Below, piece by piece: positions 1 through 64,000 of a stretch of DNA of 64,000 nucleotides. This DNA is from a virus (taxonomy: Duplodnaviria > Heunggongvirae > Uroviricota > Caudoviricetes): IMG/VR virus record IMGVR_UViG_3300033062_000614; one strand, 5' to 3'. Within the stretch, counting starts at the first letter, position 1. The number at the start of each line of letters is the position of its first letter. Position numbers and translations under genes: made by a program. A model generated the notes under the pieces. That model ran no database searches. It saw only the letters and a list, made by a program, of their open reading frames with translations, and was not told the DNA's origin.

Positions 1-1
1 A

Positions 2-1363
2 ATGACTTGTTCAGAGTCAAGCCATTATAGTGCTCCAAGGCTCTCTTCCGAATACCTAGATTGCTCTATGCCTTTGACCTTTGATAGCTACTCTTATTGT
101 AGCTTTGGGTGCAGATATTGCTTCGCTGCGTTCTTTAAGGCTAACAACCCTATGCTAAAGGGTGAGAACCTAAAGCTAAAGGCAGTTGATGTTAAGCGTA
201 TAGAAGAGCTTGTGTCAGGTAAGCGACCTAATGACCCTTTGTGGAAATACTTCTTTAGCAAGCGGTATATAATGCAATGGGGCTCAATGGCTGACCCTTT
301 CTGTAACTTTGAGAAGAAGAATAGAATAGGCGAACACCTTATCAAGATATTTGGAGATTTGAAATATCCTATACGGTTCTCTTTCAAAGGTCAAGAGGTT
401 GAGACCTACCTACCTCTCTTTGACAAGTATAAAGAGGCTAAGAACTTTGCCTTTCAGTCTTCTATAATAGGGCTAGATAATGAGCTTGCCAGTAAAATCG
501 AAGTGGGAGTGCCCACCCCTGCCTTCAGATTTAAGATGTTAGGAGAGCTAGGGGCTATGGGGTATTGGACGATATTGAGGCTACGACCCTTTGTGGTAGG
601 CTTTAGTGATAGGGATTTGGATGGGCTTTTGGAGAACTGTAAGAAATATAACATAAAGGGTATATCCTTAGAGTTCTTTGCTCTTGACCTTAAATGTTCT
701 AAGGAGGTTAGAAAGCAAGTTACTAGATTAGGAGATATTCTAGGCTATGATATAGAGCAATACTACAAAGACTTGACTTCCTACAGGCGTGGTTCGTATA
801 TGAGGTTGAACCGTGATGTTAAAGAACGCTGGGTTAGAAAGATATATAGGTATTGCTACGATAACAATGTAGTATTTGGCTGTAGTGACCCCGATTTCAA
901 AGAGCTAAATATGAGTGGTAGCTGTTGTGCTCTACCTGAAGTCTTCCCAGAGAATCCAGAGATTTGTAATTATGTAAGGTCTCAGCTGACGGATAAGCTA
1001 CGGTTGATAAGGCGAAACTATTGGCAAGGTAAAAGGGGCGAAGATATACTATTGAAGTTTACTAATGTAGTCAAGGGTGACCCTAAGTTTCAAGACTTCC
1101 TATTCGACAATAAGCTGTTCAGAGACCATATAGTATATAAGACTAGCTACCTTACGGCAGAGGTTAGTTTGACTACTCCAGCCTCTTGCTTTAGGTCTTT
1201 TTGGAATAACCTTCGTTCACCTAACTGTCCTATGAACTATTTTGAGGGCAAAGTTATGCCTTGTGGTAAAGATGAAGATGGTAATTTGATATTTGAATAT
1301 AAAGAACACCCATATGAAAAGTTTTGGGTGGAAGACTTAGGTATAGATTTAGGCAAATACTAA
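2..1363 (+). CDS. Radical SAM domain protein (5' partial at window edge)
   Basis: CxxxCxxC motif 'CSFGCRYC' near N-terminus, the canonical radical-SAM 4Fe-4S binding site. The ORF opens at the window edge, so the 5' end is truncated. Confidence 0.6.
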   Translation: MTCSESSHYSAPRLSSEYLDCSMPLTFDSYSYCSFGCRYCFAAFFKANNPMLKGENLKLKAVDVKRIEELVSGKRPNDPLWKYFFSKRYIMQWGSMADPFCNFEKKNRIGEHLIKIFGDLKYPIRFSFKGQEVETYLPLFDKYKEAKNFAFQSSIIGLDNELASKIEVGVPTPAFRFKMLGELGAMGYWTILRLRPFVVGFSDRDLDGLLENCKKYNIKGISLEFFALDLKCSKEVRKQVTRLGDILGYDIEQYYKDLTSYRRGSYMRLNRDVKERWVRKIYRYCYDNNVVFGCSDPDFKELNMSGSCCALPEVFPENPEICNYVRSQLTDKLRLIRRNYWQGKRGEDILLKFTNVVKGDPKFQDFLFDNKLFRDHIVYKTSYLTAEVSLTTPASCFRSFWNNLRSPNCPMNYFEGKVMPCGKDEDGNLIFEYKEHPYEKFWVEDLGIDLGKY

Positions 1364-1564
1364 ATGTTGATTAGGTTAGATTGGAGCGATTATTCCCCAC
1401 AGAAAGTAAAAGAGTTGAAGAAAAAGGGGCATAAGGTCTTTTTAGATGTTAATTTGTGGGATATACCTAATACTATGGAACGTGCTTTAGAATCGCTTAA
1501 AAAAGTTGGGGTTGATTACGTGAGTATTCTAGAAAATGGCAACAAGGTATTAAAAAATCTATAA
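1364..1564 (+). CDS. hypothetical small protein
   Basis: ATG start abutting upstream stop, coding continuity in the same orientation. No recognisable motif. Confidence 0.35.
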   Translation: MLIRLDWSDYSPQKVKELKKKGHKVFLDVNLWDIPNTMERALESLKKVGVDYVSILENGNKVLKNL

Positions 1565-2013
1565 TGCAGTTCTTTATCTTAGGTAGGGAAGAAATTGGTA
1601 GGTTTGAGTTGAGCCATAAGTATATAGTAATATCTATCAAAGACCCAAGGTCAGAAGATGCAGAGTTACCTGAGTCCTATAATAGAGTAGATGTCTTACG
1701 GCTTGCCTTCCACGATTGGAACGAGAAACAAAGAGAATACATTGAAAAGGAATTTCCAACCTCTCCAACGGCTCAAAAGATGGTCTACTTTAATGAGGAC
1801 GATGCTAAAGCTGTAGTAGACTTTGTGTTGAAGCATAAGGATGAGGTTGAAGTGATAGTTACACAATGCGAGGCAGGTATCAGCCGAAGTGCTGGTATGG
1901 CGGCAGGTATATGTAAAGGGCTAGGACAAGATGACTCTCAGATATTCTTGAAATATCTACCTAATTCTCTAGTGTATAAGTTGGTATTGAATGAGTTTAT
2001 GAAACGGAGGTGA
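1564..2013 (+). CDS. Cys-based (CX5R) protein-tyrosine/dual-specificity phosphatase-like protein
   Basis: 'VTQCEAGISRSAG' matches the HC(X)5R(S/T) PTP/DUSP P-loop signature. Size (149 aa) fits a DUSP fold. Confidence 0.5.
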   Translation: MQFFILGREEIGRFELSHKYIVISIKDPRSEDAELPESYNRVDVLRLAFHDWNEKQREYIEKEFPTSPTAQKMVYFNEDDAKAVVDFVLKHKDEVEVIVTQCEAGISRSAGMAAGICKGLGQDDSQIFLKYLPNSLVYKLVLNEFMKRR

Positions 2014-2016
2014 GGG

Positions 2017-2277
2017 ATGAAATTGAAAGTCTTGTATGAAAATGGTGTAGAACAGATTGTTGAGGCTGATAACATAACTTTCAGCACCGATTTAGTATCT
2101 TTGAATAAGGAGAGACCCTCAAAGACTACTACGACTAGAAAGGGTTTGTTTGGCACTAAGACAACGGTCAAAGAAAGTAAAGAAGATATCAAAATAGGTT
2201 TGATTAAGTCTAGTGCAGTTCTATCCGTTTTACAAATACCAGAGCCTAAACCTAAGAAAGAGGAGGCTACACAATGA
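2017..2277 (+). CDS. hypothetical protein
   Basis: Good RBS (GGAGGTGAGGG) 5 nt upstream of ATG. Charged or Thr-rich, no motif. Confidence 0.4.
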   Translation: MKLKVLYENGVEQIVEADNITFSTDLVSLNKERPSKTTTTRKGLFGTKTTVKESKEDIKIGLIKSSAVLSVLQIPEPKPKKEEATQ

Positions 2278-3326
2278 AAATTGCTATGGTAGCCTTCCCA
2301 CTGGAGTTTGTTGGTGGGGCGAAAACTATGTTTTACAATGTTAAACAAGGCTTTGAAGATGTAGGTCATCAGGTTGGAACTTACTACATTACGACTAATA
2401 CGACCCGCAAACCCGAACCAGGTAAGAATGAATATGGTATTCAAAATATACTAGGGTTTGAAAAGCCTGAGTGGTTGAGGGAGACTTCAGATACTCTCAA
2501 CTCTTATGACTATCTTCTATATATAGGAGGATGCCCTCATCTATTGAAGAACTATCAAAAAGAGGGATGGAAGAAGCTCTATGATGTGGTAGATACCTCT
2601 AAGGTTATAGTAGCTATCATAGACTCCTATATCAGGAAATACTACCCTTGGCTTATTGATATACTTGAGAATAAGCGGGTAAAGGTGTATACTCATCACG
2701 ATAGGCTTGAGAAGTCTGTTGAGTTTTTGAAGACTATGAAAAAGCGGTTGCCCTATGCCTTTGTTATGAAACCCGATATGGGGGTATATCACGACCAGAA
2801 GAAAGAGCTAATAGTAGATACCTGTAACTTCAAAGGCTGTAAGCATAAGCATTTGTTGTTTGAATATCCGCAACTCCATAAGTTTGAGATTGTCCAGTTT
2901 GGAGATACTAACAACCCTTCCTATTATGTATTTGAGCAAGCCTTGAAACTCTACAACCTTAATATGTCAATACTAGGGTTCAAACCCTTCTTTGAGATAG
3001 CAGAGACCCTCAAGGTAGCTAAATACGGGCTTGACTTGTCTAAGTTTGGCGAGTTCTTTATCAATCTAGATAATGTTATGCTAGAGTATTGTGCTTATGG
3101 AGCGGTGCCTGTAACGATATTACCTGTAGGTAATGAGCCTTTAGGTGTGCTTCAGTTGACCTCTATAGCCGATTTGGGCAAGCTAGAGGACGAGGCTTGG
3201 AGACGACAGACTGCTGAGAGTAACTATGAGGCTCTAAAGACTCACTACGACTATAGGAATGTAGCAAAAGGACTAATTGACTTTTGGCAAGAGCCTTTCG
3301 TATCGGACGAATCAGGCTTTTGGTAA
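2274..3326 (+). CDS. hypothetical protein, possibly GT-B-type glycosyltransferase
   Basis: ATGA start-stop overlap. N-terminus 'MKIAMVAFPLEFVGGAKTMFYN' resembles the GT4 N-terminal Rossmann β1-loop (MKIxxV…GG). This is weak pattern-level evidence only. Confidence 0.25.
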   Translation: MKIAMVAFPLEFVGGAKTMFYNVKQGFEDVGHQVGTYYITTNTTRKPEPGKNEYGIQNILGFEKPEWLRETSDTLNSYDYLLYIGGCPHLLKNYQKEGWKKLYDVVDTSKVIVAIIDSYIRKYYPWLIDILENKRVKVYTHHDRLEKSVEFLKTMKKRLPYAFVMKPDMGVYHDQKKELIVDTCNFKGCKHKHLLFEYPQLHKFEIVQFGDTNNPSYYVFEQALKLYNLNMSILGFKPFFEIAETLKVAKYGLDLSKFGEFFINLDNVMLEYCAYGAVPVTILPVGNEPLGVLQLTSIADLGKLEDEAWRRQTAESNYEALKTHYDYRNVAKGLIDFWQEPFVSDESGFW

Positions 3327-3354
3327 ACAAAAACAAAAGGAAAGGAGGGTGGTG

Positions 3355-3579
3355 ATGGCACAGTTAGAAGAGTTGAAAAAAGGTATTGAGGATATCAATA
3401 CCCAAATAGCTGGGTTGAAGGAGCAGATGACTCCGTTACGTGAGCAGCGTGTAGCTTTAACTGCACAGCGTAAGGAAATCAGCTCCAAAGTAAAAGCTAT
3501 CAAGTCCCAAATAGCCCAGCTAAAACTGCAACGCAAGCAGTTAAAGGGCAAAGTCAAAACATCGAAAGTAAAGGACTGA
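3355..3579 (+). CDS. small coiled-coil protein
   Basis: Strong RBS AAAGGAGGGTGGTG then ATG at 3355. The track ORF from 3277 overlaps the upstream gene, so the start at 3355 is preferred. Heptad-rich K/Q/L sequence. Confidence 0.45.
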   Translation: MAQLEELKKGIEDINTQIAGLKEQMTPLREQRVALTAQRKEISSKVKAIKSQIAQLKLQRKQLKGKVKTSKVKD

Positions 3580-3581
3580 CG

Positions 3582-4175
3582 ATGGTAGTCTTTGTAGAAC
3601 CCCATTACGATGACTTTCTTTTGTCTGCAGGTATGTATTGTAAGAGCAGACCGATAGATGCCGTAGTAACGGTGTTCTACTCTGATTACAATAGTGGTGG
3701 GACAAGAGCCTTATGTGAAGACTTAGGGAAAAAGTATGTGGAGCTCAAGCTCCCAGATATGGATTGGAAGCAACCTTCTATCCTCTTTGACCCTACGTAT
3801 TTGCATAATGCTCTTGTTCCTCTGCTAAGTGAAGCTGAAACGATATTGACTGTCTTAGGTGTAGGACATCACGCTCACCGTTTTCTTAGAGAATTCATAT
3901 TAGAAAAGTTTAAGACTAAAGACCTCAGATTCTTCAGAGACTTTCCTCACGCCTATGACTCTACTAAGCTCAAGAACTTGCCGTTTGAAACCTATATTAA
4001 GGACTTTGAGTTGATAGAGCAGGTAGGCTCTATAGAGGGGTTCAATGATAAGGTTGATATGTTTAAGAAATACTATCCTTCTCAAAAGGGCATAATGTGG
4101 TTTGAAAAAGAGCAGTTTAGCAACCCTGTGTTTGAAGAGATTTACAGGTTCAAAGAAATGGATAGGCTATGGTAA
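3582..4175 (+). CDS. LmbE/PIG-L-like deacetylase family protein (putative)
   Basis: N-terminal 'VVFVEPHYDDFLLSAGMY' resembles the LmbE/PIG-L motif (AHPDDE…G.GG) with His-x-Asp-Asp. Modest confidence. Confidence 0.3.
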   Translation: MVVFVEPHYDDFLLSAGMYCKSRPIDAVVTVFYSDYNSGGTRALCEDLGKKYVELKLPDMDWKQPSILFDPTYLHNALVPLLSEAETILTVLGVGHHAHRFLREFILEKFKTKDLRFFRDFPHAYDSTKLKNLPFETYIKDFELIEQVGSIEGFNDKVDMFKKYYPSQKGIMWFEKEQFSNPVFEEIYRFKEMDRLW

Positions 4176-6541
4176 GTGTAGAGAAGATAATGGAATTGAC
4201 TTCCAAGAGATGCACAAAGTGCAAGTTCTTAGATAGAAAGTTTGTTCCAATGCACTCCTATTCAGATTTCAAAGAAGGGAGTGTAGTTATTTTAGGAGAG
4301 GCTCCTGGCTATGAAGAGGCTAAGACTGGTATACCCTTTATTGGTAAGAGTGGTCAACTATTAAGGGATAGCCTAGCCGAAGTAGGGTTCAATGTTAAAG
4401 AGCTAGTATTTACAAATGTTTGTAAATGCCACCCACCAGAGAATGCAACTCCAGAAGAAGAGGAGATTAAGGCTTGCACAGATTTGTATTTGAAGAAAGA
4501 GTTAGAGTTTCTAAAGCCGAGATTGATTATAGCTGTAGGTGCGGTAGCTTGTGAAGGTATTGAGCTTAATGGCAAGATTACAGAGATACGGGGCAAGGTT
4601 CTAAACTATAATGGCTCTACGGTTATACCTACCTATCACCCAGCTTATATACTTAGAAACTATGGGCACGTATCTACTTTCAAAGGCGACCTTAGAAAAG
4701 CATTCAACTACCTCTATGCCCCTTCAGTCTTTAAGGAAGAGAATAGTCATATTGTAACAGAGGTTAGCCAATTGGCTGACTTTGAGACTTTCTACAAAGA
4801 GTGTAAGAAGCGTAAGGAGATTGTAGCGGTTGACATTGAGACCAATAATACTTTAGAGCCTCTTGAAGTTGGTAGCTCTTTAGTATGTATAGGTATATCA
4901 GATGGTGAGACCCATTTCTCTATCTTTATCAATCACCAGGATGTTATAGATTTGAAGTATCGTCAACAAGCTCTAGACTTGCTCAAGCGGTTTATGAAGG
5001 ATAGAGATATAGGAAAGATAGGTCATAACTTGATATTTGACCTCAAGTGGATGGTAAGCCGAGGTATAGAGCTAGAGAATATACTGGGCGATACTATGGT
5101 AATGTGCCATATACTTGATGAGAACAGGGTTGAGTTTGACCTCAAGACTTTGACTATGGAGAACTTTGGACCATACCGACATAAGATGGATTTTGAAAAC
5201 GTCAAAGAGCTAGGACTCTATAACTGTGAAGATGTTTGTTATACTAAGAAGATTTACGAGATATTCTGGAAGAAGATGGATGCAGGTCAGCATAGTCTTC
5301 TAACTGATATCATAAGCCGAGCTATACCTGTATTAGCCCAAATGGAGCTTGAAGGTATTCAGATAGACCTTGAGTATTGTAAGGAGTTGTCCCAGCTATT
5401 GAATGTAGAGAAACAAGAACATTTGAAGGCTCTTGACCTAATGGGCTTTCAAGGGGTCAACCTTAACTCAAACCCCCAGTTGGGAAAGGTCATATTTGAT
5501 AGGTTTGGAGAAGAACCGTTAAAAACTACAAAAGAAGGTAAGAGGTCTGTTGATGAGGAGACTATCAACTACTTTGCTTATGAGAAAGACAGGGCTTGGG
5601 CTAAACATATTCTAGCCCAAAGAAAGATTACCCATTTGTTGAATACCTATGTTGATAAGTTTTACGATATAGCTGGGGCTGATGGTAGGATAAGAGGCAG
5701 GTTCAGCCAGATAGGAACTGTAACAGGGCGGTTGTCTAGCTCTAAGCCAAACCTTCAAAATATACCTAGAGACAAAAAGATTCTAAAGATGTTTGTAGCT
5801 AGTAAGGGCTTTAGGTTATTCTACTTTGACTTCTCCCAGATTGAGCTTAGAATAGGGGCATCTATTGCTAATGAGCGGACTATGATAAAGATGTATGCCG
5901 ATAACAAGGATATTCATAGATTTACCGCAAGCAGGATAATGTCCAAAGAAGAGGCTGAAGTAACTAAGGAAGACCGCCAGAGAGCAAAAGCGGTAAACTT
6001 TGGGTTTTTGTATGGAGCAGCAGCTGAGACTTTCCAAAAGGTTGCAAAAATGGACTATGGGCTAACTATACCGATTCAACAATGTGAAAGGTTTCGGCAA
6101 GCCTTCTTTCAGACCTTTCCTGACTTAGAGGCTTGGTATGATAGAGTTAGGCGAGAGATAAAGAAAACAGGTTGCGTCCGATACCCTACGGGCAGGATAC
6201 GGCATTTAACCTTGACTAGCCTAGTTGTAGAAGATAAGGCGGGAGACATATTTAGGCAAGGCGTCAATAGTCCTGTGCAGGGCGGTGCTTCAGATATAGT
6301 GCAGTTTGTAATGGGGGAGTTATTCAGGGTATTGAAAAAGCGTAAGACCCCTGCGAGATTTCTTTTGACTGTTCACGATAGTGGTCTTGGAGAGTGTTGG
6401 GACAATGATGATGTATCTGAGGAAATAAAGGGTCATTTAGAATTAATTCTAACTGAGGTTGTTCCCAATAAATTCAAATGGTTGAAAACTCCACTTACTA
6501 TAGATTTTGCAACAGGTTACAGTTGGGATAAGCTAGGATAA
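4169..6541 (+). CDS. DNA polymerase I (family A) with N-terminal family-4 uracil-DNA glycosylase domain and 3'-5' exonuclease domain
   Basis: UDG family 4 motifs 'GEAPGYEE…GIPFIGKSGQLL' and 'YHPAYILRN', plus four Cys (CTKC…CKC…C) for an Fe-S cluster. Exo I 'VAVDIETNN'. Pol A motif A 'DFSQIELRI', motif B 'RQRAKAVNFGFLYG', motif C 'LLTVHDS'. An alternative start at ATG 4190 would avoid the overlap. Confidence 0.85.
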   Translation: MVSVEKIMELTSKRCTKCKFLDRKFVPMHSYSDFKEGSVVILGEAPGYEEAKTGIPFIGKSGQLLRDSLAEVGFNVKELVFTNVCKCHPPENATPEEEEIKACTDLYLKKELEFLKPRLIIAVGAVACEGIELNGKITEIRGKVLNYNGSTVIPTYHPAYILRNYGHVSTFKGDLRKAFNYLYAPSVFKEENSHIVTEVSQLADFETFYKECKKRKEIVAVDIETNNTLEPLEVGSSLVCIGISDGETHFSIFINHQDVIDLKYRQQALDLLKRFMKDRDIGKIGHNLIFDLKWMVSRGIELENILGDTMVMCHILDENRVEFDLKTLTMENFGPYRHKMDFENVKELGLYNCEDVCYTKKIYEIFWKKMDAGQHSLLTDIISRAIPVLAQMELEGIQIDLEYCKELSQLLNVEKQEHLKALDLMGFQGVNLNSNPQLGKVIFDRFGEEPLKTTKEGKRSVDEETINYFAYEKDRAWAKHILAQRKITHLLNTYVDKFYDIAGADGRIRGRFSQIGTVTGRLSSSKPNLQNIPRDKKILKMFVASKGFRLFYFDFSQIELRIGASIANERTMIKMYADNKDIHRFTASRIMSKEEAEVTKEDRQRAKAVNFGFLYGAAAETFQKVAKMDYGLTIPIQQCERFRQAFFQTFPDLEAWYDRVRREIKKTGCVRYPTGRIRHLTLTSLVVEDKAGDIFRQGVNSPVQGGASDIVQFVMGELFRVLKKRKTPARFLLTVHDSGLGECWDNDDVSEEIKGHLELILTEVVPNKFKWLKTPLTIDFATGYSWDKLG

Positions 6542-6634
6542 AAAAGTTAAAAAAATGTTAAAGTATTTTACGAAAAAGTGGCTCTCTATATTAGAGGGTG
6601 TAAAAGGCTCTTGTTATGGAAGGAGGTGAGACAA

Positions 6635-7141
6635 GTGAAAGAAAATATCAACTTAGATGCAAAGGTAGGCGTTGATGTAGGAGAGTTCCAATGGACTGGA
6701 CAATTGAAATCTTTGCTCTGGGTAGACCTTGACGACCTTGAGAAAGTAATGATATCTCAAGCTAGCTGGACTGCTTGGTTCTGTGTCGTGCTTGGAAAAG
6801 CCAATACGATGCTAAAGCGTAAAGACTTTGAGCTAGACAAGAAGTATTCGGAGCTCTACCTAAGATATTCACAAGAGCTTGCAAGCGCCAGCAGTAGGGT
6901 TACTGAGGCTACTATCAAAGCCCATATTTTAATCAACCCTGAATATACGGTTCTACAAGATGACTATGCTAAGCTCTCAGAGCAGGTATCGTTGTTAAGT
7001 GGGGTTGTTAGAGGGTTTGAACATAGGAAAGATATGGTGGTGCAATTGAGTGCATTGAAGAGGCGGGAGCTATTAACAGGCGATTTTGAAGATGCACCTA
7101 CCAAGGATGTCAAAGACGTGCGGGAGAGATATACTAAATAA
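6635..7141 (+). CDS. hypothetical protein
   Basis: Track ORF starts at GTG 6578. An in-frame GTG at 6635 is preceded by AAGGAGGTG with 7-nt spacing and is the preferred start. No motif recognised. Confidence 0.4.
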   Translation: MKENINLDAKVGVDVGEFQWTGQLKSLLWVDLDDLEKVMISQASWTAWFCVVLGKANTMLKRKDFELDKKYSELYLRYSQELASASSRVTEATIKAHILINPEYTVLQDDYAKLSEQVSLLSGVVRGFEHRKDMVVQLSALKRRELLTGDFEDAPTKDVKDVRERYTK

Positions 7142-7152
7142 AGGAGGCTAAA

Positions 7153-8013
7153 ATGTCGTTGAACCTTGCGAAGTTAAAAGAGAAATACGAGAAAAAAGCG
7201 TCCACTTCGTTGATATTGGATAAGTGGCAACCAAAAGAGGGTGAGAACAGTATACGAATACTACCACATTCAACCGCTTACTTTAAGGGAGAGGTTGATG
7301 ATTTCGTATACCCGTTTTTGATTCACTATGGTATTGGTAGCGAAAACAAGACCGTGGTATGCCCTAAGACTTTAGGAGAGGGGCATAAGTGTCCTATCTG
7401 TGAGGACTCTTCGGTATTGTTTAAGTCTAATGATGAGTCTGATAAAGAGAAAGCCTCTGATATCTACCGCAAAAAGAGGTTTCTTATCAACGTGCTAGAC
7501 CTTAAAGATGTTCAGAAGGGTATCCAGATATTTGAGTTTGGTCCAAAGATTTACAACAAGCTAATGCGGTATGTAGCCTCTGGGTTGTTTGGCGATATTC
7601 TAGACCTAGAGAAAGGGCGTAATATTGTGTTAGTAAAGGACGTTAGGGAAGGTAAGGCTCAGCTAACTGACTATGATGTTTTGGTTAGCCCTGATGCCTC
7701 TAGCGTAATTAAGTATCTACCACAAGAGTATATGCAGAAGATTGATGACCTTGTTAAAGCTATACCCCAGCCTAAGACGTATAATGAGATTAAGTCTATT
7801 CTTGGTGAGGGTATTGAGGATACGGCTCAACCAGCTCAACAACCTCCGCAAACTATGCACCAAGAGCCTGTGCACCAAGAACAGCAACCGCCCAAGACTG
7901 AGACTCCTGTTTGTTATGGTAAAGAGTTCAGTTTGAAGTCAGCTAAGTGCCGACCTTGCGTTGTGTTTGAGACCTGTAAGAAGGAGTTCATAAGATTGAT
8001 AGATGAGGGATAA
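7153..8013 (+). CDS. gp32-like single-stranded DNA-binding protein (putative)
   Basis: N-terminus 'LAKLKEKYEKK…DKWQPKEGENSIRILPH' parallels T4 gp32 'LAAQMAKLNG…GEWKLKLD…QAVIRFLPS'. Zn-binding His/Cys cluster 'GHKCPICED' and Gln/Pro-rich acidic C-tail. It sits between the polymerase and the recombinase. Confidence 0.5.
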   Translation: MSLNLAKLKEKYEKKASTSLILDKWQPKEGENSIRILPHSTAYFKGEVDDFVYPFLIHYGIGSENKTVVCPKTLGEGHKCPICEDSSVLFKSNDESDKEKASDIYRKKRFLINVLDLKDVQKGIQIFEFGPKIYNKLMRYVASGLFGDILDLEKGRNIVLVKDVREGKAQLTDYDVLVSPDASSVIKYLPQEYMQKIDDLVKAIPQPKTYNEIKSILGEGIEDTAQPAQQPPQTMHQEPVHQEQQPPKTETPVCYGKEFSLKSAKCRPCVVFETCKKEFIRLIDEG

Positions 8014-8016
8014 CCT

Positions 8017-9009
8017 ATGGACAATAAGAAGTTTATTGAAGACCTAGTAGAAGATGTAGAGGGTGCTTCTATAGGAACAGAAGAGGTTGTTACAGAGTTC
8101 ATTGACTCTGGAAACTATGCCCTCAACTATGTTATGACAGGAGACTTTCACAAGGGCTATCCTAAAGGGCGAGTAATAGAGCTATTCGGAGACCCTTCAA
8201 CTGGTAAGTCTCTGTGTATCTATACGGCTATAGCCGAGTTTCAGCGACAAGGGGGCATAGTTGTATTAGATGACACAGAATATGCCTTCTCTGAGCCCTT
8301 TGGTAAGATGCTAGGGGTAAACTGTGATGAGTTGATAGTCTTGCACTCTAATACAGTTGAGGAGCATTTTGAGGTTCTATTCCTTGGCTACACGATTGAC
8401 AAGAAGCATAAAGACCCTATGCTACCAAAGCTAGTAGACCGCTTTGGAGATGGTAAGGTTATGGTATGTTTGGACTCTGTAGCCCAGCTCTCTACAAGAC
8501 ACGAATTAGAAGTAGGGCTTGCTAAGTCTGATATGACTAAAGCCAAACAGTTGAGGTCAGGAATACGTCAAAGTGTGAAGTTTTTAAGCAGCAATAATGT
8601 TACTTACTTGATTAGTAACCATACTATTGCTGCAATTGGAGATATGTGGAACCCGAAAACTACACCAGGTGGCAAGGCTATTCCTTTCCAGTGTGCTGTT
8701 AGGTTAGAACTAGACTTAGGCAAGAAACTTTTTGACGATAATGACCAGCCTGAAGGTGTGATTAGCCGTGTTTATTGTAAGAAAAATAAGGTGTCTATAC
8801 CATTCAGAAATTGCACCCTTCAAATAGACTTCAAACGTGGGCTCACACGCACGTCAGGTCTTTTAGATATGTTAGAGAAGTTTGGACTAGTGGAGTTAAA
8901 GGGTGCGTGGTATAACTATAAAGACATCAAGTTTCAGAGGGGAGACTTCGATAAGCACTATGAAAAGATTTTGGGCGATATTAAGGGCGAAGTTGCCCCC
9001 AAAAAATAG
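8017..9009 (+). CDS. uvsX: UvsX/RecA-family recombinase
   Basis: Walker A 'GDPSTGKS'. 'YLISNHT' and 'TRTSGLLDMLEKFGLVELKGAWYNY' closely parallel T4 UvsX 'CIAINHTYET' and 'DPYSGLLDMALELGFVVKPKNGWYAR'. Confidence 0.85.
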   Translation: MDNKKFIEDLVEDVEGASIGTEEVVTEFIDSGNYALNYVMTGDFHKGYPKGRVIELFGDPSTGKSLCIYTAIAEFQRQGGIVVLDDTEYAFSEPFGKMLGVNCDELIVLHSNTVEEHFEVLFLGYTIDKKHKDPMLPKLVDRFGDGKVMVCLDSVAQLSTRHELEVGLAKSDMTKAKQLRSGIRQSVKFLSSNNVTYLISNHTIAAIGDMWNPKTTPGGKAIPFQCAVRLELDLGKKLFDDNDQPEGVISRVYCKKNKVSIPFRNCTLQIDFKRGLTRTSGLLDMLEKFGLVELKGAWYNYKDIKFQRGDFDKHYEKILGDIKGEVAPKK

Positions 9010-9145
9010 TTATAGACGAAACCTAAAAAAGCGTTATAATAAGCCGTGTCTGACAACCCAGTGTTTTTCCTAACAGTTTTGGGTTATTTTCTGTAGTAAA
9101 TTTTCTATACACTTTATAGAGAGCATTACCTGTTTTTATAGGGTT

Positions 9146-9664
9146 TTGACGGCTCTAGTTAGGAGTGCCGTGGAGTTTGAACTCGTAACTAAATACCGAA
9201 ATAAATTATACTCTTACGCACGTAGGTATAATGTTCCGCCAGAAGATGTATTCCAAGAAGCTCGTATAGTTGAATGGCGGATGTCCAAATACTCCCCAGC
9301 ACACAAAGTCTCCTACTTCCTCAAATCCTGTAAAATCAATACGTTGAAAATCGCTAACTTCGGTGTAGTTGAATTAGATGAAAAGGCTCAAGAATGTTTG
9401 ATAAGCTCTGGAGACTTTGACCGCTGGTTCGAGATATATGTGGAAGAACTAGCGGATATTTTGTATAAGATAGATGAAGTGGTTGGCGATATGTTTTTAG
9501 TTAAGGTCAACAACGAACTATCTTGGGCGTCAATAAGGCGTTCCTTCTTTAATGAAGTTCCAAAGAATAGATATTGGCATAATGTTCAAGCGATTAAAGA
9601 GAAAGCCTACGATTATATTAAGGGCGAGGATAAGCCTTTTCTACAACTATTAGAGGCTGTATGA
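9146..9664 (+). CDS. hypothetical protein, possibly sigma-70 region-2-like transcription factor
   Basis: TTG at 9146; an in-frame GTG at 9170 has AGGAG upstream. 'YARRYNVPPEDVFQEARIVEWR…YSPAHKVSYFLKSC' weakly resembles sigma region 2.1–2.3 (cf. T4 gp55, a region-2-only sigma). Confidence 0.3.
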   Translation: MTALVRSAVEFELVTKYRNKLYSYARRYNVPPEDVFQEARIVEWRMSKYSPAHKVSYFLKSCKINTLKIANFGVVELDEKAQECLISSGDFDRWFEIYVEELADILYKIDEVVGDMFLVKVNNELSWASIRRSFFNEVPKNRYWHNVQAIKEKAYDYIKGEDKPFLQLLEAV

Positions 9665-12582
9665 AGATATTGATTGTAGCTGACCCACATTTGCATACCT
9701 GGTCTTCCTTTAACCTAAACAAAGCTTCAGAGTTGTCGAGGCGTTTGCAAGAACAGGACGATATTCTATCCCAAATATGTAACCTAGCAGAAGATAGAAA
9801 GGTTGACTCTGTAGAGATATTGGGAGACATATTCCATAAGGTTGGAGAGATACCTGTATTGTGCTTGAATATCTTTGATACTTTTCTAACTACTTTAGAT
9901 GATTTGGAGATACCTTATCATATTACTACAGGAAACCACGATTTAGTAGTTAGAGATAATCCTGAATGGTATCACTCTGCAACTCAACTTTTTGATAAAT
10001 GCGATGACGAGGTATACGGTCAGCTCAAAATTAAGCGTGTAGGGTATTCGGAGCACTTAGATTACGACCAAGTTAAGGGTTATGACCTAGTGTTTTTACA
10101 CAAGACCCCGTATGGGTCGAAGTATGGAAACTATACCTTTGATGAGGGTGTAGATTGGAAGACGCTGTCTGAAAACAACCGCTTGGTATTCTTTGGACAT
10201 ATACACGAAAGACAAGAGCTTTCAAAGAACTGTATTGTAGTAGGCTCTCCTATGCACTTAACCTTTGGCGATGTGGGAGAGAGGGGTGTATATATTGTAG
10301 ATACCGATACTTGGTCTATTGAATTCATCAAACTCAAATATCCTGAGTTTAGAAATGTTGAAAGCCTGTCAGAAGTTCAGGATTCATACAACTACTATAA
10401 GGTCAAAAATGTTAGAGGACAAGTTTCTACTGTTAGTAATGTTATTAGTGTTTCTGTGCCTGATTTCTTCGATGAACGATTGAAGTCTGATTCGTTTGAT
10501 GGTATTCTCAAAGAGTGGCTTCAGTTAAATCAAAAAGATGAAACTTACTTAGAGCTTATCAAAGATTTGGCGGTTGAGAAGTTTAAGCTAGCAAAACAGG
10601 TATTTCAGGGCGTTCTAGCTTCAGTTAAGGTAAAAGACTTTATGAGCATAGATAAGGCTACCTACCAAGTGAGGAAAGGCTTTATCCTTGTTAAGGGACG
10701 CAATGAGAGCTTCTCTTCCAATGGGGCGGGTAAGACCTCTTTGTTTGAGGCAATCTTTTGGGGACTTTTTGGAGAAACTACTAAGGGGCTAACTGGAGAT
10801 GATGTAATACGTAGAGGTCAAAAAGATTGCGTTGTAGAGCTAACTCTCATAAACGACAAGGGAATGTATTTAGTAAGGCGTAGCCGTAAGGCAGGGCTTA
10901 GCATAGTTATACCTGCAGATGCGGACGATGACGTAGTATTAGGGCTTAGAAAGACTGACCAGCAGACTTTGCTAGAAGAGAAGATTTTGGGCTTTGATAA
11001 AAATGTCTTTTTGGCAAGTTGCTATTTTAGTCAAGAGAACCTAGTAATGTTGACGGGTATGTCAGATACCGAGAAGACTAATACTATTACTAGCTTACTA
11101 GGTTTTGAAGTCTATGACGACTTATATGACGGAGTCTTTGATAGAATGAAAGACTTCGAGAAAGATATAGTAGACCGCAAAGTAGATGTAGAATTCCAAG
11201 AGAAGCTAGTAATTCAACAGAAGACAGAACTTGAAGGCTTAGAACGTATGGTGCAAGAGAAGCAAGATGAGATTAAGTATTATCAAAATCGTATCATAGA
11301 GGTTCAAAACAATATTGTAACCTATAAACAAGCTCTCCAAAAGGTTGAAACGATTGAAACGATTGACTACGATGCTATCTTGAAAGAGCTATACGATATG
11401 GAGCAAATTTTCAATAATCAAAAAGATAGTATTGATGAGTTTATTTCTAATCTAGACCAGAAAGACTTTCAAACTAAGACCAGACAAAGAGAGCTTCAAG
11501 CTATTCGGGGTCAATACAAGATTAACATAGTATCCTTACAAAGAGAGATTACAGCTTTGGAGGAGTTGAAGTTTGGTGAGCGTTGCGATAAGTGCGGGGC
11601 TATTATATCCGAAGCCAATGCCGAGATTTTCAAACACGACAAGGCTAAGGAGATTGAAGATATTATTGAGGTAAAGATTAAGGATATGGACTCCGAGTTC
11701 AGCGGTCTTGAGGTTACTAAGATGTCCATTGACAGGGCTAGAGTTGACCTTGACGAGAAGAGAAAGTCTGTCTTTGAGAAGCTTAACAAGGTTAGAAACG
11801 ATACTAGAGAGTCCTTGACCGAGAAGTTAGTATACCAAGCTAAGGTTCAAGATATTTCTAGCCGAAGGGGAGACTTAGAGTATAAGCTACGAGATTGTGA
11901 CAAGTCTATCAGTGATTACTCTGGTCGTATAGAAGAGATTGATGAGAAGATTAAGAAGCTTTGGGATGAAAAAGATATTAAACAAAAGGCTTTAGGAGAT
12001 GTAGAGAAACGAATAACAGAGCTTAATTGGATGATAGACAAAACCCAAAAGGGTATAGAGGCTCTAGACTTTTGGAAAGTTGCCTTCTCTCCAAAGGGTA
12101 TACGGGTTTTGTTATTAGATAGGTTCTGTAATGAGATAAACTCAATTGTTAATAACTACCTAGCTTCAATTAGCAACGGTTCTATGTCATTGGTAATCAA
12201 ACCTACCTCTATATTAAAGTCTGGCGAAGAACGCAATAAGTTAGGACTAGATATACTTCTAGGTGGGGTAGTTGTTAAATATGAATCGTTGTCTGGTGGA
12301 GAGAAGAGGCGGGTAGATGTAGCTCTTTGCTTAGGGCTTAACGAATATATAAGTAAGCGGTTTAACCTAAAGAACGGCTTGCTAGGTTTCTTAATACTAG
12401 ATGAAATCTTCAGCTATTTGGATTCAAGCGGTGAGGAAAGTATAGGGTCTTTACTATATCAAGAGGGCTTAAAGAAAGCAATCTTTGTTATATCCCATAC
12501 CGATGAATTGACAAACTATGCGGCAGATACTTGGACTGTTTCTAAAGTTAATGGAGTCTCAACATTGGAGTTGACACATTGA
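9661..12582 (+). CDS. Fused SbcD/Mre11-like nuclease – SbcC/Rad50-like ATPase (gp47–gp46-like in one polypeptide)
   Basis: N-terminal calcineurin-like phosphoesterase motifs 'VADPHLH', 'LGDIFHK', 'TGNHD', 'GHIHE'. Then Walker A 'GRNESFSSNGAGKTSLFEAI', a long coiled coil with zinc hook 'CDKCG', ABC signature 'LSGGEKRR', Walker B 'LILDEIF' and H-loop 'VISHTDE'. Confidence 0.85.
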   Translation: MKILIVADPHLHTWSSFNLNKASELSRRLQEQDDILSQICNLAEDRKVDSVEILGDIFHKVGEIPVLCLNIFDTFLTTLDDLEIPYHITTGNHDLVVRDNPEWYHSATQLFDKCDDEVYGQLKIKRVGYSEHLDYDQVKGYDLVFLHKTPYGSKYGNYTFDEGVDWKTLSENNRLVFFGHIHERQELSKNCIVVGSPMHLTFGDVGERGVYIVDTDTWSIEFIKLKYPEFRNVESLSEVQDSYNYYKVKNVRGQVSTVSNVISVSVPDFFDERLKSDSFDGILKEWLQLNQKDETYLELIKDLAVEKFKLAKQVFQGVLASVKVKDFMSIDKATYQVRKGFILVKGRNESFSSNGAGKTSLFEAIFWGLFGETTKGLTGDDVIRRGQKDCVVELTLINDKGMYLVRRSRKAGLSIVIPADADDDVVLGLRKTDQQTLLEEKILGFDKNVFLASCYFSQENLVMLTGMSDTEKTNTITSLLGFEVYDDLYDGVFDRMKDFEKDIVDRKVDVEFQEKLVIQQKTELEGLERMVQEKQDEIKYYQNRIIEVQNNIVTYKQALQKVETIETIDYDAILKELYDMEQIFNNQKDSIDEFISNLDQKDFQTKTRQRELQAIRGQYKINIVSLQREITALEELKFGERCDKCGAIISEANAEIFKHDKAKEIEDIIEVKIKDMDSEFSGLEVTKMSIDRARVDLDEKRKSVFEKLNKVRNDTRESLTEKLVYQAKVQDISSRRGDLEYKLRDCDKSISDYSGRIEEIDEKIKKLWDEKDIKQKALGDVEKRITELNWMIDKTQKGIEALDFWKVAFSPKGIRVLLLDRFCNEINSIVNNYLASISNGSMSLVIKPTSILKSGEERNKLGLDILLGGVVVKYESLSGGEKRRVDVALCLGLNEYISKRFNLKNGLLGFLILDEIFSYLDSSGEESIGSLLYQEGLKKAIFVISHTDELTNYAADTWTVSKVNGVSTLELTH

Positions 12583-13355
12583 GTTTCTGTATAGCTATAC
12601 CTTCAAAGGGTCATCTTGACGCTAAGGTTTTCAAGCTCTTGGATAAATACTACCAAGACTTAAAGCCTCAGACCTTTGTCTTTACTTTGCCTTCAGACTA
12701 CGAGGCTTACAAACAGACTTTGGACTTTAACATAGTAAAGCTACCTCAAGATGGTAAGGGTATAGGGTTTGCTAGGCATCATATTGTAGATTACTGCAAG
12801 AGCCATAACTTTGATTATGTTTGGATGCTTGATGATGCAATTACCAATGTGTTGGCTAAGGTCAACCCTAAGAGGTATCGGGTATCTAAGGTTAGAACTA
12901 GGGTCTTTGAAGAAGGAGTTAAGCTAGCACAGAAGCTAGACATATCATTACTAGGTGTAGCCTTCTCCTTTATGGGGCGGTTTCACGATGCCGAGTTGTT
13001 TGATGTTGGAGATGTTGATGCCTTTGCTCTCTATAAGATAGATGACGTTCTAGAGGTAGGCAACTTTGATAACAACTTGAGGTTTCTACCAGAGTCCGAT
13101 ATCAACTTCAAGCTAAGGCTTGCTAAGAAAAAAGTCAACTGTTGGTTTGAATATGCCTTCAACCAAAAGGTTGTAGTAGACCGAACACCTGAGTATATTG
13201 CAACTAGGCAAAAGTATATTGAGATAATGCTAAAGAGGTATCCTGGTATTATCAAGTTGTGGGATAAACACGATGGCTTTCCCCGCATAAAGACTAATTG
13301 GAGATACCTACGAAATGCCGCAAAATTTGACGGCAAGTTTCCAAAGGAGGTGTAG
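12579..13355 (+). CDS. hypothetical protein, possible GT-A-fold (GT2-like) glycosyltransferase
   Basis: 'CIAIPSKGH…GKGIGFARHHIVDYCKSHNFDYVWMLDDA' fits the GT-A core pattern (β1 'IPS…', 'G.G.ARN.G…dY..flDdD' DxD motif). TTG start overlapping upstream stop. Confidence 0.3.
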   Translation: MSFCIAIPSKGHLDAKVFKLLDKYYQDLKPQTFVFTLPSDYEAYKQTLDFNIVKLPQDGKGIGFARHHIVDYCKSHNFDYVWMLDDAITNVLAKVNPKRYRVSKVRTRVFEEGVKLAQKLDISLLGVAFSFMGRFHDAELFDVGDVDAFALYKIDDVLEVGNFDNNLRFLPESDINFKLRLAKKKVNCWFEYAFNQKVVVDRTPEYIATRQKYIEIMLKRYPGIIKLWDKHDGFPRIKTNWRYLRNAAKFDGKFPKEV

Positions 13356-13356
13356 T

Positions 13357-14325
13357 ATGATTAGGTTTCACGAATTGAAGACTGAAGAGGTAACTACTAG
13401 GCTAGCATCTGTGGAAGTGAAGGGAACAGAGATTCTGTCGCACGTCAACCTTAGCAACAACTATGATATTCGCTTTGCTCCTAGCTCTGCACCAGATACC
13501 ACATTGGGGTATAATTTGAAAGACTTCTTGCGACCGCTTGGCAGGGCAGGAAGAGTTATGTATGAAGAGAAAAACTACGAGAGTTTGAAAAACTTTTTAA
13601 CAACCTATTGGGCTTACAAGGGTGAGCCGAAGGTTGCCTTCGATGTTATTAAAGGTGTAGAGGACGAAGGATTTGACTGCCTAACACTTAGGAACAGGCT
13701 AGTTAGGGATGGGGACGAGCACATAGCCCTTCAAGACTTCTTAAGCAGGGTGCCTATTGATAAGATAAAGGATAAGCTCAACCGCTTAGTAGTCTCTGGA
13801 GATGGAGACCATATAGAGCTTCAGTTCTTAGCTCAAGGTAGTCGAAAGGAGGTCAAGGCTGGAGATTTTCTAGACCCAGGAGTATTTGTTAGGCTTAATG
13901 GGTCAGTTGAAGTATCTCCTGGGGTCAACCGCTTGGTATGCACTAATGGGTTAGTTGATAGGATGAACCTCTGGGAAGCAACCGAGTTCGACTTCTTGAC
14001 TGATAGGGATATGTTTCAGAGGGCTTTAAGCCTAGCCGATTGGCTTATTAGCAAGGCTGGACATAGGGTCAACTCTGTTAGGGAAATTTCCGCTGCGTTT
14101 GGTGATGCCTATAGAAAGTCTCTGTTGAACAAGTTTTGGAAGTCTTGGAGCGAAAAGATTGAGCTCAAAGAGTTGATGTGGTATGATGTAATTGCGGACT
14201 TAACAAGCTATGCTAACAAGACCCTTAGCAACGAACGGTATAAGTTGTTAGAGATACCGCAATTGGTAACGCACTTTGAAAAGGAATCGTGCTGCCCTAC
14301 GTGCAGTGCGGCAATTAAAGGCTAA
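13357..14325 (+). CDS. hypothetical protein
   Basis: RBS AAAGGAGGTG then ATG 13357 is preferred over the overlapping track start 13315. C-terminal CCPTC. No recognised domain. Confidence 0.45.
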   Translation: MIRFHELKTEEVTTRLASVEVKGTEILSHVNLSNNYDIRFAPSSAPDTTLGYNLKDFLRPLGRAGRVMYEEKNYESLKNFLTTYWAYKGEPKVAFDVIKGVEDEGFDCLTLRNRLVRDGDEHIALQDFLSRVPIDKIKDKLNRLVVSGDGDHIELQFLAQGSRKEVKAGDFLDPGVFVRLNGSVEVSPGVNRLVCTNGLVDRMNLWEATEFDFLTDRDMFQRALSLADWLISKAGHRVNSVREISAAFGDAYRKSLLNKFWKSWSEKIELKELMWYDVIADLTSYANKTLSNERYKLLEIPQLVTHFEKESCCPTCSAAIKG

Positions 14326-14327
14326 AG

Positions 14328-14918
14328 ATGCCTACTGGTATTTACGAAAGAACAGTTTCTCATAAAAAAGCAATATCTCGAAGCCTTAAAAATAAGGTTG
14401 GGTTTGGAAAACATATGATTGGAAAGAAATTTACATTAGTTACAAGGTTACGTATGTCTCAATCGCAGATGGGACACAAAGGTTTTTGGCTAGGTAAAAA
14501 GAGAAATCAAGAATATTGTGACAGATTGTCTGCGATTATGAAAGAAGTTGTCAAAAAACGTAAACCTGAGCATATTCAAAAGTTTCTATCTAAAATGTGT
14601 GCAAGACCTAATTGCAACGAGCTTCGAGGGTTACAATATCTTGAATCAATCTATCCTGGTAAGTTTAAGTATTGTGGGGATGGCTCAGTTCTTATCAATG
14701 GAAAGTCTCCTGATGCAATTTCTGAAGAACTACATACAGTAGTTTTGTTTCACGGAACTTACTTCCATCTAAAAGGAGAGGAGGTGAATGACTTTAATAA
14801 GTATTTGACTGAGCAAGTAGACCAACTTCCTTTTAGGGAAGCAGGTTGGAATGTAATTGTTTTGTGGGAAGATGAGTTAAGATTAAAGACTAAAGGAGGA
14901 TATTATGTTAATAATTGA
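14328..14918 (+). CDS. Homing-endonuclease-like protein: NUMOD3-type DNA-binding motifs with C-terminal DUF559/Vsr-like PD-(D/E)xK nuclease domain
   Basis: N-terminal 'SHKKAISRSLKNK' and 'GHKGFWLGKKRN' resemble NUMOD3 repeats of phage homing endonucleases. C-terminal 'VVLFHGTYFHLKG…EAGWNVIVLWEDEL' matches the DUF559/Vsr-like terminal 'G…W…WE.E' signature. It is inserted between unrelated genes. Confidence 0.4.
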   Translation: MPTGIYERTVSHKKAISRSLKNKVGFGKHMIGKKFTLVTRLRMSQSQMGHKGFWLGKKRNQEYCDRLSAIMKEVVKKRKPEHIQKFLSKMCARPNCNELRGLQYLESIYPGKFKYCGDGSVLINGKSPDAISEELHTVVLFHGTYFHLKGEEVNDFNKYLTEQVDQLPFREAGWNVIVLWEDELRLKTKGGYYVNN

Positions 14919-15414
14919 AGGGCTTAAAGACATAAAAGCAGTGTTGCGTAAGATGGAAGACCTGCGCAACAAGATACAGAAATATTGTGCAGACCTTGAC
15001 ATCCAGAGTCTTGCTTATCCTGACCAGAAGAAACAGATTTCTGAATGGTTGCAGGCTCACCACGACTTGGCACTAAAAATGACCGAGTTGAAGGCAAGTA
15101 TACAAGCGACCAACCTAGCTACACAGATTACTATCAAGGTTGGGGAAAATGATGTAACAAGGTCAATCGCTGAGTGGGTTATACGTAGGCGTGAGATTAT
15201 TGACCTTGAGGTTCAGGCTTGGAGTAGGCTCTCCGAGAGAGGACTTCAAGACAATCAGATTAGAACTCAAGCTGGAGATACCCAAGTTGTGAAAGTTAGG
15301 CGTTACTATGACTCTGCTGAAAGAGATAAGCAGATGGAGATTTTGACTCAAGAGAAAACGAATATTGACAAGGCTCTTGAGATTGCTAACGCTACTACTA
15401 AGCTAGTAGCCTAA
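14905..15414 (+). CDS. hypothetical coiled-coil protein
   Basis: RBS AAAGGAGGA then ATG. Sequence is α-helical and charged. Confidence 0.45.
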   Translation: MLIIEGLKDIKAVLRKMEDLRNKIQKYCADLDIQSLAYPDQKKQISEWLQAHHDLALKMTELKASIQATNLATQITIKVGENDVTRSIAEWVIRRREIIDLEVQAWSRLSERGLQDNQIRTQAGDTQVVKVRRYYDSAERDKQMEILTQEKTNIDKALEIANATTKLVA

Positions 15415-15795
15415 GTAAAACAGCTCTTTGAAAACCTGACGGGTAAGAGATAAAAACTGTAATCCAATGAAGCGAAGACTATGCGAAAGTTAGTCAATTG
15501 GATATTAACCAATGACAGGATGATATTCCTGAAGAATATCAAACTATCGGAAGTGCACGCTGGACAACCCAGCAGACCTAAGACTCAAGGCTCAGGACTC
15601 AAGAATTAAGCTACGCAAGACTTAGGGATGAGGGTTTAAGGCTAAAGGCGAGATGGTCACACCCCTGCCAAAAGCAATGGGTGATGTTTAACATCGTTGA
15701 CGCCCAATGTCCTGGAGTAAGTTAGGTTCTTCATTGCCGCACAGAACTTTCTAGGCTTCCTTATTCGGTCAGGCTTTTCTAATTATGAGGTTCTA

Positions 15796-16305
15796 ATGAT
15801 TTCTATAGGTATAGATAATGGAGTTTCTGGGTCAATTGGAATCATAAATTCTGATGGTATAGCTTGGTATTACGAAACCCCTGTTAAGAAGGAGTTGAGC
15901 TACACTAAGTCAAAGAAATGGATTCATAGAATTAATGGTATAGCTTTGCTAGAACTATTGTCCAACTATGCAGGTCAGAAAGTGTTTGCCTATATTGAAA
16001 GACCGCTAGTCAATCCTGGTATGTTTAAGGCTACTATGAGTGCTATAAGGGCACTCGAAGCTACCTTAATAGTTATTGAACAGTTGAAGATACCTTATGC
16101 TTATATAGATTCAAAAGAATGGCAAAAGGAGCTTTTGCCTCACGGCTTAGAGGGTTCTAGTGAGTTGAAAAAGGCATCGCTACAGATAGGGCAGAGGCTC
16201 TTTCCTCAAATAGATTTCAAAGGGTTTCACGATGCTGACGGTTTGTTGATAGCGGAATGGGGGCGTAGAAATGCAAATAGACTTAATCCAGAGCCGAATA
16301 AATGA
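15796..16305 (+). CDS. RuvC-like Holliday junction resolvase (putative)
   Basis: 'MISIGIDNGVSGSIGII' resembles the RuvC N-terminal 'ILGIDPGSRVTGYGV' catalytic-Asp strand. C-terminal 'HDADGLLIAEWG' resembles the RuvC 'DAADALAIA' catalytic region. Confidence 0.5.
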   Translation: MISIGIDNGVSGSIGIINSDGIAWYYETPVKKELSYTKSKKWIHRINGIALLELLSNYAGQKVFAYIERPLVNPGMFKATMSAIRALEATLIVIEQLKIPYAYIDSKEWQKELLPHGLEGSSELKKASLQIGQRLFPQIDFKGFHDADGLLIAEWGRRNANRLNPEPNK

Positions 16306-16426
16306 CGGCATTTGTCCAATATGTTGTAGGGAGATAGATACTAAGAAAGAGGAGACTTACAAACTTGTTTCAGACCCTAAGTATGGGGTTGTAACTATTT
16401 GTTCAAATCATACAGCAGGAGGTCAA

Positions 16427-16606
16427 GATGTATTGGGAAAAGATAGTTGATGGGTTCTTTTTGGGAATTGGATTTGTATATGGTAGCATAGCAGGAACGA
16501 TTATCCTAATCGCTGCGTTGTTAGTATTAGGGTTAATTGGTCTTGTAATTGCAGGTGGATTGTCTCGTAAAAGTTACAAGTGGACTGAAAAGGAGGGTGT
16601 AAAATG
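16427..16606 (+). CDS. small membrane protein (59 aa, below track cutoff)
   Basis: AGGAGG RBS 8 nt upstream of ATG. The translation 'MYWEKIVDGFFLGIGFVYGSIAGTIILIAALLVLGLIGLVIAGG…' has two hydrophobic helices. ATGA overlap with the next gene. Confidence 0.4.
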
Positions 16607-16948
16607 AACAAGTTGAGCACAGTAGTTGATATGACTGGTGTAAATGAAGGAAGACCTGAAACTGATAATCCTATGACATCGTTCGATGTTACGGCTAATG
16701 TTTGCAAGAATATTATGTTTGCTTATGCTCAGGGCACGAGAGGTTTGACGGGTGAAGAGAGAAAGCAGTATAACCGTATCTGCAAGGCTTTGGACGAAGC
16801 TATAAAAGGGAGTCTGGAAGTTGTAGAGCTAGATGACCAAGATGCTGGGTTTCTTAAGAAATGCCGTAGAGAAGCTCGTATGATGCCTTCTGATGTTCTC
16901 GAACGGGTTGAAAACAACATTGACGCAATGGTTAGAATTAAGGAGTAG
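16604..16948 (+). CDS. hypothetical protein
   Basis: RBS AAAAGGAGGGTG then ATG. No motif. Confidence 0.45.
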   Translation: MNKLSTVVDMTGVNEGRPETDNPMTSFDVTANVCKNIMFAYAQGTRGLTGEERKQYNRICKALDEAIKGSLEVVELDDQDAGFLKKCRREARMMPSDVLERVENNIDAMVRIKE

Positions 16949-16952
16949 TTGT

Positions 16953-17126
16953 ATGGTATTCGCTCATATCTGTTGTCTTTGTAACAAGACTATCAAACTG
17001 CCATACCGTCAAGATGGAATGTTTATATGCAATTGGTGTGTGGATAAACTACGTAAACTTCTGGGCATAAAGGTCGAAATGCCAGATAGAAAGGCAGTTA
17101 AAGCTAGTCATACACTCTGTGATTAG
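16953..17126 (+). CDS. small zinc-finger protein
   Basis: RBS TAAGGAG then ATG 16953; the track start 16893 overlaps the upstream gene. 'CCLC…CNWC' is a two-CxxC zinc ribbon. Confidence 0.4.
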   Translation: MVFAHICCLCNKTIKLPYRQDGMFICNWCVDKLRKLLGIKVEMPDRKAVKASHTLCD

Positions 17127-17135
17127 GGAGGAGTA

Positions 17136-17366
17136 ATGAGTAATGAGCAAGTTATAACCTTAGCAATTCATAAGATAAGGGAGGGGCTTACGCTTTTAGC
17201 TGACGCTTGCCACATAGAAGAAAATGTTGGCAGTGAGGTCAGCTGTTTTTTTAAGCGTAATGGAGATGGAATGAACTTTGATAGTATAGTTATTAGACAG
17301 ACCGACAAACTCTGTCGCAGAAAATTGCCTAGACTTGAAATCAATGGTAAGGAGAGAAAGAAATGA
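17136..17366 (+). CDS. hypothetical protein
   Basis: RBS AGGGAGGAG then ATG. Confidence 0.4.
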   Translation: MSNEQVITLAIHKIREGLTLLADACHIEENVGSEVSCFFKRNGDGMNFDSIVIRQTDKLCRRKLPRLEINGKERKK

Positions 17367-17554
17367 TTGAGGAAGGTTCTTTAGTTGAGGTTTCAATAGG
17401 CTTTCCTGGTCGTCCTTATACGGGTGAGATGTTATCAGGGAAGTATATAGATTACACAGACCAATTTCTTAGGTTAGAAGACCCTAAAACTAATCTTGAA
17501 GCTTGGATACCTTGGGATAAGGTATTGAAAATTGTGGAGGTGGAGAAAAAATGA
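17363..17554 (+). CDS. hypothetical protein
   Basis: ATGA coupling, RBS GGAGAGAAAG. Confidence 0.4.
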   Translation: MIEEGSLVEVSIGFPGRPYTGEMLSGKYIDYTDQFLRLEDPKTNLEAWIPWDKVLKIVEVEKK

Positions 17555-18009
17555 ACTGCCCAGAGTGTGGAATAGAAGTAGTTGTAGGTGGGGACGATAG
17601 AGAAGGAACTCACTATTACGAGCCTGTCAATAAAGCTCTAGCCCTAGTAGTGCACGATTATAAGATACCATTTTACTGCACTATGTGCAATGCTTTGAAG
17701 TTTCCTATGAAAGCTCATAACAACTATGTAGTAGTTTGGGAACCGCTCCCAGATGTTATTAATGGTATCATTATACCTGATGATGCAAAGAAGGGCTTTA
17801 GAAAAGGGCTAGGTGTAATACTATCTTCAGGCTCTGGGGTATATAATAAGGAACTCAAGAGATACGTTCCTAATGTTACAAAGCCAGGAGATGTAGTATA
17901 CTACGACCGTTCTGTGCCTTGGGTTGTTGAAGCTTATGGAGTTGATGGAAAATTGTATGAGGTTCCCATAATGCCAGAACAAGACATAAAGGCTTGGGTA
18001 AGTGAATAG
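17551..18009 (+). CDS. Zinc-ribbon–GroES-like co-chaperonin fusion (gp31/Cpn10-like)
   Basis: The C-terminal ~95 aa align by eye with E. coli GroES. 'IIIPDDAKKGFRKGLGVILSSGSG' matches '[22 protein letters not shown]', 'VKPGDVVYYD' matches 'VKVGDIVIFND', and 'GKLYEVPIMPEQDIKAWVS' matches 'NEEVLIMSESDILAIVE'. N-terminal 'CPECG…CTMC' is a zinc ribbon. Confidence 0.6.
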   Translation: MNCPECGIEVVVGGDDREGTHYYEPVNKALALVVHDYKIPFYCTMCNALKFPMKAHNNYVVVWEPLPDVINGIIIPDDAKKGFRKGLGVILSSGSGVYNKELKRYVPNVTKPGDVVYYDRSVPWVVEAYGVDGKLYEVPIMPEQDIKAWVSE

Positions 18010-18020
18010 GAGGTGAATAT

Positions 18021-18380
18021 ATGAAATTGAAGCGTGGATTTACTTTGGTTGAGGTTCTGATAGTTGTAGCGATTATTAGTTTGTTGGCTGCGATTGCTAT
18101 ACCGAATATGCAAGCATCGAGAGCTAAAGCAGGGCTACCGCCTTTGGGCTCTCATATACATAGAGAGGTAGCTCGCAATGCGGGAGGGGGTGATATTATG
18201 TTTAGGTTTGCTGAGTTACTTGTGATAATTGCGTTGTTGTATTTGATAGTAAACTTGTTGAGATATGCATTCTTTAGAACCAGCTCTGATGGTCATTGGC
18301 TATTTGGGCTCTCAGATGTTTGGGTAAAGAAAGATGAAACTAAGAAAAATGAAAGTGAATCTGAAAGGAGACGAAGATGA
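18021..18380 (+). CDS. Type IV prepilin-like protein (class III signal peptide)
   Basis: 'MKLKRG|FTLVEVLIVVAIISLLAAIAIPN' is a textbook prepilin leader: basic leader, Gly-1, Phe+1, Glu+5 and a hydrophobic helix. A second TM helix follows, then a basic C-tail. Confidence 0.65.
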   Translation: MKLKRGFTLVEVLIVVAIISLLAAIAIPNMQASRAKAGLPPLGSHIHREVARNAGGGDIMFRFAELLVIIALLYLIVNLLRYAFFRTSSDGHWLFGLSDVWVKKDETKKNESESERRRR

Positions 18381-19387
18381 ACAGGAGAGGTCAAGCACTC
18401 GGAATTGGGGCGGCAGTTATAGTTGTTATGGCTTTAGTAATCTTCATTATGACCTTTGGCTGGGTCAATGTGCACCCAACAGAGGTTGCAGTAGAGATTA
18501 ACAAAGCTGCGGGCAAAATCTATGATGCTCCGAAAGGGGTAGGCTATCATTTCTTCAATCGTTGGATTACGGATATGGTAGTCTATAAGGTTGCGGCAAG
18601 AGCATTTCCTGCAGAGCAGCTAGGCGAAGCTGATAGGAAGCTCTATCAATTAGATGTAAAAACAAAAGATGGACAAAATGTAGTCTTGGATTTAACAGTA
18701 TTGTATATGTTGAAGTCCAATGAGGTTCCCGCTTTACATCAACAGGTAGGTCAAAACTATGAAGACCAGATTATATTACCTCAAATAAGGTCAGAGGCTA
18801 GACTAGCAATTGGTGCTTATGCAGCAGAGGAAATATATCAGGGTAAGGTTAGGGATGAGATACAAACTGAAGTTAGACGGAAGTTGTCTCTTGCTCTATC
18901 TAAGTATCCTGCAATTCAAATAAATGATACTTTGATTAGAAACTTCACCTTTAGTCCAGAGTTTGAGAAGGCTATTGAACGAAAGAAGTTAGCTGCTCAA
19001 GAGGTAGAAATCAATAAGAACCTTGCCTTAGCAGCTGAAGAGAATGCTAAGAAAGTTGAGGCAGATGCTCGTGGCGGTAAATTGCAAGCTATACAGGTTG
19101 CTGAAGGTGCTGCCCAAGCAGTTAAGATAAATGCTGAGGCAGAAAGGTATAAACTTGAACAAGAAGCCATTGGTAAACTTGCTGGGTATAAGGCTGATGC
19201 AGAGGGCAAAAGACTTCAGGCTGAGGCTTTAGGTGGGGGTAAGAACGTTGTAGCTTTGAAGTTTGCTGAGATGTTATCACCTACCTTAAAGATAGTTGGA
19301 GTGCCTGTAGGGGCGAACTCGACTTCTATAATGGATTTGAATGGAGTTTTCAAAGGGTTGTTCAGCAACTTGGATGAATCAAAATGA
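18377..19387 (+). CDS. SPFH/band-7 (HflC/HflK/prohibitin-like) membrane protein
   Basis: N-terminal TM helix then 'VNVHPTEVAVEINKAAGKI…' SPFH core. Ala/Glu-rich C-terminal coiled coil 'AQEVEINKNLALAAEENAKKVEADARGG' typical of HflK/C and flotillins. Confidence 0.65.
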   Translation: MNRRGQALGIGAAVIVVMALVIFIMTFGWVNVHPTEVAVEINKAAGKIYDAPKGVGYHFFNRWITDMVVYKVAARAFPAEQLGEADRKLYQLDVKTKDGQNVVLDLTVLYMLKSNEVPALHQQVGQNYEDQIILPQIRSEARLAIGAYAAEEIYQGKVRDEIQTEVRRKLSLALSKYPAIQINDTLIRNFTFSPEFEKAIERKKLAAQEVEINKNLALAAEENAKKVEADARGGKLQAIQVAEGAAQAVKINAEAERYKLEQEAIGKLAGYKADAEGKRLQAEALGGGKNVVALKFAEMLSPTLKIVGVPVGANSTSIMDLNGVFKGLFSNLDESK

Positions 19388-19620
19388 AAGATAGGGGCAT
19401 CAGACGTCAAACAACTGAAAAGGTAATTTACAAGCGGTTGAAGTTAGTGAAGTCTTTTGACCCTAAGCATTACGAGAAGATGAAGGCAGAGCCTCACAGG
19501 GTTGCTAAGCAACATCCATTTGATTGCGGTAATCCAAAGTGTGGGCTCTGCCATTCAGATAAGCTAAGCAAGAAACCTAAGAAACCTGTAGTAATTGGAG
19601 AGTTAGAGGGCGATTACTAA
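19384..19620 (+). CDS. hypothetical protein with CxxC…CxxC
   Basis: ATGA coupling. 'CGNPKCGLC'. Confidence 0.4.
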   Translation: MKDRGIRRQTTEKVIYKRLKLVKSFDPKHYEKMKAEPHRVAKQHPFDCGNPKCGLCHSDKLSKKPKKPVVIGELEGDY

Positions 19621-19841
19621 TGGCTAAGTATTACCTTGAGATTATGGTAAAGGATGAACTTGGAAACAAAGTAGATTCGGTAGTCTCTGAAGTAGTTTGG
19701 TTAAGACCCGATGATGCCCGTGGGTGGATGAAAGCTCTGTATCTTATGATGAACAATATGATTACAGGTAAGATGATTAGGGCAGAAAAGCCTGTTAAAG
19801 CAAAACCCAATTTGTTGAGGCGTTGGTTTGGAAGACCCTGA
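19620..19841 (+). CDS. hypothetical protein
   Basis: TAATG coupling. Confidence 0.4.
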   Translation: MAKYYLEIMVKDELGNKVDSVVSEVVWLRPDDARGWMKALYLMMNNMITGKMIRAEKPVKAKPNLLRRWFGRP

Positions 19842-19986
19842 AAGGTTTGAAATAGACTACGAAGAATACAAGAAAATGCTCTCTTTGAATGACCATCAAG
19901 AGCAGGTAATCATAGTAATGTCTCTTGAGCAAGTTGAGAAGATATTGGAATGGTATTGTGAGAAGTTCGGCAAGATAGTTATTTAG
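19828..19986 (+). CDS. possible small ORF (36–52 aa)
   Basis: Open frame filling the 19842–19995 gap (TTG 19828 or ATG 19876 to TAG 19984). Weak RBS; not in the ORF track. Confidence 0.15.
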   Translation: MEDPERFEIDYEEYKKMLSLNDHQEQVIIVMSLEQVEKILEWYCEKFGKIVI

Positions 19987-19995
19987 GAGGCTCTT

Positions 19996-20331
19996 ATGAC
20001 GTATGAAGACTTTGACAAGCTGTATGCTAAGATGGTAGAGGAAGAAGTGGGCATAGGACATTCTAAGGGGCGGGAATACACAATGGGTGATAGGTTAGAT
20101 AACTTCAAACGTATAGGGGCTGAGATGGGTATCAGCCCTAAGCAAGCCCTATGGGTCTACCTAAAGAAGCACCTTGACAGTATTGCTAACTACATATGCA
20201 ATGAGGTAAAGTGTGATGCAGGTAGCAAGCCTAAGTTATCAGAGCCGATTGAGGGACGTATACTAGATGCTAGGGTCTACCTAGCTTTGTTGAGAGGCTT
20301 AATTGAAGAAGATAAGCAAGCAAGACAATGA
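19996..20331 (+). CDS. hypothetical protein
   Basis: RBS TAGGAGG then ATG. Confidence 0.45.
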   Translation: MTYEDFDKLYAKMVEEEVGIGHSKGREYTMGDRLDNFKRIGAEMGISPKQALWVYLKKHLDSIANYICNEVKCDAGSKPKLSEPIEGRILDARVYLALLRGLIEEDKQARQ

Positions 20332-20641
20332 GTGGTTGCTGAAGGCTCTTGCTGACCTTAGAAACAAAGACCAGAAGTTCGACAAGTTAATCAAACTTGT
20401 AAGCAAAGCCTTCAAAACTCAAAACCTTAAACTTCTCAAGCGGTTGGTTAGCTTTGTAACTAAGGATAACGACAAGACTTGGGAAGGGGTAATGAGTGCA
20501 GTAGCTGCTACTAGGGATACGAAGTTAGAGAGGGGTTTGCTTCAGATGGCAGAAGATATGACTTTGTTGAGAAATAGACTACAAAGGCTAGTAGAAGATG
20601 TGGAGAGTAATGGATGGGGAGAGACAAAGTCATATGGTTGA
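20303..20641 (+). CDS. hypothetical protein
   Basis: TTG start overlapping the upstream gene by 29 nt, so the start is uncertain. Confidence 0.3.
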   Translation: MKKISKQDNEWLLKALADLRNKDQKFDKLIKLVSKAFKTQNLKLLKRLVSFVTKDNDKTWEGVMSAVAATRDTKLERGLLQMAEDMTLLRNRLQRLVEDVESNGWGETKSYG

Positions 20642-20708
20642 TTTTAGCTTTGTTGATGACTCTTTGGATGATACAAAAAGGAGTCTTTAGGGAGGGTTTC
20701 TAGCTAAG

Positions 20709-21293
20709 ATGAGCACGCTGGATACTTGGAAGTTTCTACAAGAGAATCAATACTTTGAAAACCATAGGCTTTATGTATGGGAACCTGATGCACCTAAATG
20801 GGTAAAGCTAGAAGATATTAGGGGCAAAGCTATAGTAGAGATTGGTGGGGGCTTTGGCAGGCAGACCGCTTACTTTGGCAAGATTGCTCGCAAAGTTTAT
20901 ATGATAGAGGTATCAAAGACTATTATAGAGAAAGCTAAGAAGTTTCTTGATAAGCATAATGTTCATAATGTTGAGTTGTTACTAGTTGACGATTACTATG
21001 AGAAGATACCTTTTAATATAGATTATGCCTATTCTTATTTAGTCTTTCAACATATTACTCCTATGCAAACTCAAGAGTATATCGATGCTATGTATCGTAA
21101 GCTTGCTCCTTGTGGTAAGATAAACTTTCAATTTAGATTAGGCGAAGGGGCTATGTATTTACCAAAGCTAGAGCCTACAGTATTATATACTGTCAAAGAT
21201 GTAAGGCGTATGGTAAATAGATTTCATATACTACAAGAAACTGTAAAGGATGAACACATTTTTATTTACGCTAGTAAACCGCCTCAAAGTTAG
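20709..21293 (+). CDS. Class I SAM-dependent methyltransferase
   Basis: Motif I 'VEIGGGFGRQTAYF' (E/DxGxGxG) followed by an acidic motif II 'YMIEV'. RBS AGGGAGGG. Confidence 0.55.
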   Translation: MSTLDTWKFLQENQYFENHRLYVWEPDAPKWVKLEDIRGKAIVEIGGGFGRQTAYFGKIARKVYMIEVSKTIIEKAKKFLDKHNVHNVELLLVDDYYEKIPFNIDYAYSYLVFQHITPMQTQEYIDAMYRKLAPCGKINFQFRLGEGAMYLPKLEPTVLYTVKDVRRMVNRFHILQETVKDEHIFIYASKPPQS

Positions 21294-21301
21294 GAGATAA
21301 G

Positions 21302-21490
21302 ATGCCGACAGAAACTGTAGATTGTGTAGGTTGTGGTAGAAAGGTAAAGTTGAATAAATATAACTCGAAAAGCCCGTATACTTGTGCAAAGTGCAGAGGT
21401 ATTGAGATACCTAAAAGACCTTCTAAGCGAAGAGAACCTGAAGAATTTAAGGACAAAGTCCATTATTCGGCAATGCGATATGGAGGATAA
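21302..21490 (+). CDS. small zinc-ribbon protein
   Basis: 'CVGCGRK…CAKCRG'. RBS TAGGAG. Confidence 0.4.
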   Translation: MPTETVDCVGCGRKVKLNKYNSKSPYTCAKCRGIEIPKRPSKRREPEEFKDKVHYSAMRYGG

Positions 21491-21491
21491 T

Positions 21492-21716
21492 ATGATAGTA
21501 GAAAAGCAGTCAACAAAGTATAAGATACAGGCAGAGGGCGGTAGACATATCGTAGTAGAGATTTTAGGTGATACGGCAGATACTGCAAAGATTACTATAT
21601 GTAACCATAAGGGTGACTCTAAGTTTGGCTTTGTTGGTAGCAAACCCGAAGCTGTGCGAGAGATTGCTGAGTTGATGTTAAAAGCTGTAGAGCTAGCAAC
21701 TGTAAGGAGACCTTGA
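21492..21716 (+). CDS. hypothetical protein
   Basis: RBS TGGAGGATAAT then ATG 21492. The track start 21384 overlaps the upstream gene by 100 nt, so 21492 is preferred. Confidence 0.4.
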   Translation: MIVEKQSTKYKIQAEGGRHIVVEILGDTADTAKITICNHKGDSKFGFVGSKPEAVREIAELMLKAVELATVRRP

Positions 21717-21898
21717 TGCCAATATGTCCTTTGTTGCAAAAGAATTGTTTGAAAGATGAATGTGCAATGTGGGTTCTGTATGACAAAGCAACTGATGATA
21801 AAGATGGGCTATGTGGTTTGATTTCTCAACCTTGCAGAAAGAGAGAAGAAAATGACAATCAAGGAGTTGATAAAGGAATGCCACAACACAGCGATTGA
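21713..21898 (+). CDS. hypothetical Cys-rich small protein
   Basis: ATGA coupling. Overlaps the MazG start by 47 nt, so the boundaries are uncertain. Confidence 0.25.
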   Translation: MMPICPLLQKNCLKDECAMWVLYDKATDDKDGLCGLISQPCRKREENDNQGVDKGMPQHSD

Positions 21899-22142
21899 GA
21901 AAGGCTTTTGGGACAAAGAGAGAAATGATGGTGAAGCTGTAGCATTGATGCACTCCGAGCTTTCAGAGGCATTGGAGGGTATGCGTCATAATAACCAAGA
22001 GAATGTAGCAGAGGAGCTTGCCGATTGTCTTATTCGTATATTTGACTACTGTGGCGGCAAAGAGATAGACCTTGAGGCTGCGTTAGTCAAGAAGATGGAA
22101 TATAACAAGACAAGACCTTACAAACACGGCAAGACTTTCTAA
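21852..22142 (+). CDS. MazG-like nucleoside triphosphate pyrophosphohydrolase
   Basis: 'ELIKECHNTAIEKGFWD…ALMHSELSEALEGMR…EELADCLIRIFDYC' matches the all-α NTP-PPase EExxE…EELaD metal-binding pattern. 96 aa is a typical phage MazG size. Confidence 0.6.
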   Translation: MTIKELIKECHNTAIEKGFWDKERNDGEAVALMHSELSEALEGMRHNNQENVAEELADCLIRIFDYCGGKEIDLEAALVKKMEYNKTRPYKHGKTF

Positions 22143-22285
22143 TGAAAGAGATACTAAGAGTTGCAAAACAAATAGGCAAGGTATTGTTTTTTGCCTCACT
22201 ACCTTTCTTTCCACTTATGTGTATTACGTTGCCTGTAGCTTTTTTGTTAGGCTTAACAGAAAGAAGTGTAACTCTTGATAACTAA
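22142..22285 (+). CDS. possible small hydrophobic peptide (47 aa)
   Basis: TAATG coupling to MazG. 'MKEILRVAKQIGKVLFFASLPFFPLMCITLPVAFLLGL…' is a single TM helix. Not in the ORF track. Confidence 0.25.
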   Translation: MKEILRVAKQIGKVLFFASLPFFPLMCITLPVAFLLGLTERSVTLDN

Positions 22286-22469
22286 AAGCGAAGATAACAA
22301 TAATTTGTATTTTGTTGAATGCAACAACTGTGGAGAAACTGAAGACTTTGAAGCCCCCAGTTGGAAGGACTTAATCAAAGATATGAAAGACTTAGGTTGG
22401 GTAATATTCAAAGTTGGGGAAGAATGGCAACACCTATGTGTAAATTGTAGTAGAAAGGCGGCAGAATGA
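22275..22469 (+). CDS. small zinc-ribbon protein
   Basis: 'CNNCGE…CVNC'. TTG start is uncertain; it overlaps the preceding candidate peptide. Confidence 0.35.
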   Translation: MITKSEDNNNLYFVECNNCGETEDFEAPSWKDLIKDMKDLGWVIFKVGEEWQHLCVNCSRKAAE

Positions 22470-23185
22470 ACTTAGAAAGGTTCAAAGTTGAAGAAAAGAT
22501 ACGAGAGAGCCTTAGAAAAAACAGAGGCGATGTCTTACAGGTAGCAGAAGAGACAGGGTTCTCACTTCTTGTCATTATGAGGGTTGAAGACAAGATGGAG
22601 AAAAAGGAAGACCGTCAACCCTTTCATATAGAGGTAGGCAAGAATCTCACTAAAGAGATACTACTTGGCAGGCACCAGAGAATACATCATCTGGTGCGAA
22701 TGTTAAATAAGCTAGAAGACCGAGAACAAAAGGAAGTTTCAACTTGTTGTAGTTTTCCTTTTATCTTTACGATTAAGGAACAAAAGAAGGTAACTGTCTG
22801 TAAGAAATGCGGTGAGGTTTGCCGCACCCTGCTTGTTGATAGCCTTGAGACCTATGATAAGAAGATGGAGATTATCAGAGAGCTAAGAGCTGAAGAAGAT
22901 AAGTTAGTTGATTGGCTTGCTAAGATGGGCTATACTAATGCACCTATGCAACCTCAAATGCCTACTGCTGTCATAAAGAATACACAATTGATATTTGGAA
23001 ACCCCTCTAAGCTAAGTAGCGAAGAGCGTCAAGCTATCACAGATTTGAAAGATATGCCTCAACAAGATGTAGAGAAAGTTATCAAAGAGATGGAGAAAGT
23101 GCTTATGACTGCTAAATATAGAGATGCTGAAGGAAACTTTATAGACCCTTCACTCAAAGAAATCGATGGACCAAAACAGCAATAA
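22466..23185 (+). CDS. hypothetical protein, candidate terminase small subunit
   Basis: Sits immediately upstream of the large terminase and overlaps it. N-terminal HTH-like 'RGDVLQVAEETGFSLLVIM'. The call rests on position only. Confidence 0.3.
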   Translation: MNLERFKVEEKIRESLRKNRGDVLQVAEETGFSLLVIMRVEDKMEKKEDRQPFHIEVGKNLTKEILLGRHQRIHHLVRMLNKLEDREQKEVSTCCSFPFIFTIKEQKKVTVCKKCGEVCRTLLVDSLETYDKKMEIIRELRAEEDKLVDWLAKMGYTNAPMQPQMPTAVIKNTQLIFGNPSKLSSEERQAITDLKDMPQQDVEKVIKEMEKVLMTAKYRDAEGNFIDPSLKEIDGPKQQ

Positions 23186-25106
23186 GTATGAGAAATTAGA
23201 TACACTCAACGCCAATACTAATGCTATTATCTATAAAGAACAACCAGCAGATATTATTCATTTTGTTTGTGACTCCTACTATTTAGGGGAGTCAACAGAT
23301 AATGGTAGAGCAATCTACCCTGCTTGGAAAGAAAAGTTGATGGAGATGTTTTTCGACAACTCCAGATACTTAGTTGTTCTAACAGGTGCTATAGGTATAG
23401 GCAAGACCAATACTGCTATCTTAGGTATGCTATATGTCTTGCACCGCATTCTCTGCCTCAAAGACCCTTTCGCTTTCTTCAATGCCGTTGACGTAGGCAA
23501 GTTTACCGTTTCTTTCTTTAACCTTACCAAAACCCTCAGTCAGTCAAAAGGTTTCAATACAATGCAAGACTACTTGATGAAGTCTAAGTGGTTTTGGGCA
23601 CACGGAGGTGTTTTGAGAGGGGCTAAGGACAAGTATATGGAGTTGCCTATCTTTGATTGGAACTTAGCCTCTCCATATGCTAAGGGTTATGGTAGTATTG
23701 GGGCGCACGTTATTACGTCCTTGATGGATGAGATTGATAGTCCATCAGAGTCAGAGAACCAGAAGCTTAGGGTATTGAACGCATACGAGGCTACTGTTAG
23801 ACGGTTCGACTCCCGCTTTGTCCGCAAAGGTTCAACTATGGGTAGATTCTTCTTAGTATCTTCAAAACAGGATGAGTTGTCTTTTTTGAATACCTTTGTG
23901 GAAGAGATGAAGTCATCAGGCAGAGTATTCATCGTAGATTTACCGCTTTGGAAAGCTAAAGCTCACTTACCTAAACAATACTCTGGAGATATGTTCCCTG
24001 TTATGGTAGGCGATACCTATACGGAGCCTAAGATACTGAGCTCTGAAGATGAAGTCAACCAATCAAAACTCCAAGGCTTTGAAGTTATTGATGTGCCTGT
24101 AGAATATAAGAACGACTTTGAAAGGGATATCATAGGAGCTCTTAGGGATATAGCAGGGGTATCGGTCAAAGGCGTAAGAGCTTCAAAGTTCTTTCCATCC
24201 GAAAGATTTCTTACGGCTTGTTATGACGAGAACAAGCCTGACCCTGTTAGTAAGACTACTATTGAGATAGGTTTACAAGATAAGCAAGAGTTGATAGAAT
24301 ACATAGATTTGAGTTTGATACGAGTGCCTTACGGAATTCCAAGATGTATCTCTTGCGATATTGCCTTCACTAATGACGCACTAGGTATAGCTATGTCAGG
24401 TATTGTAGGTTGGACTGAAGTGCAGTCTGAGAAGAGTGATGGGACTTTCGCAAGCGTTAAGGCTCCTGTAGTAGAGACCGACATTGTGATACGGTTGAAG
24501 GCTAGAGAAGGTGACCGTATACCTATGCACAAGGTTAGAAAGCTAGTGCTAGACTTGAGAGCTAAGGGCTTTAACATAATCAAGTTTACCTCAGACCTTA
24601 TGCTTGCATCTGAAGATACCTTCCAAATACTCCAAAGAGTTGGAATTGAGTGCCAATACTTCTCTGTTGACAAGACAATGCAACCATATCTAGACTTTAG
24701 GAATATGGTATACGAGAACCGTTGGCTCTGTCACAGACACGAGTATCTTCACTTCGAGCTCAAGAACTTGGAAGTTGACAGCGTAAAGGGTAAGATTGAA
24801 CATCCTGACAAAGTCAAAGACGTTCTGCTTTTGAAGGATGGGAGCGTCAAAGATGTAGTCCTCACAGGCTCTAAAGACTTGTCTGACTGCGTTGTTGCTT
24901 CAGTTATCAATGCTGCTCTTAGTCAAAAGACTCCTGTTGATGTTGCTAAGATGAAAGAGATTATGCGTAAGTCTATGGCTTCTTCAGAGGCAGAGGCAGA
25001 GAAACACAAGTATTGGTGGGCTTTTGACGAGAGGACGGGCAAGCCAGTGGTTGGCACAAGTGATGATATGAATAAGTTTAAGAACTTGTTGAAGAAACAA
25101 TTGTAG
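23166..25106 (+). CDS. Terminase large subunit (gp17-like)
   Basis: Walker A-like 'LTGAIGIGKTNTAI' (cf. T4 'LSRQLGKTTVVAI'). C-terminal RNaseH-like nuclease start 'CDIAFTNDALGIAMSGIV' (cf. T4 'DCSEGRGQDYHALHIIDV'). 646 aa, upstream of the portal. Confidence 0.6.
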   Translation: MDQNSNKYEKLDTLNANTNAIIYKEQPADIIHFVCDSYYLGESTDNGRAIYPAWKEKLMEMFFDNSRYLVVLTGAIGIGKTNTAILGMLYVLHRILCLKDPFAFFNAVDVGKFTVSFFNLTKTLSQSKGFNTMQDYLMKSKWFWAHGGVLRGAKDKYMELPIFDWNLASPYAKGYGSIGAHVITSLMDEIDSPSESENQKLRVLNAYEATVRRFDSRFVRKGSTMGRFFLVSSKQDELSFLNTFVEEMKSSGRVFIVDLPLWKAKAHLPKQYSGDMFPVMVGDTYTEPKILSSEDEVNQSKLQGFEVIDVPVEYKNDFERDIIGALRDIAGVSVKGVRASKFFPSERFLTACYDENKPDPVSKTTIEIGLQDKQELIEYIDLSLIRVPYGIPRCISCDIAFTNDALGIAMSGIVGWTEVQSEKSDGTFASVKAPVVETDIVIRLKAREGDRIPMHKVRKLVLDLRAKGFNIIKFTSDLMLASEDTFQILQRVGIECQYFSVDKTMQPYLDFRNMVYENRWLCHRHEYLHFELKNLEVDSVKGKIEHPDKVKDVLLLKDGSVKDVVLTGSKDLSDCVVASVINAALSQKTPVDVAKMKEIMRKSMASSEAEAEKHKYWWAFDERTGKPVVGTSDDMNKFKNLLKKQL

Positions 25107-25126
25107 AATGAAAGGCTTTATATCTA

Positions 25127-25768
25127 ATGTGGGAACAGCATTTGGAAAGTGTGCTAACCCTAGCACAACAATATCAACTATCAAAAGACAGAGAGGTATT
25201 GGGAGAAATCTTCAAACGAATTGAGGGTTTGATTGTCAATGCTATAGTAGACTTGAAGAAACATATTCCCTATCTACAATACCTTGAACTCAATGACTTG
25301 TATCAAGATTCAATCCTCTGTTTGACGTCCTTCTTCTTAACAGTCCCTTCAGACTTTCCAATCAACCAAATGCCTACCCGTATCAAGAGCAACATACTAG
25401 ACTATGTAAAAGCCAAATACCGTTCCAGCAGAAGAGAAATACCTGCTATAGATTGCACAGTCAATGTAGAAGACAACGATGGTTCCTTTGTTGAACTACT
25501 ACCCTGCGTTTCTGAGACATTGTATGAAAACAATGACCCGATACACAAAGAAGCCATTGAATTCTACGAAGAGTTCTTTCTAGTAAAATGCAAAAGACAT
25601 CTAACAAAACGTGAGTTCGATTGCCTGCACTACTACTACTTCGAAGACTATTCTTATGATGACATTGGAAGACTTTACAACATAAAGAAGTCAAGAGTAA
25701 GCCAGATAATGAACAAAGCCCTCCGTAAAGTTCGCATAGTTTGCGAAGACTACTCCCTAAAAATCTAA
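25127..25768 (+). CDS. Sigma-70 family RNA polymerase sigma factor (group 3/4-like)
   Basis: C-terminal region-4 HTH 'REFDCLHYYYFEDYSYDDIGRLYNIKKSRVSQIMNKALRKV'. N-terminal region-2-like 'VLGEIFKRIEGLIVNAI…DLYQDSILCL'. Confidence 0.5.
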   Translation: MWEQHLESVLTLAQQYQLSKDREVLGEIFKRIEGLIVNAIVDLKKHIPYLQYLELNDLYQDSILCLTSFFLTVPSDFPINQMPTRIKSNILDYVKAKYRSSRREIPAIDCTVNVEDNDGSFVELLPCVSETLYENNDPIHKEAIEFYEEFFLVKCKRHLTKREFDCLHYYYFEDYSYDDIGRLYNIKKSRVSQIMNKALRKVRIVCEDYSLKI

Positions 25769-25929
25769 CCTGTTGCTATCCTTTAGCTATAAACTTTCCA
25801 AGTATGCTACCCTTTATTTATAGTGATACAATGAGACTAGGTATTATATCATATTTTACTTAAACTTGATAACTACCGAGTTACTACTTCGGTATAACCT
25901 ACCACAAAATAGGAGCTACACTTTAGCTT

Positions 25930-27621
25930 ATGAATCCTTTCGAAATAGTCAGCAAATACTTCCGTAAACCTACTACAGTTCCTGCCCAAGCTGTCACAGA
26001 CAAAATCCATCTTTCTGATAAAGAGAAAGAAATCCTCAAGCGTCTTGGAGTCTACGTAAATGACCTTCAAACTCTGATAAATCAGAATACGATGATAAAT
26101 TGGGAACGCAATCATTTATACCGTGAAATTGAGCGTTCCTTAGTTCATCCCTTAATAGGAGCAGCTGTAGAACTTTATGCTGATTATGCTACAAGTTACG
26201 ATAGAATAAACAATGCTACGATTTGGGTAGCTTCTGAGTCAGATACCTACAAGAACAAACTTGAAGATTTACTAGACTCCATAAATATTGAAGAAAGGAT
26301 ATTCGATTGGGCTTATCAACTTACTGCCTTTGGTGACCTGTTTGTCAAGATAAATGCAATTCCTGGAGTAGGTATAGTTTCGGTATCGGACGATGACCAT
26401 CCTTTGAATGTAAGTAGAGTTGACAAAGATGGAGCATTGATTGGATTCTACCGCACTCCCTATGGATTGTCTGCACAAGAGGCAAGAGAGCTTCTACCCC
26501 CTTGGGAATACATACATTTCAGATTATTGGGGGCTAAGAAGAAACGTCCGCTATACAATGACCCAAGCTTCGCTGAATATAAATCCATTACCTTGTTAAG
26601 TCCTGACGTTCGTAGACTTACCAGCAAATATGGAACTTCCTTAATCCTAAACGCTATACCGATTTACAAGAGAATGAGATTGGCTGAAGACAGCTTACTG
26701 TTAGCTAGGTTGAGCAAAGGTATAATGCGGTATATCTTCAAGGTCGGAGTAGACTCCACAAACATTGAAGCTGTATCAGAGATTATGGAAGACTACAAGG
26801 TATTGTTAAAGAGAACCAGAGCTATAGATACCTCAAGTCAATCCCCCAACCTGATTGACAATTTCGATATGATGGACGTTCTAACCGATTTAGTAATACC
26901 TGTTTGGGGAGACGTCAACAACTTGACAGTAGAGAAGCTAGGCGGTGAGCCTGACATCAGATGGATTGTAGATATTGAGGAGATGCGCAACCAATTGGCT
27001 TCAGCTTTAAGAGTTCCTCTCCAATTGCTTGGAGGATACCAGAGTGAGATGCCTAGTGGTCTAGGACGCTCTGCTATTGAGAGAATAGACATAAGGTTCG
27101 CTAGAAGTGCTAGGAGGCTTCAAAGAGGGCTCATTGAGGGTATTAAGCGGTTGTGTCAGATACACTTAGCCTATCAGGGAATGTCAGCAGACTTGAGTAT
27201 GTTCGATGTGCATATGTCTGAGACCTCTACAGCTGAAGAGGAAGAGCTGAAGGATGCTTTAGACAAGGGCGTAGATGTAGTAGACAAGCTCTTTGACTTG
27301 TTTGACAAGGCTGTAGGAACGGATTTGGACAAGTTGACTTTGTTGGACTACTTGAACGCTAAGGTGTTGAAGCTTACTGATATAGAGTTGCACAATATGT
27401 TGAAGTCTAAGGACTCCGAGGTTGCTAAGGCTCTAGAGAGTAGGCTCAACGAACGCAAGGCTGTAGTTGAGAAGAAACGTAAGGTTGTGTTGATTACCAA
27501 TTCAGATTTGAGGAGCTTTACTCCTCTAGTTGAAAGTCAAGCTAAGTGGAAAGAAACCTACGGGGCTTGCAAGGTTACAGAAGAGGAAGTTGAGACCGAA
27601 AACGGAAAACAGAAGTCATAG
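25930..27621 (+). CDS. Portal protein (gp20-like)
   Basis: 'GEPDIRWIVDIEEMRNQLASALRVPLQLLGG' parallels T4 gp20 '[20 protein letters not shown]'. 563 aa; position follows the terminase. Confidence 0.7.
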   Translation: MNPFEIVSKYFRKPTTVPAQAVTDKIHLSDKEKEILKRLGVYVNDLQTLINQNTMINWERNHLYREIERSLVHPLIGAAVELYADYATSYDRINNATIWVASESDTYKNKLEDLLDSINIEERIFDWAYQLTAFGDLFVKINAIPGVGIVSVSDDDHPLNVSRVDKDGALIGFYRTPYGLSAQEARELLPPWEYIHFRLLGAKKKRPLYNDPSFAEYKSITLLSPDVRRLTSKYGTSLILNAIPIYKRMRLAEDSLLLARLSKGIMRYIFKVGVDSTNIEAVSEIMEDYKVLLKRTRAIDTSSQSPNLIDNFDMMDVLTDLVIPVWGDVNNLTVEKLGGEPDIRWIVDIEEMRNQLASALRVPLQLLGGYQSEMPSGLGRSAIERIDIRFARSARRLQRGLIEGIKRLCQIHLAYQGMSADLSMFDVHMSETSTAEEEELKDALDKGVDVVDKLFDLFDKAVGTDLDKLTLLDYLNAKVLKLTDIELHNMLKSKDSEVAKALESRLNERKAVVEKKRKVVLITNSDLRSFTPLVESQAKWKETYGACKVTEEEVETENGKQKS

Positions 27622-27639
27622 TAAGTTATTGGGAGACAA

Positions 27640-27665
27640 CGACCCCATTTGGTGTAGAGGGGTCG
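27640..27665 (+). terminator. stem-loop downstream of portal gene
   Basis: Perfect 7-bp inverted repeat CGACCCC(N12)GGGGTCG, 19 nt after the portal stop. No clear U-tract. Confidence 0.3.
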
Positions 27666-27826
27666 GAACAAAGTGATTTGCTTACACAGATATGAACTTA
27701 TCATAGAAACAGGAAAGAAGCAGATAACAACAGACGAAGAGATTGAGCTTGCAAACGCAGTAAACGCTTTAGTAGTTTCCTTAAATTTCGAGGTTGTATC
27801 TTTTAAGGCTATGGTAGAAAGACAAG

Positions 27827-28057
27827 ATGGACGCTAACGATTTACTAAGACAACAGATAATTGAAAAGACTCTGCCCGCATCTGCCTCCAAAGAAGAGAA
27901 AGTTGAGGGGTCTTCTGCCGCCTCAGGAGACCTCCTCAGCCAATCTCTCAAGCTAAGAGAAGATATTGAAAAGCGAGAAGAGGCGGATAAGAACAAGCTG
28001 CGGGAGAATTTCATAAAGAATGTTAACATAGATTTGATAAAGGGGATTATGAGATGA
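27827..28057 (+). CDS. hypothetical charged protein
   Basis: ATG start, ATGA coupling to the next gene. Confidence 0.35.
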   Translation: MDANDLLRQQIIEKTLPASASKEEKVEGSSAASGDLLSQSLKLREDIEKREEADKNKLRENFIKNVNIDLIKGIMR

Positions 28058-29043
28058 AAGAACTAGTCAAAGATTTGGTAAAGTTGTATGAGGGTCAAGA
28101 GCTTGAAGAGTCAAAGAAAGTTCTCCAAGCTGTTGCTCTACTCAAAGCCAAAGCTGGAGGAACTGCCGAAGAAAAGGTCAGCTTCTTGAAATCCAAAGGC
28201 TACTCAGACAATGAGATTATGGATGCCTTGAAGATGATTAAGGAGTCTTTGGATGATATGGAAGAGGCAGCCAAGAAGAAAAGCAAAGACCCAAAAGAGG
28301 ACATTGAGAAGCAGTTGCACTCTATGGGCTTCAAGAAGTCTGTTGCCAAAGGGCTAGCTCCTTCAGTCAAGAATATTGAAAAGATGAAGGTTGGAAAGGT
28401 CTATACAATTGGAGAAGCTCAACAGATTACTAGGGAAGAGCTTAAGAAGTTGAAAGATAAGTATGGGGCAAACGATTGGAACGACCAGGAGTTTGTTGAA
28501 TGGTATCGAAGAAATCACGGCACAGGCTACGAGATTGAGATTGTTGAAGCTATAGATTGGAAGAAGATACTTGCATCAGCTGCTATTATAGGGGCTTTGG
28601 CTACCGTGCCTGTTAAGGGATATGCTGAAGATGCGAACGTTGCTGACCTCTTCAACTTCCTTGGTAGGGTTGTAAATACTGTCCAAACTGCAAGAGGGGG
28701 CAACGCTGGGATGACTGACATTCTTGGAGCTATGACAGGTCAACAGACTTCTACAACAGGTGGATACTACGGAGGCTATGGAACACACCAAGCTACCCAA
28801 GGCTATGCAGTTTGGGGAGGCACAAGCGACCAAATGGTCTGCACTAGAGCAAATCAAGCAGATGTTGGAAAATACTTCAAGGTAATCAACCAGTCCGACA
28901 ACTCCGAGGTTGTAGTAAAGTGCACAAACGCAGATTCTACTCTGGGTAGGAATGTTGTAGTATCTCTAAGCCGAGGAGCCTTCGCACAGATTTCAGACTT
29001 GAACCAGAGTTCCGTATACGTAACAATACAAGAGGTTGACTAA
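28054..29043 (+). CDS. hypothetical virion-associated protein with CTS-like N-terminus
   Basis: N-terminus 'MKELVKDLVKLYEGQELEE' is a member of the shared N-terminal motif family. Gly/Thr-rich middle 'GQQTSTTGGYYGGYGTHQATQGYAVWGG'. Confidence 0.5.
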   Translation: MKELVKDLVKLYEGQELEESKKVLQAVALLKAKAGGTAEEKVSFLKSKGYSDNEIMDALKMIKESLDDMEEAAKKKSKDPKEDIEKQLHSMGFKKSVAKGLAPSVKNIEKMKVGKVYTIGEAQQITREELKKLKDKYGANDWNDQEFVEWYRRNHGTGYEIEIVEAIDWKKILASAAIIGALATVPVKGYAEDANVADLFNFLGRVVNTVQTARGGNAGMTDILGAMTGQQTSTTGGYYGGYGTHQATQGYAVWGGTSDQMVCTRANQADVGKYFKVINQSDNSEVVVKCTNADSTLGRNVVVSLSRGAFAQISDLNQSSVYVTIQEVD

Positions 29044-29228
29044 TGAGAAAACTCTTAGAAAAAGTCCAAGATGCTGTAGTAGTAACTGAAGCTCGTCATT
29101 TCAAGACTAAAGAAGATTTCATTAACTTCTTAAAGAATACATTGATTCCAGATTTAAGAAGGTCTGGAACTAACGAAACTGCGGACGATTTTGAGGAAGC
29201 TATATACTGGATGACGAAGGGTGCTTAA
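29043..29228 (+). CDS. small protein with CTS-like N-terminus
   Basis: 'MRKLLEKVQD…'. TAATG coupling. Confidence 0.45.
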   Translation: MRKLLEKVQDAVVVTEARHFKTKEDFINFLKNTLIPDLRRSGTNETADDFEEAIYWMTKGA

Positions 29229-29229
29229 T

Positions 29230-29496
29230 ATGAGACAGCTGTTTGAGATATTACTAGAGGTTGCTAAATACAACTACTCAAGTCTTGCTGATGAAGTAGG
29301 GCTTAGTGATGAAGTAAAAGACAGGTTCATCAGGTTTATGAAAGTCCGCTTTCCTAACAAGGAAGGCACCGATTGGGGCTATCACGAAACTTGGGCTCAA
29401 AGGTTCAAGAGGGGCGAGGAGTGGGAGTTCTCAGACTCCGAAAGCCGTGTAGCCTTACAGGTTGTAGATGCGAATTATTACGCAAACAAGAAATAA
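29230..29496 (+). CDS. small protein with CTS-like N-terminus
   Basis: ATG 29230 directly after the upstream stop gives 'MRQLFEILLEV'. The track GTG start at 29221 overlaps the upstream gene. Confidence 0.45.
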   Translation: MRQLFEILLEVAKYNYSSLADEVGLSDEVKDRFIRFMKVRFPNKEGTDWGYHETWAQRFKRGEEWEFSDSESRVALQVVDANYYANKK

Positions 29497-29556
29497 TATG
29501 TTCAAACAACTGTTTGAAAGATTACAGGAAGTCCAAAAAGAGGAAGAAACGAAATA

Positions 29557-29802
29557 GTGCTGATATTCTGCAAGATTACATTTTTGATTGCAGTTTGCCT
29601 GCTTTTGTATATTGTCATAGAGCTGTTAGTTGAAAAATGGAAGGAGGGTGATATGAGTGTAAAGGAGTTTATCAAGGAGGTGACTTTGCAAGAGGGCAAA
29701 AAGGTAAGCCTCTCGATTGCACAAGTTGCTGAGGTTTTGAAGATTGCAAATGAGTTGTTGGACGGTGAGCTATACAAGCTCATCAAGAGGGTCAAGGGTT
29801 GA
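29557..29802 (+). CDS. hypothetical small protein (start uncertain)
   Basis: An internal ATG at 29653 is preceded by GGAAGGAGGGTG. The upstream part would be a TM helix. Confidence 0.3.
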   Translation: MLIFCKITFLIAVCLLLYIVIELLVEKWKEGDMSVKEFIKEVTLQEGKKVSLSIAQVAEVLKIANELLDGELYKLIKRVKG

Positions 29803-30017
29803 AGGCTCGCATAGTTCTTTGTATTCTAATACTAGTGGGCATAGCGTATCTACTAGGATTAGCTTATGTCGTCAGATATAGGCGACCCAAGGTTGAAGAG
29901 GTAAAGACCTACTACCCTGATTTTGAGGTTGCTTATATGGAGGACGTAACTATCGAGATTTGGAAGGATGGCAAAAAGGAAACCATCAAGTTGCCGCATT
30001 TGAAAATCAGTAAGTAG
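29799..30017 (+). CDS. small membrane protein
   Basis: TTG start overlapping the upstream stop. 'ARIVLCILILVGIAYLLGLAYVV' TM helix. Confidence 0.35.
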   Translation: MKARIVLCILILVGIAYLLGLAYVVRYRRPKVEEVKTYYPDFEVAYMEDVTIEIWKDGKKETIKLPHLKISK

Positions 30018-30035
30018 AGAAAAAGGAGAATTAGT

Positions 30036-30233
30036 ATGAAGGGTAAAGTGAAGTGGTTCAGCAATCAGAAAGGGTATGGGTTCATCAGCACAGAAGAAGG
30101 CAAAGATGTGTTCGTGCACCATACCTCAATCTTAGGCGAAGGCTACAAGACATTGGCAGAAGGGCAAGAAGTTACGTTCGAGGTTGAATCTACAGCAAAG
30201 GGCGAGCAAGCAGTAAAAGTCAGCAAGTTGTAA
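30036..30233 (+). CDS. Cold-shock protein (CspA family)
   Basis: '[32 protein letters not shown]…EGQEVTFEV…KGEQAVKV' carries the RNP1 'KGYGFI' and RNP2 'VFVHH' motifs. 65 aa. RBS AAAAGGAG. Confidence 0.85.
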
Positions 30234-30253
30234 ATAACCAAGGAGGAGAAGAG

Positions 30254-31117
30254 ATGAAGAAGTTAATGGTAATACTGCTAGCGATGCTTCTGATGACTTC
30301 AGGTATTGCACTAGCAGAGGTTACAAAGTTTGACAAGAAGAATCTGGAGTTTGGATTAGAGTATAACTACGCAGACAAGGATATCCAAGATGTTGAGCTT
30401 TTGTCTGTCAACATCCCTGATGTGTTGAATGGCAATCTGGTTTTGGTAAACCAGAAACTCCATCTCAACCAAGAGTTGGCTACAGTAGGCTACAAACTTG
30501 GGGACTTGTTGACCCCGTATGCTATACTAGGTATTTCACAATTGAATGGAAATACAAGATTGAATGGCGACATAGCTACCGAATGTTGGAGTGCTGGAGC
30601 GACCTTACTTGAAATACCTTACAACAAGGGCGGTTCTGCATTCACTTATGGCTTGGGAGCAAAAGGCAACCTATTGGAACTTCCTGCTCAAGTAATCCTT
30701 GGCTATGATGTAAGAATGACGACATTCAAAGGTGACTCAAATAACAATATAGTGCTTTTGCCTGGCGATTGTGGATTTGAGCTAGGTGCAAAGAAAGAAA
30801 TCAAATACTTGGAATTGAACACATTGCTCTCTGCAAGTAGAGAGTTCAAACTTACAAACAAGGACGGTTCTGACCGTAAGTATCTTCAGTCTATTACCCC
30901 GATGTTGGGTTTCAAATATAGCAGGGTTGACATCAATGGCAAGACTACAGTCAATATAGAGGACGCAACTGTTGCATCTGAACAGAATGTAAAGGGTGAC
31001 CTGTATTCTGCAGTTGTGGGAGTAAGCTGTAAAGTTACAAGCAACATAGATGTAAAGGCAACTGGTTCGTTTGGCGGTGACAAAGGGTTTGGAGTAGCAG
31101 CAACTTACAGATTCTAA
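30254..31117 (+). CDS. Secreted outer-membrane β-barrel-like protein
   Basis: Signal peptide 'MKKLMVILLAMLLMTSGIALA|EV'. Alternating hydrophobic/polar β-strand patterning. C-terminal 'GVAATYRF' ends in Phe, the OMP β-barrel C-terminal signature. RBS AAGGAGGAG. Confidence 0.5.
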   Translation: MKKLMVILLAMLLMTSGIALAEVTKFDKKNLEFGLEYNYADKDIQDVELLSVNIPDVLNGNLVLVNQKLHLNQELATVGYKLGDLLTPYAILGISQLNGNTRLNGDIATECWSAGATLLEIPYNKGGSAFTYGLGAKGNLLELPAQVILGYDVRMTTFKGDSNNNIVLLPGDCGFELGAKKEIKYLELNTLLSASREFKLTNKDGSDRKYLQSITPMLGFKYSRVDINGKTTVNIEDATVASEQNVKGDLYSAVVGVSCKVTSNIDVKATGSFGGDKGFGVAATYRF

Positions 31118-31235
31118 GGTTCAAGGGACGGGAGTTTTAGCAAGAGCAAGCCAAAGTTCAGTTGGTAACACAGTTACCGTTGTAAAAATGCCCTAGCTCC
31201 TAGGCTTCTCCCGTTCTACCAAAAAAGGGCTTTAT

Positions 31236-31571
31236 ATGTTTAGACAACTATTTGGATTACTAGAACATACAATCGAAGAGGTTGAAGAAGATTTGACTGA
31301 CCTCATAGAAATACAATCTAGCGAACCTTCGGTCAAAACGGATGAGTATATGCGGGGTCTTGCCAATGGGTTGATATGTGCAAGAAATTGTGTCAATCAG
31401 CTAGACCCTGTTTACATAGAGAACAAGGTAGAGGAATATACGATGTCTAAGAAAGACTTGATTGATATGCTAGTCAGTCAAGGTAAGTCTTGGGATGCTA
31501 TTATAGCTAGAATACCTGCCTTCAAAGGCGACAAAGAGGCAAAAGAGATTTATCAAGGACTTGTAAAATGA
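31236..31571 (+). CDS. hypothetical protein with CTS-like N-terminus
   Basis: 'MFRQLFGLLEHTIEE'. Confidence 0.45.
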   Translation: MFRQLFGLLEHTIEEVEEDLTDLIEIQSSEPSVKTDEYMRGLANGLICARNCVNQLDPVYIENKVEEYTMSKKDLIDMLVSQGKSWDAIIARIPAFKGDKEAKEIYQGLVK

Positions 31572-32026
31572 GAGAGCTTATAGAAAAACTTCAAGGTATA
31601 CCTGACTTAACAGAAAACTATGGCGAGATAGTAGTTCCAAAAGCAGGTATGAAAGCCCACTATGGAGAAGTCCTTGGGGTCTTTTGGTATGATACTAAGT
31701 CCAATAAGTTGGACTATTCTTCAGGCTCTGCAGGTCACGATACCTTCAAGGACTATAAGGAATACTTCAAGACTCCTGGTATGGTTCGGGGACGTTTAGG
31801 AAGAGATGAAGATGGCACAATCTACATATTGATATACGTTGGAGATTTTGAAGGTAGACCTCTGGCTGGCGATACTATACTAGATTTGTATAAACAAGTA
31901 TCAGAAGTCTCCAAGGTTCATATAAACTTTGTGGTAGATGAATTAGGTAGGGATTTGATAGAAGGCAACTTAAAAGAACAGGGCTTCGTTGGGGGAGTTG
32001 GAGCTCCTGGGATTGGCGGACTATGA
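31568..32026 (+). CDS. hypothetical protein with CTS-like N-terminus
   Basis: 'MRELIEKLQGIPDL'. ATGA coupling. Confidence 0.5.
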   Translation: MRELIEKLQGIPDLTENYGEIVVPKAGMKAHYGEVLGVFWYDTKSNKLDYSSGSAGHDTFKDYKEYFKTPGMVRGRLGRDEDGTIYILIYVGDFEGRPLAGDTILDLYKQVSEVSKVHINFVVDELGRDLIEGNLKEQGFVGGVGAPGIGGL

Positions 32027-32298
32027 GAAAACTACTAGAGAAGACTTTGAAGATTCAATTGGTTGAGAAGACTTCTATACCTCCAGATATGCAGAGAGAG
32101 CTAGAAGACTATGAGTTACACGTAGCTTCTGATATTGGAGAAGTGCCAGTAAACGCTAAGGGCGATACGGTTGATAAACTTGTGGCTTGGTGGAGAGCTA
32201 ACGGCAAGCAGATTCTAGAGCTTGAAGACCAACTTGCCAATGACGTAATCAAACCCTCAGAATATGACGTAAAGCTAAAGGCTTTGTTAAAGAAATGA
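32023..32298 (+). CDS. hypothetical protein with CTS-like N-terminus
   Basis: 'MRKLLEKTLKIQL'. ATGA coupling. Confidence 0.5.
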   Translation: MRKLLEKTLKIQLVEKTSIPPDMQRELEDYELHVASDIGEVPVNAKGDTVDKLVAWWRANGKQILELEDQLANDVIKPSEYDVKLKALLKK

Positions 32299-32549
32299 CA
32301 AAGATTAGAAAGCTATACGAGTTTCTCAAAGAGTCATTGGATTGGAAAGATGTAGAGCCGTATTGGTTCAAGGTCAACGACAAGCTCGAAGGCAAGAAAG
32401 ATTGGGAAGACGAGAAGTCCGCAGCTTACGAAGGCGGTGACGTAGACAACATCTTTGACCTGTTCCATACTAATAGAAGTGTAGCAATAGACCTTATCAA
32501 TATGGGGCTCAAGATGCTTGGCTCGAAAGAGCAATTGCCTTATGGATAG
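32295..32549 (+). CDS. hypothetical protein with CTS-like N-terminus
   Basis: 'MTKIRKLYEFLKESLD'. ATGA coupling. Confidence 0.45.
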   Translation: MTKIRKLYEFLKESLDWKDVEPYWFKVNDKLEGKKDWEDEKSAAYEGGDVDNIFDLFHTNRSVAIDLINMGLKMLGSKEQLPYG

Positions 32550-32769
32550 AGAGCCTTTACACATAGATAAGAAAGAGTTGTTTTGCAATCGTTGCAATAA
32601 GTATATAGACAAGTTTACAGGAACTCTAGTAATTAACAATGAAACGCATTGTTTGTATTGTGGTAATTGGCTTTGTGGTTGCTATGATGCCTTTGGTTGT
32701 GAGATGTTGTTAGAAGACCCGACCATAGTTCATTGTAAACTAGAGTCAACTATACTAGGAGCCATATAA
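32542..32769 (+). CDS. Cys-rich zinc-finger protein
   Basis: ATG 32542 (ATGGATAG overlap) is preferred over TTG 32518. 'CNRCNKY…CLYCGNWLCGC…GC' contains 8 Cys. Confidence 0.4.
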   Translation: MDREPLHIDKKELFCNRCNKYIDKFTGTLVINNETHCLYCGNWLCGCYDAFGCEMLLEDPTIVHCKLESTILGAI

Positions 32770-32921
32770 TGAAAAAATACATCTACAATACGTTGACAGT
32801 TTCTGCTTCAAAGATTCCTTTGACGAACAAGTATCTCGTCAAAGGCGAAACCTTTACTGCCCTTATACACAAGAAGGACTTCGAAAGAGGGGCTAGGGAG
32901 ATTCCTAAGGAGAAGAAATGA
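32769..32921 (+). CDS. possible small ORF (50 aa)
   Basis: TAATG and ATGA couplings on both sides. Not in the ORF track. Confidence 0.3.
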   Translation: MKKYIYNTLTVSASKIPLTNKYLVKGETFTALIHKKDFERGAREIPKEKK

Positions 32922-34150
32922 AGATAGGATTTAAGCTACCTACGTTATGGGCACCAAAGTATACACCAGGCATTGCCCCTGATTATCACGTGTGGCAAAA
33001 GATAGTAGACTACAAGGTGACGGGTAGCCCTGCGACTTCTCTGACGTTCAATCTACTAGACCCGGAAGTAGTTCTGTTGATGCACTTGTATGATACGAAG
33101 GATAGGGCTAATCACGTCATAACAAACAACGCTGTGACGTTTGATACAACTCCTGGGCGTCCAAGACTAGGCGCATCTGCAGTAGCTTCGTTCAATGGGT
33201 CAAGTGGGTATTTAAGTGCTCCAGATTCAGCAGATTTCTATTTTGCTAGCGGTGACTTTACTATTGACTTCTGGGTTTACTTTAATGCCCTTTCTGGCAC
33301 TACTAACATTATAGGACAGAACGACGGCACTACAAACAACTACTGGTATATCTATATTAATAGTGCAGGCACACTTGCCTATCAAGCTAAGTCTGGCGGA
33401 ACAATTGTAGCGGATGGTGGTGTAAGTCCTGCTGTTCTCACTACTGGACAGTGGTATCATATAGCGTTTGTAAAGGTTAGTGGGACAATCTATATATACT
33501 ACAACGGCATATCCCAAGTAACGTATGTAGGTAGTGCTGGAGCTTTCCCAGACATCTCTGCCCCTTTGACGATAGGTCAAGTCAATGGAGCTAATTATCT
33601 AAATGGGTATATGCAGGAGATACGCATCGTCAAAGAACTAGCCAAATGGACTGCCAGCTTTACTCCTCCAAATGCTCCTTACTATGGAGGTGGAGATGAG
33701 GATGAGGAGTATAAGATAGTTACTAGGTTTGTAAGTGCTGCGAATAGCAATTACATAGTTATGCGACCTAACAATGATAGTGGGGCTAACTATGGGGAAC
33801 AAGTATTAACAGGTAATGGCGCTTCAATTTCAGCAGCAAGAGATACTGCAAGAACATATATTGGTTTACTGACTTCAGGGGCTTTTGTCATAGGAGAATC
33901 TGGACATAGTGAATTGGTGCTTTATGCTAAATCAGGATATGTCAGAACTTCATTGTTGTCAGCCACCGAAAGGATTTCTGGAACTACTGTAACTTATATA
34001 ACGCTTGCAGGTGCTGATTGGAACAACACCATTGACAACATTCGTTCTCTAACAGTCTTTGGGGCTTCAGGAGGCTTAGGTGTTGGCTCTTCAATAGAAA
34101 TTTACCGTAAGAAGAATGCAGTCCCTTGGTGGGGCGGGGTGGGAGCATAA
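32918..34150 (+). CDS. Tail fibre/receptor-binding protein with LamG/ConA-like lectin domain
   Basis: 'FNGSSGYLSAPDSADFYFASGDFTIDFWVYF…GQWYHIAFVKVSGTIYIYYNG' matches the LamG jelly-roll pattern. The C-terminal 'YAKSGYVRT…GTTV…W(N/S)NT' module is repeated in the next gene. RBS AAGGAGAAG. Confidence 0.55.
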   Translation: MKIGFKLPTLWAPKYTPGIAPDYHVWQKIVDYKVTGSPATSLTFNLLDPEVVLLMHLYDTKDRANHVITNNAVTFDTTPGRPRLGASAVASFNGSSGYLSAPDSADFYFASGDFTIDFWVYFNALSGTTNIIGQNDGTTNNYWYIYINSAGTLAYQAKSGGTIVADGGVSPAVLTTGQWYHIAFVKVSGTIYIYYNGISQVTYVGSAGAFPDISAPLTIGQVNGANYLNGYMQEIRIVKELAKWTASFTPPNAPYYGGGDEDEEYKIVTRFVSAANSNYIVMRPNNDSGANYGEQVLTGNGASISAARDTARTYIGLLTSGAFVIGESGHSELVLYAKSGYVRTSLLSATERISGTTVTYITLAGADWNNTIDNIRSLTVFGASGGLGVGSSIEIYRKKNAVPWWGGVGA

Positions 34151-34151
34151 T

Positions 34152-35240
34152 ATGAAAACAGGACTTGTTCAAGGTGGAATAGATGGCATTTGGGTAGTGG
34201 CTCACGATTCAGGAGAGCTTACTGCGCCTTTGAGTAGATATGACATTGGCGGACTCAATGGCGATGTTGACGAAGAGTATCGCTTAATTATTCGTATTGT
34301 GGCAACTGATGTTGGTCCAGACTACTTGCAACTACGGTTCAACAATGACTCTGGTTCCAACTATGGCAATCAACGTATGTGGGGTCTGAATGCAGGAACA
34401 GGTGCAAGTAGATATGCTGATTCTGGTATGCGTATTGCAGAGCCTCAATCCACTTTGGCATACGGCATAAACTTCTCTGATACCTTAATCTATGCCAAGT
34501 CTGGGTTTGTCAGAACTGCTATTACGAGAGATGTAAGAGGCATTACCGGAACTACCGTAGATTCGATTTGGCTTAGAGGCACTAACTGGAGCAATACTAC
34601 AGACAACATAACTTTGATGACCTTAATGCCGTATAATGCTAACAGTTTAGGCATAGGCTCCCGCTTTATTCTGCTCAAGAAAGTCAACACTTCCAAGATG
34701 CGGACAGGGCTGCTTAACGCCAAAGGCAAGATTGTGGGAGCTTGGCAGAAGATTGCGGAGACTACTCTTACAGCAGCTGCTACTAGTTTGACCTTTAGCG
34801 GTCTTGACGGAGATGCGGATGTGCTGTATAATGTGCTTGTGAGGTCAGTAAATGGTTCAGGACTTCTTTGTGGATTTACGTTCAATCTAAATGGAGATAG
34901 TGCGGTTAATTATGGTTCTCAACATTTGGTCGGAATAAACGCTTCGGTATCAGCATCAAGGACTGTAGGTGGGTCTTCTTTAGATATTGAATGGGCAGGA
35001 ATAAGTGCGGGTGCTTTACATCATTTTAGTATTTTGCTTTATGCTAAATCGGGATATGTGAGAACAGCAATAGTAAACACGGCTGAAAATATCTCAGGCA
35101 CTACTGTAGATAAAACTAATTTGATTGGTTGTTCTTGGAATAATACAGCAAATGCTATTCAGTCCCTTGTCCTTAATGCTTCACAAGCTAATGGTATTGG
35201 TATAGGCACGCATATTGAACTTTGGAGATTAAACCTATGA
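34152..35240 (+). CDS. Tail fibre paralogue with two copies of the 'YAKSG(Y/F)VRT' module
   Basis: ATG 34152 after the upstream stop with GGAGCA RBS. Two internal repeats 'LIYAKSGFVRTAITRDVRGITGTTVDSIWLRGTNWSNTTDNITLMTLM' and 'LLYAKSGYVRTAIVNTAENISGTTVDKTNLIGCSWNNTANAIQSLVLN'. Confidence 0.5.
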   Translation: MKTGLVQGGIDGIWVVAHDSGELTAPLSRYDIGGLNGDVDEEYRLIIRIVATDVGPDYLQLRFNNDSGSNYGNQRMWGLNAGTGASRYADSGMRIAEPQSTLAYGINFSDTLIYAKSGFVRTAITRDVRGITGTTVDSIWLRGTNWSNTTDNITLMTLMPYNANSLGIGSRFILLKKVNTSKMRTGLLNAKGKIVGAWQKIAETTLTAAATSLTFSGLDGDADVLYNVLVRSVNGSGLLCGFTFNLNGDSAVNYGSQHLVGINASVSASRTVGGSSLDIEWAGISAGALHHFSILLYAKSGYVRTAIVNTAENISGTTVDKTNLIGCSWNNTANAIQSLVLNASQANGIGIGTHIELWRLNL

Positions 35241-35560
35241 GCAATTGCAAATGTGAATATGTAGAAGAAGTAAACCCGATTCAAAGCGGTGTCAGAATAC
35301 ATAAGCTAGTCAAGAGATGCGAAGAGTGCGAAGAGGCAAATACTAAGGCTAGAGCTGATATGAAAGTCCAAGCGATTGAAAACCTCAAGCAACACATCAA
35401 GTTACTTGAGGTTGATATTCTTTCAGCTAGAACACTAGGACATTTGGACATAGTTGAATCTAAAGAGGCTACTCTCAAAGCTGCTAAGGAAGAGCTCAAC
35501 AAACTAGAAGAGCCTGTGAAAATTGAAGAAGAACCCAAGCCAAAGAGGAAAAAGAAATGA
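35237..35560 (+). CDS. coiled-coil protein with N-terminal Cys cluster
   Basis: ATG 35237 (ATGA overlap) is preferred over the track start. 'CKCEYVEE…CEECEE'. Confidence 0.4.
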   Translation: MSNCKCEYVEEVNPIQSGVRIHKLVKRCEECEEANTKARADMKVQAIENLKQHIKLLEVDILSARTLGHLDIVESKEATLKAAKEELNKLEEPVKIEEEPKPKRKKK

Positions 35561-35793
35561 GAGACATAAGAAAAGAAGTCATTGAAGTATTAGCAGAACA
35601 TAGTGGCTTATCCGTAGATGAGATTAAGGACAATTCTCATATTACGGATGATTTGGGTATGGACTCCTTAGACAATGTCGAAGCGGTTATGGCGTTAGAG
35701 GAGCGTTTTGATATAGAGATACCTGACGAGGATGCAGAGAAGCTCTTCGAAGTTCAGGATATCGTAAAATATATAGAAGGTAGGTTGAAATAA
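35557..35793 (+). CDS. Acyl carrier protein
   Basis: 'ITDDLGMDSLDNVEAVMALEERFDIEIPDEDAEKL…VQDIVKYIE' carries the canonical ACP phosphopantetheine-attachment DSL motif and helix II. 78 aa. Confidence 0.85.
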   Translation: MRDIRKEVIEVLAEHSGLSVDEIKDNSHITDDLGMDSLDNVEAVMALEERFDIEIPDEDAEKLFEVQDIVKYIEGRLK

Positions 35794-35838
35794 TGGCTGT
35801 ATATGGATACGGCATAGTATACAAAAGAGGTAAGTAAA

Positions 35839-36234
35839 ATGGCTATGATGGATTTTACTAAAGTTTCTATACTTGAACGAATAGCCCAGATAGAGAAAAA
35901 CTTCAGGGGCACCAAGTTTGATGCCTTGGTTGACCAGCTCTTGGAGTTCTATCAGAAGAATAGCTACAAGGCGATGGAAGAAACAATCAAACAATTCCCA
36001 ACCGAAGAGAAGATGTTGGCTCAGCTGGTTGAGAAGTTGAAGAACAAGTCTGTCTATGTTACTCTGAAGAAAATCATAGAGAACAAAGAGATGACTGATG
36101 AGCAGAGACTCAAAGGCGTTTCTTCCTTGATTACGCACGTAGCAATCGAAATCGAACAAGGCAACAAGGAATACAAGATGTTGTTGCCTATGCTATATGA
36201 GAAGGTAGGAACTTTAGTATACAAGTTGAGATAA
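35839..36234 (+). CDS. hypothetical helical protein
   Basis: RBS AAAGAGGTAAG. Confidence 0.4.
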   Translation: MAMMDFTKVSILERIAQIEKNFRGTKFDALVDQLLEFYQKNSYKAMEETIKQFPTEEKMLAQLVEKLKNKSVYVTLKKIIENKEMTDEQRLKGVSSLITHVAIEIEQGNKEYKMLLPMLYEKVGTLVYKLR

Positions 36235-36752
36235 TGAAGAATCTTCTAAATATAACTTTGGGTGTTGCGGCAGTTGTGTCAGCAATACCACAAACACAGC
36301 CTCCTATTACCCTAGCTGAGAGAGGTATCAACACACAAAAACTGCTTGATGCCGTAAAGCTGGTAGAGTCAAATGGAGGAAAAGATACCGAGCCTAGATT
36401 CGAATATTCGGTATACCGCAAGCTACGCAGAGACTACAACATATTGAGACCGCATATACAAGAAGCTATACAGAAATACGGCTTCAAGAAGTTGGCGACC
36501 TCGTATGGACCATATCAAGTCCTTGGTTCGACTGCGGTATTCCTAGGCTTCGAGGGTGACCCTAGAGAGCTAATGCAAGAGTCCGTCTGTAAAGAGTGGG
36601 CATCCCGATACGTTAGGTATCTGATTTCCTCGGATAAGACTCATAGCCTAACCGATGTCGTATCGGCATACAATGCAGGGCTAGGTGGCATAGGTAAAAA
36701 TCCAGACTATACAAATAGAATTCTAGAATGCTATAAGGGAGGCGATAAATGA
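36234..36752 (+). CDS. Secreted lysozyme-like/lytic-transglycosylase-like protein (putative)
   Basis: Signal peptide 'MKNLLNITLGVAAVVSAIPQ'. 'LVESNGGKD…YGPYQV' weakly resembles the SLT/GH23 E-S…G…YGLMQ motif. Confidence 0.35.
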   Translation: MKNLLNITLGVAAVVSAIPQTQPPITLAERGINTQKLLDAVKLVESNGGKDTEPRFEYSVYRKLRRDYNILRPHIQEAIQKYGFKKLATSYGPYQVLGSTAVFLGFEGDPRELMQESVCKEWASRYVRYLISSDKTHSLTDVVSAYNAGLGGIGKNPDYTNRILECYKGGDK

Positions 36753-39700
36753 AAGGGCTTTATGATTTCCTAAAAGAAGGAGATAACATATTTGAAAAGA
36801 CATATACTTGGGGCTATGAGGTCTTGAAAGCTCCAGAAGGTGGACCAGGGACTGCCACATTGAAGAGCACTATAAAGGGCATTCCTGGCGTAAGACTTGT
36901 AACCTTCCCTTCTGCTTATATGGGTCATACATCTGTTAGAATCACTGCCAATTCTAGAGAAGCCCTTTCTAAAGCCCTTACTATATTACAAGATTATGGC
37001 TACATTGACAGTGTTGCCGATGGAATGAGAAGCGTAACATCAGAAGCAGAATATGATGCCCATCAACCTGCTGACGTTGCTGCGGGCAAGGAAGTTGCTA
37101 GTCAATCTGCTGAGTTTCACAAAGCCCACGAACAGGTCTTTGGAAGTTCCTCTGGTGGAGCCCAAGATGTGCAAGAAACTGGAGAGATGGGTCACGGTGA
37201 TATTACACAAGGTGGGGAAGATTATGAGTGGGCAAAGGCTATTGAGGAGGACGTCAAGGAGATAGAAAAGATTACAAAGGGTAAGTTGAAATTTGAGGGT
37301 ATGAAGCCCTTCGACAAATACCGTGGTCCATATGCTGCTACTAGCTTAGGTAGGATTTGGGATGCAGGAGTTGAAGGTGAGAAATACTTGTTTATGGAAA
37401 ACTCCAACTGGGTTGGCACAGCCCAAGAGCTAGCACAAGCAATCAATGGAGATGCGACCGCTAGGGCTTTAGTAGTCAACCAAGCCAAGACCGCTGCTGG
37501 AGAGCCTACCGAACCTGACTTTAACCCTGCCCAAATGAAGTTCCCCTTCGCTGAGTCCTGTGTCAAGAGTATTAAAGAAGCAGACATAGACAAATATACC
37601 AAGCACGAGGAATATACTCCTGAAGAGTTTGACAAAAGGGGATTCTATCTTTCAGATGACCAGAAGAAAACCGTAGAGACTGCTAAAGCGGAGGGCAAGA
37701 AACTGTTAGCTTCTATCTCTTACCTACCTTTTGGAAACTATCTTATGCATCTGTCTATAATAGAGGGCAAGGTTCCTAACCCTAAAGATACCGAAGACAA
37801 GCAAAGGCAAGATATGACTGAAGCCCTTGACCCTAGAATACCCGACCAAGCAATTGACTTTCGGTATATCTCTGGAACCAAGACCTTCAAGAACGGCACG
37901 AAAGAGTATAACTTGTTAAATGCTCTAGAAGATAAGGCTTGGGAAGACTACTTAGATGTTATGGCAGGGTCAGGCACTACGGTTGAATACGACCTCGTCA
38001 GAGATGTCTTTACTGCTAGTAATGTAGTAGGGGAATCTACTAAGCGGTCAAAGTCTGCTAAGGTATTGAGAGAACAGAAGATAAACGAACAAGAACCCCC
38101 GCCAGAACCAGCTCCAGAGACAGGTGCAGAGATACCAGAAGAGCCAACCCTAGAAGAGCCTCCTGCAGAGCCTCCTAAAGAAGAGAAACCTAAAGAAGAG
38201 GAAGAGCCTAAGAAAGAGGAGCCTGTCAAGGAGAAACCCTCATACACTAAGGAATACTTCGGGTCAAAAGGAACTGATAAGCACTATTACTTTATCCACA
38301 AGATGACCGAAGATGGTATGACGGTTGACGATTTACAAGTCCTTGATATTGAGGATAACATAGTCTTCTCCGCCAAAGAAAAACAAATGGATGTATTAGG
38401 TGAGAGGGCTTTCTTGAAAGCAGCAGCTGAAGCTACAGGCATAGATATGATAGCCTATGATGTGGTAATGCGGTATAAAATGCTTGAAGAGGAGCCTCCT
38501 TTGGAAGAGAAACCCGAAGACGAAGTGCCTGAGTTAAAACCCAAAGAGGAGGAAAAACCCGAACAGAAGTCTGAGCCAGAAGTTGGACCAAAGAGTGAAG
38601 AGGAGGCTCCTCCCAAAGAAAGCTTTAAGCGACCCGCCAAACAAAAGATTGAGGAAGGTTACGAGCAGATTGGTTCAGGTAAGTTACCTAACAAGTATTA
38701 CGTAACAGGCTCTGGCGATTACTATATGATGGTAAAGAGAGGCACGCTTGACTGGGCTTCTGAGCAACTTAAAGACTTCAAGCCTAAGTCTAAGAAGTAT
38801 GGGGTATTCAATACCTATAAAGAGGCGACTGCTGCAGTAGATACCGCATCAGCCTCAGAGTTTGGTAGTGAACCTAATCCTGCAGGTATCAATACTATAA
38901 CTGTTGAAGACCATTTGACAGGAGAGCTTCTACACTATGGGTTTGTTGCCTATAAGCAAGCTGGGTATCGCTATGAGATTGAGCAGTTTGGCGATACTAA
39001 GTTTACAGCAGAGAAGATGAAACAAGCTGGGCAGACCTTTGAGACTGGAGACAGTCCTGGTCCAGAGAAGTGCGTAAAGTGCGGAGTTCATATTGGCACT
39101 AAGGTAGCACAGAACTTCGGTGGCAAGTGTCCTGAGTGTTGGGAAGAGGACGAGAAGGCTGCTGGAAAAATGGACGAAGCCAAGCTTCCTAAGGTAGTCC
39201 TTGCAGACTTGAAGAAGCTTATGTCTGAGCCGTATGACGAGATTGCTCACAAGCTAGATGTATCTCACGAAACCGTCAAGGCTCTGCTTCAGGCTCTTAT
39301 GGTGCACGCTGAGGGAGAGAAAGAATCAATCTATGACAAGAAGCTTAAAGAGGGCACTTGGGCTACTCCAAATACTCAAGCTAAGAAACAAGCTCTGTTA
39401 GCATTCCTTGATGGGTTAGACGAAGGTGAGCTTGAGCCCTTGGAAGACTTCTTGTATTCTAAGCTCGGAGATGATGAGCTCTTTGATGAACTTGAAGATA
39501 TTGTTAAGCCCGTATGCAAGCCTATTGCTAAGGCTATTAGAAAGAAATTGAAAGACCTCAACATAGTAATAGAGTCCTCGATGGACGAAACTGTAAAGCT
39601 TCGCAAGATGACCGATGATGACCGTATGGGCTTTGCAGGTGCAGAGGGTGAGGCAATGATTGGAGATATACATACCTCGGAGGGTGCAGGTATTGTTATC

Positions 39701-40798
39701 GTAGACCAAGCGGGCATTGCGATTATAATTGGAGATGAGAAGCCGATAGAGTTTCACAAGGAGATGGTATTTGATGATGGTATAAGGCTTGTGCAAGCAT
39801 TCAAAGAGCCCATCAGTATAGACTCCTTGAAGGCTATGGGATTCGTTAACATAACGGAGTCTAAAAAGGAGTCCAAGAAAATGAAAAACTTAAAAGAAGC
39901 TGATGCAGTTCCTGAAAAGGGAGATAATCCTGAAACTACAATACCTGTCTCTGGCACAAAGACCCCAGAGAAAGAACCGAAGAAAGAGGAACAACCTACA
40001 ACTCAAGAGAAACCAGTAGAAGTTGGCGAACCTCAAAATCAAGTAACCGAATTGAAGGACAAAGAGGAGGTGAAGGACAAAGTGAAAGAGGCTAAAGAGA
40101 AGGATATAAAGGATAAGATTACAGAGATATTCAAGTTCCTGGATGAGGAATGGTCGAAGTTTCCAACAAAGGCTGAAGCAATCGCAAAGTTGACTACAAA
40201 GTTCGGTATTGGTGAGGATATGGCAAGGGCAACGCTAGGGGTTGCTGAATACTACAACGGCAAGCTAGACGATGGCACACCCGTAGCAGAGCCTGTGGCA
40301 CCTGCCCCTGCACTAACCCCTGAGCCTCCTCCTGTTGCTCCAGCACCTGTAGCAATGGAAGCAAAGCTACCAGATTTGTCAAAACAGGAAGATGATATCA
40401 AGAAAGCATTGCTTGAAAAGCATCTAGGCAAAAAGGTAGATGAGGATAAAGACAAAGAGGCAAAAGAGAAAGAAGAGAAGGAAAAGAAAGAAAAAGAGGA
40501 AAAGGAAAAGAAAGAGAAGGAAGCTAAGGAAAAGAAGAAAGTCAAAGAAGATGTGCAGGAAGATGTAAATATCAATGTCACAACCGATAAGCAAGATATC
40601 CAAGTTACTGCGGTTGAGGACGGTGGAGTTCAGACTACGGTAGTAGACAAGGCAACTGGTGCAGAGACCGCTGCTGTGGCACCTGCTCCTGAAGTGCCAG
40701 CTGTTGAAGCTCCAGCACCTGTGGAAGAGGAACCTGTTGCGATTGAATGTGAAGAGAGTATTCACAAGTTTATGAAGTCTTTCGGTAATAGAGGATAA
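36749..40798 (+). CDS. Giant (1349 aa) low-complexity virion protein, candidate ejected/internal protein
   Basis: CTS-like N-terminus 'MKGLYDFLKEGD'. Long P/E/K linkers, zinc ribbon 'CVKCG…CPEC', and KE-repeat tract 'KEKEEKEKKEKEEKEKKEK'. The C-terminal module is shared with the ORF at 54060. Confidence 0.6.
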   Translation: MKGLYDFLKEGDNIFEKTYTWGYEVLKAPEGGPGTATLKSTIKGIPGVRLVTFPSAYMGHTSVRITANSREALSKALTILQDYGYIDSVADGMRSVTSEAEYDAHQPADVAAGKEVASQSAEFHKAHEQVFGSSSGGAQDVQETGEMGHGDITQGGEDYEWAKAIEEDVKEIEKITKGKLKFEGMKPFDKYRGPYAATSLGRIWDAGVEGEKYLFMENSNWVGTAQELAQAINGDATARALVVNQAKTAAGEPTEPDFNPAQMKFPFAESCVKSIKEADIDKYTKHEEYTPEEFDKRGFYLSDDQKKTVETAKAEGKKLLASISYLPFGNYLMHLSIIEGKVPNPKDTEDKQRQDMTEALDPRIPDQAIDFRYISGTKTFKNGTKEYNLLNALEDKAWEDYLDVMAGSGTTVEYDLVRDVFTASNVVGESTKRSKSAKVLREQKINEQEPPPEPAPETGAEIPEEPTLEEPPAEPPKEEKPKEEEEPKKEEPVKEKPSYTKEYFGSKGTDKHYYFIHKMTEDGMTVDDLQVLDIEDNIVFSAKEKQMDVLGERAFLKAAAEATGIDMIAYDVVMRYKMLEEEPPLEEKPEDEVPELKPKEEEKPEQKSEPEVGPKSEEEAPPKESFKRPAKQKIEEGYEQIGSGKLPNKYYVTGSGDYYMMVKRGTLDWASEQLKDFKPKSKKYGVFNTYKEATAAVDTASASEFGSEPNPAGINTITVEDHLTGELLHYGFVAYKQAGYRYEIEQFGDTKFTAEKMKQAGQTFETGDSPGPEKCVKCGVHIGTKVAQNFGGKCPECWEEDEKAAGKMDEAKLPKVVLADLKKLMSEPYDEIAHKLDVSHETVKALLQALMVHAEGEKESIYDKKLKEGTWATPNTQAKKQALLAFLDGLDEGELEPLEDFLYSKLGDDELFDELEDIVKPVCKPIAKAIRKKLKDLNIVIESSMDETVKLRKMTDDDRMGFAGAEGEAMIGDIHTSEGAGIVIVDQAGIAIIIGDEKPIEFHKEMVFDDGIRLVQAFKEPISIDSLKAMGFVNITESKKESKKMKNLKEADAVPEKGDNPETTIPVSGTKTPEKEPKKEEQPTTQEKPVEVGEPQNQVTELKDKEEVKDKVKEAKEKDIKDKITEIFKFLDEEWSKFPTKAEAIAKLTTKFGIGEDMARATLGVAEYYNGKLDDGTPVAEPVAPAPALTPEPPPVAPAPVAMEAKLPDLSKQEDDIKKALLEKHLGKKVDEDKDKEAKEKEEKEKKEKEEKEKKEKEAKEKKKVKEDVQEDVNINVTTDKQDIQVTAVEDGGVQTTVVDKATGAETAAVAPAPEVPAVEAPAPVEEEPVAIECEESIHKFMKSFGNRG

Positions 40799-40803
40799 TA
40801 GAC

Positions 40804-40918
40804 GTGGCGGAGATTGCTAAATGATGCGACACTATTGCTCATTGCAGCAATATCGCCAAACCTGATGAGCATAGAGCTGTAGTTCGGTAGAGATACCGAC
40901 AGGCTCTACTCCGCCCAC
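40804..40918 (+). other. structured intergenic element (nested hairpins)
   Basis: Outer inverted repeat GTGGCGGAG…CTCCGCCCAC encloses inner hairpins ATTGCT(CATTGC)AGCAAT and CGGTA(GAGA)TACCG. Confidence 0.3.
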
Positions 40919-40931
40919 GAAAATCAAAGCT

Positions 40932-41168
40932 ATGGGATACAACCAGCTTCTAGATAGATTAACGGAACAGATTCAAGGCAATACTGTTAGGTTTAAGTTG
41001 AGAGGCGAAGAGGACGAAAGAGTAGGAACAGTAGTTTACTCTGACTACTCAAGAGAGGAAGATACTCTCAACATAGCAGTAAAGTGCTCTTGTGGAGGGT
41101 TGTTTGAGCTTCGAAGAATTGATGGAGATTGGGTAAATGCGGAATATGTTAAAGTTGATAAAGGATGA
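40932..41168 (+). CDS. hypothetical protein
   Basis: ATG start with a weak RBS. Confidence 0.35.
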   Translation: MGYNQLLDRLTEQIQGNTVRFKLRGEEDERVGTVVYSDYSREEDTLNIAVKCSCGGLFELRRIDGDWVNAEYVKVDKG

Positions 41169-41409
41169 GGGTTTATATTTACATTACTTTATCTCCTTAG
41201 TAATTGTCATAGCATTGTCGTTTATGCTAAGTTTGTTTTGGAGTTGTTTGATAACCTTAGCAATAGGAATAATCAAAGAGATGATTGATAAGTATATAAG
41301 AAAAGCAAAGTTCAGTCTATTGGATTTAGTTGCCGATGTGGCAGGTATTCTTACGGGGCTTTTGCTAGTCTCAATGTTTTACAGTTGGATTGATAAGATT
41401 GAGGGGTAA
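41146..41409 (+). CDS. small membrane protein (2 TM), holin-like topology
   Basis: 'YLHYFISLVIVIALSFMLSLFWSCLITLAIGII…LVADVAGILTGLLLVSMFY'. The start is ambiguous (41137, 41146 or 41155). Confidence 0.35.
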   Translation: MLKLIKDEGLYLHYFISLVIVIALSFMLSLFWSCLITLAIGIIKEMIDKYIRKAKFSLLDLVADVAGILTGLLLVSMFYSWIDKIEG

Positions 41410-41410
41410 A

Positions 41411-41995
41411 ATGGATAGAGCTAAAAGAATAATTACGGAAGCTAGTAAGGTTGTTCCAGCGTTGATGCCTTTGTTGGAAGACAAGGACTTCTTGGAGTTA
41501 TTGAATGAGGAGATTAAGGAGGCTAGTAAAGAAGAAGGCGACCTCTTGGTGCACTTTGGTAGCTCCTCCTTTCTAGGCATACGTCCTACGTGCGAGGTTG
41601 TGAACGATAGTGTAGTTGCTATCTCACTCCTTAGCGAAGCGGAGGTATTCTCTAGCCTTAAATCTGCCACAAAGAAATTAGGCAAGACTACGGAAGATTT
41701 GGAGAAGGTTTTCAAAGACGTCAAAGAGTCCTACTTATCCGAGAAGAATGTCAAGATTGAGGAGCTTACAAAAAGTCAATGGCGTGAAATAGCTGAATCA
41801 GTTTGTGCAAAGCTCATAAACGCTGAAACCGATACCGAGAATGCTATACTGACTGAGGCAGACCTCAATAAAATCATAGAGAGCATAACTACGAGCCGTA
41901 AGAAGGAAGCTCTCAGGACTTTGGAGCAGTTGTTGAAGCTAGATGTGGAGTCTAAGAAAAGAGCCTTACTTGACAAACTCTTGGGCAATGGGTAG
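41411..41995 (+). CDS. hypothetical helical protein
   Basis: ATG 41411 after the upstream stop with GAGGGG RBS is preferred over 41390. Confidence 0.4.
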   Translation: MDRAKRIITEASKVVPALMPLLEDKDFLELLNEEIKEASKEEGDLLVHFGSSSFLGIRPTCEVVNDSVVAISLLSEAEVFSSLKSATKKLGKTTEDLEKVFKDVKESYLSEKNVKIEELTKSQWREIAESVCAKLINAETDTENAILTEADLNKIIESITTSRKKEALRTLEQLLKLDVESKKRALLDKLLGNG

Positions 41996-41997
41996 GT

Positions 41998-42291
41998 ATG
42001 AAAATCTTCAGAGATGCAGGTTTACAGGACGAGGTAAAGCTACTAGACCTTGGAATTGTTCCAGCAGGAGATTCCAAAGAGTTCTCTTTTTATCTATTGA
42101 ATGACTCCAAGGCAGACCTACGCTCTTTGAGGTTTAAGGTAGAACATCCTGAAGTTAGAATAAAGATGGCGCCAGAGCACTTGGATTCAGGGCAGAGTGC
42201 TGAATTTAGGCTCTCTTGGGCTCCTGCCGTTACGTTAAAGGAAGGACTGAAAGCCAAGGTTTTGATAGATGGGGACGAGCTTTGGAAGTAG
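41998..42291 (+). CDS. hypothetical protein
   Basis: Tight spacing with its neighbours. Confidence 0.4.
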   Translation: MKIFRDAGLQDEVKLLDLGIVPAGDSKEFSFYLLNDSKADLRSLRFKVEHPEVRIKMAPEHLDSGQSAEFRLSWAPAVTLKEGLKAKVLIDGDELWK

Positions 42292-42306
42292 AGAGAGTAA
42301 AATTCA

Positions 42307-42750
42307 ATGGCAGAGATTAACAAAATCAATGTATTCTCAGATGTTGCGAACAATACTAAGAAAGCCCTTGTTGATAGTAATCGTAGGGTTGTCGTTGTTA
42401 TTGATTCACCAATTACTATCTCTCAAGCACCTGCGGGGTTTATCTCTAACAGTTCTGGAGCAATCCCAAAAGATGCCGAGTTTACTATTGTAAGTTACGT
42501 TGTTCCAGCATTAAAGAAGTTTAGGCTTACAGGGTTTACAGGTTCTGGTAGTGCAGATGGGCTTTATAAACTATACATCAATTTGGTGCAAAAGATGGAA
42601 TTGAGAAGTTCGGCAGCTAGTCCTAATGTAGGTAAGACCTTTTCAGCACCGATGGAATTCAATGATGGGGATATTATAGCATTGAAAGTAATACATAGAC
42701 ACGGTAGTGTGCAAACGTTCTTTGGGGACTTTGAAGGTTACTTAGCGTAG
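42307..42750 (+). CDS. hypothetical β-rich structural protein
   Basis: β-strand-like composition. Weakly similar in pattern to the 45756 ORF. Confidence 0.4.
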   Translation: MAEINKINVFSDVANNTKKALVDSNRRVVVVIDSPITISQAPAGFISNSSGAIPKDAEFTIVSYVVPALKKFRLTGFTGSGSADGLYKLYINLVQKMELRSSAASPNVGKTFSAPMEFNDGDIIALKVIHRHGSVQTFFGDFEGYLA

Positions 42751-42759
42751 GAGTGAACT

Positions 42760-42975
42760 ATGAGTGATTTACCTATTCCTGGTTTAGTATTGAGTCCTGA
42801 CGCATTAAAGATGAAGATTGAGATTGAGAGGTCAGAAGCTATTCTAAGGGTTCAAAAGCTTCATTTGAGTAAACTGGAGCTTGAAAACCAGGTAAAGAAA
42901 GTAGATTATGAGATTCAAATATATTCTGATAAACTAAAGGAATATGATAAGTCCAAGGAGGTAAAGAATGTCTGA
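42760..42975 (+). CDS. small coiled-coil protein
   Basis: RBS TAGGAGTG. Confidence 0.4.
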   Translation: MSDLPIPGLVLSPDALKMKIEIERSEAILRVQKLHLSKLELENQVKKVDYEIQIYSDKLKEYDKSKEVKNV

Positions 42976-43825
42976 TTATTATAGTAGTATGCCTGTAAGA
43001 ACAAGTAGAGAAAGTGGAGATATACAGAATGTATTGGTTGCTGGTTGGGAGTCTTCTACGTCAGCAATTATTGCTATAAAGGTTGATACTAGTGGTAAGG
43101 TCTATGTAGTTGGCTCCGACTTTGATATTCGCAACCTTGATTCATCTCAAGATAGTGTATTGATTTGTGGTAACGATGGCTCGTCCACAAATCCTCCAAT
43201 CTCTGTTGATGCAAGTGGTAATGTCAATGTCAACATAGTTAGTGGTGCTGGTGGGTATCAATACCAAGATAACGTAGCGAGCACAGGTGCTTATGGAACT
43301 GTAGCTCTTGGTCTTGATGCTGCTAATTCAAAACTTCAGATGATTGCCGTTGACAGCACAGGTAGACCACAAGTTGACATAGCTGCTCAGACTTTGACGG
43401 CTGTTAAGATTTCAAAGGATGTTAACGCTAATACAGAGACCAACCCAATCTTTGTGAAGCTCACAGATATTGCACAGGGTGGAGAAGTTCACGAATATGA
43501 TACTTCTGCTGGGATTGGTAAAGGCTTGACAGCTAATCACGAGTATATTCTAACTCCAGCTGGTGGCAAGACCCTTATGTTGAAACAGGTTCTGTTTTCT
43601 GCCTCTGGAGCAATGAAGGCTGAGGTGCAGGTTGGTCCATTGTTAGGTTTAGTTACGAAGGCTGTTGGGTTTAACTCTTCTGCTAACCTTATGAATACGA
43701 TAGTCTTTGACCCGCCAATTGAGCTAACAGAAGCTGGTGCTGGGCAGAGAGTGCGTGTTATAGTTACAAATAGGGATAATCAAGCTCAAGACCTGTATAC
43801 TACGATAATGGGCGTTGAACGATAA
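42968..43825 (+). CDS. hypothetical β-rich structural protein (fibre/decoration-like)
   Basis: RBS AAGGAGG. Repetitive S/G/V-rich β-strand composition 'SVDASGNVNVNIVSG'. Confidence 0.45.
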   Translation: MSDYYSSMPVRTSRESGDIQNVLVAGWESSTSAIIAIKVDTSGKVYVVGSDFDIRNLDSSQDSVLICGNDGSSTNPPISVDASGNVNVNIVSGAGGYQYQDNVASTGAYGTVALGLDAANSKLQMIAVDSTGRPQVDIAAQTLTAVKISKDVNANTETNPIFVKLTDIAQGGEVHEYDTSAGIGKGLTANHEYILTPAGGKTLMLKQVLFSASGAMKAEVQVGPLLGLVTKAVGFNSSANLMNTIVFDPPIELTEAGAGQRVRVIVTNRDNQAQDLYTTIMGVER

Positions 43826-43900
43826 ACGTAACAAAGTGATGCGGCACTAATCAATCCAGCGACTCCGCATAAGTGAGCTGGATGCGCAAAGGAGAGAGAA

Positions 43901-44110
43901 ATGGCTGATATTGAATTGAAACCTGAGGAGCAAAAGAAAGAACCGTTGAAATCTGAAGGAACGCCTTTGAATCTGGGTAATGTGGAGATTATAAAAGTCA
44001 AGTTGTTAGAGAGTATTCAGAATCTTCTCTTAGAGAACAACAAAATACTAAGAGCAATAGCGATTAAACAAGGTGCAATAGAGGTAGAGAAACCAAAGAC
44101 TGATGTCTGA
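43901..44110 (+). CDS. small protein
   Basis: RBS AAAGGAGAGAG. Confidence 0.4.
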   Translation: MADIELKPEEQKKEPLKSEGTPLNLGNVEIIKVKLLESIQNLLLENNKILRAIAIKQGAIEVEKPKTDV

Positions 44111-45158
44111 CATACCCCTTGAGGCAGTAGAGACTATAGTATACGTCAAAGACCCTTCTGGCGTAGCCAAGGAAGTAGGCTACGTCACGGGGTCTGAGGC
44201 ATCTATGCCTTGCGTGATTGTTGACTATACCAATACTACTTATCGAGCAGGAGTAACTAGTGCTGGTAAGTTAAAAGTAGAGGCGTCCCTAGATTCAACA
44301 GTAGGCAATCTAGTAATTATAAGGGATGCTGTTAATGGTGCAGTTCAGACTTCAGTTAATATCCATACTACTTCTGCAATAGGGGTTAATGTTTTGCCTT
44401 TAGGATTGTATAAAACTGTTGCACCTACCTTAACTGATGACCAAGTTTACCCGTTGTTGGTTGACTCACAAGGGCGTTTGTTAATATCGCAGTCCCCAAC
44501 AACTAGAAGGGTAATTGAACTATCTTATATCACTTCAAGTTTGGGGGTTTTGGTAGCGAATATGTGGTTCAATGTTCTTTGGTATACCGTTCCCGCTTCT
44601 TACCAATTAGAAATAACTCAATTCAATTGTAGTGCTGGGAATCAATTAGGTAGTGCTAGGGCTAATAGGGCAAGAAGTTTAGGCACATATAATATTGGAA
44701 CGTCAACTTTCGCAGATGGCGGTGCATATGTTGCTCCAGGATTTTGCTCTTCGGTTGAGGCAGAGGTTACAACTGCTTTAACAGGCACAGCAGTTACTTT
44801 GACGGTAACTTATATAAATGAGTCTGGTGTTGCAGGAAGAACAGGAACCATTGTTTGTCTAGCAGCAGCACCGCTCAAAGAAAGATTCTTAATGACGTTA
44901 CAAGCTGGTGATTTTGGGGTTCGAGATATTACAGCCATTTCAAAATCTGGTGGCACGGCAGGTGTATTGACTTTGTATGGGCTTACTACTTTATTTTATG
45001 AGATTATACCAACTCAAGGTGTGACATATCCATTATTGACAGCAAGAGAAAGTGTTATAATTGAGGCAGGAGACTTAATTTCACTGGAGATAGTATCCTC
45101 ATCTGTTGCGGCAGCTAATAGAATGGTAAAGGTAGTTGGTATTCTATCTCCAGTATAA
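44103..45158 (+). CDS. hypothetical β-rich structural protein
   Basis: Overlapping start. T/S/G-rich β composition. Confidence 0.45.
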   Translation: MSDIPLEAVETIVYVKDPSGVAKEVGYVTGSEASMPCVIVDYTNTTYRAGVTSAGKLKVEASLDSTVGNLVIIRDAVNGAVQTSVNIHTTSAIGVNVLPLGLYKTVAPTLTDDQVYPLLVDSQGRLLISQSPTTRRVIELSYITSSLGVLVANMWFNVLWYTVPASYQLEITQFNCSAGNQLGSARANRARSLGTYNIGTSTFADGGAYVAPGFCSSVEAEVTTALTGTAVTLTVTYINESGVAGRTGTIVCLAAAPLKERFLMTLQAGDFGVRDITAISKSGGTAGVLTLYGLTTLFYEIIPTQGVTYPLLTARESVIIEAGDLISLEIVSSSVAAANRMVKVVGILSPV

Positions 45159-45170
45159 AGGAATAAAACT

Positions 45171-45755
45171 ATGAGAACTATTGAATTGTCTTGGAGTGAG
45201 TTCAAGACTGATATTATAGATAAGGGTTTTCCCATTAACTATCGTAAAGAATCTTATGATATTGACCCTACCAAGTATGGCTATGAAGTCTTCGTAGTTG
45301 ATAGGGGTTTAATATATTGGGTTTCGCATATTATTGAAGTAGCTGATGTGTTAGACTTTGAGACTAATTATAAGGCTAATGCTAACAAGAATCTTGAGTA
45401 TGACCTTGAAGGAAAAAGAATATCTGGACCAAAGTATTCAGAGGCACAGGTTCTTACTGCACTAGCTATCAGAGATACGAGTCCTCATAATTCTAATAAT
45501 TCCGTTAATTTTGGGTATAAGGTTAAAACGATTATCATAAACAATCAATTAGACCAAGCCGTAACCTGCCAATGTCAAGGGTCAAGAGATGGAACTAATT
45601 GGTTCAACGTAGGTGCTACTTGGTCTGTTTCTGCTACTACTTTGACTTTCGAGACTTGTGAAAGTTACTTTCCATATTTTAGAACAGTAGTAACTTGCGC
45701 TATTGCACCTACTACAGGAGCTATAGATATGTGGTATGAAAGGATGGGGTTGTAA
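45171..45755 (+). CDS. hypothetical structural protein
   Basis: Follows directly on the + strand. Confidence 0.4.
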   Translation: MRTIELSWSEFKTDIIDKGFPINYRKESYDIDPTKYGYEVFVVDRGLIYWVSHIIEVADVLDFETNYKANANKNLEYDLEGKRISGPKYSEAQVLTALAIRDTSPHNSNNSVNFGYKVKTIIINNQLDQAVTCQCQGSRDGTNWFNVGATWSVSATTLTFETCESYFPYFRTVVTCAIAPTTGAIDMWYERMGL

Positions 45756-46130
45756 ATGGGTGGAACTCTAGATACTAAATTCTATGTTGACCCTAGTATT
45801 CAGTCCAAGGCGATAACCTATACTCCTACAACTGTTGGCGACCAAGCTACTCCTATAGTTCCTGCTCTTGCTGGTAAGAAAATAAGGGTATATGCTTGGG
45901 GTGTAAGCCTTAGCATAAATGGCTCTAATTGCTATATGAAGGACTCTACAGGAGTCCAAAAGACTGAATTACTTCTAAGAACAACAGGGGGCAACGCTCC
46001 AAACTATTATACTAGGAGTGCCTATCCTGGAATTATGATGTTTGAGACAGCAGTAGGGGCTTCGCTTCAGCTTAATTGCACAACGGCAGGGGCAACTAAT
46101 AGCGTTCAGGTAATTTACTCTTATGTGTAA
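45756..46130 (+). CDS. hypothetical β-sandwich-like protein
   Basis: RBS AAAGGATGGGG. Confidence 0.4.
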   Translation: MGGTLDTKFYVDPSIQSKAITYTPTTVGDQATPIVPALAGKKIRVYAWGVSLSINGSNCYMKDSTGVQKTELLLRTTGGNAPNYYTRSAYPGIMMFETAVGASLQLNCTTAGATNSVQVIYSYV

Positions 46131-46138
46131 AGGATAGA

Positions 46139-46621
46139 ATGAGCCAAGTTATGAATTGCCCTGTTGGGCAACCTACTAAGTTGCAGTTGTTATACAAAGA
46201 GGATAGTCTAGGAGTTCCTGGACTAGCAGCAAGGGTTGCTCTTAGGGATGCCATAACTAACAAGTATTTGGACTTCTCAGATAACCTTTGGAAGTCAAGC
46301 GGTTGGGTTCAAAAGTTTCTTTCTCTCGGAGATTTTGGTAATGGTATCTATCATTACTCTTGGAATTCTTGGGCGTCAATTAAAGAGCCTCGTATTGTAA
46401 TAGGTGAGTATGAAATTACTACTGTAGGTTACGAGGCATTTGATGCCGACATAATGGTATTTGGGTTAACGGATATGGTAGAGTCAGGGCGTTGGAAGAT
46501 TATGAACAATCAAATGATTTTCTATGGACCAGATGGTCTGACTCCTATATTAACCTTTGACCTCTTTGACTTAAATGGAGTGCCTACTATGGATGCTGTT
46601 ATGGAAAGGAAGAAAGCTTAA
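46139..46621 (+). CDS. hypothetical protein
   Basis: Dense packing. Confidence 0.4.
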   Translation: MSQVMNCPVGQPTKLQLLYKEDSLGVPGLAARVALRDAITNKYLDFSDNLWKSSGWVQKFLSLGDFGNGIYHYSWNSWASIKEPRIVIGEYEITTVGYEAFDADIMVFGLTDMVESGRWKIMNNQMIFYGPDGLTPILTFDLFDLNGVPTMDAVMERKKA

Positions 46622-47061
46622 TGCCTGGACCAAGCGGTTTCGAAAGGCAAAATCTAATTTGTAGGGGTATGTCAAAGTGGATGCAAACCCTAGCTGTTCG
46701 TGGGTTTGCTATGGCTAAGGTTCTAGCTAGCACAGTAGCAGGATGGTATCGTGGTCCAGCAGTAAGGCGTAAGTATAGTGCAACGATTGAATTGAAGGGC
46801 ACTAAGCTCTTTGGCTTTGTAGATTACTATCCCTTATTTGGGGATAGGCTTGTTCCTTTCTATCAGGATTACAAGGTTTTAGGAACAAAGCAACGCAGAT
46901 TTAAGAAAGATATACCTTACGAGATTGCAGGTATACGGTCTTTTAGATTGGTAGAAGAAATTGAGTTTAGTGGCACAAAAAGTATACCACTAACCGAATC
47001 TGTAGATGTTGAAGGTAAAAAGGATTTAACCCCAATTTTGGTAGCTCTAGACTTATTGTGA
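46621..47061 (+). CDS. hypothetical protein
   Basis: TAATG coupling. Confidence 0.4.
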   Translation: MPGPSGFERQNLICRGMSKWMQTLAVRGFAMAKVLASTVAGWYRGPAVRRKYSATIELKGTKLFGFVDYYPLFGDRLVPFYQDYKVLGTKQRRFKKDIPYEIAGIRSFRLVEEIEFSGTKSIPLTESVDVEGKKDLTPILVALDLL

Positions 47062-47074
47062 GAAGGAGTATAAT

Positions 47075-49765
47075 ATGATTGCTCTAAAATCAAGAGTGGT
47101 ATACGAGGGAAAGGAGGGCACGGTAACCCAGCTTTTCCCAAAGATACAGAAATGTATCTTGAGGTTCGATGACGGGAGTCAACGAACCTTGAGGCTTCAG
47201 GACTTTAAGCCCTTTGCATTAAAGGAGAGGATAGTGTCGGTAGCGGAGCTTTTCGAAACCGACCAAACTAAGCTCCCAAAAGGAACGCTTTGTAGAGTCC
47301 GCTATCCTATTGCTAATCTAGGTGTTAAGAACAAAAACAATAGGATGTATGACCGTGCAGTATTTGAAAAGGTTTTATCAGATAAAGAAATAGTAGAGAA
47401 GATTAAGAGCCGATGTCTCTTTGGGGACTTAGAGCACCCAGAAGAGTCAGCTATCAAATTAAACAAAGATACTACCTCTCACATAGTATCGGGCATAGTT
47501 ATTGAAGGCGATGTAGTAAAAGCCGATTTCGATATCCTGCCTACTCCTGCAGGTCAATTCATTGACACTTTACTTAGAGCTGGTTGCCAAGTTGGGACTT
47601 CTACAAGAGCCGAAGGTGAGCTAGAGGAAATCAATGACGAGAAAGACGGCAAGTATTACCGAGTAGTGCCTGAGAGCTATCAGTTTGTTACGATAGACTT
47701 TACAGGAGACCCGTCAACATTTGGCTCAGAGCCAGAGAAGATTATGCGTGCGGTTCAAGGTGAATATGAATCCCATAGAGTTAATAAGGAGGTAGCCCTT
47801 GCAATTCTTGAGAGCTTACATACCGAAGAGGCTACTAAGCTCAGAGATAACATATCAATTGACAAACAACATAAGGGTTGCAAAAATCACGTTGGTGAGA
47901 AGAAGTGCACAGAGTGTAAATGTAAAGAGATTAAAGATGGTGAGGTTATAGATGAGTCAATGAAATGGAATCCTGCTATTGTTATTGATGGAAAGACCTA
48001 CCAGATTGACCGTATAGCTTATACTCTCACTAATGTAGGAGACCCTGCAGATGTTAAGAAGTTTGATGACCTAGACTTAGTAACTAAACAAGCTGTCCTA
48101 AAGCGTATATCTGAGGAAGAGGTTATAGAGCCTGATAAGGATAAGCCTTCTACAGAGCCTATTATAGATAAGAAAAAGGATATTCCACCTCCTAAATGCC
48201 CACTCTGCGGTGAAGATTTAGAGGATGTAGGTAACTATAAGTGGGATTGCCCTTTAGGTTGCTTACCACAAGCTATGGAACTTGGACAAATAGAAGACTT
48301 TGCTAAGCCCTTCAACGAAGCAAAAGGCGACATAGATTACTCCAAACTCTACTATGATAAGGAGATTAAGGTATCTCACCCAGAGGTTGCAGATGGGCGT
48401 GATTTAGAGCTTAGTGTGCAGATTAAAGGAAATGATGGAAGACCTGATGCACAGGTAGGGCACTTTGGTTACAACTTCTGGTTGAGACCGCCCAAGGCGA
48501 TTAAGGGAGAGCCTTATGCTTCTAGGATGGCGTTAGAGAAGGCTATTGAGACAATGCTTAAGCACAAGGGCTTTACGATTAAGGGATGGGTTGAAAAGTC
48601 TGTTGAAGCTAAGGAGATGAAGGAAGCTACCTTATCTCCATCAGAAATCTCCTCAATCTTGTTTACTTATTCTGTAGATGGCTATTGGGCAAAAGATAAG
48701 AAAGGTGAAACTTTATTTATAGGAACTTACGACAAACTCAAGAAAGAGGGTTATCCTGAAGATATGCTTTCCAATGCTATGAAAAATCCAGGACAATGGC
48801 AAGTTGTGGAGAGCAAACTAAAGGAAATGAAGCTTAATCACGAAGGCAAGGAATACTCTGTATATTTACTTGATGATGGAACTATGGATACTGTCATACA
48901 AGTAAATGGAAAAGAAGCTAGATTTGATGGAGAGTATACTGCTCAATATAGGGATAAGGATGGAGCTATGACAGAACAAGGGTTGATAACCTTAGCAAAA
49001 GAAGCTATTGATAGTGGTATGATAGATGAAAGCCAAGTCAAGAAAGCTCTAGCTTGTATCAAAGAATTGAAGATTGAACTTGCTACAGCTATAGCTGAGC
49101 GTGATACGGCTATTTCTAGAGCTAAGGAACGCTTGACTGTCTTGACAGAAAACTATCAAAAAGATGTTGCATCTCTTACAGAAACTCTCAACAAGCAATC
49201 TTCAGAGATTGAACTTATAAATAGCCTAGCAAAGAGTCAAAATGGAATGCTTGTTGAGGCTACTGTTAAGTTTAAGGCATTAGAAGAGAGCTTACAAAAA
49301 CAAAGAGCCGAATTCGAAGCCGAGCTTACAAAAATAAAGGAGGCTAATAATGAAACTATTCGGCAAATTAAAGGAAATCTTGAAAAAGCTATTTCAGAAA
49401 AAACCGAAGCAAACCATAAAGAAATAAATCAATTGAATGAAAAATCGAAACAACTTGTTGATGCCCACACTTTGGAACTCGACAAGACTAAATCTGAGCA
49501 TCAAAAACAAATGCTAAGAAAGTATTACGAGACAGTCCTCAAAGTCTCAGGTCTCAAGCTTACCGAGAAGGCTCTAGCACTTCTAGAAACCTGCCAGAGT
49601 GAGCAAGAGATTGACAGCACTATTGAGGATATAAGGAAAACGCTGAGGGAAAGTTTCTTACACTCTGAGAAATTGACCGATGTGAAAGTTCCTGTGTCTA
49701 CTCTTACGCCTGGTGAGAGTCAAATAAAGAACCAGGTGGGAAAAGCATTTAGTGGAATGAAGTAA
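47075..49765 (+). CDS. Prohead core protease (gp21-like) fused to scaffold-like coiled-coil domain
   Basis: The N-terminal ~230 aa parallel T4 gp21: 'NKNNRMYDRAVFEKV' matches 'NRNKRLYPKRILEKAV', 'LFGDLEHPEES' matches 'ALGELNHPPRAN', 'AGCQVGTSTRAEGEL' matches 'AGWIPGVSSRGLGSL', and 'YQFVTIDFTGDPS' matches 'FKLTVGVDAVWGPS'. The rest is a Zn ribbon plus a long coiled coil, and the gene sits immediately upstream of the major capsid gene. Confidence 0.65.
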   Translation: MIALKSRVVYEGKEGTVTQLFPKIQKCILRFDDGSQRTLRLQDFKPFALKERIVSVAELFETDQTKLPKGTLCRVRYPIANLGVKNKNNRMYDRAVFEKVLSDKEIVEKIKSRCLFGDLEHPEESAIKLNKDTTSHIVSGIVIEGDVVKADFDILPTPAGQFIDTLLRAGCQVGTSTRAEGELEEINDEKDGKYYRVVPESYQFVTIDFTGDPSTFGSEPEKIMRAVQGEYESHRVNKEVALAILESLHTEEATKLRDNISIDKQHKGCKNHVGEKKCTECKCKEIKDGEVIDESMKWNPAIVIDGKTYQIDRIAYTLTNVGDPADVKKFDDLDLVTKQAVLKRISEEEVIEPDKDKPSTEPIIDKKKDIPPPKCPLCGEDLEDVGNYKWDCPLGCLPQAMELGQIEDFAKPFNEAKGDIDYSKLYYDKEIKVSHPEVADGRDLELSVQIKGNDGRPDAQVGHFGYNFWLRPPKAIKGEPYASRMALEKAIETMLKHKGFTIKGWVEKSVEAKEMKEATLSPSEISSILFTYSVDGYWAKDKKGETLFIGTYDKLKKEGYPEDMLSNAMKNPGQWQVVESKLKEMKLNHEGKEYSVYLLDDGTMDTVIQVNGKEARFDGEYTAQYRDKDGAMTEQGLITLAKEAIDSGMIDESQVKKALACIKELKIELATAIAERDTAISRAKERLTVLTENYQKDVASLTETLNKQSSEIELINSLAKSQNGMLVEATVKFKALEESLQKQRAEFEAELTKIKEANNETIRQIKGNLEKAISEKTEANHKEINQLNEKSKQLVDAHTLELDKTKSEHQKQMLRKYYETVLKVSGLKLTEKALALLETCQSEQEIDSTIEDIRKTLRESFLHSEKLTDVKVPVSTLTPGESQIKNQVGKAFSGMK

Positions 49766-49788
49766 TCTAACCTCTAAGGAGAAATACA

Positions 49789-51210
49789 ATGTCAACGCAA
49801 AAGTTAGTAGAGGCTAGGATGCAGGCAATGCAAGACTCCCGCAGGAAATTGGTTGAGGCTTGGAATCCCTACATCAAAGCCGTGGATACCTATCTCAAGG
49901 AAAAAGAGAATAGGACGATGAATGACATCGAAAAGCAGAACGTGGCAACCTGCTTAGAGAACGCTATGTTGGAATCTGCGGGTAAATCGAAATTGTTCGA
50001 AACTACCTATGCAGAGAATATCTCCTTCTTAGGCGTTCAGCTGCCCGTGATTGCGGCATTGTTACCGAGCCTCGTGCTCAACAAAATCGCAATCGTTCAG
50101 GCATTAGACCGCAGAACAGGTGCTGTCTTTTATCTGGATGTGAAATACGGACAGAGCAAAGGTGCAGTAGGTATCGGGCAGTCAATGATGGCTGCTAAGA
50201 CTGGTCACAATGCTACACTGGCTGGGCGTAGGTATGCCTCAGTGATTGTGGAAGCGGAAGTTGTGACTGGTGGTTCGTTCACCTTAGCTTACAAACCTAT
50301 CGTTCCTGGAACTTTAATCATCACGGCTAACGCTGGTGGTGAAATCCTGACCGATGACGGAGCTGGTAACCTCGTGTCTAACGTGTCGGGTGGTTCTGGT
50401 GCGATTACCTCCTACACCAACGGCACAGTAACTGTGACCTACGGTGGCGGTGGAACAGGTGGTGCAGCAAGCTATCGTTACAACTATGAAAAAGCAACCG
50501 ATGGAGTTCCTTCTGTTGACATCACGTTAACCAATGAGCCGATTTCAGCAATTGACTTCCCGCTTCGTGCTAACTACACGTTGGGGGCTGCGATTGACCT
50601 CGAAAAAGCTCACGGGATGAATCTTGAAGATGAGTTGGTGAAATATCTTGGTGGCGAGATTAAGTTTGAAATTGACCACCTTGGTATTGACTATATTAAG
50701 GATGCCGCAGAGTCAGCCCTTGCTGCAGACCCGATTGGAACTTGGAGTGCTTCAATCGCTGGTACGCAGGAATGGGTGTGGAAAAAGTATCACTTCATTG
50801 ACTACATAGAGAAAGGTAGCAACAACATCTTCTCTAAGACGCTGCGTGCAATGGCTAACTTTATCATCTGTGGTAACACAGCTGCTAGAGTTATCCGCCA
50901 GTTAGAGCCTCATTTCAAGCCGATTGCTGGTCTTGAAAATATCTCTCCGACTGGTCCAATCGAGTTAGGAACCCTCGATGGTCGTATTGTAATCCAAGAC
51001 CCGTTCCTTGACCCGAACAAGTATTATCTTGGATATAAAGGCGACAGCTTCTTGATGGCAGGGTTTATCTATGCACCCTACATCCCGCTGTTTGCTACTA
51101 CAACCTTAATTACTGCAGACCTCAAAGCCCAAAAGGGTTTCTTGAGTGCCGCAGGGTTTAAGGTAATCAATCCTGGTATGTATACATACGGTGTAATTAG
51201 CGGTATATAA
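49789..51210 (+). CDS. Major capsid protein (gp23-like)
   Basis: C-terminal 'YYLGYKGDSFLMAGFIYAPYIPL' parallels T4 gp23 'YFTVGYKGPNEMDAGIYYAPYVAL'. RBS AAGGAGAAA. A strong hairpin follows. Confidence 0.75.
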   Translation: MSTQKLVEARMQAMQDSRRKLVEAWNPYIKAVDTYLKEKENRTMNDIEKQNVATCLENAMLESAGKSKLFETTYAENISFLGVQLPVIAALLPSLVLNKIAIVQALDRRTGAVFYLDVKYGQSKGAVGIGQSMMAAKTGHNATLAGRRYASVIVEAEVVTGGSFTLAYKPIVPGTLIITANAGGEILTDDGAGNLVSNVSGGSGAITSYTNGTVTVTYGGGGTGGAASYRYNYEKATDGVPSVDITLTNEPISAIDFPLRANYTLGAAIDLEKAHGMNLEDELVKYLGGEIKFEIDHLGIDYIKDAAESALAADPIGTWSASIAGTQEWVWKKYHFIDYIEKGSNNIFSKTLRAMANFIICGNTAARVIRQLEPHFKPIAGLENISPTGPIELGTLDGRIVIQDPFLDPNKYYLGYKGDSFLMAGFIYAPYIPLFATTTLITADLKAQKGFLSAAGFKVINPGMYTYGVISGI

Positions 51211-51235
51211 ACCGTAGTAACAAACTAGGAGATGA

Positions 51236-51271
51236 CTACCTAGCTAGAGCTGAAAGGCTCTAGCTAGGTAG
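51236..51271 (+). terminator. strong stem-loop after major capsid gene
   Basis: Perfect 15-bp inverted repeat CTACCTAGCTAGAGC(TGAAAG)GCTCTAGCTAGGTAG. No canonical U-run, so it may be an RNA-stability or attenuation element. Confidence 0.45.
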
Positions 51272-51302
51272 CCCTTAAAAGATAAGTAGTAGGGGGATAT
51301 AA

Positions 51303-51986
51303 ATGACAAAAACAGATATCATAGAGTGGCTACAGCGAGAGTTCAAACCTTTGCAGTTAGCAACGCCTGATGAGACATTATCCCAAGTTGTTGACAATGC
51401 GATAAGGTATTGGAATACTCATTCTGGTTATAAGATTGGGCAGATGTATAATGCTACAGGAGCTCGTATTCAAATAGACCCTCAATTCAAAATGGTAGTG
51501 CAGGTCTTTCCTAATACGGCAGTTGCTCCCTTAATAGTAAATTTCCCTACTACATTGTTGTTAGGTATGACTATTTTGGATAATGTAACTACAGATATGA
51601 TATTGATGTCTGAGGCTTACAAGACCTACAAAAACTATATAGGTGGAGATTTCAGATGGTGGTATAATAAGTCTGATGACCCTGCAGTTGGTGGTTACTT
51701 ATATATGTCTGGTCTTCCTCAAGGTGTGGATAGGCTCTTTGTAGTAGGCACTAAGCGAGTTATGCCTAATGAAAATATCAAGCCTGAGTATGTTTTGGAT
51801 TGGGTTTTGAATTACTCCAAGGCTTTGTTAAAGATGATAGAAGGCAATACGTTGCGTAAGGCAGATATTATAGGGGTTCGCAATGATGGAGACAGGCTTG
51901 TAGATGAGGGATTAGAAGCTCAAAAGACTTTGCAAGACAATCTTGCTAGAGATGGGCGTTGGGTAGTATTAGCCAGAAGGGCGTAA
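51303..51986 (+). CDS. hypothetical structural protein
   Basis: RBS TAGGGGGATAT. Downstream of the capsid gene. Confidence 0.45.
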   Translation: MTKTDIIEWLQREFKPLQLATPDETLSQVVDNAIRYWNTHSGYKIGQMYNATGARIQIDPQFKMVVQVFPNTAVAPLIVNFPTTLLLGMTILDNVTTDMILMSEAYKTYKNYIGGDFRWWYNKSDDPAVGGYLYMSGLPQGVDRLFVVGTKRVMPNENIKPEYVLDWVLNYSKALLKMIEGNTLRKADIIGVRNDGDRLVDEGLEAQKTLQDNLARDGRWVVLARRA

Positions 51987-52783
51987 TGGGATATAACACA
52001 TTACTAGAATATACGTTTAGCGATACCCTAAGGAAACAGAAAACAATATCTCAACAGTTTCCAACTTTTGACGATAGGGTAGATGCTGTGAAAGCTGCGG
52101 GTGGTGTAAGGCTTCAGAAGATAGAGCCTGACCGCTTAACCTTTAAGGTAGCTTCTGTATCTAATCCAGGAGGCTGGTATACCGTAAAGCTAGGTTTTCT
52201 TAATCCCATATTTACTTTACAAGATTTGATTGAACGTGATAGAGAGGTTTGGGCATCTGAGGAAAATGAGGATGCTCTTGACTACAATATACTAGCTCAA
52301 AAGTTTCTAGCTAGGGTAGACTTGCTTTGGGATTGCACTTGTCCAGCAGACTTGTATTGGGGCTACGAGTATATACGAACTGACAAGGGTGCCCAAGCCG
52401 ACCACGAAGAGAATAGACCTCCTAAGATTAGAAACCCAAGACAATACGGGTTTGGTTGCAAGCACTTAGACTTAGTATGGAGAGAACTAGCTGGAACTTA
52501 CTTAGATGATGTTGAGAGGTTCATCAGAAAATACTACGCTAGGTGGATTGATGGTTCAATAGAGAAGATGCAGAAAGACCGCAAAGCTATGAAAGCAGGA
52601 GCCGAAGAGCTTCGCAAAAAGGAAGATGAACAGGCTATGAAAAAGCAGGCAGAACAAGCTCAATCTAAGCGTGCAGAAGAGCTTAGGAAAGAGTTTGCTA
52701 AGGAAAAGGGCAAAGCTGAAGAGCCTAAGAAAGAGGCAAAGCCTGAAAAGGAAGAGAAGCCTAAAGAGAAAGAGAAGAAATGA
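51986..52783 (+). CDS. hypothetical protein with KE-rich C-terminal tail
   Basis: ATG 51986 (TAATG) is preferred over 51959. C-terminal 'KEKGKAEEPKKEAKPEKEEKPKEKEKK'. Confidence 0.4.
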   Translation: MGYNTLLEYTFSDTLRKQKTISQQFPTFDDRVDAVKAAGGVRLQKIEPDRLTFKVASVSNPGGWYTVKLGFLNPIFTLQDLIERDREVWASEENEDALDYNILAQKFLARVDLLWDCTCPADLYWGYEYIRTDKGAQADHEENRPPKIRNPRQYGFGCKHLDLVWRELAGTYLDDVERFIRKYYARWIDGSIEKMQKDRKAMKAGAEELRKKEDEQAMKKQAEQAQSKRAEELRKEFAKEKGKAEEPKKEAKPEKEEKPKEKEKK

Positions 52784-53625
52784 ACGAATTCATAAATAGC
52801 ATAATACGGGAAACTACAACCTCTTCAGACATATCCTATTTGCCTGGTGGGTTTACAACTATGGCAGGATATATGCAAACTCTGTCTAGAATGAAGCCTA
52901 GATGGAACGTCAAGGTCTTGGAAGAAACGGATAACTATAGAGTAATGTTTGAAGAGCATATGAACGTAATCGTTCCTAAGACCTCTTGGGATGAGTTTAC
53001 AGACAAAGTCTTGAAGCTAAAGAGTCCTGCTAAGGCAGACCTTACAGTAGACTTAGGTAGCTATTTGAAAGAGGCAAAAGCTCAAGACCTAGGCAAGACC
53101 GTCAAAGAGCTAGACCACGCCTTGATGAAGGTTGTAGCTGAACCTCCTATATTAGAATCCGACATCAATATGGCTAGGTGGTCTGAGATATTTGGAGTTG
53201 AAAAGTATATTACTGCAGATGTCTTATTAAGGTATGAACAGCTTGAGAACGATATACAGAAGCTAACCCTCAAGCTCAAAGAGGAATATGCGGTAGCTGT
53301 AGGACACTTGCAGATGATAGTTGATGCCTTAGAGGATAAGACTCCTTTGAGCTCTTACGATGTCTTTAGCTCTTATGATTACCTTACAGGCTCAATAGCT
53401 AGAAGTAACTTTGGGGGAGTTATACTAGTCTTTCAGACCTTTGTAGATTTGAACTTTGACCGTTCAGAGAAGATACAGATACTTAATGCCCCAGAGGTTA
53501 TGGACGAATTATCAACTTTGAAAAATGTTAAGGTAGTAAAAAATGAGGTATACCCTATTGGGGAAGGTTTTCAGACAAGTTTGTTTTCCAAGCTTGAAGA
53601 TATTATCAAAGGAGTGAAACTATGA
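52780..53625 (+). CDS. hypothetical structural protein
   Basis: ATGA coupling. Confidence 0.4.
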   Translation: MNEFINSIIRETTTSSDISYLPGGFTTMAGYMQTLSRMKPRWNVKVLEETDNYRVMFEEHMNVIVPKTSWDEFTDKVLKLKSPAKADLTVDLGSYLKEAKAQDLGKTVKELDHALMKVVAEPPILESDINMARWSEIFGVEKYITADVLLRYEQLENDIQKLTLKLKEEYAVAVGHLQMIVDALEDKTPLSSYDVFSSYDYLTGSIARSNFGGVILVFQTFVDLNFDRSEKIQILNAPEVMDELSTLKNVKVVKNEVYPIGEGFQTSLFSKLEDIIKGVKL

Positions 53626-54059
53626 TTGATTTATTAGAGGCTAAGGATTTGTCTTGTTACAAGAAGTTGCTAAATGTATTTGGCTCTTATACTGATGCCT
53701 TTCCTGCAACTGGGGTTGATAGGCTTTTGAATAAAGCTATTGAGAATGGTATGCGGATAATGCCGAAAGACAAAAGGGCGGTTGAAATCTTGAACTATAT
53801 TTTGTCTATGTCTAAGTCCGCACCTGCGAGAGTTCAAGAGCTTCTTAATGTTAGGTTCTCTGATTTGCCTATCAATTTCAAGCCGATATTTAAGGTAGGC
53901 AATAGGAGAGAGGTTGCCTTCTGGAACGCTGATGATAGGTTAAGCGACAAGGTTGTATCGTTACTTGACTTTGAAGGAGCAGGCAAGGGAGGCTTTTGGG
54001 CGAGTGTAGATAGAAAAAAAGTGGACTTAGTTGATGGCTTTAATGACAAGGAGGAATAA
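53622..54059 (+). CDS. hypothetical protein
   Basis: ATGA coupling. Confidence 0.4.
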   Translation: MIDLLEAKDLSCYKKLLNVFGSYTDAFPATGVDRLLNKAIENGMRIMPKDKRAVEILNYILSMSKSAPARVQELLNVRFSDLPINFKPIFKVGNRREVAFWNADDRLSDKVVSLLDFEGAGKGGFWASVDRKKVDLVDGFNDKEE

Positions 54060-55394
54060 ATGAGAGAGTTAGTCACGTTTCTAAGAGAGAATACCGCTGA
54101 AACTAGCAAAGGTATTAAGGAAGAGGTAAAAGGGTTGTATCCTGGGATTGGTATGCAGGAAGAGTTTGTTAAGAGTCACGATATACCTGTTCCAGAGGAA
54201 GTCAAAGAGGCAGAGAAAGTTGAGAAGGTTAAGGTAGTAGGAGATGCTAAGTCAGGAACAGAGCCTATCAAGGAAGATGAAGTAAAGGACGCAGCTAAGG
54301 ATGCTAAGAAAGAGGGTAGGTTTGAGGTTACTGACGAATTGGTTGATGAGGTTGCAAAAGACCTAGAGATTGACTTTGCAGTAGTCAATCGTGACCAGTT
54401 GAAGAGGGGTATGGAAGTTGAACAGGAACATATCTCGCACTTTGAAGACCCGAAGGATATGGCAAACATAGCTCTTGACCATTTGAAAGAAATAGCCGAT
54501 TACTATACGAGGCTAGATGCTATGGAAGCACAGGCTAAACAAGAGCCTCAAGTTCCTCCAGCAGGAGAGCCTGCACCTGCAGAGCCTTCAGCTGAACCGC
54601 CAGTTGCAGAAGAAAGCAAAAAGAAAGACGAAAAAGAGAAGAAAGAGGAAATTAAGGATGCTAAGGTTCCTGATTTGTCTAAGTCTGAAGAAGATATTAA
54701 GATGGCGTTGTTAGAGGCTACTGACGATGCAATCTTGAATGAGTTTGCTTTGATGATGAAGGACGATGCCTTTATGAAAGACCACGTGAATGAGGTTGCT
54801 CCTGAAGGTTGGGAACCAACAGTCAAGGCTATGAAGAAACACAAGGATATTACTAATCCTTGGGCTCTTGCGTATTGGATGAAGAATAAAGGATATAAGA
54901 GCCACGAAGCTATGAATGAGCAGGAATATACCGTTTTAGGAACCTTCTCAGATGAACCTACAGCTAAGGACTTTTCTGCTAAGAATCCTGGAACGAACGT
55001 TTTGACAAACAAGGATGGGAAGTTTGAAGTTGTGAAGATGAAAGAGGCAGTAGCTGAGGCTAAGAAAGACGAGAAGAATGTCAAAGAGATGGAGAAAGCA
55101 GCTAAGTTAGCCAAGGAGAAAGAGGAAAAAGAGGAGAAAGAGAAAAAGGAGAAGAAGGAGAAAGCTAAAGCCAAGGAATCGAAGCTTACACCCGAACAAT
55201 TACTCGATATGGCTGAGAGGTATATTGTAGTTGGGCACCTGCTAAGCAAGGTGGTATCGGAGAAGGCAAAACTCTCTGAAGCCGAGCAGAGCTTCGTTGA
55301 TACGTTTGATAAGGATAAGAAGGCTCTAGCCACGGAGGATAGTGAGTTGATAATCTCCGAAGCTAAGAAGATTTTGGTAGGAGAGAAGAAATGA
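54060..55394 (+). CDS. hypothetical virion protein with CTS-like N-terminus and C-terminal module shared with the giant protein
   Basis: 'MRELVTFLREN'. Pro-rich 'PAGEPAPAEPSAEPPVAEE', then 'KVPDLSKSEEDIKMALLEA' and the KE-repeat 'KEKEEKEEKEKKEKKEK'. These parallel 'KLPDLSKQEDDIKKALLEK' and the KE-repeat in the 36749 ORF. Confidence 0.5.
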   Translation: MRELVTFLRENTAETSKGIKEEVKGLYPGIGMQEEFVKSHDIPVPEEVKEAEKVEKVKVVGDAKSGTEPIKEDEVKDAAKDAKKEGRFEVTDELVDEVAKDLEIDFAVVNRDQLKRGMEVEQEHISHFEDPKDMANIALDHLKEIADYYTRLDAMEAQAKQEPQVPPAGEPAPAEPSAEPPVAEESKKKDEKEKKEEIKDAKVPDLSKSEEDIKMALLEATDDAILNEFALMMKDDAFMKDHVNEVAPEGWEPTVKAMKKHKDITNPWALAYWMKNKGYKSHEAMNEQEYTVLGTFSDEPTAKDFSAKNPGTNVLTNKDGKFEVVKMKEAVAEAKKDEKNVKEMEKAAKLAKEKEEKEEKEKKEKKEKAKAKESKLTPEQLLDMAERYIVVGHLLSKVVSEKAKLSEAEQSFVDTFDKDKKALATEDSELIISEAKKILVGEKK

Positions 55395-55918
55395 GACAAC
55401 TTCTTGAAAGACTGCTAGAAAAAGAGGTATATGCTGAGCTTGAAGATATGCCGTTGAAAAAACAGGCTCTTGTAACTCTTCTAGTTGAAATTCAGAAGAA
55501 GATGGAAGATTTGAAGGCTCGTATTGAAGAGTATAAAGGAAGGCGTGGTAAGATAGAGCCTGATATTCTTAAAGCTCTACACAAACTAGAAGCTAATGGA
55601 GTAAGATTAGGAAAGGTTCTAGTTTTCATAACACAGGGGCGAGGCTTCGCATCTTTCAAGGAAGTTATGGAAGTTGTGCAAAAGGAGATAAGCCCTAAAG
55701 TTGCGAAGCTTTTGAAAGCTACTTATGATGAGCTCTCCAAAGAGAAAACTAGGGGAGAAGAGCTTCGTGTAAAGCTAGGACGTGAAAGTCTGTTAGATGA
55801 GGATTGGAAAGATGTATGGCAGAACATTGTTAATTTCTTTGCCAAAGTTTTCAATCCGTTGTTAGATAGCATATCTGGTTCAATTGAAGATGTTGAAAAA
55901 CTGCTTGGGATAAAATGA
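55391..55918 (+). CDS. hypothetical protein with CTS-like N-terminus
   Basis: 'MRQLLERLLEKE'. ATGA coupling. Confidence 0.45.
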   Translation: MRQLLERLLEKEVYAELEDMPLKKQALVTLLVEIQKKMEDLKARIEEYKGRRGKIEPDILKALHKLEANGVRLGKVLVFITQGRGFASFKEVMEVVQKEISPKVAKLLKATYDELSKEKTRGEELRVKLGRESLLDEDWKDVWQNIVNFFAKVFNPLLDSISGSIEDVEKLLGIK

Positions 55919-56328
55919 CGCCATTAACTATTGCTGTTGATTTTGACAATACGTTGTTCTATATGAACCCCGATAAGGAGATTGTTGGAGAGCCTATAAC
56001 TCATCACATCAAAGCTCTCCAACAACTCTACGGTATGGGTCACACAATTTACATATTCTCAGGCAGACCAGCGGAACAGATTTTACCTGTGCTTCAGCAA
56101 TATAATATACCTGTGCATAGGGTTAATGACGTAGTGCTTGATGCTAGTAAAGAGTTCTATGAGTTACCTAATAGCAAAAAGCCTCACTACGACATACTAC
56201 TTGATGACAAGGCGTTAAACCCTTGGTGGTTTGATACCACAGATGAATTAGTTCAAAACGTTCTTAATATGGGTGATATTGTAAAACGCACTAATGGGAT
56301 TATGGGAGCTTTGAAATGCGGGAGCTAG
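55915..56328 (+). CDS. hypothetical protein
   Basis: ATGA coupling. Confidence 0.4.
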   Translation: MTPLTIAVDFDNTLFYMNPDKEIVGEPITHHIKALQQLYGMGHTIYIFSGRPAEQILPVLQQYNIPVHRVNDVVLDASKEFYELPNSKKPHYDILLDDKALNPWWFDTTDELVQNVLNMGDIVKRTNGIMGALKCGS

Positions 56329-57287
56329 TAACTAGATTATGTGAGATGGAGGAATCTTCTATAGACTTTCCTCAGCCAGAGCTTTGTCCTGCAGTTTGGG
56401 ATAAACAGGATGGGACATATACTCTGAAGCGTGAGGTTGAAAATAAGATTTACTCTATCTTGAGGGAATATCCTCATATCAAACTATTAGATTTGGCTGA
56501 TGAAGTTCATTTGATAGGGTCTATTGGAACGAACCAATATGACGAAGACTCCGACATAGATGTGCATCTAGTTATACCTGATAGCAAGATACCTCCTGCA
56601 AAGTCTAGAGAAGACTGGCAGAAGGATATCAAAAAGTGGTATAAGGATAATCTTGAGAGCCTAGATGCTTTTATAGGAAAACATCCTATTGAGGTTTACT
56701 ATCAGTTGACGCCAGCCCAAGAGATGCTAGCTGATGCCCTTTATGACGTCAAGAATAAGAAATGGTTGAAAGGACCAAAGATTGTTGAGGTTGACTTCAA
56801 CCCTTATTCTGTTTACAAGAACATAATTGGAGAGGTAGGTAAGATTGTAGGAGAAACTGACGACCTTATAGGAGAGCTTAAAAGAGATGTTATTGACTAT
56901 GATGTTATCAAAGGCGGTATAGAGAAGGCTCCTTTAGAGGTCAAAGAGAAATTGAAGGCTATTCTACAATCTAAGCTAGATGAAGTTGAAAAGGATATAG
57001 CAGAGCTTATGGCTAATAAGAAAGAGTGGGTAGATATGAGAAAGTATGCCTCTACCCCTGCTAGTCCAGAACAAGCTCTTGATGATATAGAGTTAATCAA
57101 GCGTTGGGAAAATACCAATGCTCTGTTTAAGTTTATCTCAAGGTATCAGTATATCAAGCTAATCACAGAGCTAGAGAATATGATGGGTAAGGAAATGCAA
57201 ATAGATGACGATGATGTTAGGCGTATAAAGAAGCTTTTGGGGGTCTTGGCTACTGACGCAGAGTATACGCCAAAAGAACAACTATGA
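56316..57287 (+). CDS. hypothetical protein with CTS-like N-terminus
   Basis: 'MRELVTRLCEMEE'. Confidence 0.45.
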   Translation: MRELVTRLCEMEESSIDFPQPELCPAVWDKQDGTYTLKREVENKIYSILREYPHIKLLDLADEVHLIGSIGTNQYDEDSDIDVHLVIPDSKIPPAKSREDWQKDIKKWYKDNLESLDAFIGKHPIEVYYQLTPAQEMLADALYDVKNKKWLKGPKIVEVDFNPYSVYKNIIGEVGKIVGETDDLIGELKRDVIDYDVIKGGIEKAPLEVKEKLKAILQSKLDEVEKDIAELMANKKEWVDMRKYASTPASPEQALDDIELIKRWENTNALFKFISRYQYIKLITELENMMGKEMQIDDDDVRRIKKLLGVLATDAEYTPKEQL

Positions 57288-57413
57288 CACTTGCATTTAC
57301 TAGTCAAATAACTCAAAACTTAACTTTTACTTCTGAGCTGACGGTAGTCTTTAACTTTGACAGTCAGATTATAACTAGAGCCGATTTTACTTCAGATATA
57401 GGGGAGAGGTAGT

Positions 57414-57953
57414 ATGCCAGAAAGTCCTATTTTCAAACAGAAGATATATGTAAATGATGTAGGAACAGAGTTTCGTGTTGATTGTAAAGTAGATGTTATT
57501 TCTGCTATTGAGAAGCATATTAGGGTATTGAAGCCTAGCGGTGCAGAAGCCTCTTGGGCATCTACCTTGTTAGGAGCAGTAGGCTCTGTTACAGTCAATT
57601 TTGGTGGAACAGGTTATGCAGTTGATGATATATTGACTGTTGTGCAAGTAGGGGCTTCAGGTTGCCGAGTTAAAGTAACTTCTGTTAATAGCGGAGTTGT
57701 TACAGGACTTCAAGTAATTGATAGTGGAATAACTTATGAACCTGCAACTGGGCTCTCTACTACGGGTGGCTCTGGGTCAGGCTGTCTTGTTAACATATTT
57801 AGTTTAGCAAGCGCAACGATTTTGAAATATGTTACTATGACAGGTGATTTAAGCGAAGCAGGGATATATACTCTGCAGGCTAGTATACGGCTACCTAACT
57901 GGGTTGGGTTAGGGGAATCCGCATACTTTGAGGTCTTTGATAGATTTATGTAA
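57414..57953 (+). CDS. hypothetical β-rich structural protein
   Basis: RBS GGGGAGAGG. Confidence 0.4.
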   Translation: MPESPIFKQKIYVNDVGTEFRVDCKVDVISAIEKHIRVLKPSGAEASWASTLLGAVGSVTVNFGGTGYAVDDILTVVQVGASGCRVKVTSVNSGVVTGLQVIDSGITYEPATGLSTTGGSGSGCLVNIFSLASATILKYVTMTGDLSEAGIYTLQASIRLPNWVGLGESAYFEVFDRFM

Positions 57954-57962
57954 GGAGGGTAT

Positions 57963-58361
57963 ATGGAGCCATCAGTATTTGGAAAGACAGTAGCAGAGTT
58001 TGGAGTAGCGATAGCATTGATTGGTGTAGTAGTGTCATTAATGATATTGTTTATTAAGCATATATTGTCGCAGTCCACAAAGTTATCAGATATGATAGCA
58101 AAAGCAAATGAAGGTTGGACTAAGGTTATTGGCGACCATACAAATGTAATGACGCAGCATAATACAGCTGCGCAACAATTTCACGAACAGGTAACCCAAG
58201 CTCATAACTACCAAAGAGATGAGCACAAATGTTTAGGGGATAACCATAAAGATATGACCAATATTTTAGTCAATGTAGCTAAGACACAAGAAGAGACACT
58301 AAAGGTTGCAAGAGAGATTTCTATTACTTTGATAAGTCTAAATGGGAAGAAGAAAAAATGA
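57963..58361 (+). CDS. membrane-anchored protein (N-terminal TM helix)
   Basis: RBS TAAGGAGGG. 'FGVAIALIGVVVSLMILFI'. Confidence 0.4.
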   Translation: MEPSVFGKTVAEFGVAIALIGVVVSLMILFIKHILSQSTKLSDMIAKANEGWTKVIGDHTNVMTQHNTAAQQFHEQVTQAHNYQRDEHKCLGDNHKDMTNILVNVAKTQEETLKVAREISITLISLNGKKKK

Positions 58362-58801
58362 GTAGGATGATACCACAAGAGTCAATTGATGTATTTCGTC
58401 AGTTCAATGACGTTTCCTTAGACAACTACGGTATAGATTGCACTTTACGTATACCTATCAATTTGACTCAAATGGAAACTAAGGATGCCTACGGACAGCC
58501 TTCTGACATTCAATTTAAGGAATACAAGAATCAGAAAGTCTTCATAGAGTGGAAGGCATCAGAGAACGTTTTAAGAAAACTAGGAGTCTTTACGGAGGGT
58601 GTAGTTCCTATCATAGCTTGGTTTAAGAATTCTCCTATGGTAACTCTACATAGCTACATAATTGTGCCTATACAGTATATACCTAAAGAATTGTCTGACA
58701 CTGATGAATTTGAAATTGTTGATAGGGTTCAAAGAGGTATGCACGATGCTATTCTAATCAATAGTTTTAAGATAGCACCGAGAAGAGTGAGGAGGGTATA
58801 A
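58358..58801 (+). CDS. hypothetical structural protein
   Basis: ATGA coupling. Confidence 0.4.
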   Translation: MSRMIPQESIDVFRQFNDVSLDNYGIDCTLRIPINLTQMETKDAYGQPSDIQFKEYKNQKVFIEWKASENVLRKLGVFTEGVVPIIAWFKNSPMVTLHSYIIVPIQYIPKELSDTDEFEIVDRVQRGMHDAILINSFKIAPRRVRRV

Positions 58802-59007
58802 TGAAGTGTAGAAAGATTACAAATATTTCTAATGTTCTACTACCTATTAAGCTGAAGGGCGGTCTTTCGGTATACGTGCCTCCTGGACAGAGCCTAGAGA
58901 GTGTTGAGGTAGAGGATTTTGAACAGGTTAAGCCCTTTGTATCAGCTGAAGTAGACTTAGCGGAGGTAGTGCCTCCTAAAAAAGGAAAACAGAAAATCTA
59001 TGGATAG
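58801..59007 (+). CDS. small protein
   Basis: TAATG coupling. Confidence 0.35.
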   Translation: MKCRKITNISNVLLPIKLKGGLSVYVPPGQSLESVEVEDFEQVKPFVSAEVDLAEVVPPKKGKQKIYG

Positions 59008-59209
59008 TAGCCAAGGGGCAGTTATACTAGCTAAGCAAAAGGTTTACTCTGACTTTCTAAAGTTGAGAGAAAGAGGAATAAATCCAGAGCCTGAACAATA
59101 TTTCGAGCTTTGGTGTAGGGATTATCTACATAATGTGGGAGCAGCTTTTAGGTCAGAGGTTTGGCGGGGTTTCTTAGATAGTTTATACGAGAATAGGAGA
59201 AAAGGGTAA
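59000..59209 (+). CDS. small protein
   Basis: ATGGATAG overlap. Confidence 0.35.
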   Translation: MDSSQGAVILAKQKVYSDFLKLRERGINPEPEQYFELWCRDYLHNVGAAFRSEVWRGFLDSLYENRRKG

Positions 59210-59889
59210 TGCCTCCAGTTGTTACTACGAGCTTTATTCAGATTGTTGACTTAGGTATGAAGGCTTTGGTATTCAACAGATTTAAGGATATTATGAACCT
59301 TGTTGAAGAAAGCCAAGATTGTGTATTGTATCCTAAGGAGATAGCTCAAAGAAAGATAGCAGAGAAGAGGGGTGAGGGCACAGTAGAGTTTATCAGTCTT
59401 TGGAGAGATGGGACAAAGTTTGCTTGGGAGAGGCAGAGGTCTCCAGTTTCAAGGCACGGTATGTATATGGAGTTTGAAACTGAGGACAAACACGACATAA
59501 TTCAAGTTACTGCCGTTCCAGCAGATTTGGAATACAATATTTGGTTCTGGAGTAAGAGCCTTGAAGTTTTACAACAAGTTGCCGAGAAGTATATGTTTTG
59601 GCAACATCGTGACCCAAACCTAGCTTTACTATTTGCCGATAGGTATAATTTGGAGCTTGACCTTCACTTTGGTGCTTTGATAGATGAGTCTTCGTTACCT
59701 GAGGCATTTGAAAAAGGCGAATACTTTGTATTGAAAGCTCCTATTAAGGTAGATGGTTGGGTCTTTGAAGCACCTTTTGATGTCAAGACTATTCTAAAGA
59801 TACACGTAGCGATATTCGACAGCTTAGGACAGGTTCCTGTCTTACTAGCCGAGTGGTGGGTAAACGAGCACGGGAGAATATATGTTTAG
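59209..59889 (+). CDS. hypothetical tail/neck-region protein
   Basis: TAATG coupling. Sits upstream of the sheath gene. Confidence 0.4.
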   Translation: MPPVVTTSFIQIVDLGMKALVFNRFKDIMNLVEESQDCVLYPKEIAQRKIAEKRGEGTVEFISLWRDGTKFAWERQRSPVSRHGMYMEFETEDKHDIIQVTAVPADLEYNIWFWSKSLEVLQQVAEKYMFWQHRDPNLALLFADRYNLELDLHFGALIDESSLPEAFEKGEYFVLKAPIKVDGWVFEAPFDVKTILKIHVAIFDSLGQVPVLLAEWWVNEHGRIYV

Positions 59890-60301
59890 AGAAATAGTAG
59901 ATAAAACTTCAAAAATTGCAAATGGAATAAGGTTAGACGAAAGGCTAACTCCTGAAGAATTAGCAAGAGCTAGGGACGAGTTAGCTGTGCCAGACGTTCG
60001 ACCTTGTGATTTTGATGTCACCTTTGAAGCGTGGTTAGACAGACTAAGCATCTGGGGTAAGATTAGGATTAAACATACTGACCCTGAGTTTAGGTTCAGA
60101 GGCGAAGTTACACAAAAGAAGTTTCTTGATAAGATGGCTAATGACAGCTATATGGTCAAGGCATTTGGAAAATGGGAATTGGAGAGGACTGCATTGAACA
60201 AATGCAGGCTTTGGCGTGATTATGTTGGATTGGATGGGAAGAAATACACAGAAGAGTTTCTTGTCGAAGTTGAACTGAAACCAGACTGGAAAAAGGGATA
60301 A
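59882..60301 (+). CDS. hypothetical tail/neck-region protein
   Basis: Overlapping start. Confidence 0.4.
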   Translation: MFREIVDKTSKIANGIRLDERLTPEELARARDELAVPDVRPCDFDVTFEAWLDRLSIWGKIRIKHTDPEFRFRGEVTQKKFLDKMANDSYMVKAFGKWELERTALNKCRLWRDYVGLDGKKYTEEFLVEVELKPDWKKG

Positions 60302-60320
60302 AAACAAAAAGGAGGATGCT

Positions 60321-61913
60321 ATGGGATTTTATGTTTCCCCAGGTGTATATGTTAGAGAGAAAGACTTAAGTAATCTTATCCCTAATATATCCACAACGAG
60401 TGCAGCACTAGTAGGTTATTCAACAAAGGGTAGCACTGCTCAAATGATGCTGATTACTAACTCTCAACAGCTCATTCAGGAGTATGGATACCCTGTGCCA
60501 GGCACATTCTTGCATTATACGGGCTTGGCATATCTTGAGAACGGTAATAAGCTCTATTGCTTGAGAGTTCATAATGGAGCGTTGTTCGGAGGTCTCAAGA
60601 TAATGAAGTCAGGCTCTGGTCCAAACCTGACTATGGTTACAGGTAAGGCTGCTAATACCTTCCAATTGGTATCTGGAGAGGATATCTTGTTCTATATCTT
60701 TGGTCGTGACCAAGGAACTTGGAACAACAGCACAGGTATTAGAATTACCAACGTGGATGCGGTAGCCTATACTTTCGATATTGAAGTATATGCTCTAGAT
60801 GCCGATGGTAATTACCAGAAAGTTGAAACTTGGACAGTTTCCCGTAAACATCAAATAGATGGTTATGGAAAACAGCAAAACCTTACTGATGTCATCAATG
60901 GCTACTCTGCATACATAACTGTTACAGATAACCTAATCGAAGCCGATACAGTATTACCTGAAGCCCAGCCTACTACCCTAGCTCTTGGTGGCGGGTCTAA
61001 TGGTGGTGCTGTTGGGGACTCGGAACTCGTTCTGGGTTGGGATAAGTTCTCAAACCCTGACGATGTTGATATCAGGATTCTGTTGAATGGTGGCTATACT
61101 ACAGTTCCTGTTCAGCAGAAGATTAAAACAATTGCAGAGAGCCGTAAGGACTGTATTGGTATTTTGGATATGCCTTATGCTCAAGCGATTGGAACGGTTC
61201 TTGATATGACAAACTGGAGAACTATAACTCAAAACTTCAATACGAGCTATGTAGCCCTCTACTCTCCTTGGGTTAAGATGTATGACCCGTATAATGACAA
61301 GGTTTTGGATATACCGCCTTCTGGGTATATAGGCTCTCAAATAGCCTACAACGATTTCGTTGCCGAACCTTGGTATGCCCCTGCAGGTTTCAACAGAGGT
61401 ATGTTGAACGTGCTAGGTATGGCGGGTAAAATCTTTACACAAGGTGAGAGAGATGTTCTGTGTGAGAAACAGATTAACCCACTCCAGACCTTTAGGGGTG
61501 AGGGTAATGTTATCTGGGGTCAAAAGACAGAACAGGTCAAGGCTTCAGCTCTTGACCGTGTAAACGTGAGAAGGCTCTTGATTGTTATTGAAAAGGCAAT
61601 CTCTGCGAGTTTGAAATACTTTGTGTTTGAGCCTAACAGTGACATTACAAGATACCGCATTACGAATATGATTGAAGAGTATTTAACCCTCTTAGCAGCA
61701 CGTGGTGCGTTCCAAACTGAGGGTGGGGACAAAGGCTTTAAGGTGCTTTGCGACCGCACAAATAATACTCCTGCGATTATAGACCGTAATGAGCTTCACG
61801 TTGATATCTTCTTGAAGCCTTCGAGAGCAGCAGAATTTATCCAGTTGCAGGCTATAATTACCCAGACTGGTGCAAGCTTCGAAGAGTTAATTGCAAGAGG
61901 AGTAATGTTTTAA
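60321..61913 (+). CDS. Tail sheath protein (gp18-like)
   Basis: N-terminal 'YVSPGVYVREKDLS'. C-terminal 'DRVNVRRLL' and 'VLCDRTNNTPAIIDRNEL' parallel T4 gp18 'DRINVRRLF' and 'VVCDTTNNTPSVIDRNEF'. Confidence 0.9.
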   Translation: MGFYVSPGVYVREKDLSNLIPNISTTSAALVGYSTKGSTAQMMLITNSQQLIQEYGYPVPGTFLHYTGLAYLENGNKLYCLRVHNGALFGGLKIMKSGSGPNLTMVTGKAANTFQLVSGEDILFYIFGRDQGTWNNSTGIRITNVDAVAYTFDIEVYALDADGNYQKVETWTVSRKHQIDGYGKQQNLTDVINGYSAYITVTDNLIEADTVLPEAQPTTLALGGGSNGGAVGDSELVLGWDKFSNPDDVDIRILLNGGYTTVPVQQKIKTIAESRKDCIGILDMPYAQAIGTVLDMTNWRTITQNFNTSYVALYSPWVKMYDPYNDKVLDIPPSGYIGSQIAYNDFVAEPWYAPAGFNRGMLNVLGMAGKIFTQGERDVLCEKQINPLQTFRGEGNVIWGQKTEQVKASALDRVNVRRLLIVIEKAISASLKYFVFEPNSDITRYRITNMIEEYLTLLAARGAFQTEGGDKGFKVLCDRTNNTPAIIDRNELHVDIFLKPSRAAEFIQLQAIITQTGASFEELIARGVMF

Positions 61914-61929
61914 GTAAGAGAGGAAATGG

Positions 61930-61959
61930 GGTAGCCCTTATTATATTATAAGGGCTACC
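61930..61959 (+). terminator. stem-loop after sheath gene
   Basis: GGTAGCCCTTA(TTATAT)TAAGGGCTACC, a near-perfect 11–12 bp stem. No U-run. Confidence 0.4.
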
Positions 61960-61991
61960 TCGAACAAGGATAAAAACAAAGGAGGATTGAG

Positions 61992-62513
61992 ATGGCTCAA
62001 ATGGGAATTGATTCCTTAAAGGCAAACTTGAGCAACCCAGCAAGGACGTATCTGTGGGATGTGATTATACCTACTCCTATAGGAATAGGTTCTGCAGATA
62101 ATCTTATGCTTCGTTGCCAGTCTTCACAATTGCCTGGACGGTCAACCGAAAAGATTGACGTCAACTATAAGCAAACAGGCGGTGTGAGGTTCCACGGCAG
62201 ATTAAGATTCCCTGGCGATGGAACTTGGGCACTCACCTTTATTGAAGGTGAAGACAGAGCTATGTTTGACGCTTTCTATAGCTGGTGCCAAAAGCAAGTT
62301 GATGCAAGAATTGGAACAGGAGAGGAAGACCCGAATACCAAGACCGATGTATTGTTAAGCCTTATCACTACTAAGGGCGATGAATGGTTAAGGTTGAAGC
62401 TCTTAGGGGCTTGGGTTCAGGATATTGCTAACGTAGACCTAAGCTATGCTGATAGCCGTGTTATAGAGTTTACGGTTACTATGGCTTATGACTATTGGGA
62501 GCAGGTAAGCTAA
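61992..62513 (+). CDS. Tail tube protein (gp19-like)
   Basis: C-terminal 'VIEFTVTMAYDYWEQ' parallels T4 gp19 'EIQTFEVTLALDYWE'. 173 aa. RBS AAAGGAGGAT. Confidence 0.75.
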   Translation: MAQMGIDSLKANLSNPARTYLWDVIIPTPIGIGSADNLMLRCQSSQLPGRSTEKIDVNYKQTGGVRFHGRLRFPGDGTWALTFIEGEDRAMFDAFYSWCQKQVDARIGTGEEDPNTKTDVLLSLITTKGDEWLRLKLLGAWVQDIANVDLSYADSRVIEFTVTMAYDYWEQVS

Positions 62514-62514
62514 T

Positions 62515-63015
62515 ATGCCTCAGATGGGTGTTGTGATAGATGATATGAGGAATTGGAAACTCCAAAGAAACTATCTTTGGGAGTTGAGGCTTCCCGAAGA
62601 TATAGGAGGAGGGCTTGAAGTCTCCAAGTATTGTCAAGATATTGCGTTTGGGGATTACAATATGGAGGAGGTTTCAACTATTCGGTATGGTGCGTTCAAA
62701 GCGCACTTTGCGGGCTTTTTGAGTGTAGGCACAATTACTGCTACATTTCTAAAGCCAATTCCTGATATTGTCACAACATATTTCTATAGTTGGAGAAGTA
62801 AGATTGTGGACGAGCAGGGATTTTACTATCCCAAAAACAGTTACGCAAGAACGATACGTGTTACTATGATGGGACAAGATGGGAGTGAAACTTGTAACTT
62901 TAGATTTGAAAAAGCGTTCCCTACTAAGTTTCCAGCTTATGAGCTTAGTTACAGGGAAGGCACTTTGACTATGTTGAAAGTTGAATTTTCTGTTGACAGG
63001 GTGTTTATTGAATAG
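62515..63015 (+). CDS. Tail tube paralogue / tube-associated protein
   Basis: Similar size and 'W…KLxxEFSVDRV' C-terminal pattern. Adjacent to the tube gene. Confidence 0.4.
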   Translation: MPQMGVVIDDMRNWKLQRNYLWELRLPEDIGGGLEVSKYCQDIAFGDYNMEEVSTIRYGAFKAHFAGFLSVGTITATFLKPIPDIVTTYFYSWRSKIVDEQGFYYPKNSYARTIRVTMMGQDGSETCNFRFEKAFPTKFPAYELSYREGTLTMLKVEFSVDRVFIE

Positions 63016-63047
63016 AACCTCGTATAAAAACAAAAGGAGGATGAAAA

Positions 63048-63773
63048 ATGGAAGAGAACTACAAACCAATCCAATTACCTTCGAAGTGTCTAGTCTATAA
63101 AGACGTAGACCCCACAAAAGTCCAAATCAGGACATTCAAAGGTAAAGATGAAAAACTGATAGCTGAAATTACCTACGACAACTTTGAGCGGAAGGCACTC
63201 GTAGTTATGCGTAATGTTCTTCAGGGTATTGAACCAGATAAACTTACGGTTGGGGATAGGCTCTATGTATTAGTATGGGAAGCAATCAACTCCTATACTA
63301 AGGATTACGATGTAGAGCATACCTGCAATGATTGCTTCGAGAGAATAACTTCAACTATTGACCTTTCAACCTTAGAAGTAGTTGAGCTACCTGAAGATTT
63401 CAAAGAGCCGTATCCTTTGAAGTTGAGCAATGGGGATATAGTAAACTTGAGGCTTTTCAGGGTTGAAGATGAAATCAAGATTGCAGATTACGAGAAAGCA
63501 GACAAAGCGTCTTGGCTGTATCGTTTTGCTACAGCTATTGTAGATGACTCTAAAGGAATATGGGACAGAGTTGCCTACCTTGAAAATATGGAGAGCAAGG
63601 ACTTAGCCTCAATACGGGCATTTCATAACAAGTTCGTTCACGGACCAAAGATGGAATCTCCGTATATCTGCCCTAAGTGCGGAGGTGCTGGGCGAACCCC
63701 AGTCCCCTTTCGACTTGAGATGCTTTTTCCGTATGGGAAGACGCTTGAAAGATATTTTGGAAATGCAGTTTAA
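63048..63773 (+). CDS. hypothetical tail protein with C-terminal zinc ribbon
   Basis: RBS AAAAGGAGGAT. 'CNDCFE…CPKCGG'. Confidence 0.45.
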   Translation: MEENYKPIQLPSKCLVYKDVDPTKVQIRTFKGKDEKLIAEITYDNFERKALVVMRNVLQGIEPDKLTVGDRLYVLVWEAINSYTKDYDVEHTCNDCFERITSTIDLSTLEVVELPEDFKEPYPLKLSNGDIVNLRLFRVEDEIKIADYEKADKASWLYRFATAIVDDSKGIWDRVAYLENMESKDLASIRAFHNKFVHGPKMESPYICPKCGGAGRTPVPFRLEMLFPYGKTLERYFGNAV

Positions 63774-64000
63774 TTTGATGTATCATCTTCATATGTCGAA
63801 GTCCGACATAGAAGATGCAGATGTAAAAGAGCTTGATTGGATTTATGGGCGTTTAGTAGAACAGAAAAAGAAAGAACAACCTAAGACAGGACTAGAAAGA
63901 GAATAATGACTGATTTTAGTAATGTCAATCTAGGTAAAGAGAAGAAACCTACTACTTCTAGTGAGTGGGCTAGGGAGAGGCTCGCAGCAGGAGAGTCTCC

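What the first reader, a model, noticed from the sequence alone, without database searches (positions are those of the whole stretch)
36234..40798. 1349-aa low-complexity giant protein with a CTS-like N-terminus, downstream of a secreted transglycosylase-like gene
The giant ORF combines a folded N-terminal domain, long Pro/Glu/Lys linkers, a CxxC…CxxC ribbon and a KE-repeat tract. Its C-terminal block (Pro-rich segment, then 'K[LV]PDLSK.E.DIK.ALLE', then KE repeats) recurs in the 444-aa ORF at 54060–55394. Together with the adjacent signal-peptide lysozyme-like protein, it may be an ejected protein that spans or remodels the cell envelope during DNA entry. Alternatively it could be a tape-measure-like ruler.
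Basis: seen in the sequence. Interest (0 to 1): 0.55.

Follow-up and report, generated by a model that had tools for sequence, protein, structure and literature searches.

The report
Giant head-cargo polyprotein of a phage
A 150-kDa phage protein made of at least six small shuffled domains on flexible linkers starts with the same kind of 10-residue tag that phage T4 uses to load proteins into its capsid. It is therefore most likely a capsid-packaged cargo protein cut by the head protease, not a tail ruler or an envelope-spanning channel.

Summary
The 172-aa SLT-family gene (36234-36752) and the 1349-aa ORF (36749-40798, ATGA overlap) are exactly as described, with P/E/K linkers, a CxxC…CxxC ribbon, a KE tract and a 19-aa motif shared with the 444-aa ORF.

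The window is a very divergent myovirus with T4-type head genes: portal, S77 prohead protease and gp23-like capsid protein. The giant lies in this head module.

- Its N-terminus MKGLYDFLKE matches the T4 capsid-targeting sequence MKTYQEFIAE at the functional positions.
- The same leader type heads 11 other ORFs between portal and tail (0.45 expected).
- The N-terminal 800 residues are a mosaic of at least six mobile domains absent from Pfam.
- Module B is preceded by [LIVM]xE↓TGEM in 35 of 54 testable homologues, and 8 homologues start M-TGEM.
- Modules B and E sit inside the protease–scaffold polypeptide of a related phage (56% and 48% identity).

Best reading (confidence about 0.6): a leader-targeted, protease-processed capsid-interior cargo polyprotein, probably ejected with the DNA. 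Domain functions are unknown.

The tape-measure and envelope-spanning readings are not supported, and the SLT adjacency is not conserved. I rate it a new variant of a known kind. Virion mass spectrometry would settle it.

The parts
36234..36752 (+). 172-aa SLT-family lytic transglycosylase with an N-terminal signal-peptide-like segment. It is translationally coupled to the giant, but that linkage is not conserved.
   Evidence: homologues carry PF01464, and E45-S46, GP.Q and AYNAG are invariant; relatives place the gene elsewhere and give it a leader.
36749..40798 (+). The giant ORF: 1349 aa, 150 kDa, pI 4.8.
   Evidence: An identical copy is in a second sample.
36749..36778 (+). CTS-like leader MKGLYDFLKE, with L4, F7 and L8-K9-E10. 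The predicted cut is after E10.
   Evidence: PMC9026906 and PMC8442874.
36800..37036 (+). Module A (aa 18-96), ferredoxin-like beta-alpha-beta fold. Elsewhere it occurs as stand-alone proteins of 82-100 aa.
37169..37180 (+). Predicted internal prohead-protease site V141-Q-E143|T144.
   Evidence: [LIVM]xE|TGEM in 35 of 54 homologues, and 8 homologues start M|TGEM.
37178..37534 (+). Module B (aa 144-262), a compact alpha/beta domain with no known fold match. In relatives it lies inside S77 protease fusion proteins.
   Evidence: (pLDDT 90.3).
37814..38038 (+). Module C (aa 356-430, IDFRY…VEYD). It is mobile, repeated within other proteins, and present in polyprotein-like giants.
38075..38239 (+). 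P/E/K linker 1 (76% P+E+K).
38240..38482 (+). Module D (aa 498-578, KEYFGSKGTD…), shared with P0015, P0016 and P0117.
38492..38656 (+). P/E/K linker 2 (71% P+E+K).
38666..39019 (+). Module E (aa 640-757). It is 48% identical to a segment of the L008 protease-scaffold protein and 37% identical to P0039.
39041..39157 (+). Zinc ribbon, CxxC-15-CxxC (C775, C778, C794, C797).
   Evidence: Weak zinc-finger hits.
39158..39859 (+). Uncharacterised region aa 804-1037: an HTH-like stretch, an acidic helical stretch and a beta-rich stretch. No homologues were found.
   Evidence: all negative or weak.
39860..40102 (+). P/E/K and K/E linker 3.
40103..40360 (+). Small helical segment plus a Pro-rich spacer. 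It is weakly similar to the end of the DUF5661 region of the 444-aa ORF.
40361..40417 (+). Conserved 19-aa motif AKLPDLSKQEDDIKKALLE, which ends in L-L-E.
40418..40546 (+). K/E tract, encoded by a 24-nt tandem repeat. A single-alpha-helix spacer is my inference.
40547..40795 (+). Acidic, T/V/A/P-rich C-terminal tail.
54060..55394 (+). 444-aa leader-bearing mosaic protein (MRELVTFLRE). It has DUF5661 at aa 96-157 and the shared motif at 54660-54716. Its PEGWE…KKHKDI module is shared with the protease fusion P0017.
47075..49765 (+). 896-aa prohead protease ORF: an N-terminal extra domain ending LFE61|T, the S77 domain, middle modules, and a conserved scaffold-like coiled-coil C-terminus. This is the presumed processing enzyme.
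49789..51210 (+). gp23-like major capsid protein. LFE71|T lies just before the conserved fold.
25930..27621 (+). T4 gp20-like portal, the upstream limit of the leader-rich head module.
28054..32549 (+). Cluster of leader-bearing ORFs: 28054, 29043, 29230, 29653, 31236, 31568, 32023 and 32295.
55391..57287 (+). Two further leader-bearing ORFs: 55391 (MRQLLERLLE) and 56316 (MRELVTRLCE, with a weak nucleotidyltransferase signal).

Best explanation
The giant ORF encodes a capsid-interior cargo polyprotein of a divergent myovirus with T4-type head genes.

Shown:
- It lies in the head-gene module.
- It begins with a 10-residue leader of the T4 capsid-targeting-sequence type.
- Its first 800 residues are a string of at least six small mobile domains joined by disordered P/E/K linkers.
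- Two of these modules are part of the prohead protease-scaffold polypeptide in a related phage.
- Across homologues, one module is immediately preceded by the cleavage motif of T4-type prohead proteases.

Inferred:
- During late infection the leader docks the protein onto the scaffolding core of the prohead.
- The S77 protease (ORF 47075-49765) removes the leader after E10 and cuts at least at VQE143|T144. It possibly also cuts at other [LI]xE sites that flank the linkers.
- The folded modules stay inside the head with the DNA and leave with it at infection, acting on the host as T4 IPs and Alt do.
- The acidic linker peptides may be expelled from the head, as core fragments are in T4.

The biochemical activities of the modules are unknown.
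For: (1) Context. T4-type portal, S77 prohead protease, gp23-like capsid protein and sheath are present. The giant lies between portal and protease.

(2) Leader. MKGLYDFLKE has hydrophobic residues at positions 4 and 7 and L-x-E at 8-10. In T4 IPIII these positions carry capsid targeting (4, 7) and processing (8, 10) (PMC9026906).
- 12 of 96 window ORFs start M[KR].[LM][LVIFY] against 0.45 expected, and 11 of them lie between portal and tail.
- 9 of 96 have [LI]xE at exactly residues 8-10 against 1.3 expected, P=7e-6.
- The DNA upstream is not conserved and the codons differ, so selection acts on the peptide.
- Positive control: the same pattern in T4 returns 6 of 269 ORFs, among them IPII, IPIII and gp24.

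(3) Module B boundary. Of 61 homologues, 54 have enough upstream sequence to test.
- 35 of 54 have [LIVM]xE directly before TGEM.
- 15 of 54, from another lineage, have A before TGEM, often as RSRRA. The same RSRRA motif recurs after the domain.
- 8 proteins start M-TGEM.

(4) Fusion to the protease. The L008 1545-aa protein is protease + modules + scaffold-like C-terminus and lies directly upstream of the capsid gene. It contains module B (56% identity, E=5e-53, after INE|) and module E (48%, E=5e-31). P0003 and P0017 are further protease fusions that carry module B.

(5) The capsid protein and the protease of this phage have LFE|T just before their conserved domains.

(6) A second giant, P0002 (2107 aa), carries module B and the zinc ribbon and lies 1.5 kb downstream of a T4-type portal.

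(7) Other carriers of these modules look like polyproteins with periodic separators: 18 copies of ExNP in P0100 and 9 copies of WEKRWxRR in P0097.
Against: - There are no proteomic or other physical data. Everything rests on sequence.
- The protein and every segment except the KE tract are acidic (pI 4.8). T4 IPs are highly basic (PMC8442874). Acidity is more typical of core proteins that are degraded and expelled.
- P3 at the E143 site is Val, which is less common than Leu or Ile among homologues.
- [LI]xE occurs 21 times in this E-rich protein. Internal sites cannot be predicted from the motif alone, and their apparent position at linker edges was not statistically tested.
- Relatives of the neighbouring SLT protein carry the same leader followed by a signal-peptide-like segment with AxA. 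So the leader may not be exclusively a capsid-targeting signal.
- The other giant, P0002, starts MNFIDLVNHL, without this leader.
- No orthologue of the whole giant was found, so conservation of its architecture could not be examined.
- Fold searches gave no functional clue.
Confidence: 0.6

Rival explanations
1. Assembly-only core or scaffold accessory. The giant is targeted to the prohead core by its leader but serves as a structural filler or spacer that helps set core size or organisation. The protease degrades it and its fragments are expelled before or during DNA packaging, so nothing functional is delivered to the host.
For: - It is uniformly acidic (pI 4.8, net charge about -84), like T4 core proteins rather than T4 IPs (PMC8442874; PMC9026906).
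- It has many [LI]xE sites (21).
- In relatives the modules sit between the protease and the scaffold-like C-terminus of one polypeptide.
- In SPN3US, long propeptides are removed in pieces (PMC10052503).
Against: - The modules are compact, confidently folded domains (pLDDT 87-90).
- They also exist as stand-alone small proteins and are shuffled widely. That fits effectors better than filler.
- The scaffold function appears to be supplied already by the coiled-coil C-terminus of the protease ORF.
Confidence: 0.2
2. The giant, together with the adjacent secreted SLT enzyme, is ejected to span or remodel the cell envelope during DNA entry, as T7 gp14/15/16 or the P22 ejection proteins do.
For: - The start and stop codons overlap as ATGA with an SLT-family gene.
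- The giant is very long and has extended linkers.
- In relatives the SLT protein carries the head-type leader, so a packaged murein hydrolase is conceivable in those phages.
Against: - The adjacency is not conserved. In L007, L020/L021 and a fourth contig the SLT gene lies between the neck gene and the sheath, next to a cupin gene, with no giant.
- The window's SLT copy lacks the leader and starts with a signal-peptide-like segment. This implies Sec export, not packaging.
- The giant has no TM-grade hydrophobic segment.
- It has no similarity to known ejectosome proteins in Pfam, PHROGs or PDB.
- As a contractile-tailed phage it probably has a tail-tip device for envelope penetration (established knowledge of T4 gp5; not checked here).
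Confidence: 0.05
3. Tape-measure-like ruler for the tail.
For: Only its length and low-complexity tracts.
Against: - It lies in the head module, 19.5 kb upstream of the sheath gene and not among tail tube or baseplate genes.
- It has globular alpha/beta modules and Pro-rich linkers instead of a continuous helix.
- Its modules occur in prohead protease fusions.
- It has no tape-measure family hit.
Confidence: 0.02
4. Capsid-surface decoration or fibre (Hoc-like), or a non-virion late protein whose N-terminal helix merely resembles the leader.
For: - A beads-on-a-string architecture with flexible linkers is common in surface fibres (general knowledge).
- There is no direct evidence for an interior location.
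- The leader also occurs on an apparently exported enzyme in relatives.
Against: - The leader family is confined to the head module and ends in the protease motif.
- Modules B and E lie inside the protease-scaffold polypeptide of L008, which is necessarily internal.
- No Ig-like or other adhesin domains were detected.
Confidence: 0.1

Closest known systems
[quoted passage not shown]
   Same: - A 10-residue N-terminal leader with hydrophobic residues at positions 4 and 7 and L/I-x-E at 8-10.
- A phage that encodes a gp21-type S77 protease, a gp23-type capsid protein and a gp20-type portal.
- Several otherwise unrelated genes share only the leader.
- Like Alt (682 aa), a large packaged protein.
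   Different: - There is no sequence similarity beyond the leader.
- The protein is strongly acidic, whereas the IPs are basic.
- It is 2 to 14 times longer.
- It is a multi-module mosaic with disordered linkers and at least one predicted internal cut. T4 IPs are cut once, and Alt is cut at both ends.
Ejection and inner-body proteins of giant phages (phiKZ, 201phi2-1, SPN3US)
   Same: Head-internal proteins processed after Glu by a gp21-related protease at a short motif. Long N-terminal regions are removed in several cuts, and paralogous families occur within the head gene cluster (PMC9026906, PMC10052503).
   Different: - Their motif is S/A-x-E, not L/I-x-E.
- Processing described so far removes propeptides and does not release several folded modules.
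- No homology was detected.
Polyvalent proteins of phages and conjugative elements (Iyer et al. 2017, PMC5512222)
   Same: Very large multi-domain proteins encoded near portal and virion genes. They are predicted to be packaged and injected, with extensive domain shuffling.
   Different: - None of the hallmark domains (zincin-like MPTase, ART, MuF, ParB-like, PBECR, helicase or methylase) was detected by Pfam.
- The modules here are tiny (65-130 aa) and uncharacterised.
- Processing is predicted to be by the prohead protease in trans, not by an in-built peptidase.
Prohead protease-scaffold fusion proteins (the lambda C/Nu3 type and similar arrangements in many tailed phages; from my general knowledge)
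   Same: In this phage group the protease and a coiled-coil scaffold-like C-terminus are one polypeptide.
   Different: Here extra cargo modules are inserted between protease and scaffold in relatives. In this phage, related modules have moved to a separate giant gene that carries a leader.
T7 gp16 (internal core protein with an SLT domain)
   Same: An SLT-family enzyme encoded next to, or within, a large virion-internal protein.
   Different: In this window the SLT enzyme is a separate, apparently Sec-exported 172-aa protein. Its adjacency to the giant is not conserved.

Membership tests
T4-type CTS-bearing internal head proteins | N-terminal leader of about 10 residues whose positions 4 and 7 are needed for capsid targeting (PMC9026906) | tested here: met
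   MKGLYDFLKE has L4 and F7. T4 IPIII MKTYQEFIAE has Y4 and F7, read from NC_000866.
T4-type CTS-bearing internal head proteins | L/I-x-E at residues 8-10, the gp21 processing site | tested here: met
   L8-K9-E10. 9 of 96 window ORFs share this exact register against 1.3 expected. The T4 control recovers IPII, IPIII and gp24.
T4-type CTS-bearing internal head proteins | The phage encodes a gp21-family (S77) prohead protease and T4-type head proteins | tested here: met
   PF03420 and phrog_207 in ORF 47075. PF07068 Gp23 and PF07230 Portal_T4 are also present.
T4-type CTS-bearing internal head proteins | Physically present in proheads and virions, with the leader removed | not testable with these tools
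   This needs virion mass spectrometry or N-terminal sequencing.
T4-type CTS-bearing internal head proteins | Small, highly basic, DNA-associated mature protein (as described for IPI-III, PMC8442874) | tested here: not met
   150 kDa and pI 4.8, with all modules acidic. Alt shows that size is not strictly defining, but the charge differs.
Polyvalent proteins (Iyer et al. 2017) | Contains hallmark conflict domains (MPTase, ART, MuF, ParB-like, PBECR, helicase or methylase and others) | tested here: not met
   No Pfam, NCBIfam or PHROG family at E<=0.01. Modules A, B and C have no Pfam model.
Polyvalent proteins (Iyer et al. 2017) | Many domains in one polypeptide, encoded with portal or virion genes | tested here: met
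   At least 6 modules, located in the head module.
Tail tape measure proteins | Encoded between the tail tube or chaperone genes and the baseplate hub genes | tested here: not met
   The gene lies between portal and prohead protease. The sheath gene starts at 60321.
Tail tape measure proteins | Largely continuous alpha-helical or coiled-coil protein, or a match to a tape-measure family | tested here: not met
   Alpha/beta globular modules, Pro-rich linkers and no tape-measure hits.
SLT lytic transglycosylases (PF01464), for the 172-aa neighbour | Match to the SLT family | tested here: inconclusive
   The protein itself has no hit at E<=0.1. However, 7 of 10 homologues at 44-50% identity carry PF01464.
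SLT lytic transglycosylases (PF01464), for the 172-aa neighbour | Catalytic Glu in an E-S motif, plus the downstream GxxQ and AYNAG motifs (from my knowledge of family 1 lytic transglycosylases) | tested here: met
   E45, S46, G92-P93-x-Q95 and A145-Y-N-A-G149 are invariant in the 11-sequence alignment A1.
Envelope-spanning ejectosome proteins (T7 gp14/15/16 type, P22 gp7/16/20 type) | Membrane-inserting or hydrophobic segments, or homology to these proteins | tested here: not met
   The maximum 19-aa hydropathy is 1.47, in a segment that contains D, E and Q. There are no family or PDB hits.

The most novel reading that the evidence does not exclude
Many tailed phages may load their capsids with arrays of small effector domains synthesised as single 'cargo polyproteins'. 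These would be either stand-alone giants with a capsid-targeting leader or insertions within the prohead protease-scaffold protein. The prohead protease would cut them apart at lineage-specific separators: [LIV]xE here, and RSRRA, ExNP or WEKRWxRR in other lineages. The modules, none of which is in Pfam, would be freely shuffled between these carriers. This would be an unrecognised, general packaging format for injected host-takeover or anti-defence proteins, and this 1349-aa ORF would be one example.
Probability: 0.3. Interest if true: 0.75.

Novelty: new variant of a known kind. Interest (0 to 1): 0.55.

Why it matters
Injected capsid proteins are a phage's first weapons inside the cell, and outside T4 and a few giant phages they are almost unknown.

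If this reading is right:
- The T4 capsid-targeting principle extends to phages whose capsid protein is only about 30% identical to that of any cultured phage.
- Such cargo could be predicted from sequence alone, using a leader family, the protease motif and module boundaries.
- The modules are candidates for new anti-defence or host-takeover functions.
- Natural leader and cleavage-site pairs could be reused to package foreign proteins in engineered phages.

The prediction is directly testable by mass spectrometry or by a protease-substrate assay in E. coli.

Tried and rejected
Searches that found nothing for the giant:
- Pfam, PHROGs and NCBIfam gave nothing significant.
- blastn and tblastn against 50,697 phage records gave no match.
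- The PDB sequence search gave none.
- Scans of IMG/VR and JGI metagenome contigs with aa 626-1040 found nothing.

Searches with technical problems:
- The search for homologous proteins with the whole giant scored only 8000 word-sharing candidates, probably swamped by K/E words.
- A second search with aa 626-1040 returned nothing, not even the query itself, so it is uninformative.

Structure work:
- Module A: only generic ferredoxin-like matches.
- afdb50 was unavailable.
- A combined alignment for aa 1-445 failed because MAFFT misaligned the fragments, even with X-padding. Module C was therefore not modelled.

Transcription signals:
- Sigma-70 promoter and terminator scans were at chance level.
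- The T4 late-promoter motif TATAAATA was not enriched.

Other ideas rejected:
- A recent duplication as the origin of the motif shared with the 444-aa ORF. The DNA is only 45/72 identical.
- A conserved DNA cassette as the origin of the leaders. The upstream DNA is unrelated and the codons differ.
- A dN/dS test. The only other copy is 100% identical.
- The giant as a DUF5661 member. It does not match the model.


Full report
**1. What is there**

The window is a one-strand block of phage genes. It carries replication genes (family A polymerase, gp32, UvsX/RecA, SbcCD) followed by a T4-type head and tail set:
- portal, PF07230, at 25930-27621
- S77 prohead protease within an 896-aa ORF at 47075-49765
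- gp23-like capsid protein at 49789-51210
- tail sheath at 60321-61913

The capsid protein is at most 31% identical to that of any of 50,697 deposited phages, so this is a deeply divergent myovirus with T4-type head genes.

The finding's coordinates are exact. A 172-aa ORF at 36234-36752 ends in TGA, which overlaps the ATG of a 1349-aa ORF at 36749-40798. A second metagenome sample holds a 100% identical 5-kb copy.

**2. The observation**

All the listed features are real:
- three P/E/K-rich linkers at aa 443-497, 582-636 and 1038-1118
- a CxxC-15-CxxC ribbon (C775, C778, C794, C797)
- a K/E tract at aa 1224-1266, encoded by a 24-nt tandem repeat
- an acidic overall composition (pI 4.8, 150 kDa)

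The similarity to the 444-aa ORF is modest but positional. BLASTP gives E=3e-4. The core motif is AKLPDLSKQEDDIKKALLE against AKVPDLSKSEEDIKMALLE, 15 of 19 identical, with only 45/72 identical nucleotides. It is a peptide-level module and not a recent duplication. The Pro-rich and KE parts are compositional.

The 172-aa protein has no Pfam hit of its own. Its homologues at 44-50% identity carry PF01464 (SLT), and the E-S, GP.Q and AYNAG motifs are invariant.

**3. The N-terminal leader is one of a family**

Listing all ORF starts shows that the giant's MKGLYDFLKE is not unique.
- 12 of 96 ORFs begin M[KR].[LM][LVIFY] against 0.45 expected. Eleven of them lie between the portal and the first tail genes.
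- Nine ORFs have [LI]xE at exactly residues 8-10 against 1.3 expected, P=7e-6. They include the giant (LKE), the 444-aa ORF (MRELVTFLRE), 55391 (MRQLLERLLE), 56316 (MRELVTRLCE), 29230 and 31236.
- Others have the motif at residues 4-6 (MRKLLE, MRELIE).
- The DNA upstream is unrelated and the codons differ, so the peptide is what is conserved.

In T4 the first ten residues of IPIII (MKTYQEFIAE) are the capsid targeting sequence. Residues 4 and 7 carry targeting and residues 8 and 10 carry processing by gp21, which cuts after L/I-x-E. The internal proteins share only this leader (PMC9026906; PMC3012670; PMC8442874).

As a control I read T4 itself. The pattern '[LI]xE at residues 8-10' returns 6 of 269 ORFs, among them IPII, IPIII and gp24. 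Alt, gp67, gp68, gp21 and gp22 carry the motif within the first nine residues, and IPI carries it at residues 17-19.

In this window the capsid protein has LFE71|T just before its conserved fold. The protease ORF has LFE61|T just before the S77 domain.

**4. The giant is a mosaic of mobile modules**

A full HMMER search of 1.8 billion representatives with aa 1-445 gave 138 hits, which fall into three separate blocks:
- module A (aa 18-96)
- module B (aa 140-260)
- module C (aa 356-430)

Each block also occurs as a stand-alone small protein and in other multi-domain proteins. Local comparisons add module D (aa 498-578), module E (aa 640-757) and the zinc ribbon. None has a Pfam model.

AF2 models are confident:
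- Module B has pLDDT 90.3 and an alpha/beta fold, with no PDB or BFVD match.
- Module A has pLDDT 86.6 and a generic ferredoxin-like fold.

No homologues were found for aa 804-1349, apart from the short motif.

**5. Evidence for a capsid-interior destination and for processing**

(a) Module B is part of S77 protease fusion proteins: P0003, P0017 and the 1545-aa protein of locus L008. The L008 protein has this order:
- protease (49% identical to the window's)
- several modules
- module B (56% identity, E=5e-53), directly followed by module E (48%, E=5e-31)
- a coiled-coil C-terminus shared with the window's protease ORF

It lies immediately upstream of the capsid gene. Whatever is covalently part of the protease-scaffold protein is inside the prohead. 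L008 also uses the same leader family (MKKLLE.LLE).

(b) I examined 61 module-B proteins, of which 54 have enough upstream sequence to test.
- In 35 of 54 the residue before the invariant TGEM is Glu with L/I/V/M at P3, as in the giant's VQE143|T144.
- In 15 of 54, from another lineage, it is Ala, often in the motif RSRRA. The same RSRRA motif recurs after the domain.
- Eight proteins simply start M-TGEM.

So TGEM is a natural N-terminus, and what precedes it is a lineage-specific separator that matches the T4-type protease motif in this lineage.

(c) Other carriers of these modules look like polyproteins. P0100 has 18 ExNP separators spaced 50-130 aa apart, and P0097 has nine WEKRWxRR motifs.

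(d) A second giant, P0002 (2107 aa), has module B and the ribbon and lies 1.5 kb downstream of a T4-type portal.

**6. Most likely mechanism**

Shown: the points in sections 3 to 5.

Inferred:
- The leader docks the giant onto the scaffolding core.
- The S77 protease removes the leader after E10 and cuts at E143|T144.
- It may also cut at some of the [LI]xE sites that lie at linker edges: LRE442, INE447, LEE581, LEE587, IEE636, ITE1037, LKE1050 and LLE1223.
- The modules are retained with the DNA and ejected.

I give the capsid-interior, protease-processed cargo reading about 0.6.

The main caveat is charge. Every module is acidic, unlike the basic T4 IPs. This fits a core protein that is degraded and expelled, which is the rival I rate at 0.2.

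A second caveat concerns the SLT relatives. They carry the same leader followed by a signal-peptide-like segment with an AxA site. Either those enzymes are packaged, or the leader is not exclusively a capsid signal. I could not resolve this.

**7.

'Ejected protein' is compatible with the evidence. A partnership with the SLT enzyme is not.
- In L007, L020/L021 and a fourth contig the SLT gene sits in a conserved block: capsid, neck gp13, DUF5661/5662 genes, SLT, cupin, then sheath. There is no giant in that block.
- The window's copy lacks the leader and begins with a signal-peptide-like segment. It looks like an exported murein hydrolase, possibly the endolysin.
- The giant has no membrane-grade hydrophobic segment.

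The tape-measure idea fails on gene position, predicted structure and family searches.

**8. Comparison with known systems**

The giant works like T4 CTS-bearing internal proteins and Alt. It meets the leader, motif and protease criteria. It fails the 'small and basic' description, and physical packaging cannot be tested here.

It resembles the polyvalent proteins of Iyer et al. (PMC5512222) in size, context and domain shuffling, but has none of their hallmark domains.

It resembles giant-phage ejection proteins in being processed after Glu (PMC10052503). Those phages use S/A-x-E, and the cuts described there remove propeptides.

I found no description of protease-scaffold proteins that carry inserted cargo modules, or of module arrays with lineage-specific separators, in the literature I searched. 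That search covers open-access papers only.

**9. Verdict**

I rate it a new variant of a known kind, with moderate interest (0.55). The concept of capsid targeting and processing is established. The giant mosaic format, the un-annotated module families and their exchange with the protease-scaffold protein are not, and they yield sharp, testable predictions.

Noticed in passing
window 36234-36752, and homologues P0005-P0014 (alignment A1): Relatives of the SLT enzyme start with the head-type leader (MKELLEQLIE…LDE). A weakly hydrophobic Gly/Ala-rich segment follows and ends in AxA. Cutting at the [LI]xE sites would therefore expose a canonical signal peptide. The window's copy lacks the leader and starts directly with the signal-like segment. 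Whether these enzymes are packaged or exported is unclear.
   Followed up: partly
window 47075-49765: The prohead protease ORF is 896 aa. It has a 61-aa extra N-terminal domain ending LFE|TDQTKLP, the S77 domain, Cys-rich ribbons, globular middle modules, and a coiled-coil C-terminus conserved in P0003, P0017 and L008. There is no separate gp22-like scaffold gene before the capsid gene, so this looks like a protease-cargo-scaffold fusion.
   Followed up: partly
window 30254-31117: A 287-aa ORF with a classical signal peptide (MKKLMVILLAMLLMTSGIALA) and a sub-threshold match to the outer-membrane beta-barrel family (PF13505, E=3e-6). It is a phage-encoded OMP-like protein inside the head module.
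   Followed up: no
window 4015-4032, 40872-40908, 51245-51262, 55554-55579: Four palindromic hairpins TAGAGC…GCTCTA, against 0.2 expected. Two lie directly after the stop codons of the giant and of the capsid gene. They are candidate terminators or RNA-processing or stabilising hairpins.
   Followed up: partly
window 56316-57287: A leader-bearing 323-aa ORF (MRELVTRLCE) with weak nucleotidyltransferase signals (NTP_transf_2 E=2e-4, MTPAP-like E=1e-4). It is a candidate packaged enzyme.
   Followed up: no
window 4169-6541: The family A DNA polymerase carries an N-terminal uracil-DNA-glycosylase superfamily domain (PF03167, E=8e-29) fused to the exonuclease and polymerase domains.
   Followed up: no
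window 12579-13355: A TET-associated glycosyltransferase (PF20691, E=1e-11). It suggests hypermodified (glycosylated hydroxymethyl-pyrimidine) DNA in this phage.
   Followed up: no
window 9661-12582: SbcD-like phosphoesterase and SbcC/Rad50-like ATPase are fused in one 973-aa ORF. In T4 they are separate genes (gp47 and gp46).
   Followed up: no
window 35557-35793: An acyl carrier protein (PP-binding, E=8e-11; phrog_5934) is encoded two genes upstream of the SLT gene, between the fibre-like LamG proteins and the giant.
   Followed up: no
T4 NC_000866 18966-19130 (locus L016): The T4 hypothetical protein gp61.1 (54 aa) begins MKTFKEFIKE, a near-perfect CTS with I-K-E at residues 8-10. It lies in an early-gene region. 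It may be an unrecognised internal protein, or a false positive of the pattern.
   Followed up: no
P0100 (1479 aa) and P0097 (1390 aa), hits: Two other giants that carry module C are built of units of 50-160 aa separated by strictly periodic short motifs: 18 copies of ExNP and 9 copies of WEKRWxRR. They look like polyproteins with lineage-specific cleavage sites. Their genomic context could not be retrieved.
   Followed up: partly
loci L009, L012, L013 (IMG/VR contigs): Other phage lineages have their own families of N-terminal leaders on runs of small ORFs: MSKAQELL..LLE, MKV..G.T.RL.E and MKFKIVE. Most end in [LIV]xE. This suggests that lineage-specific capsid-targeting-type leaders are widespread.
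   Followed up: partly
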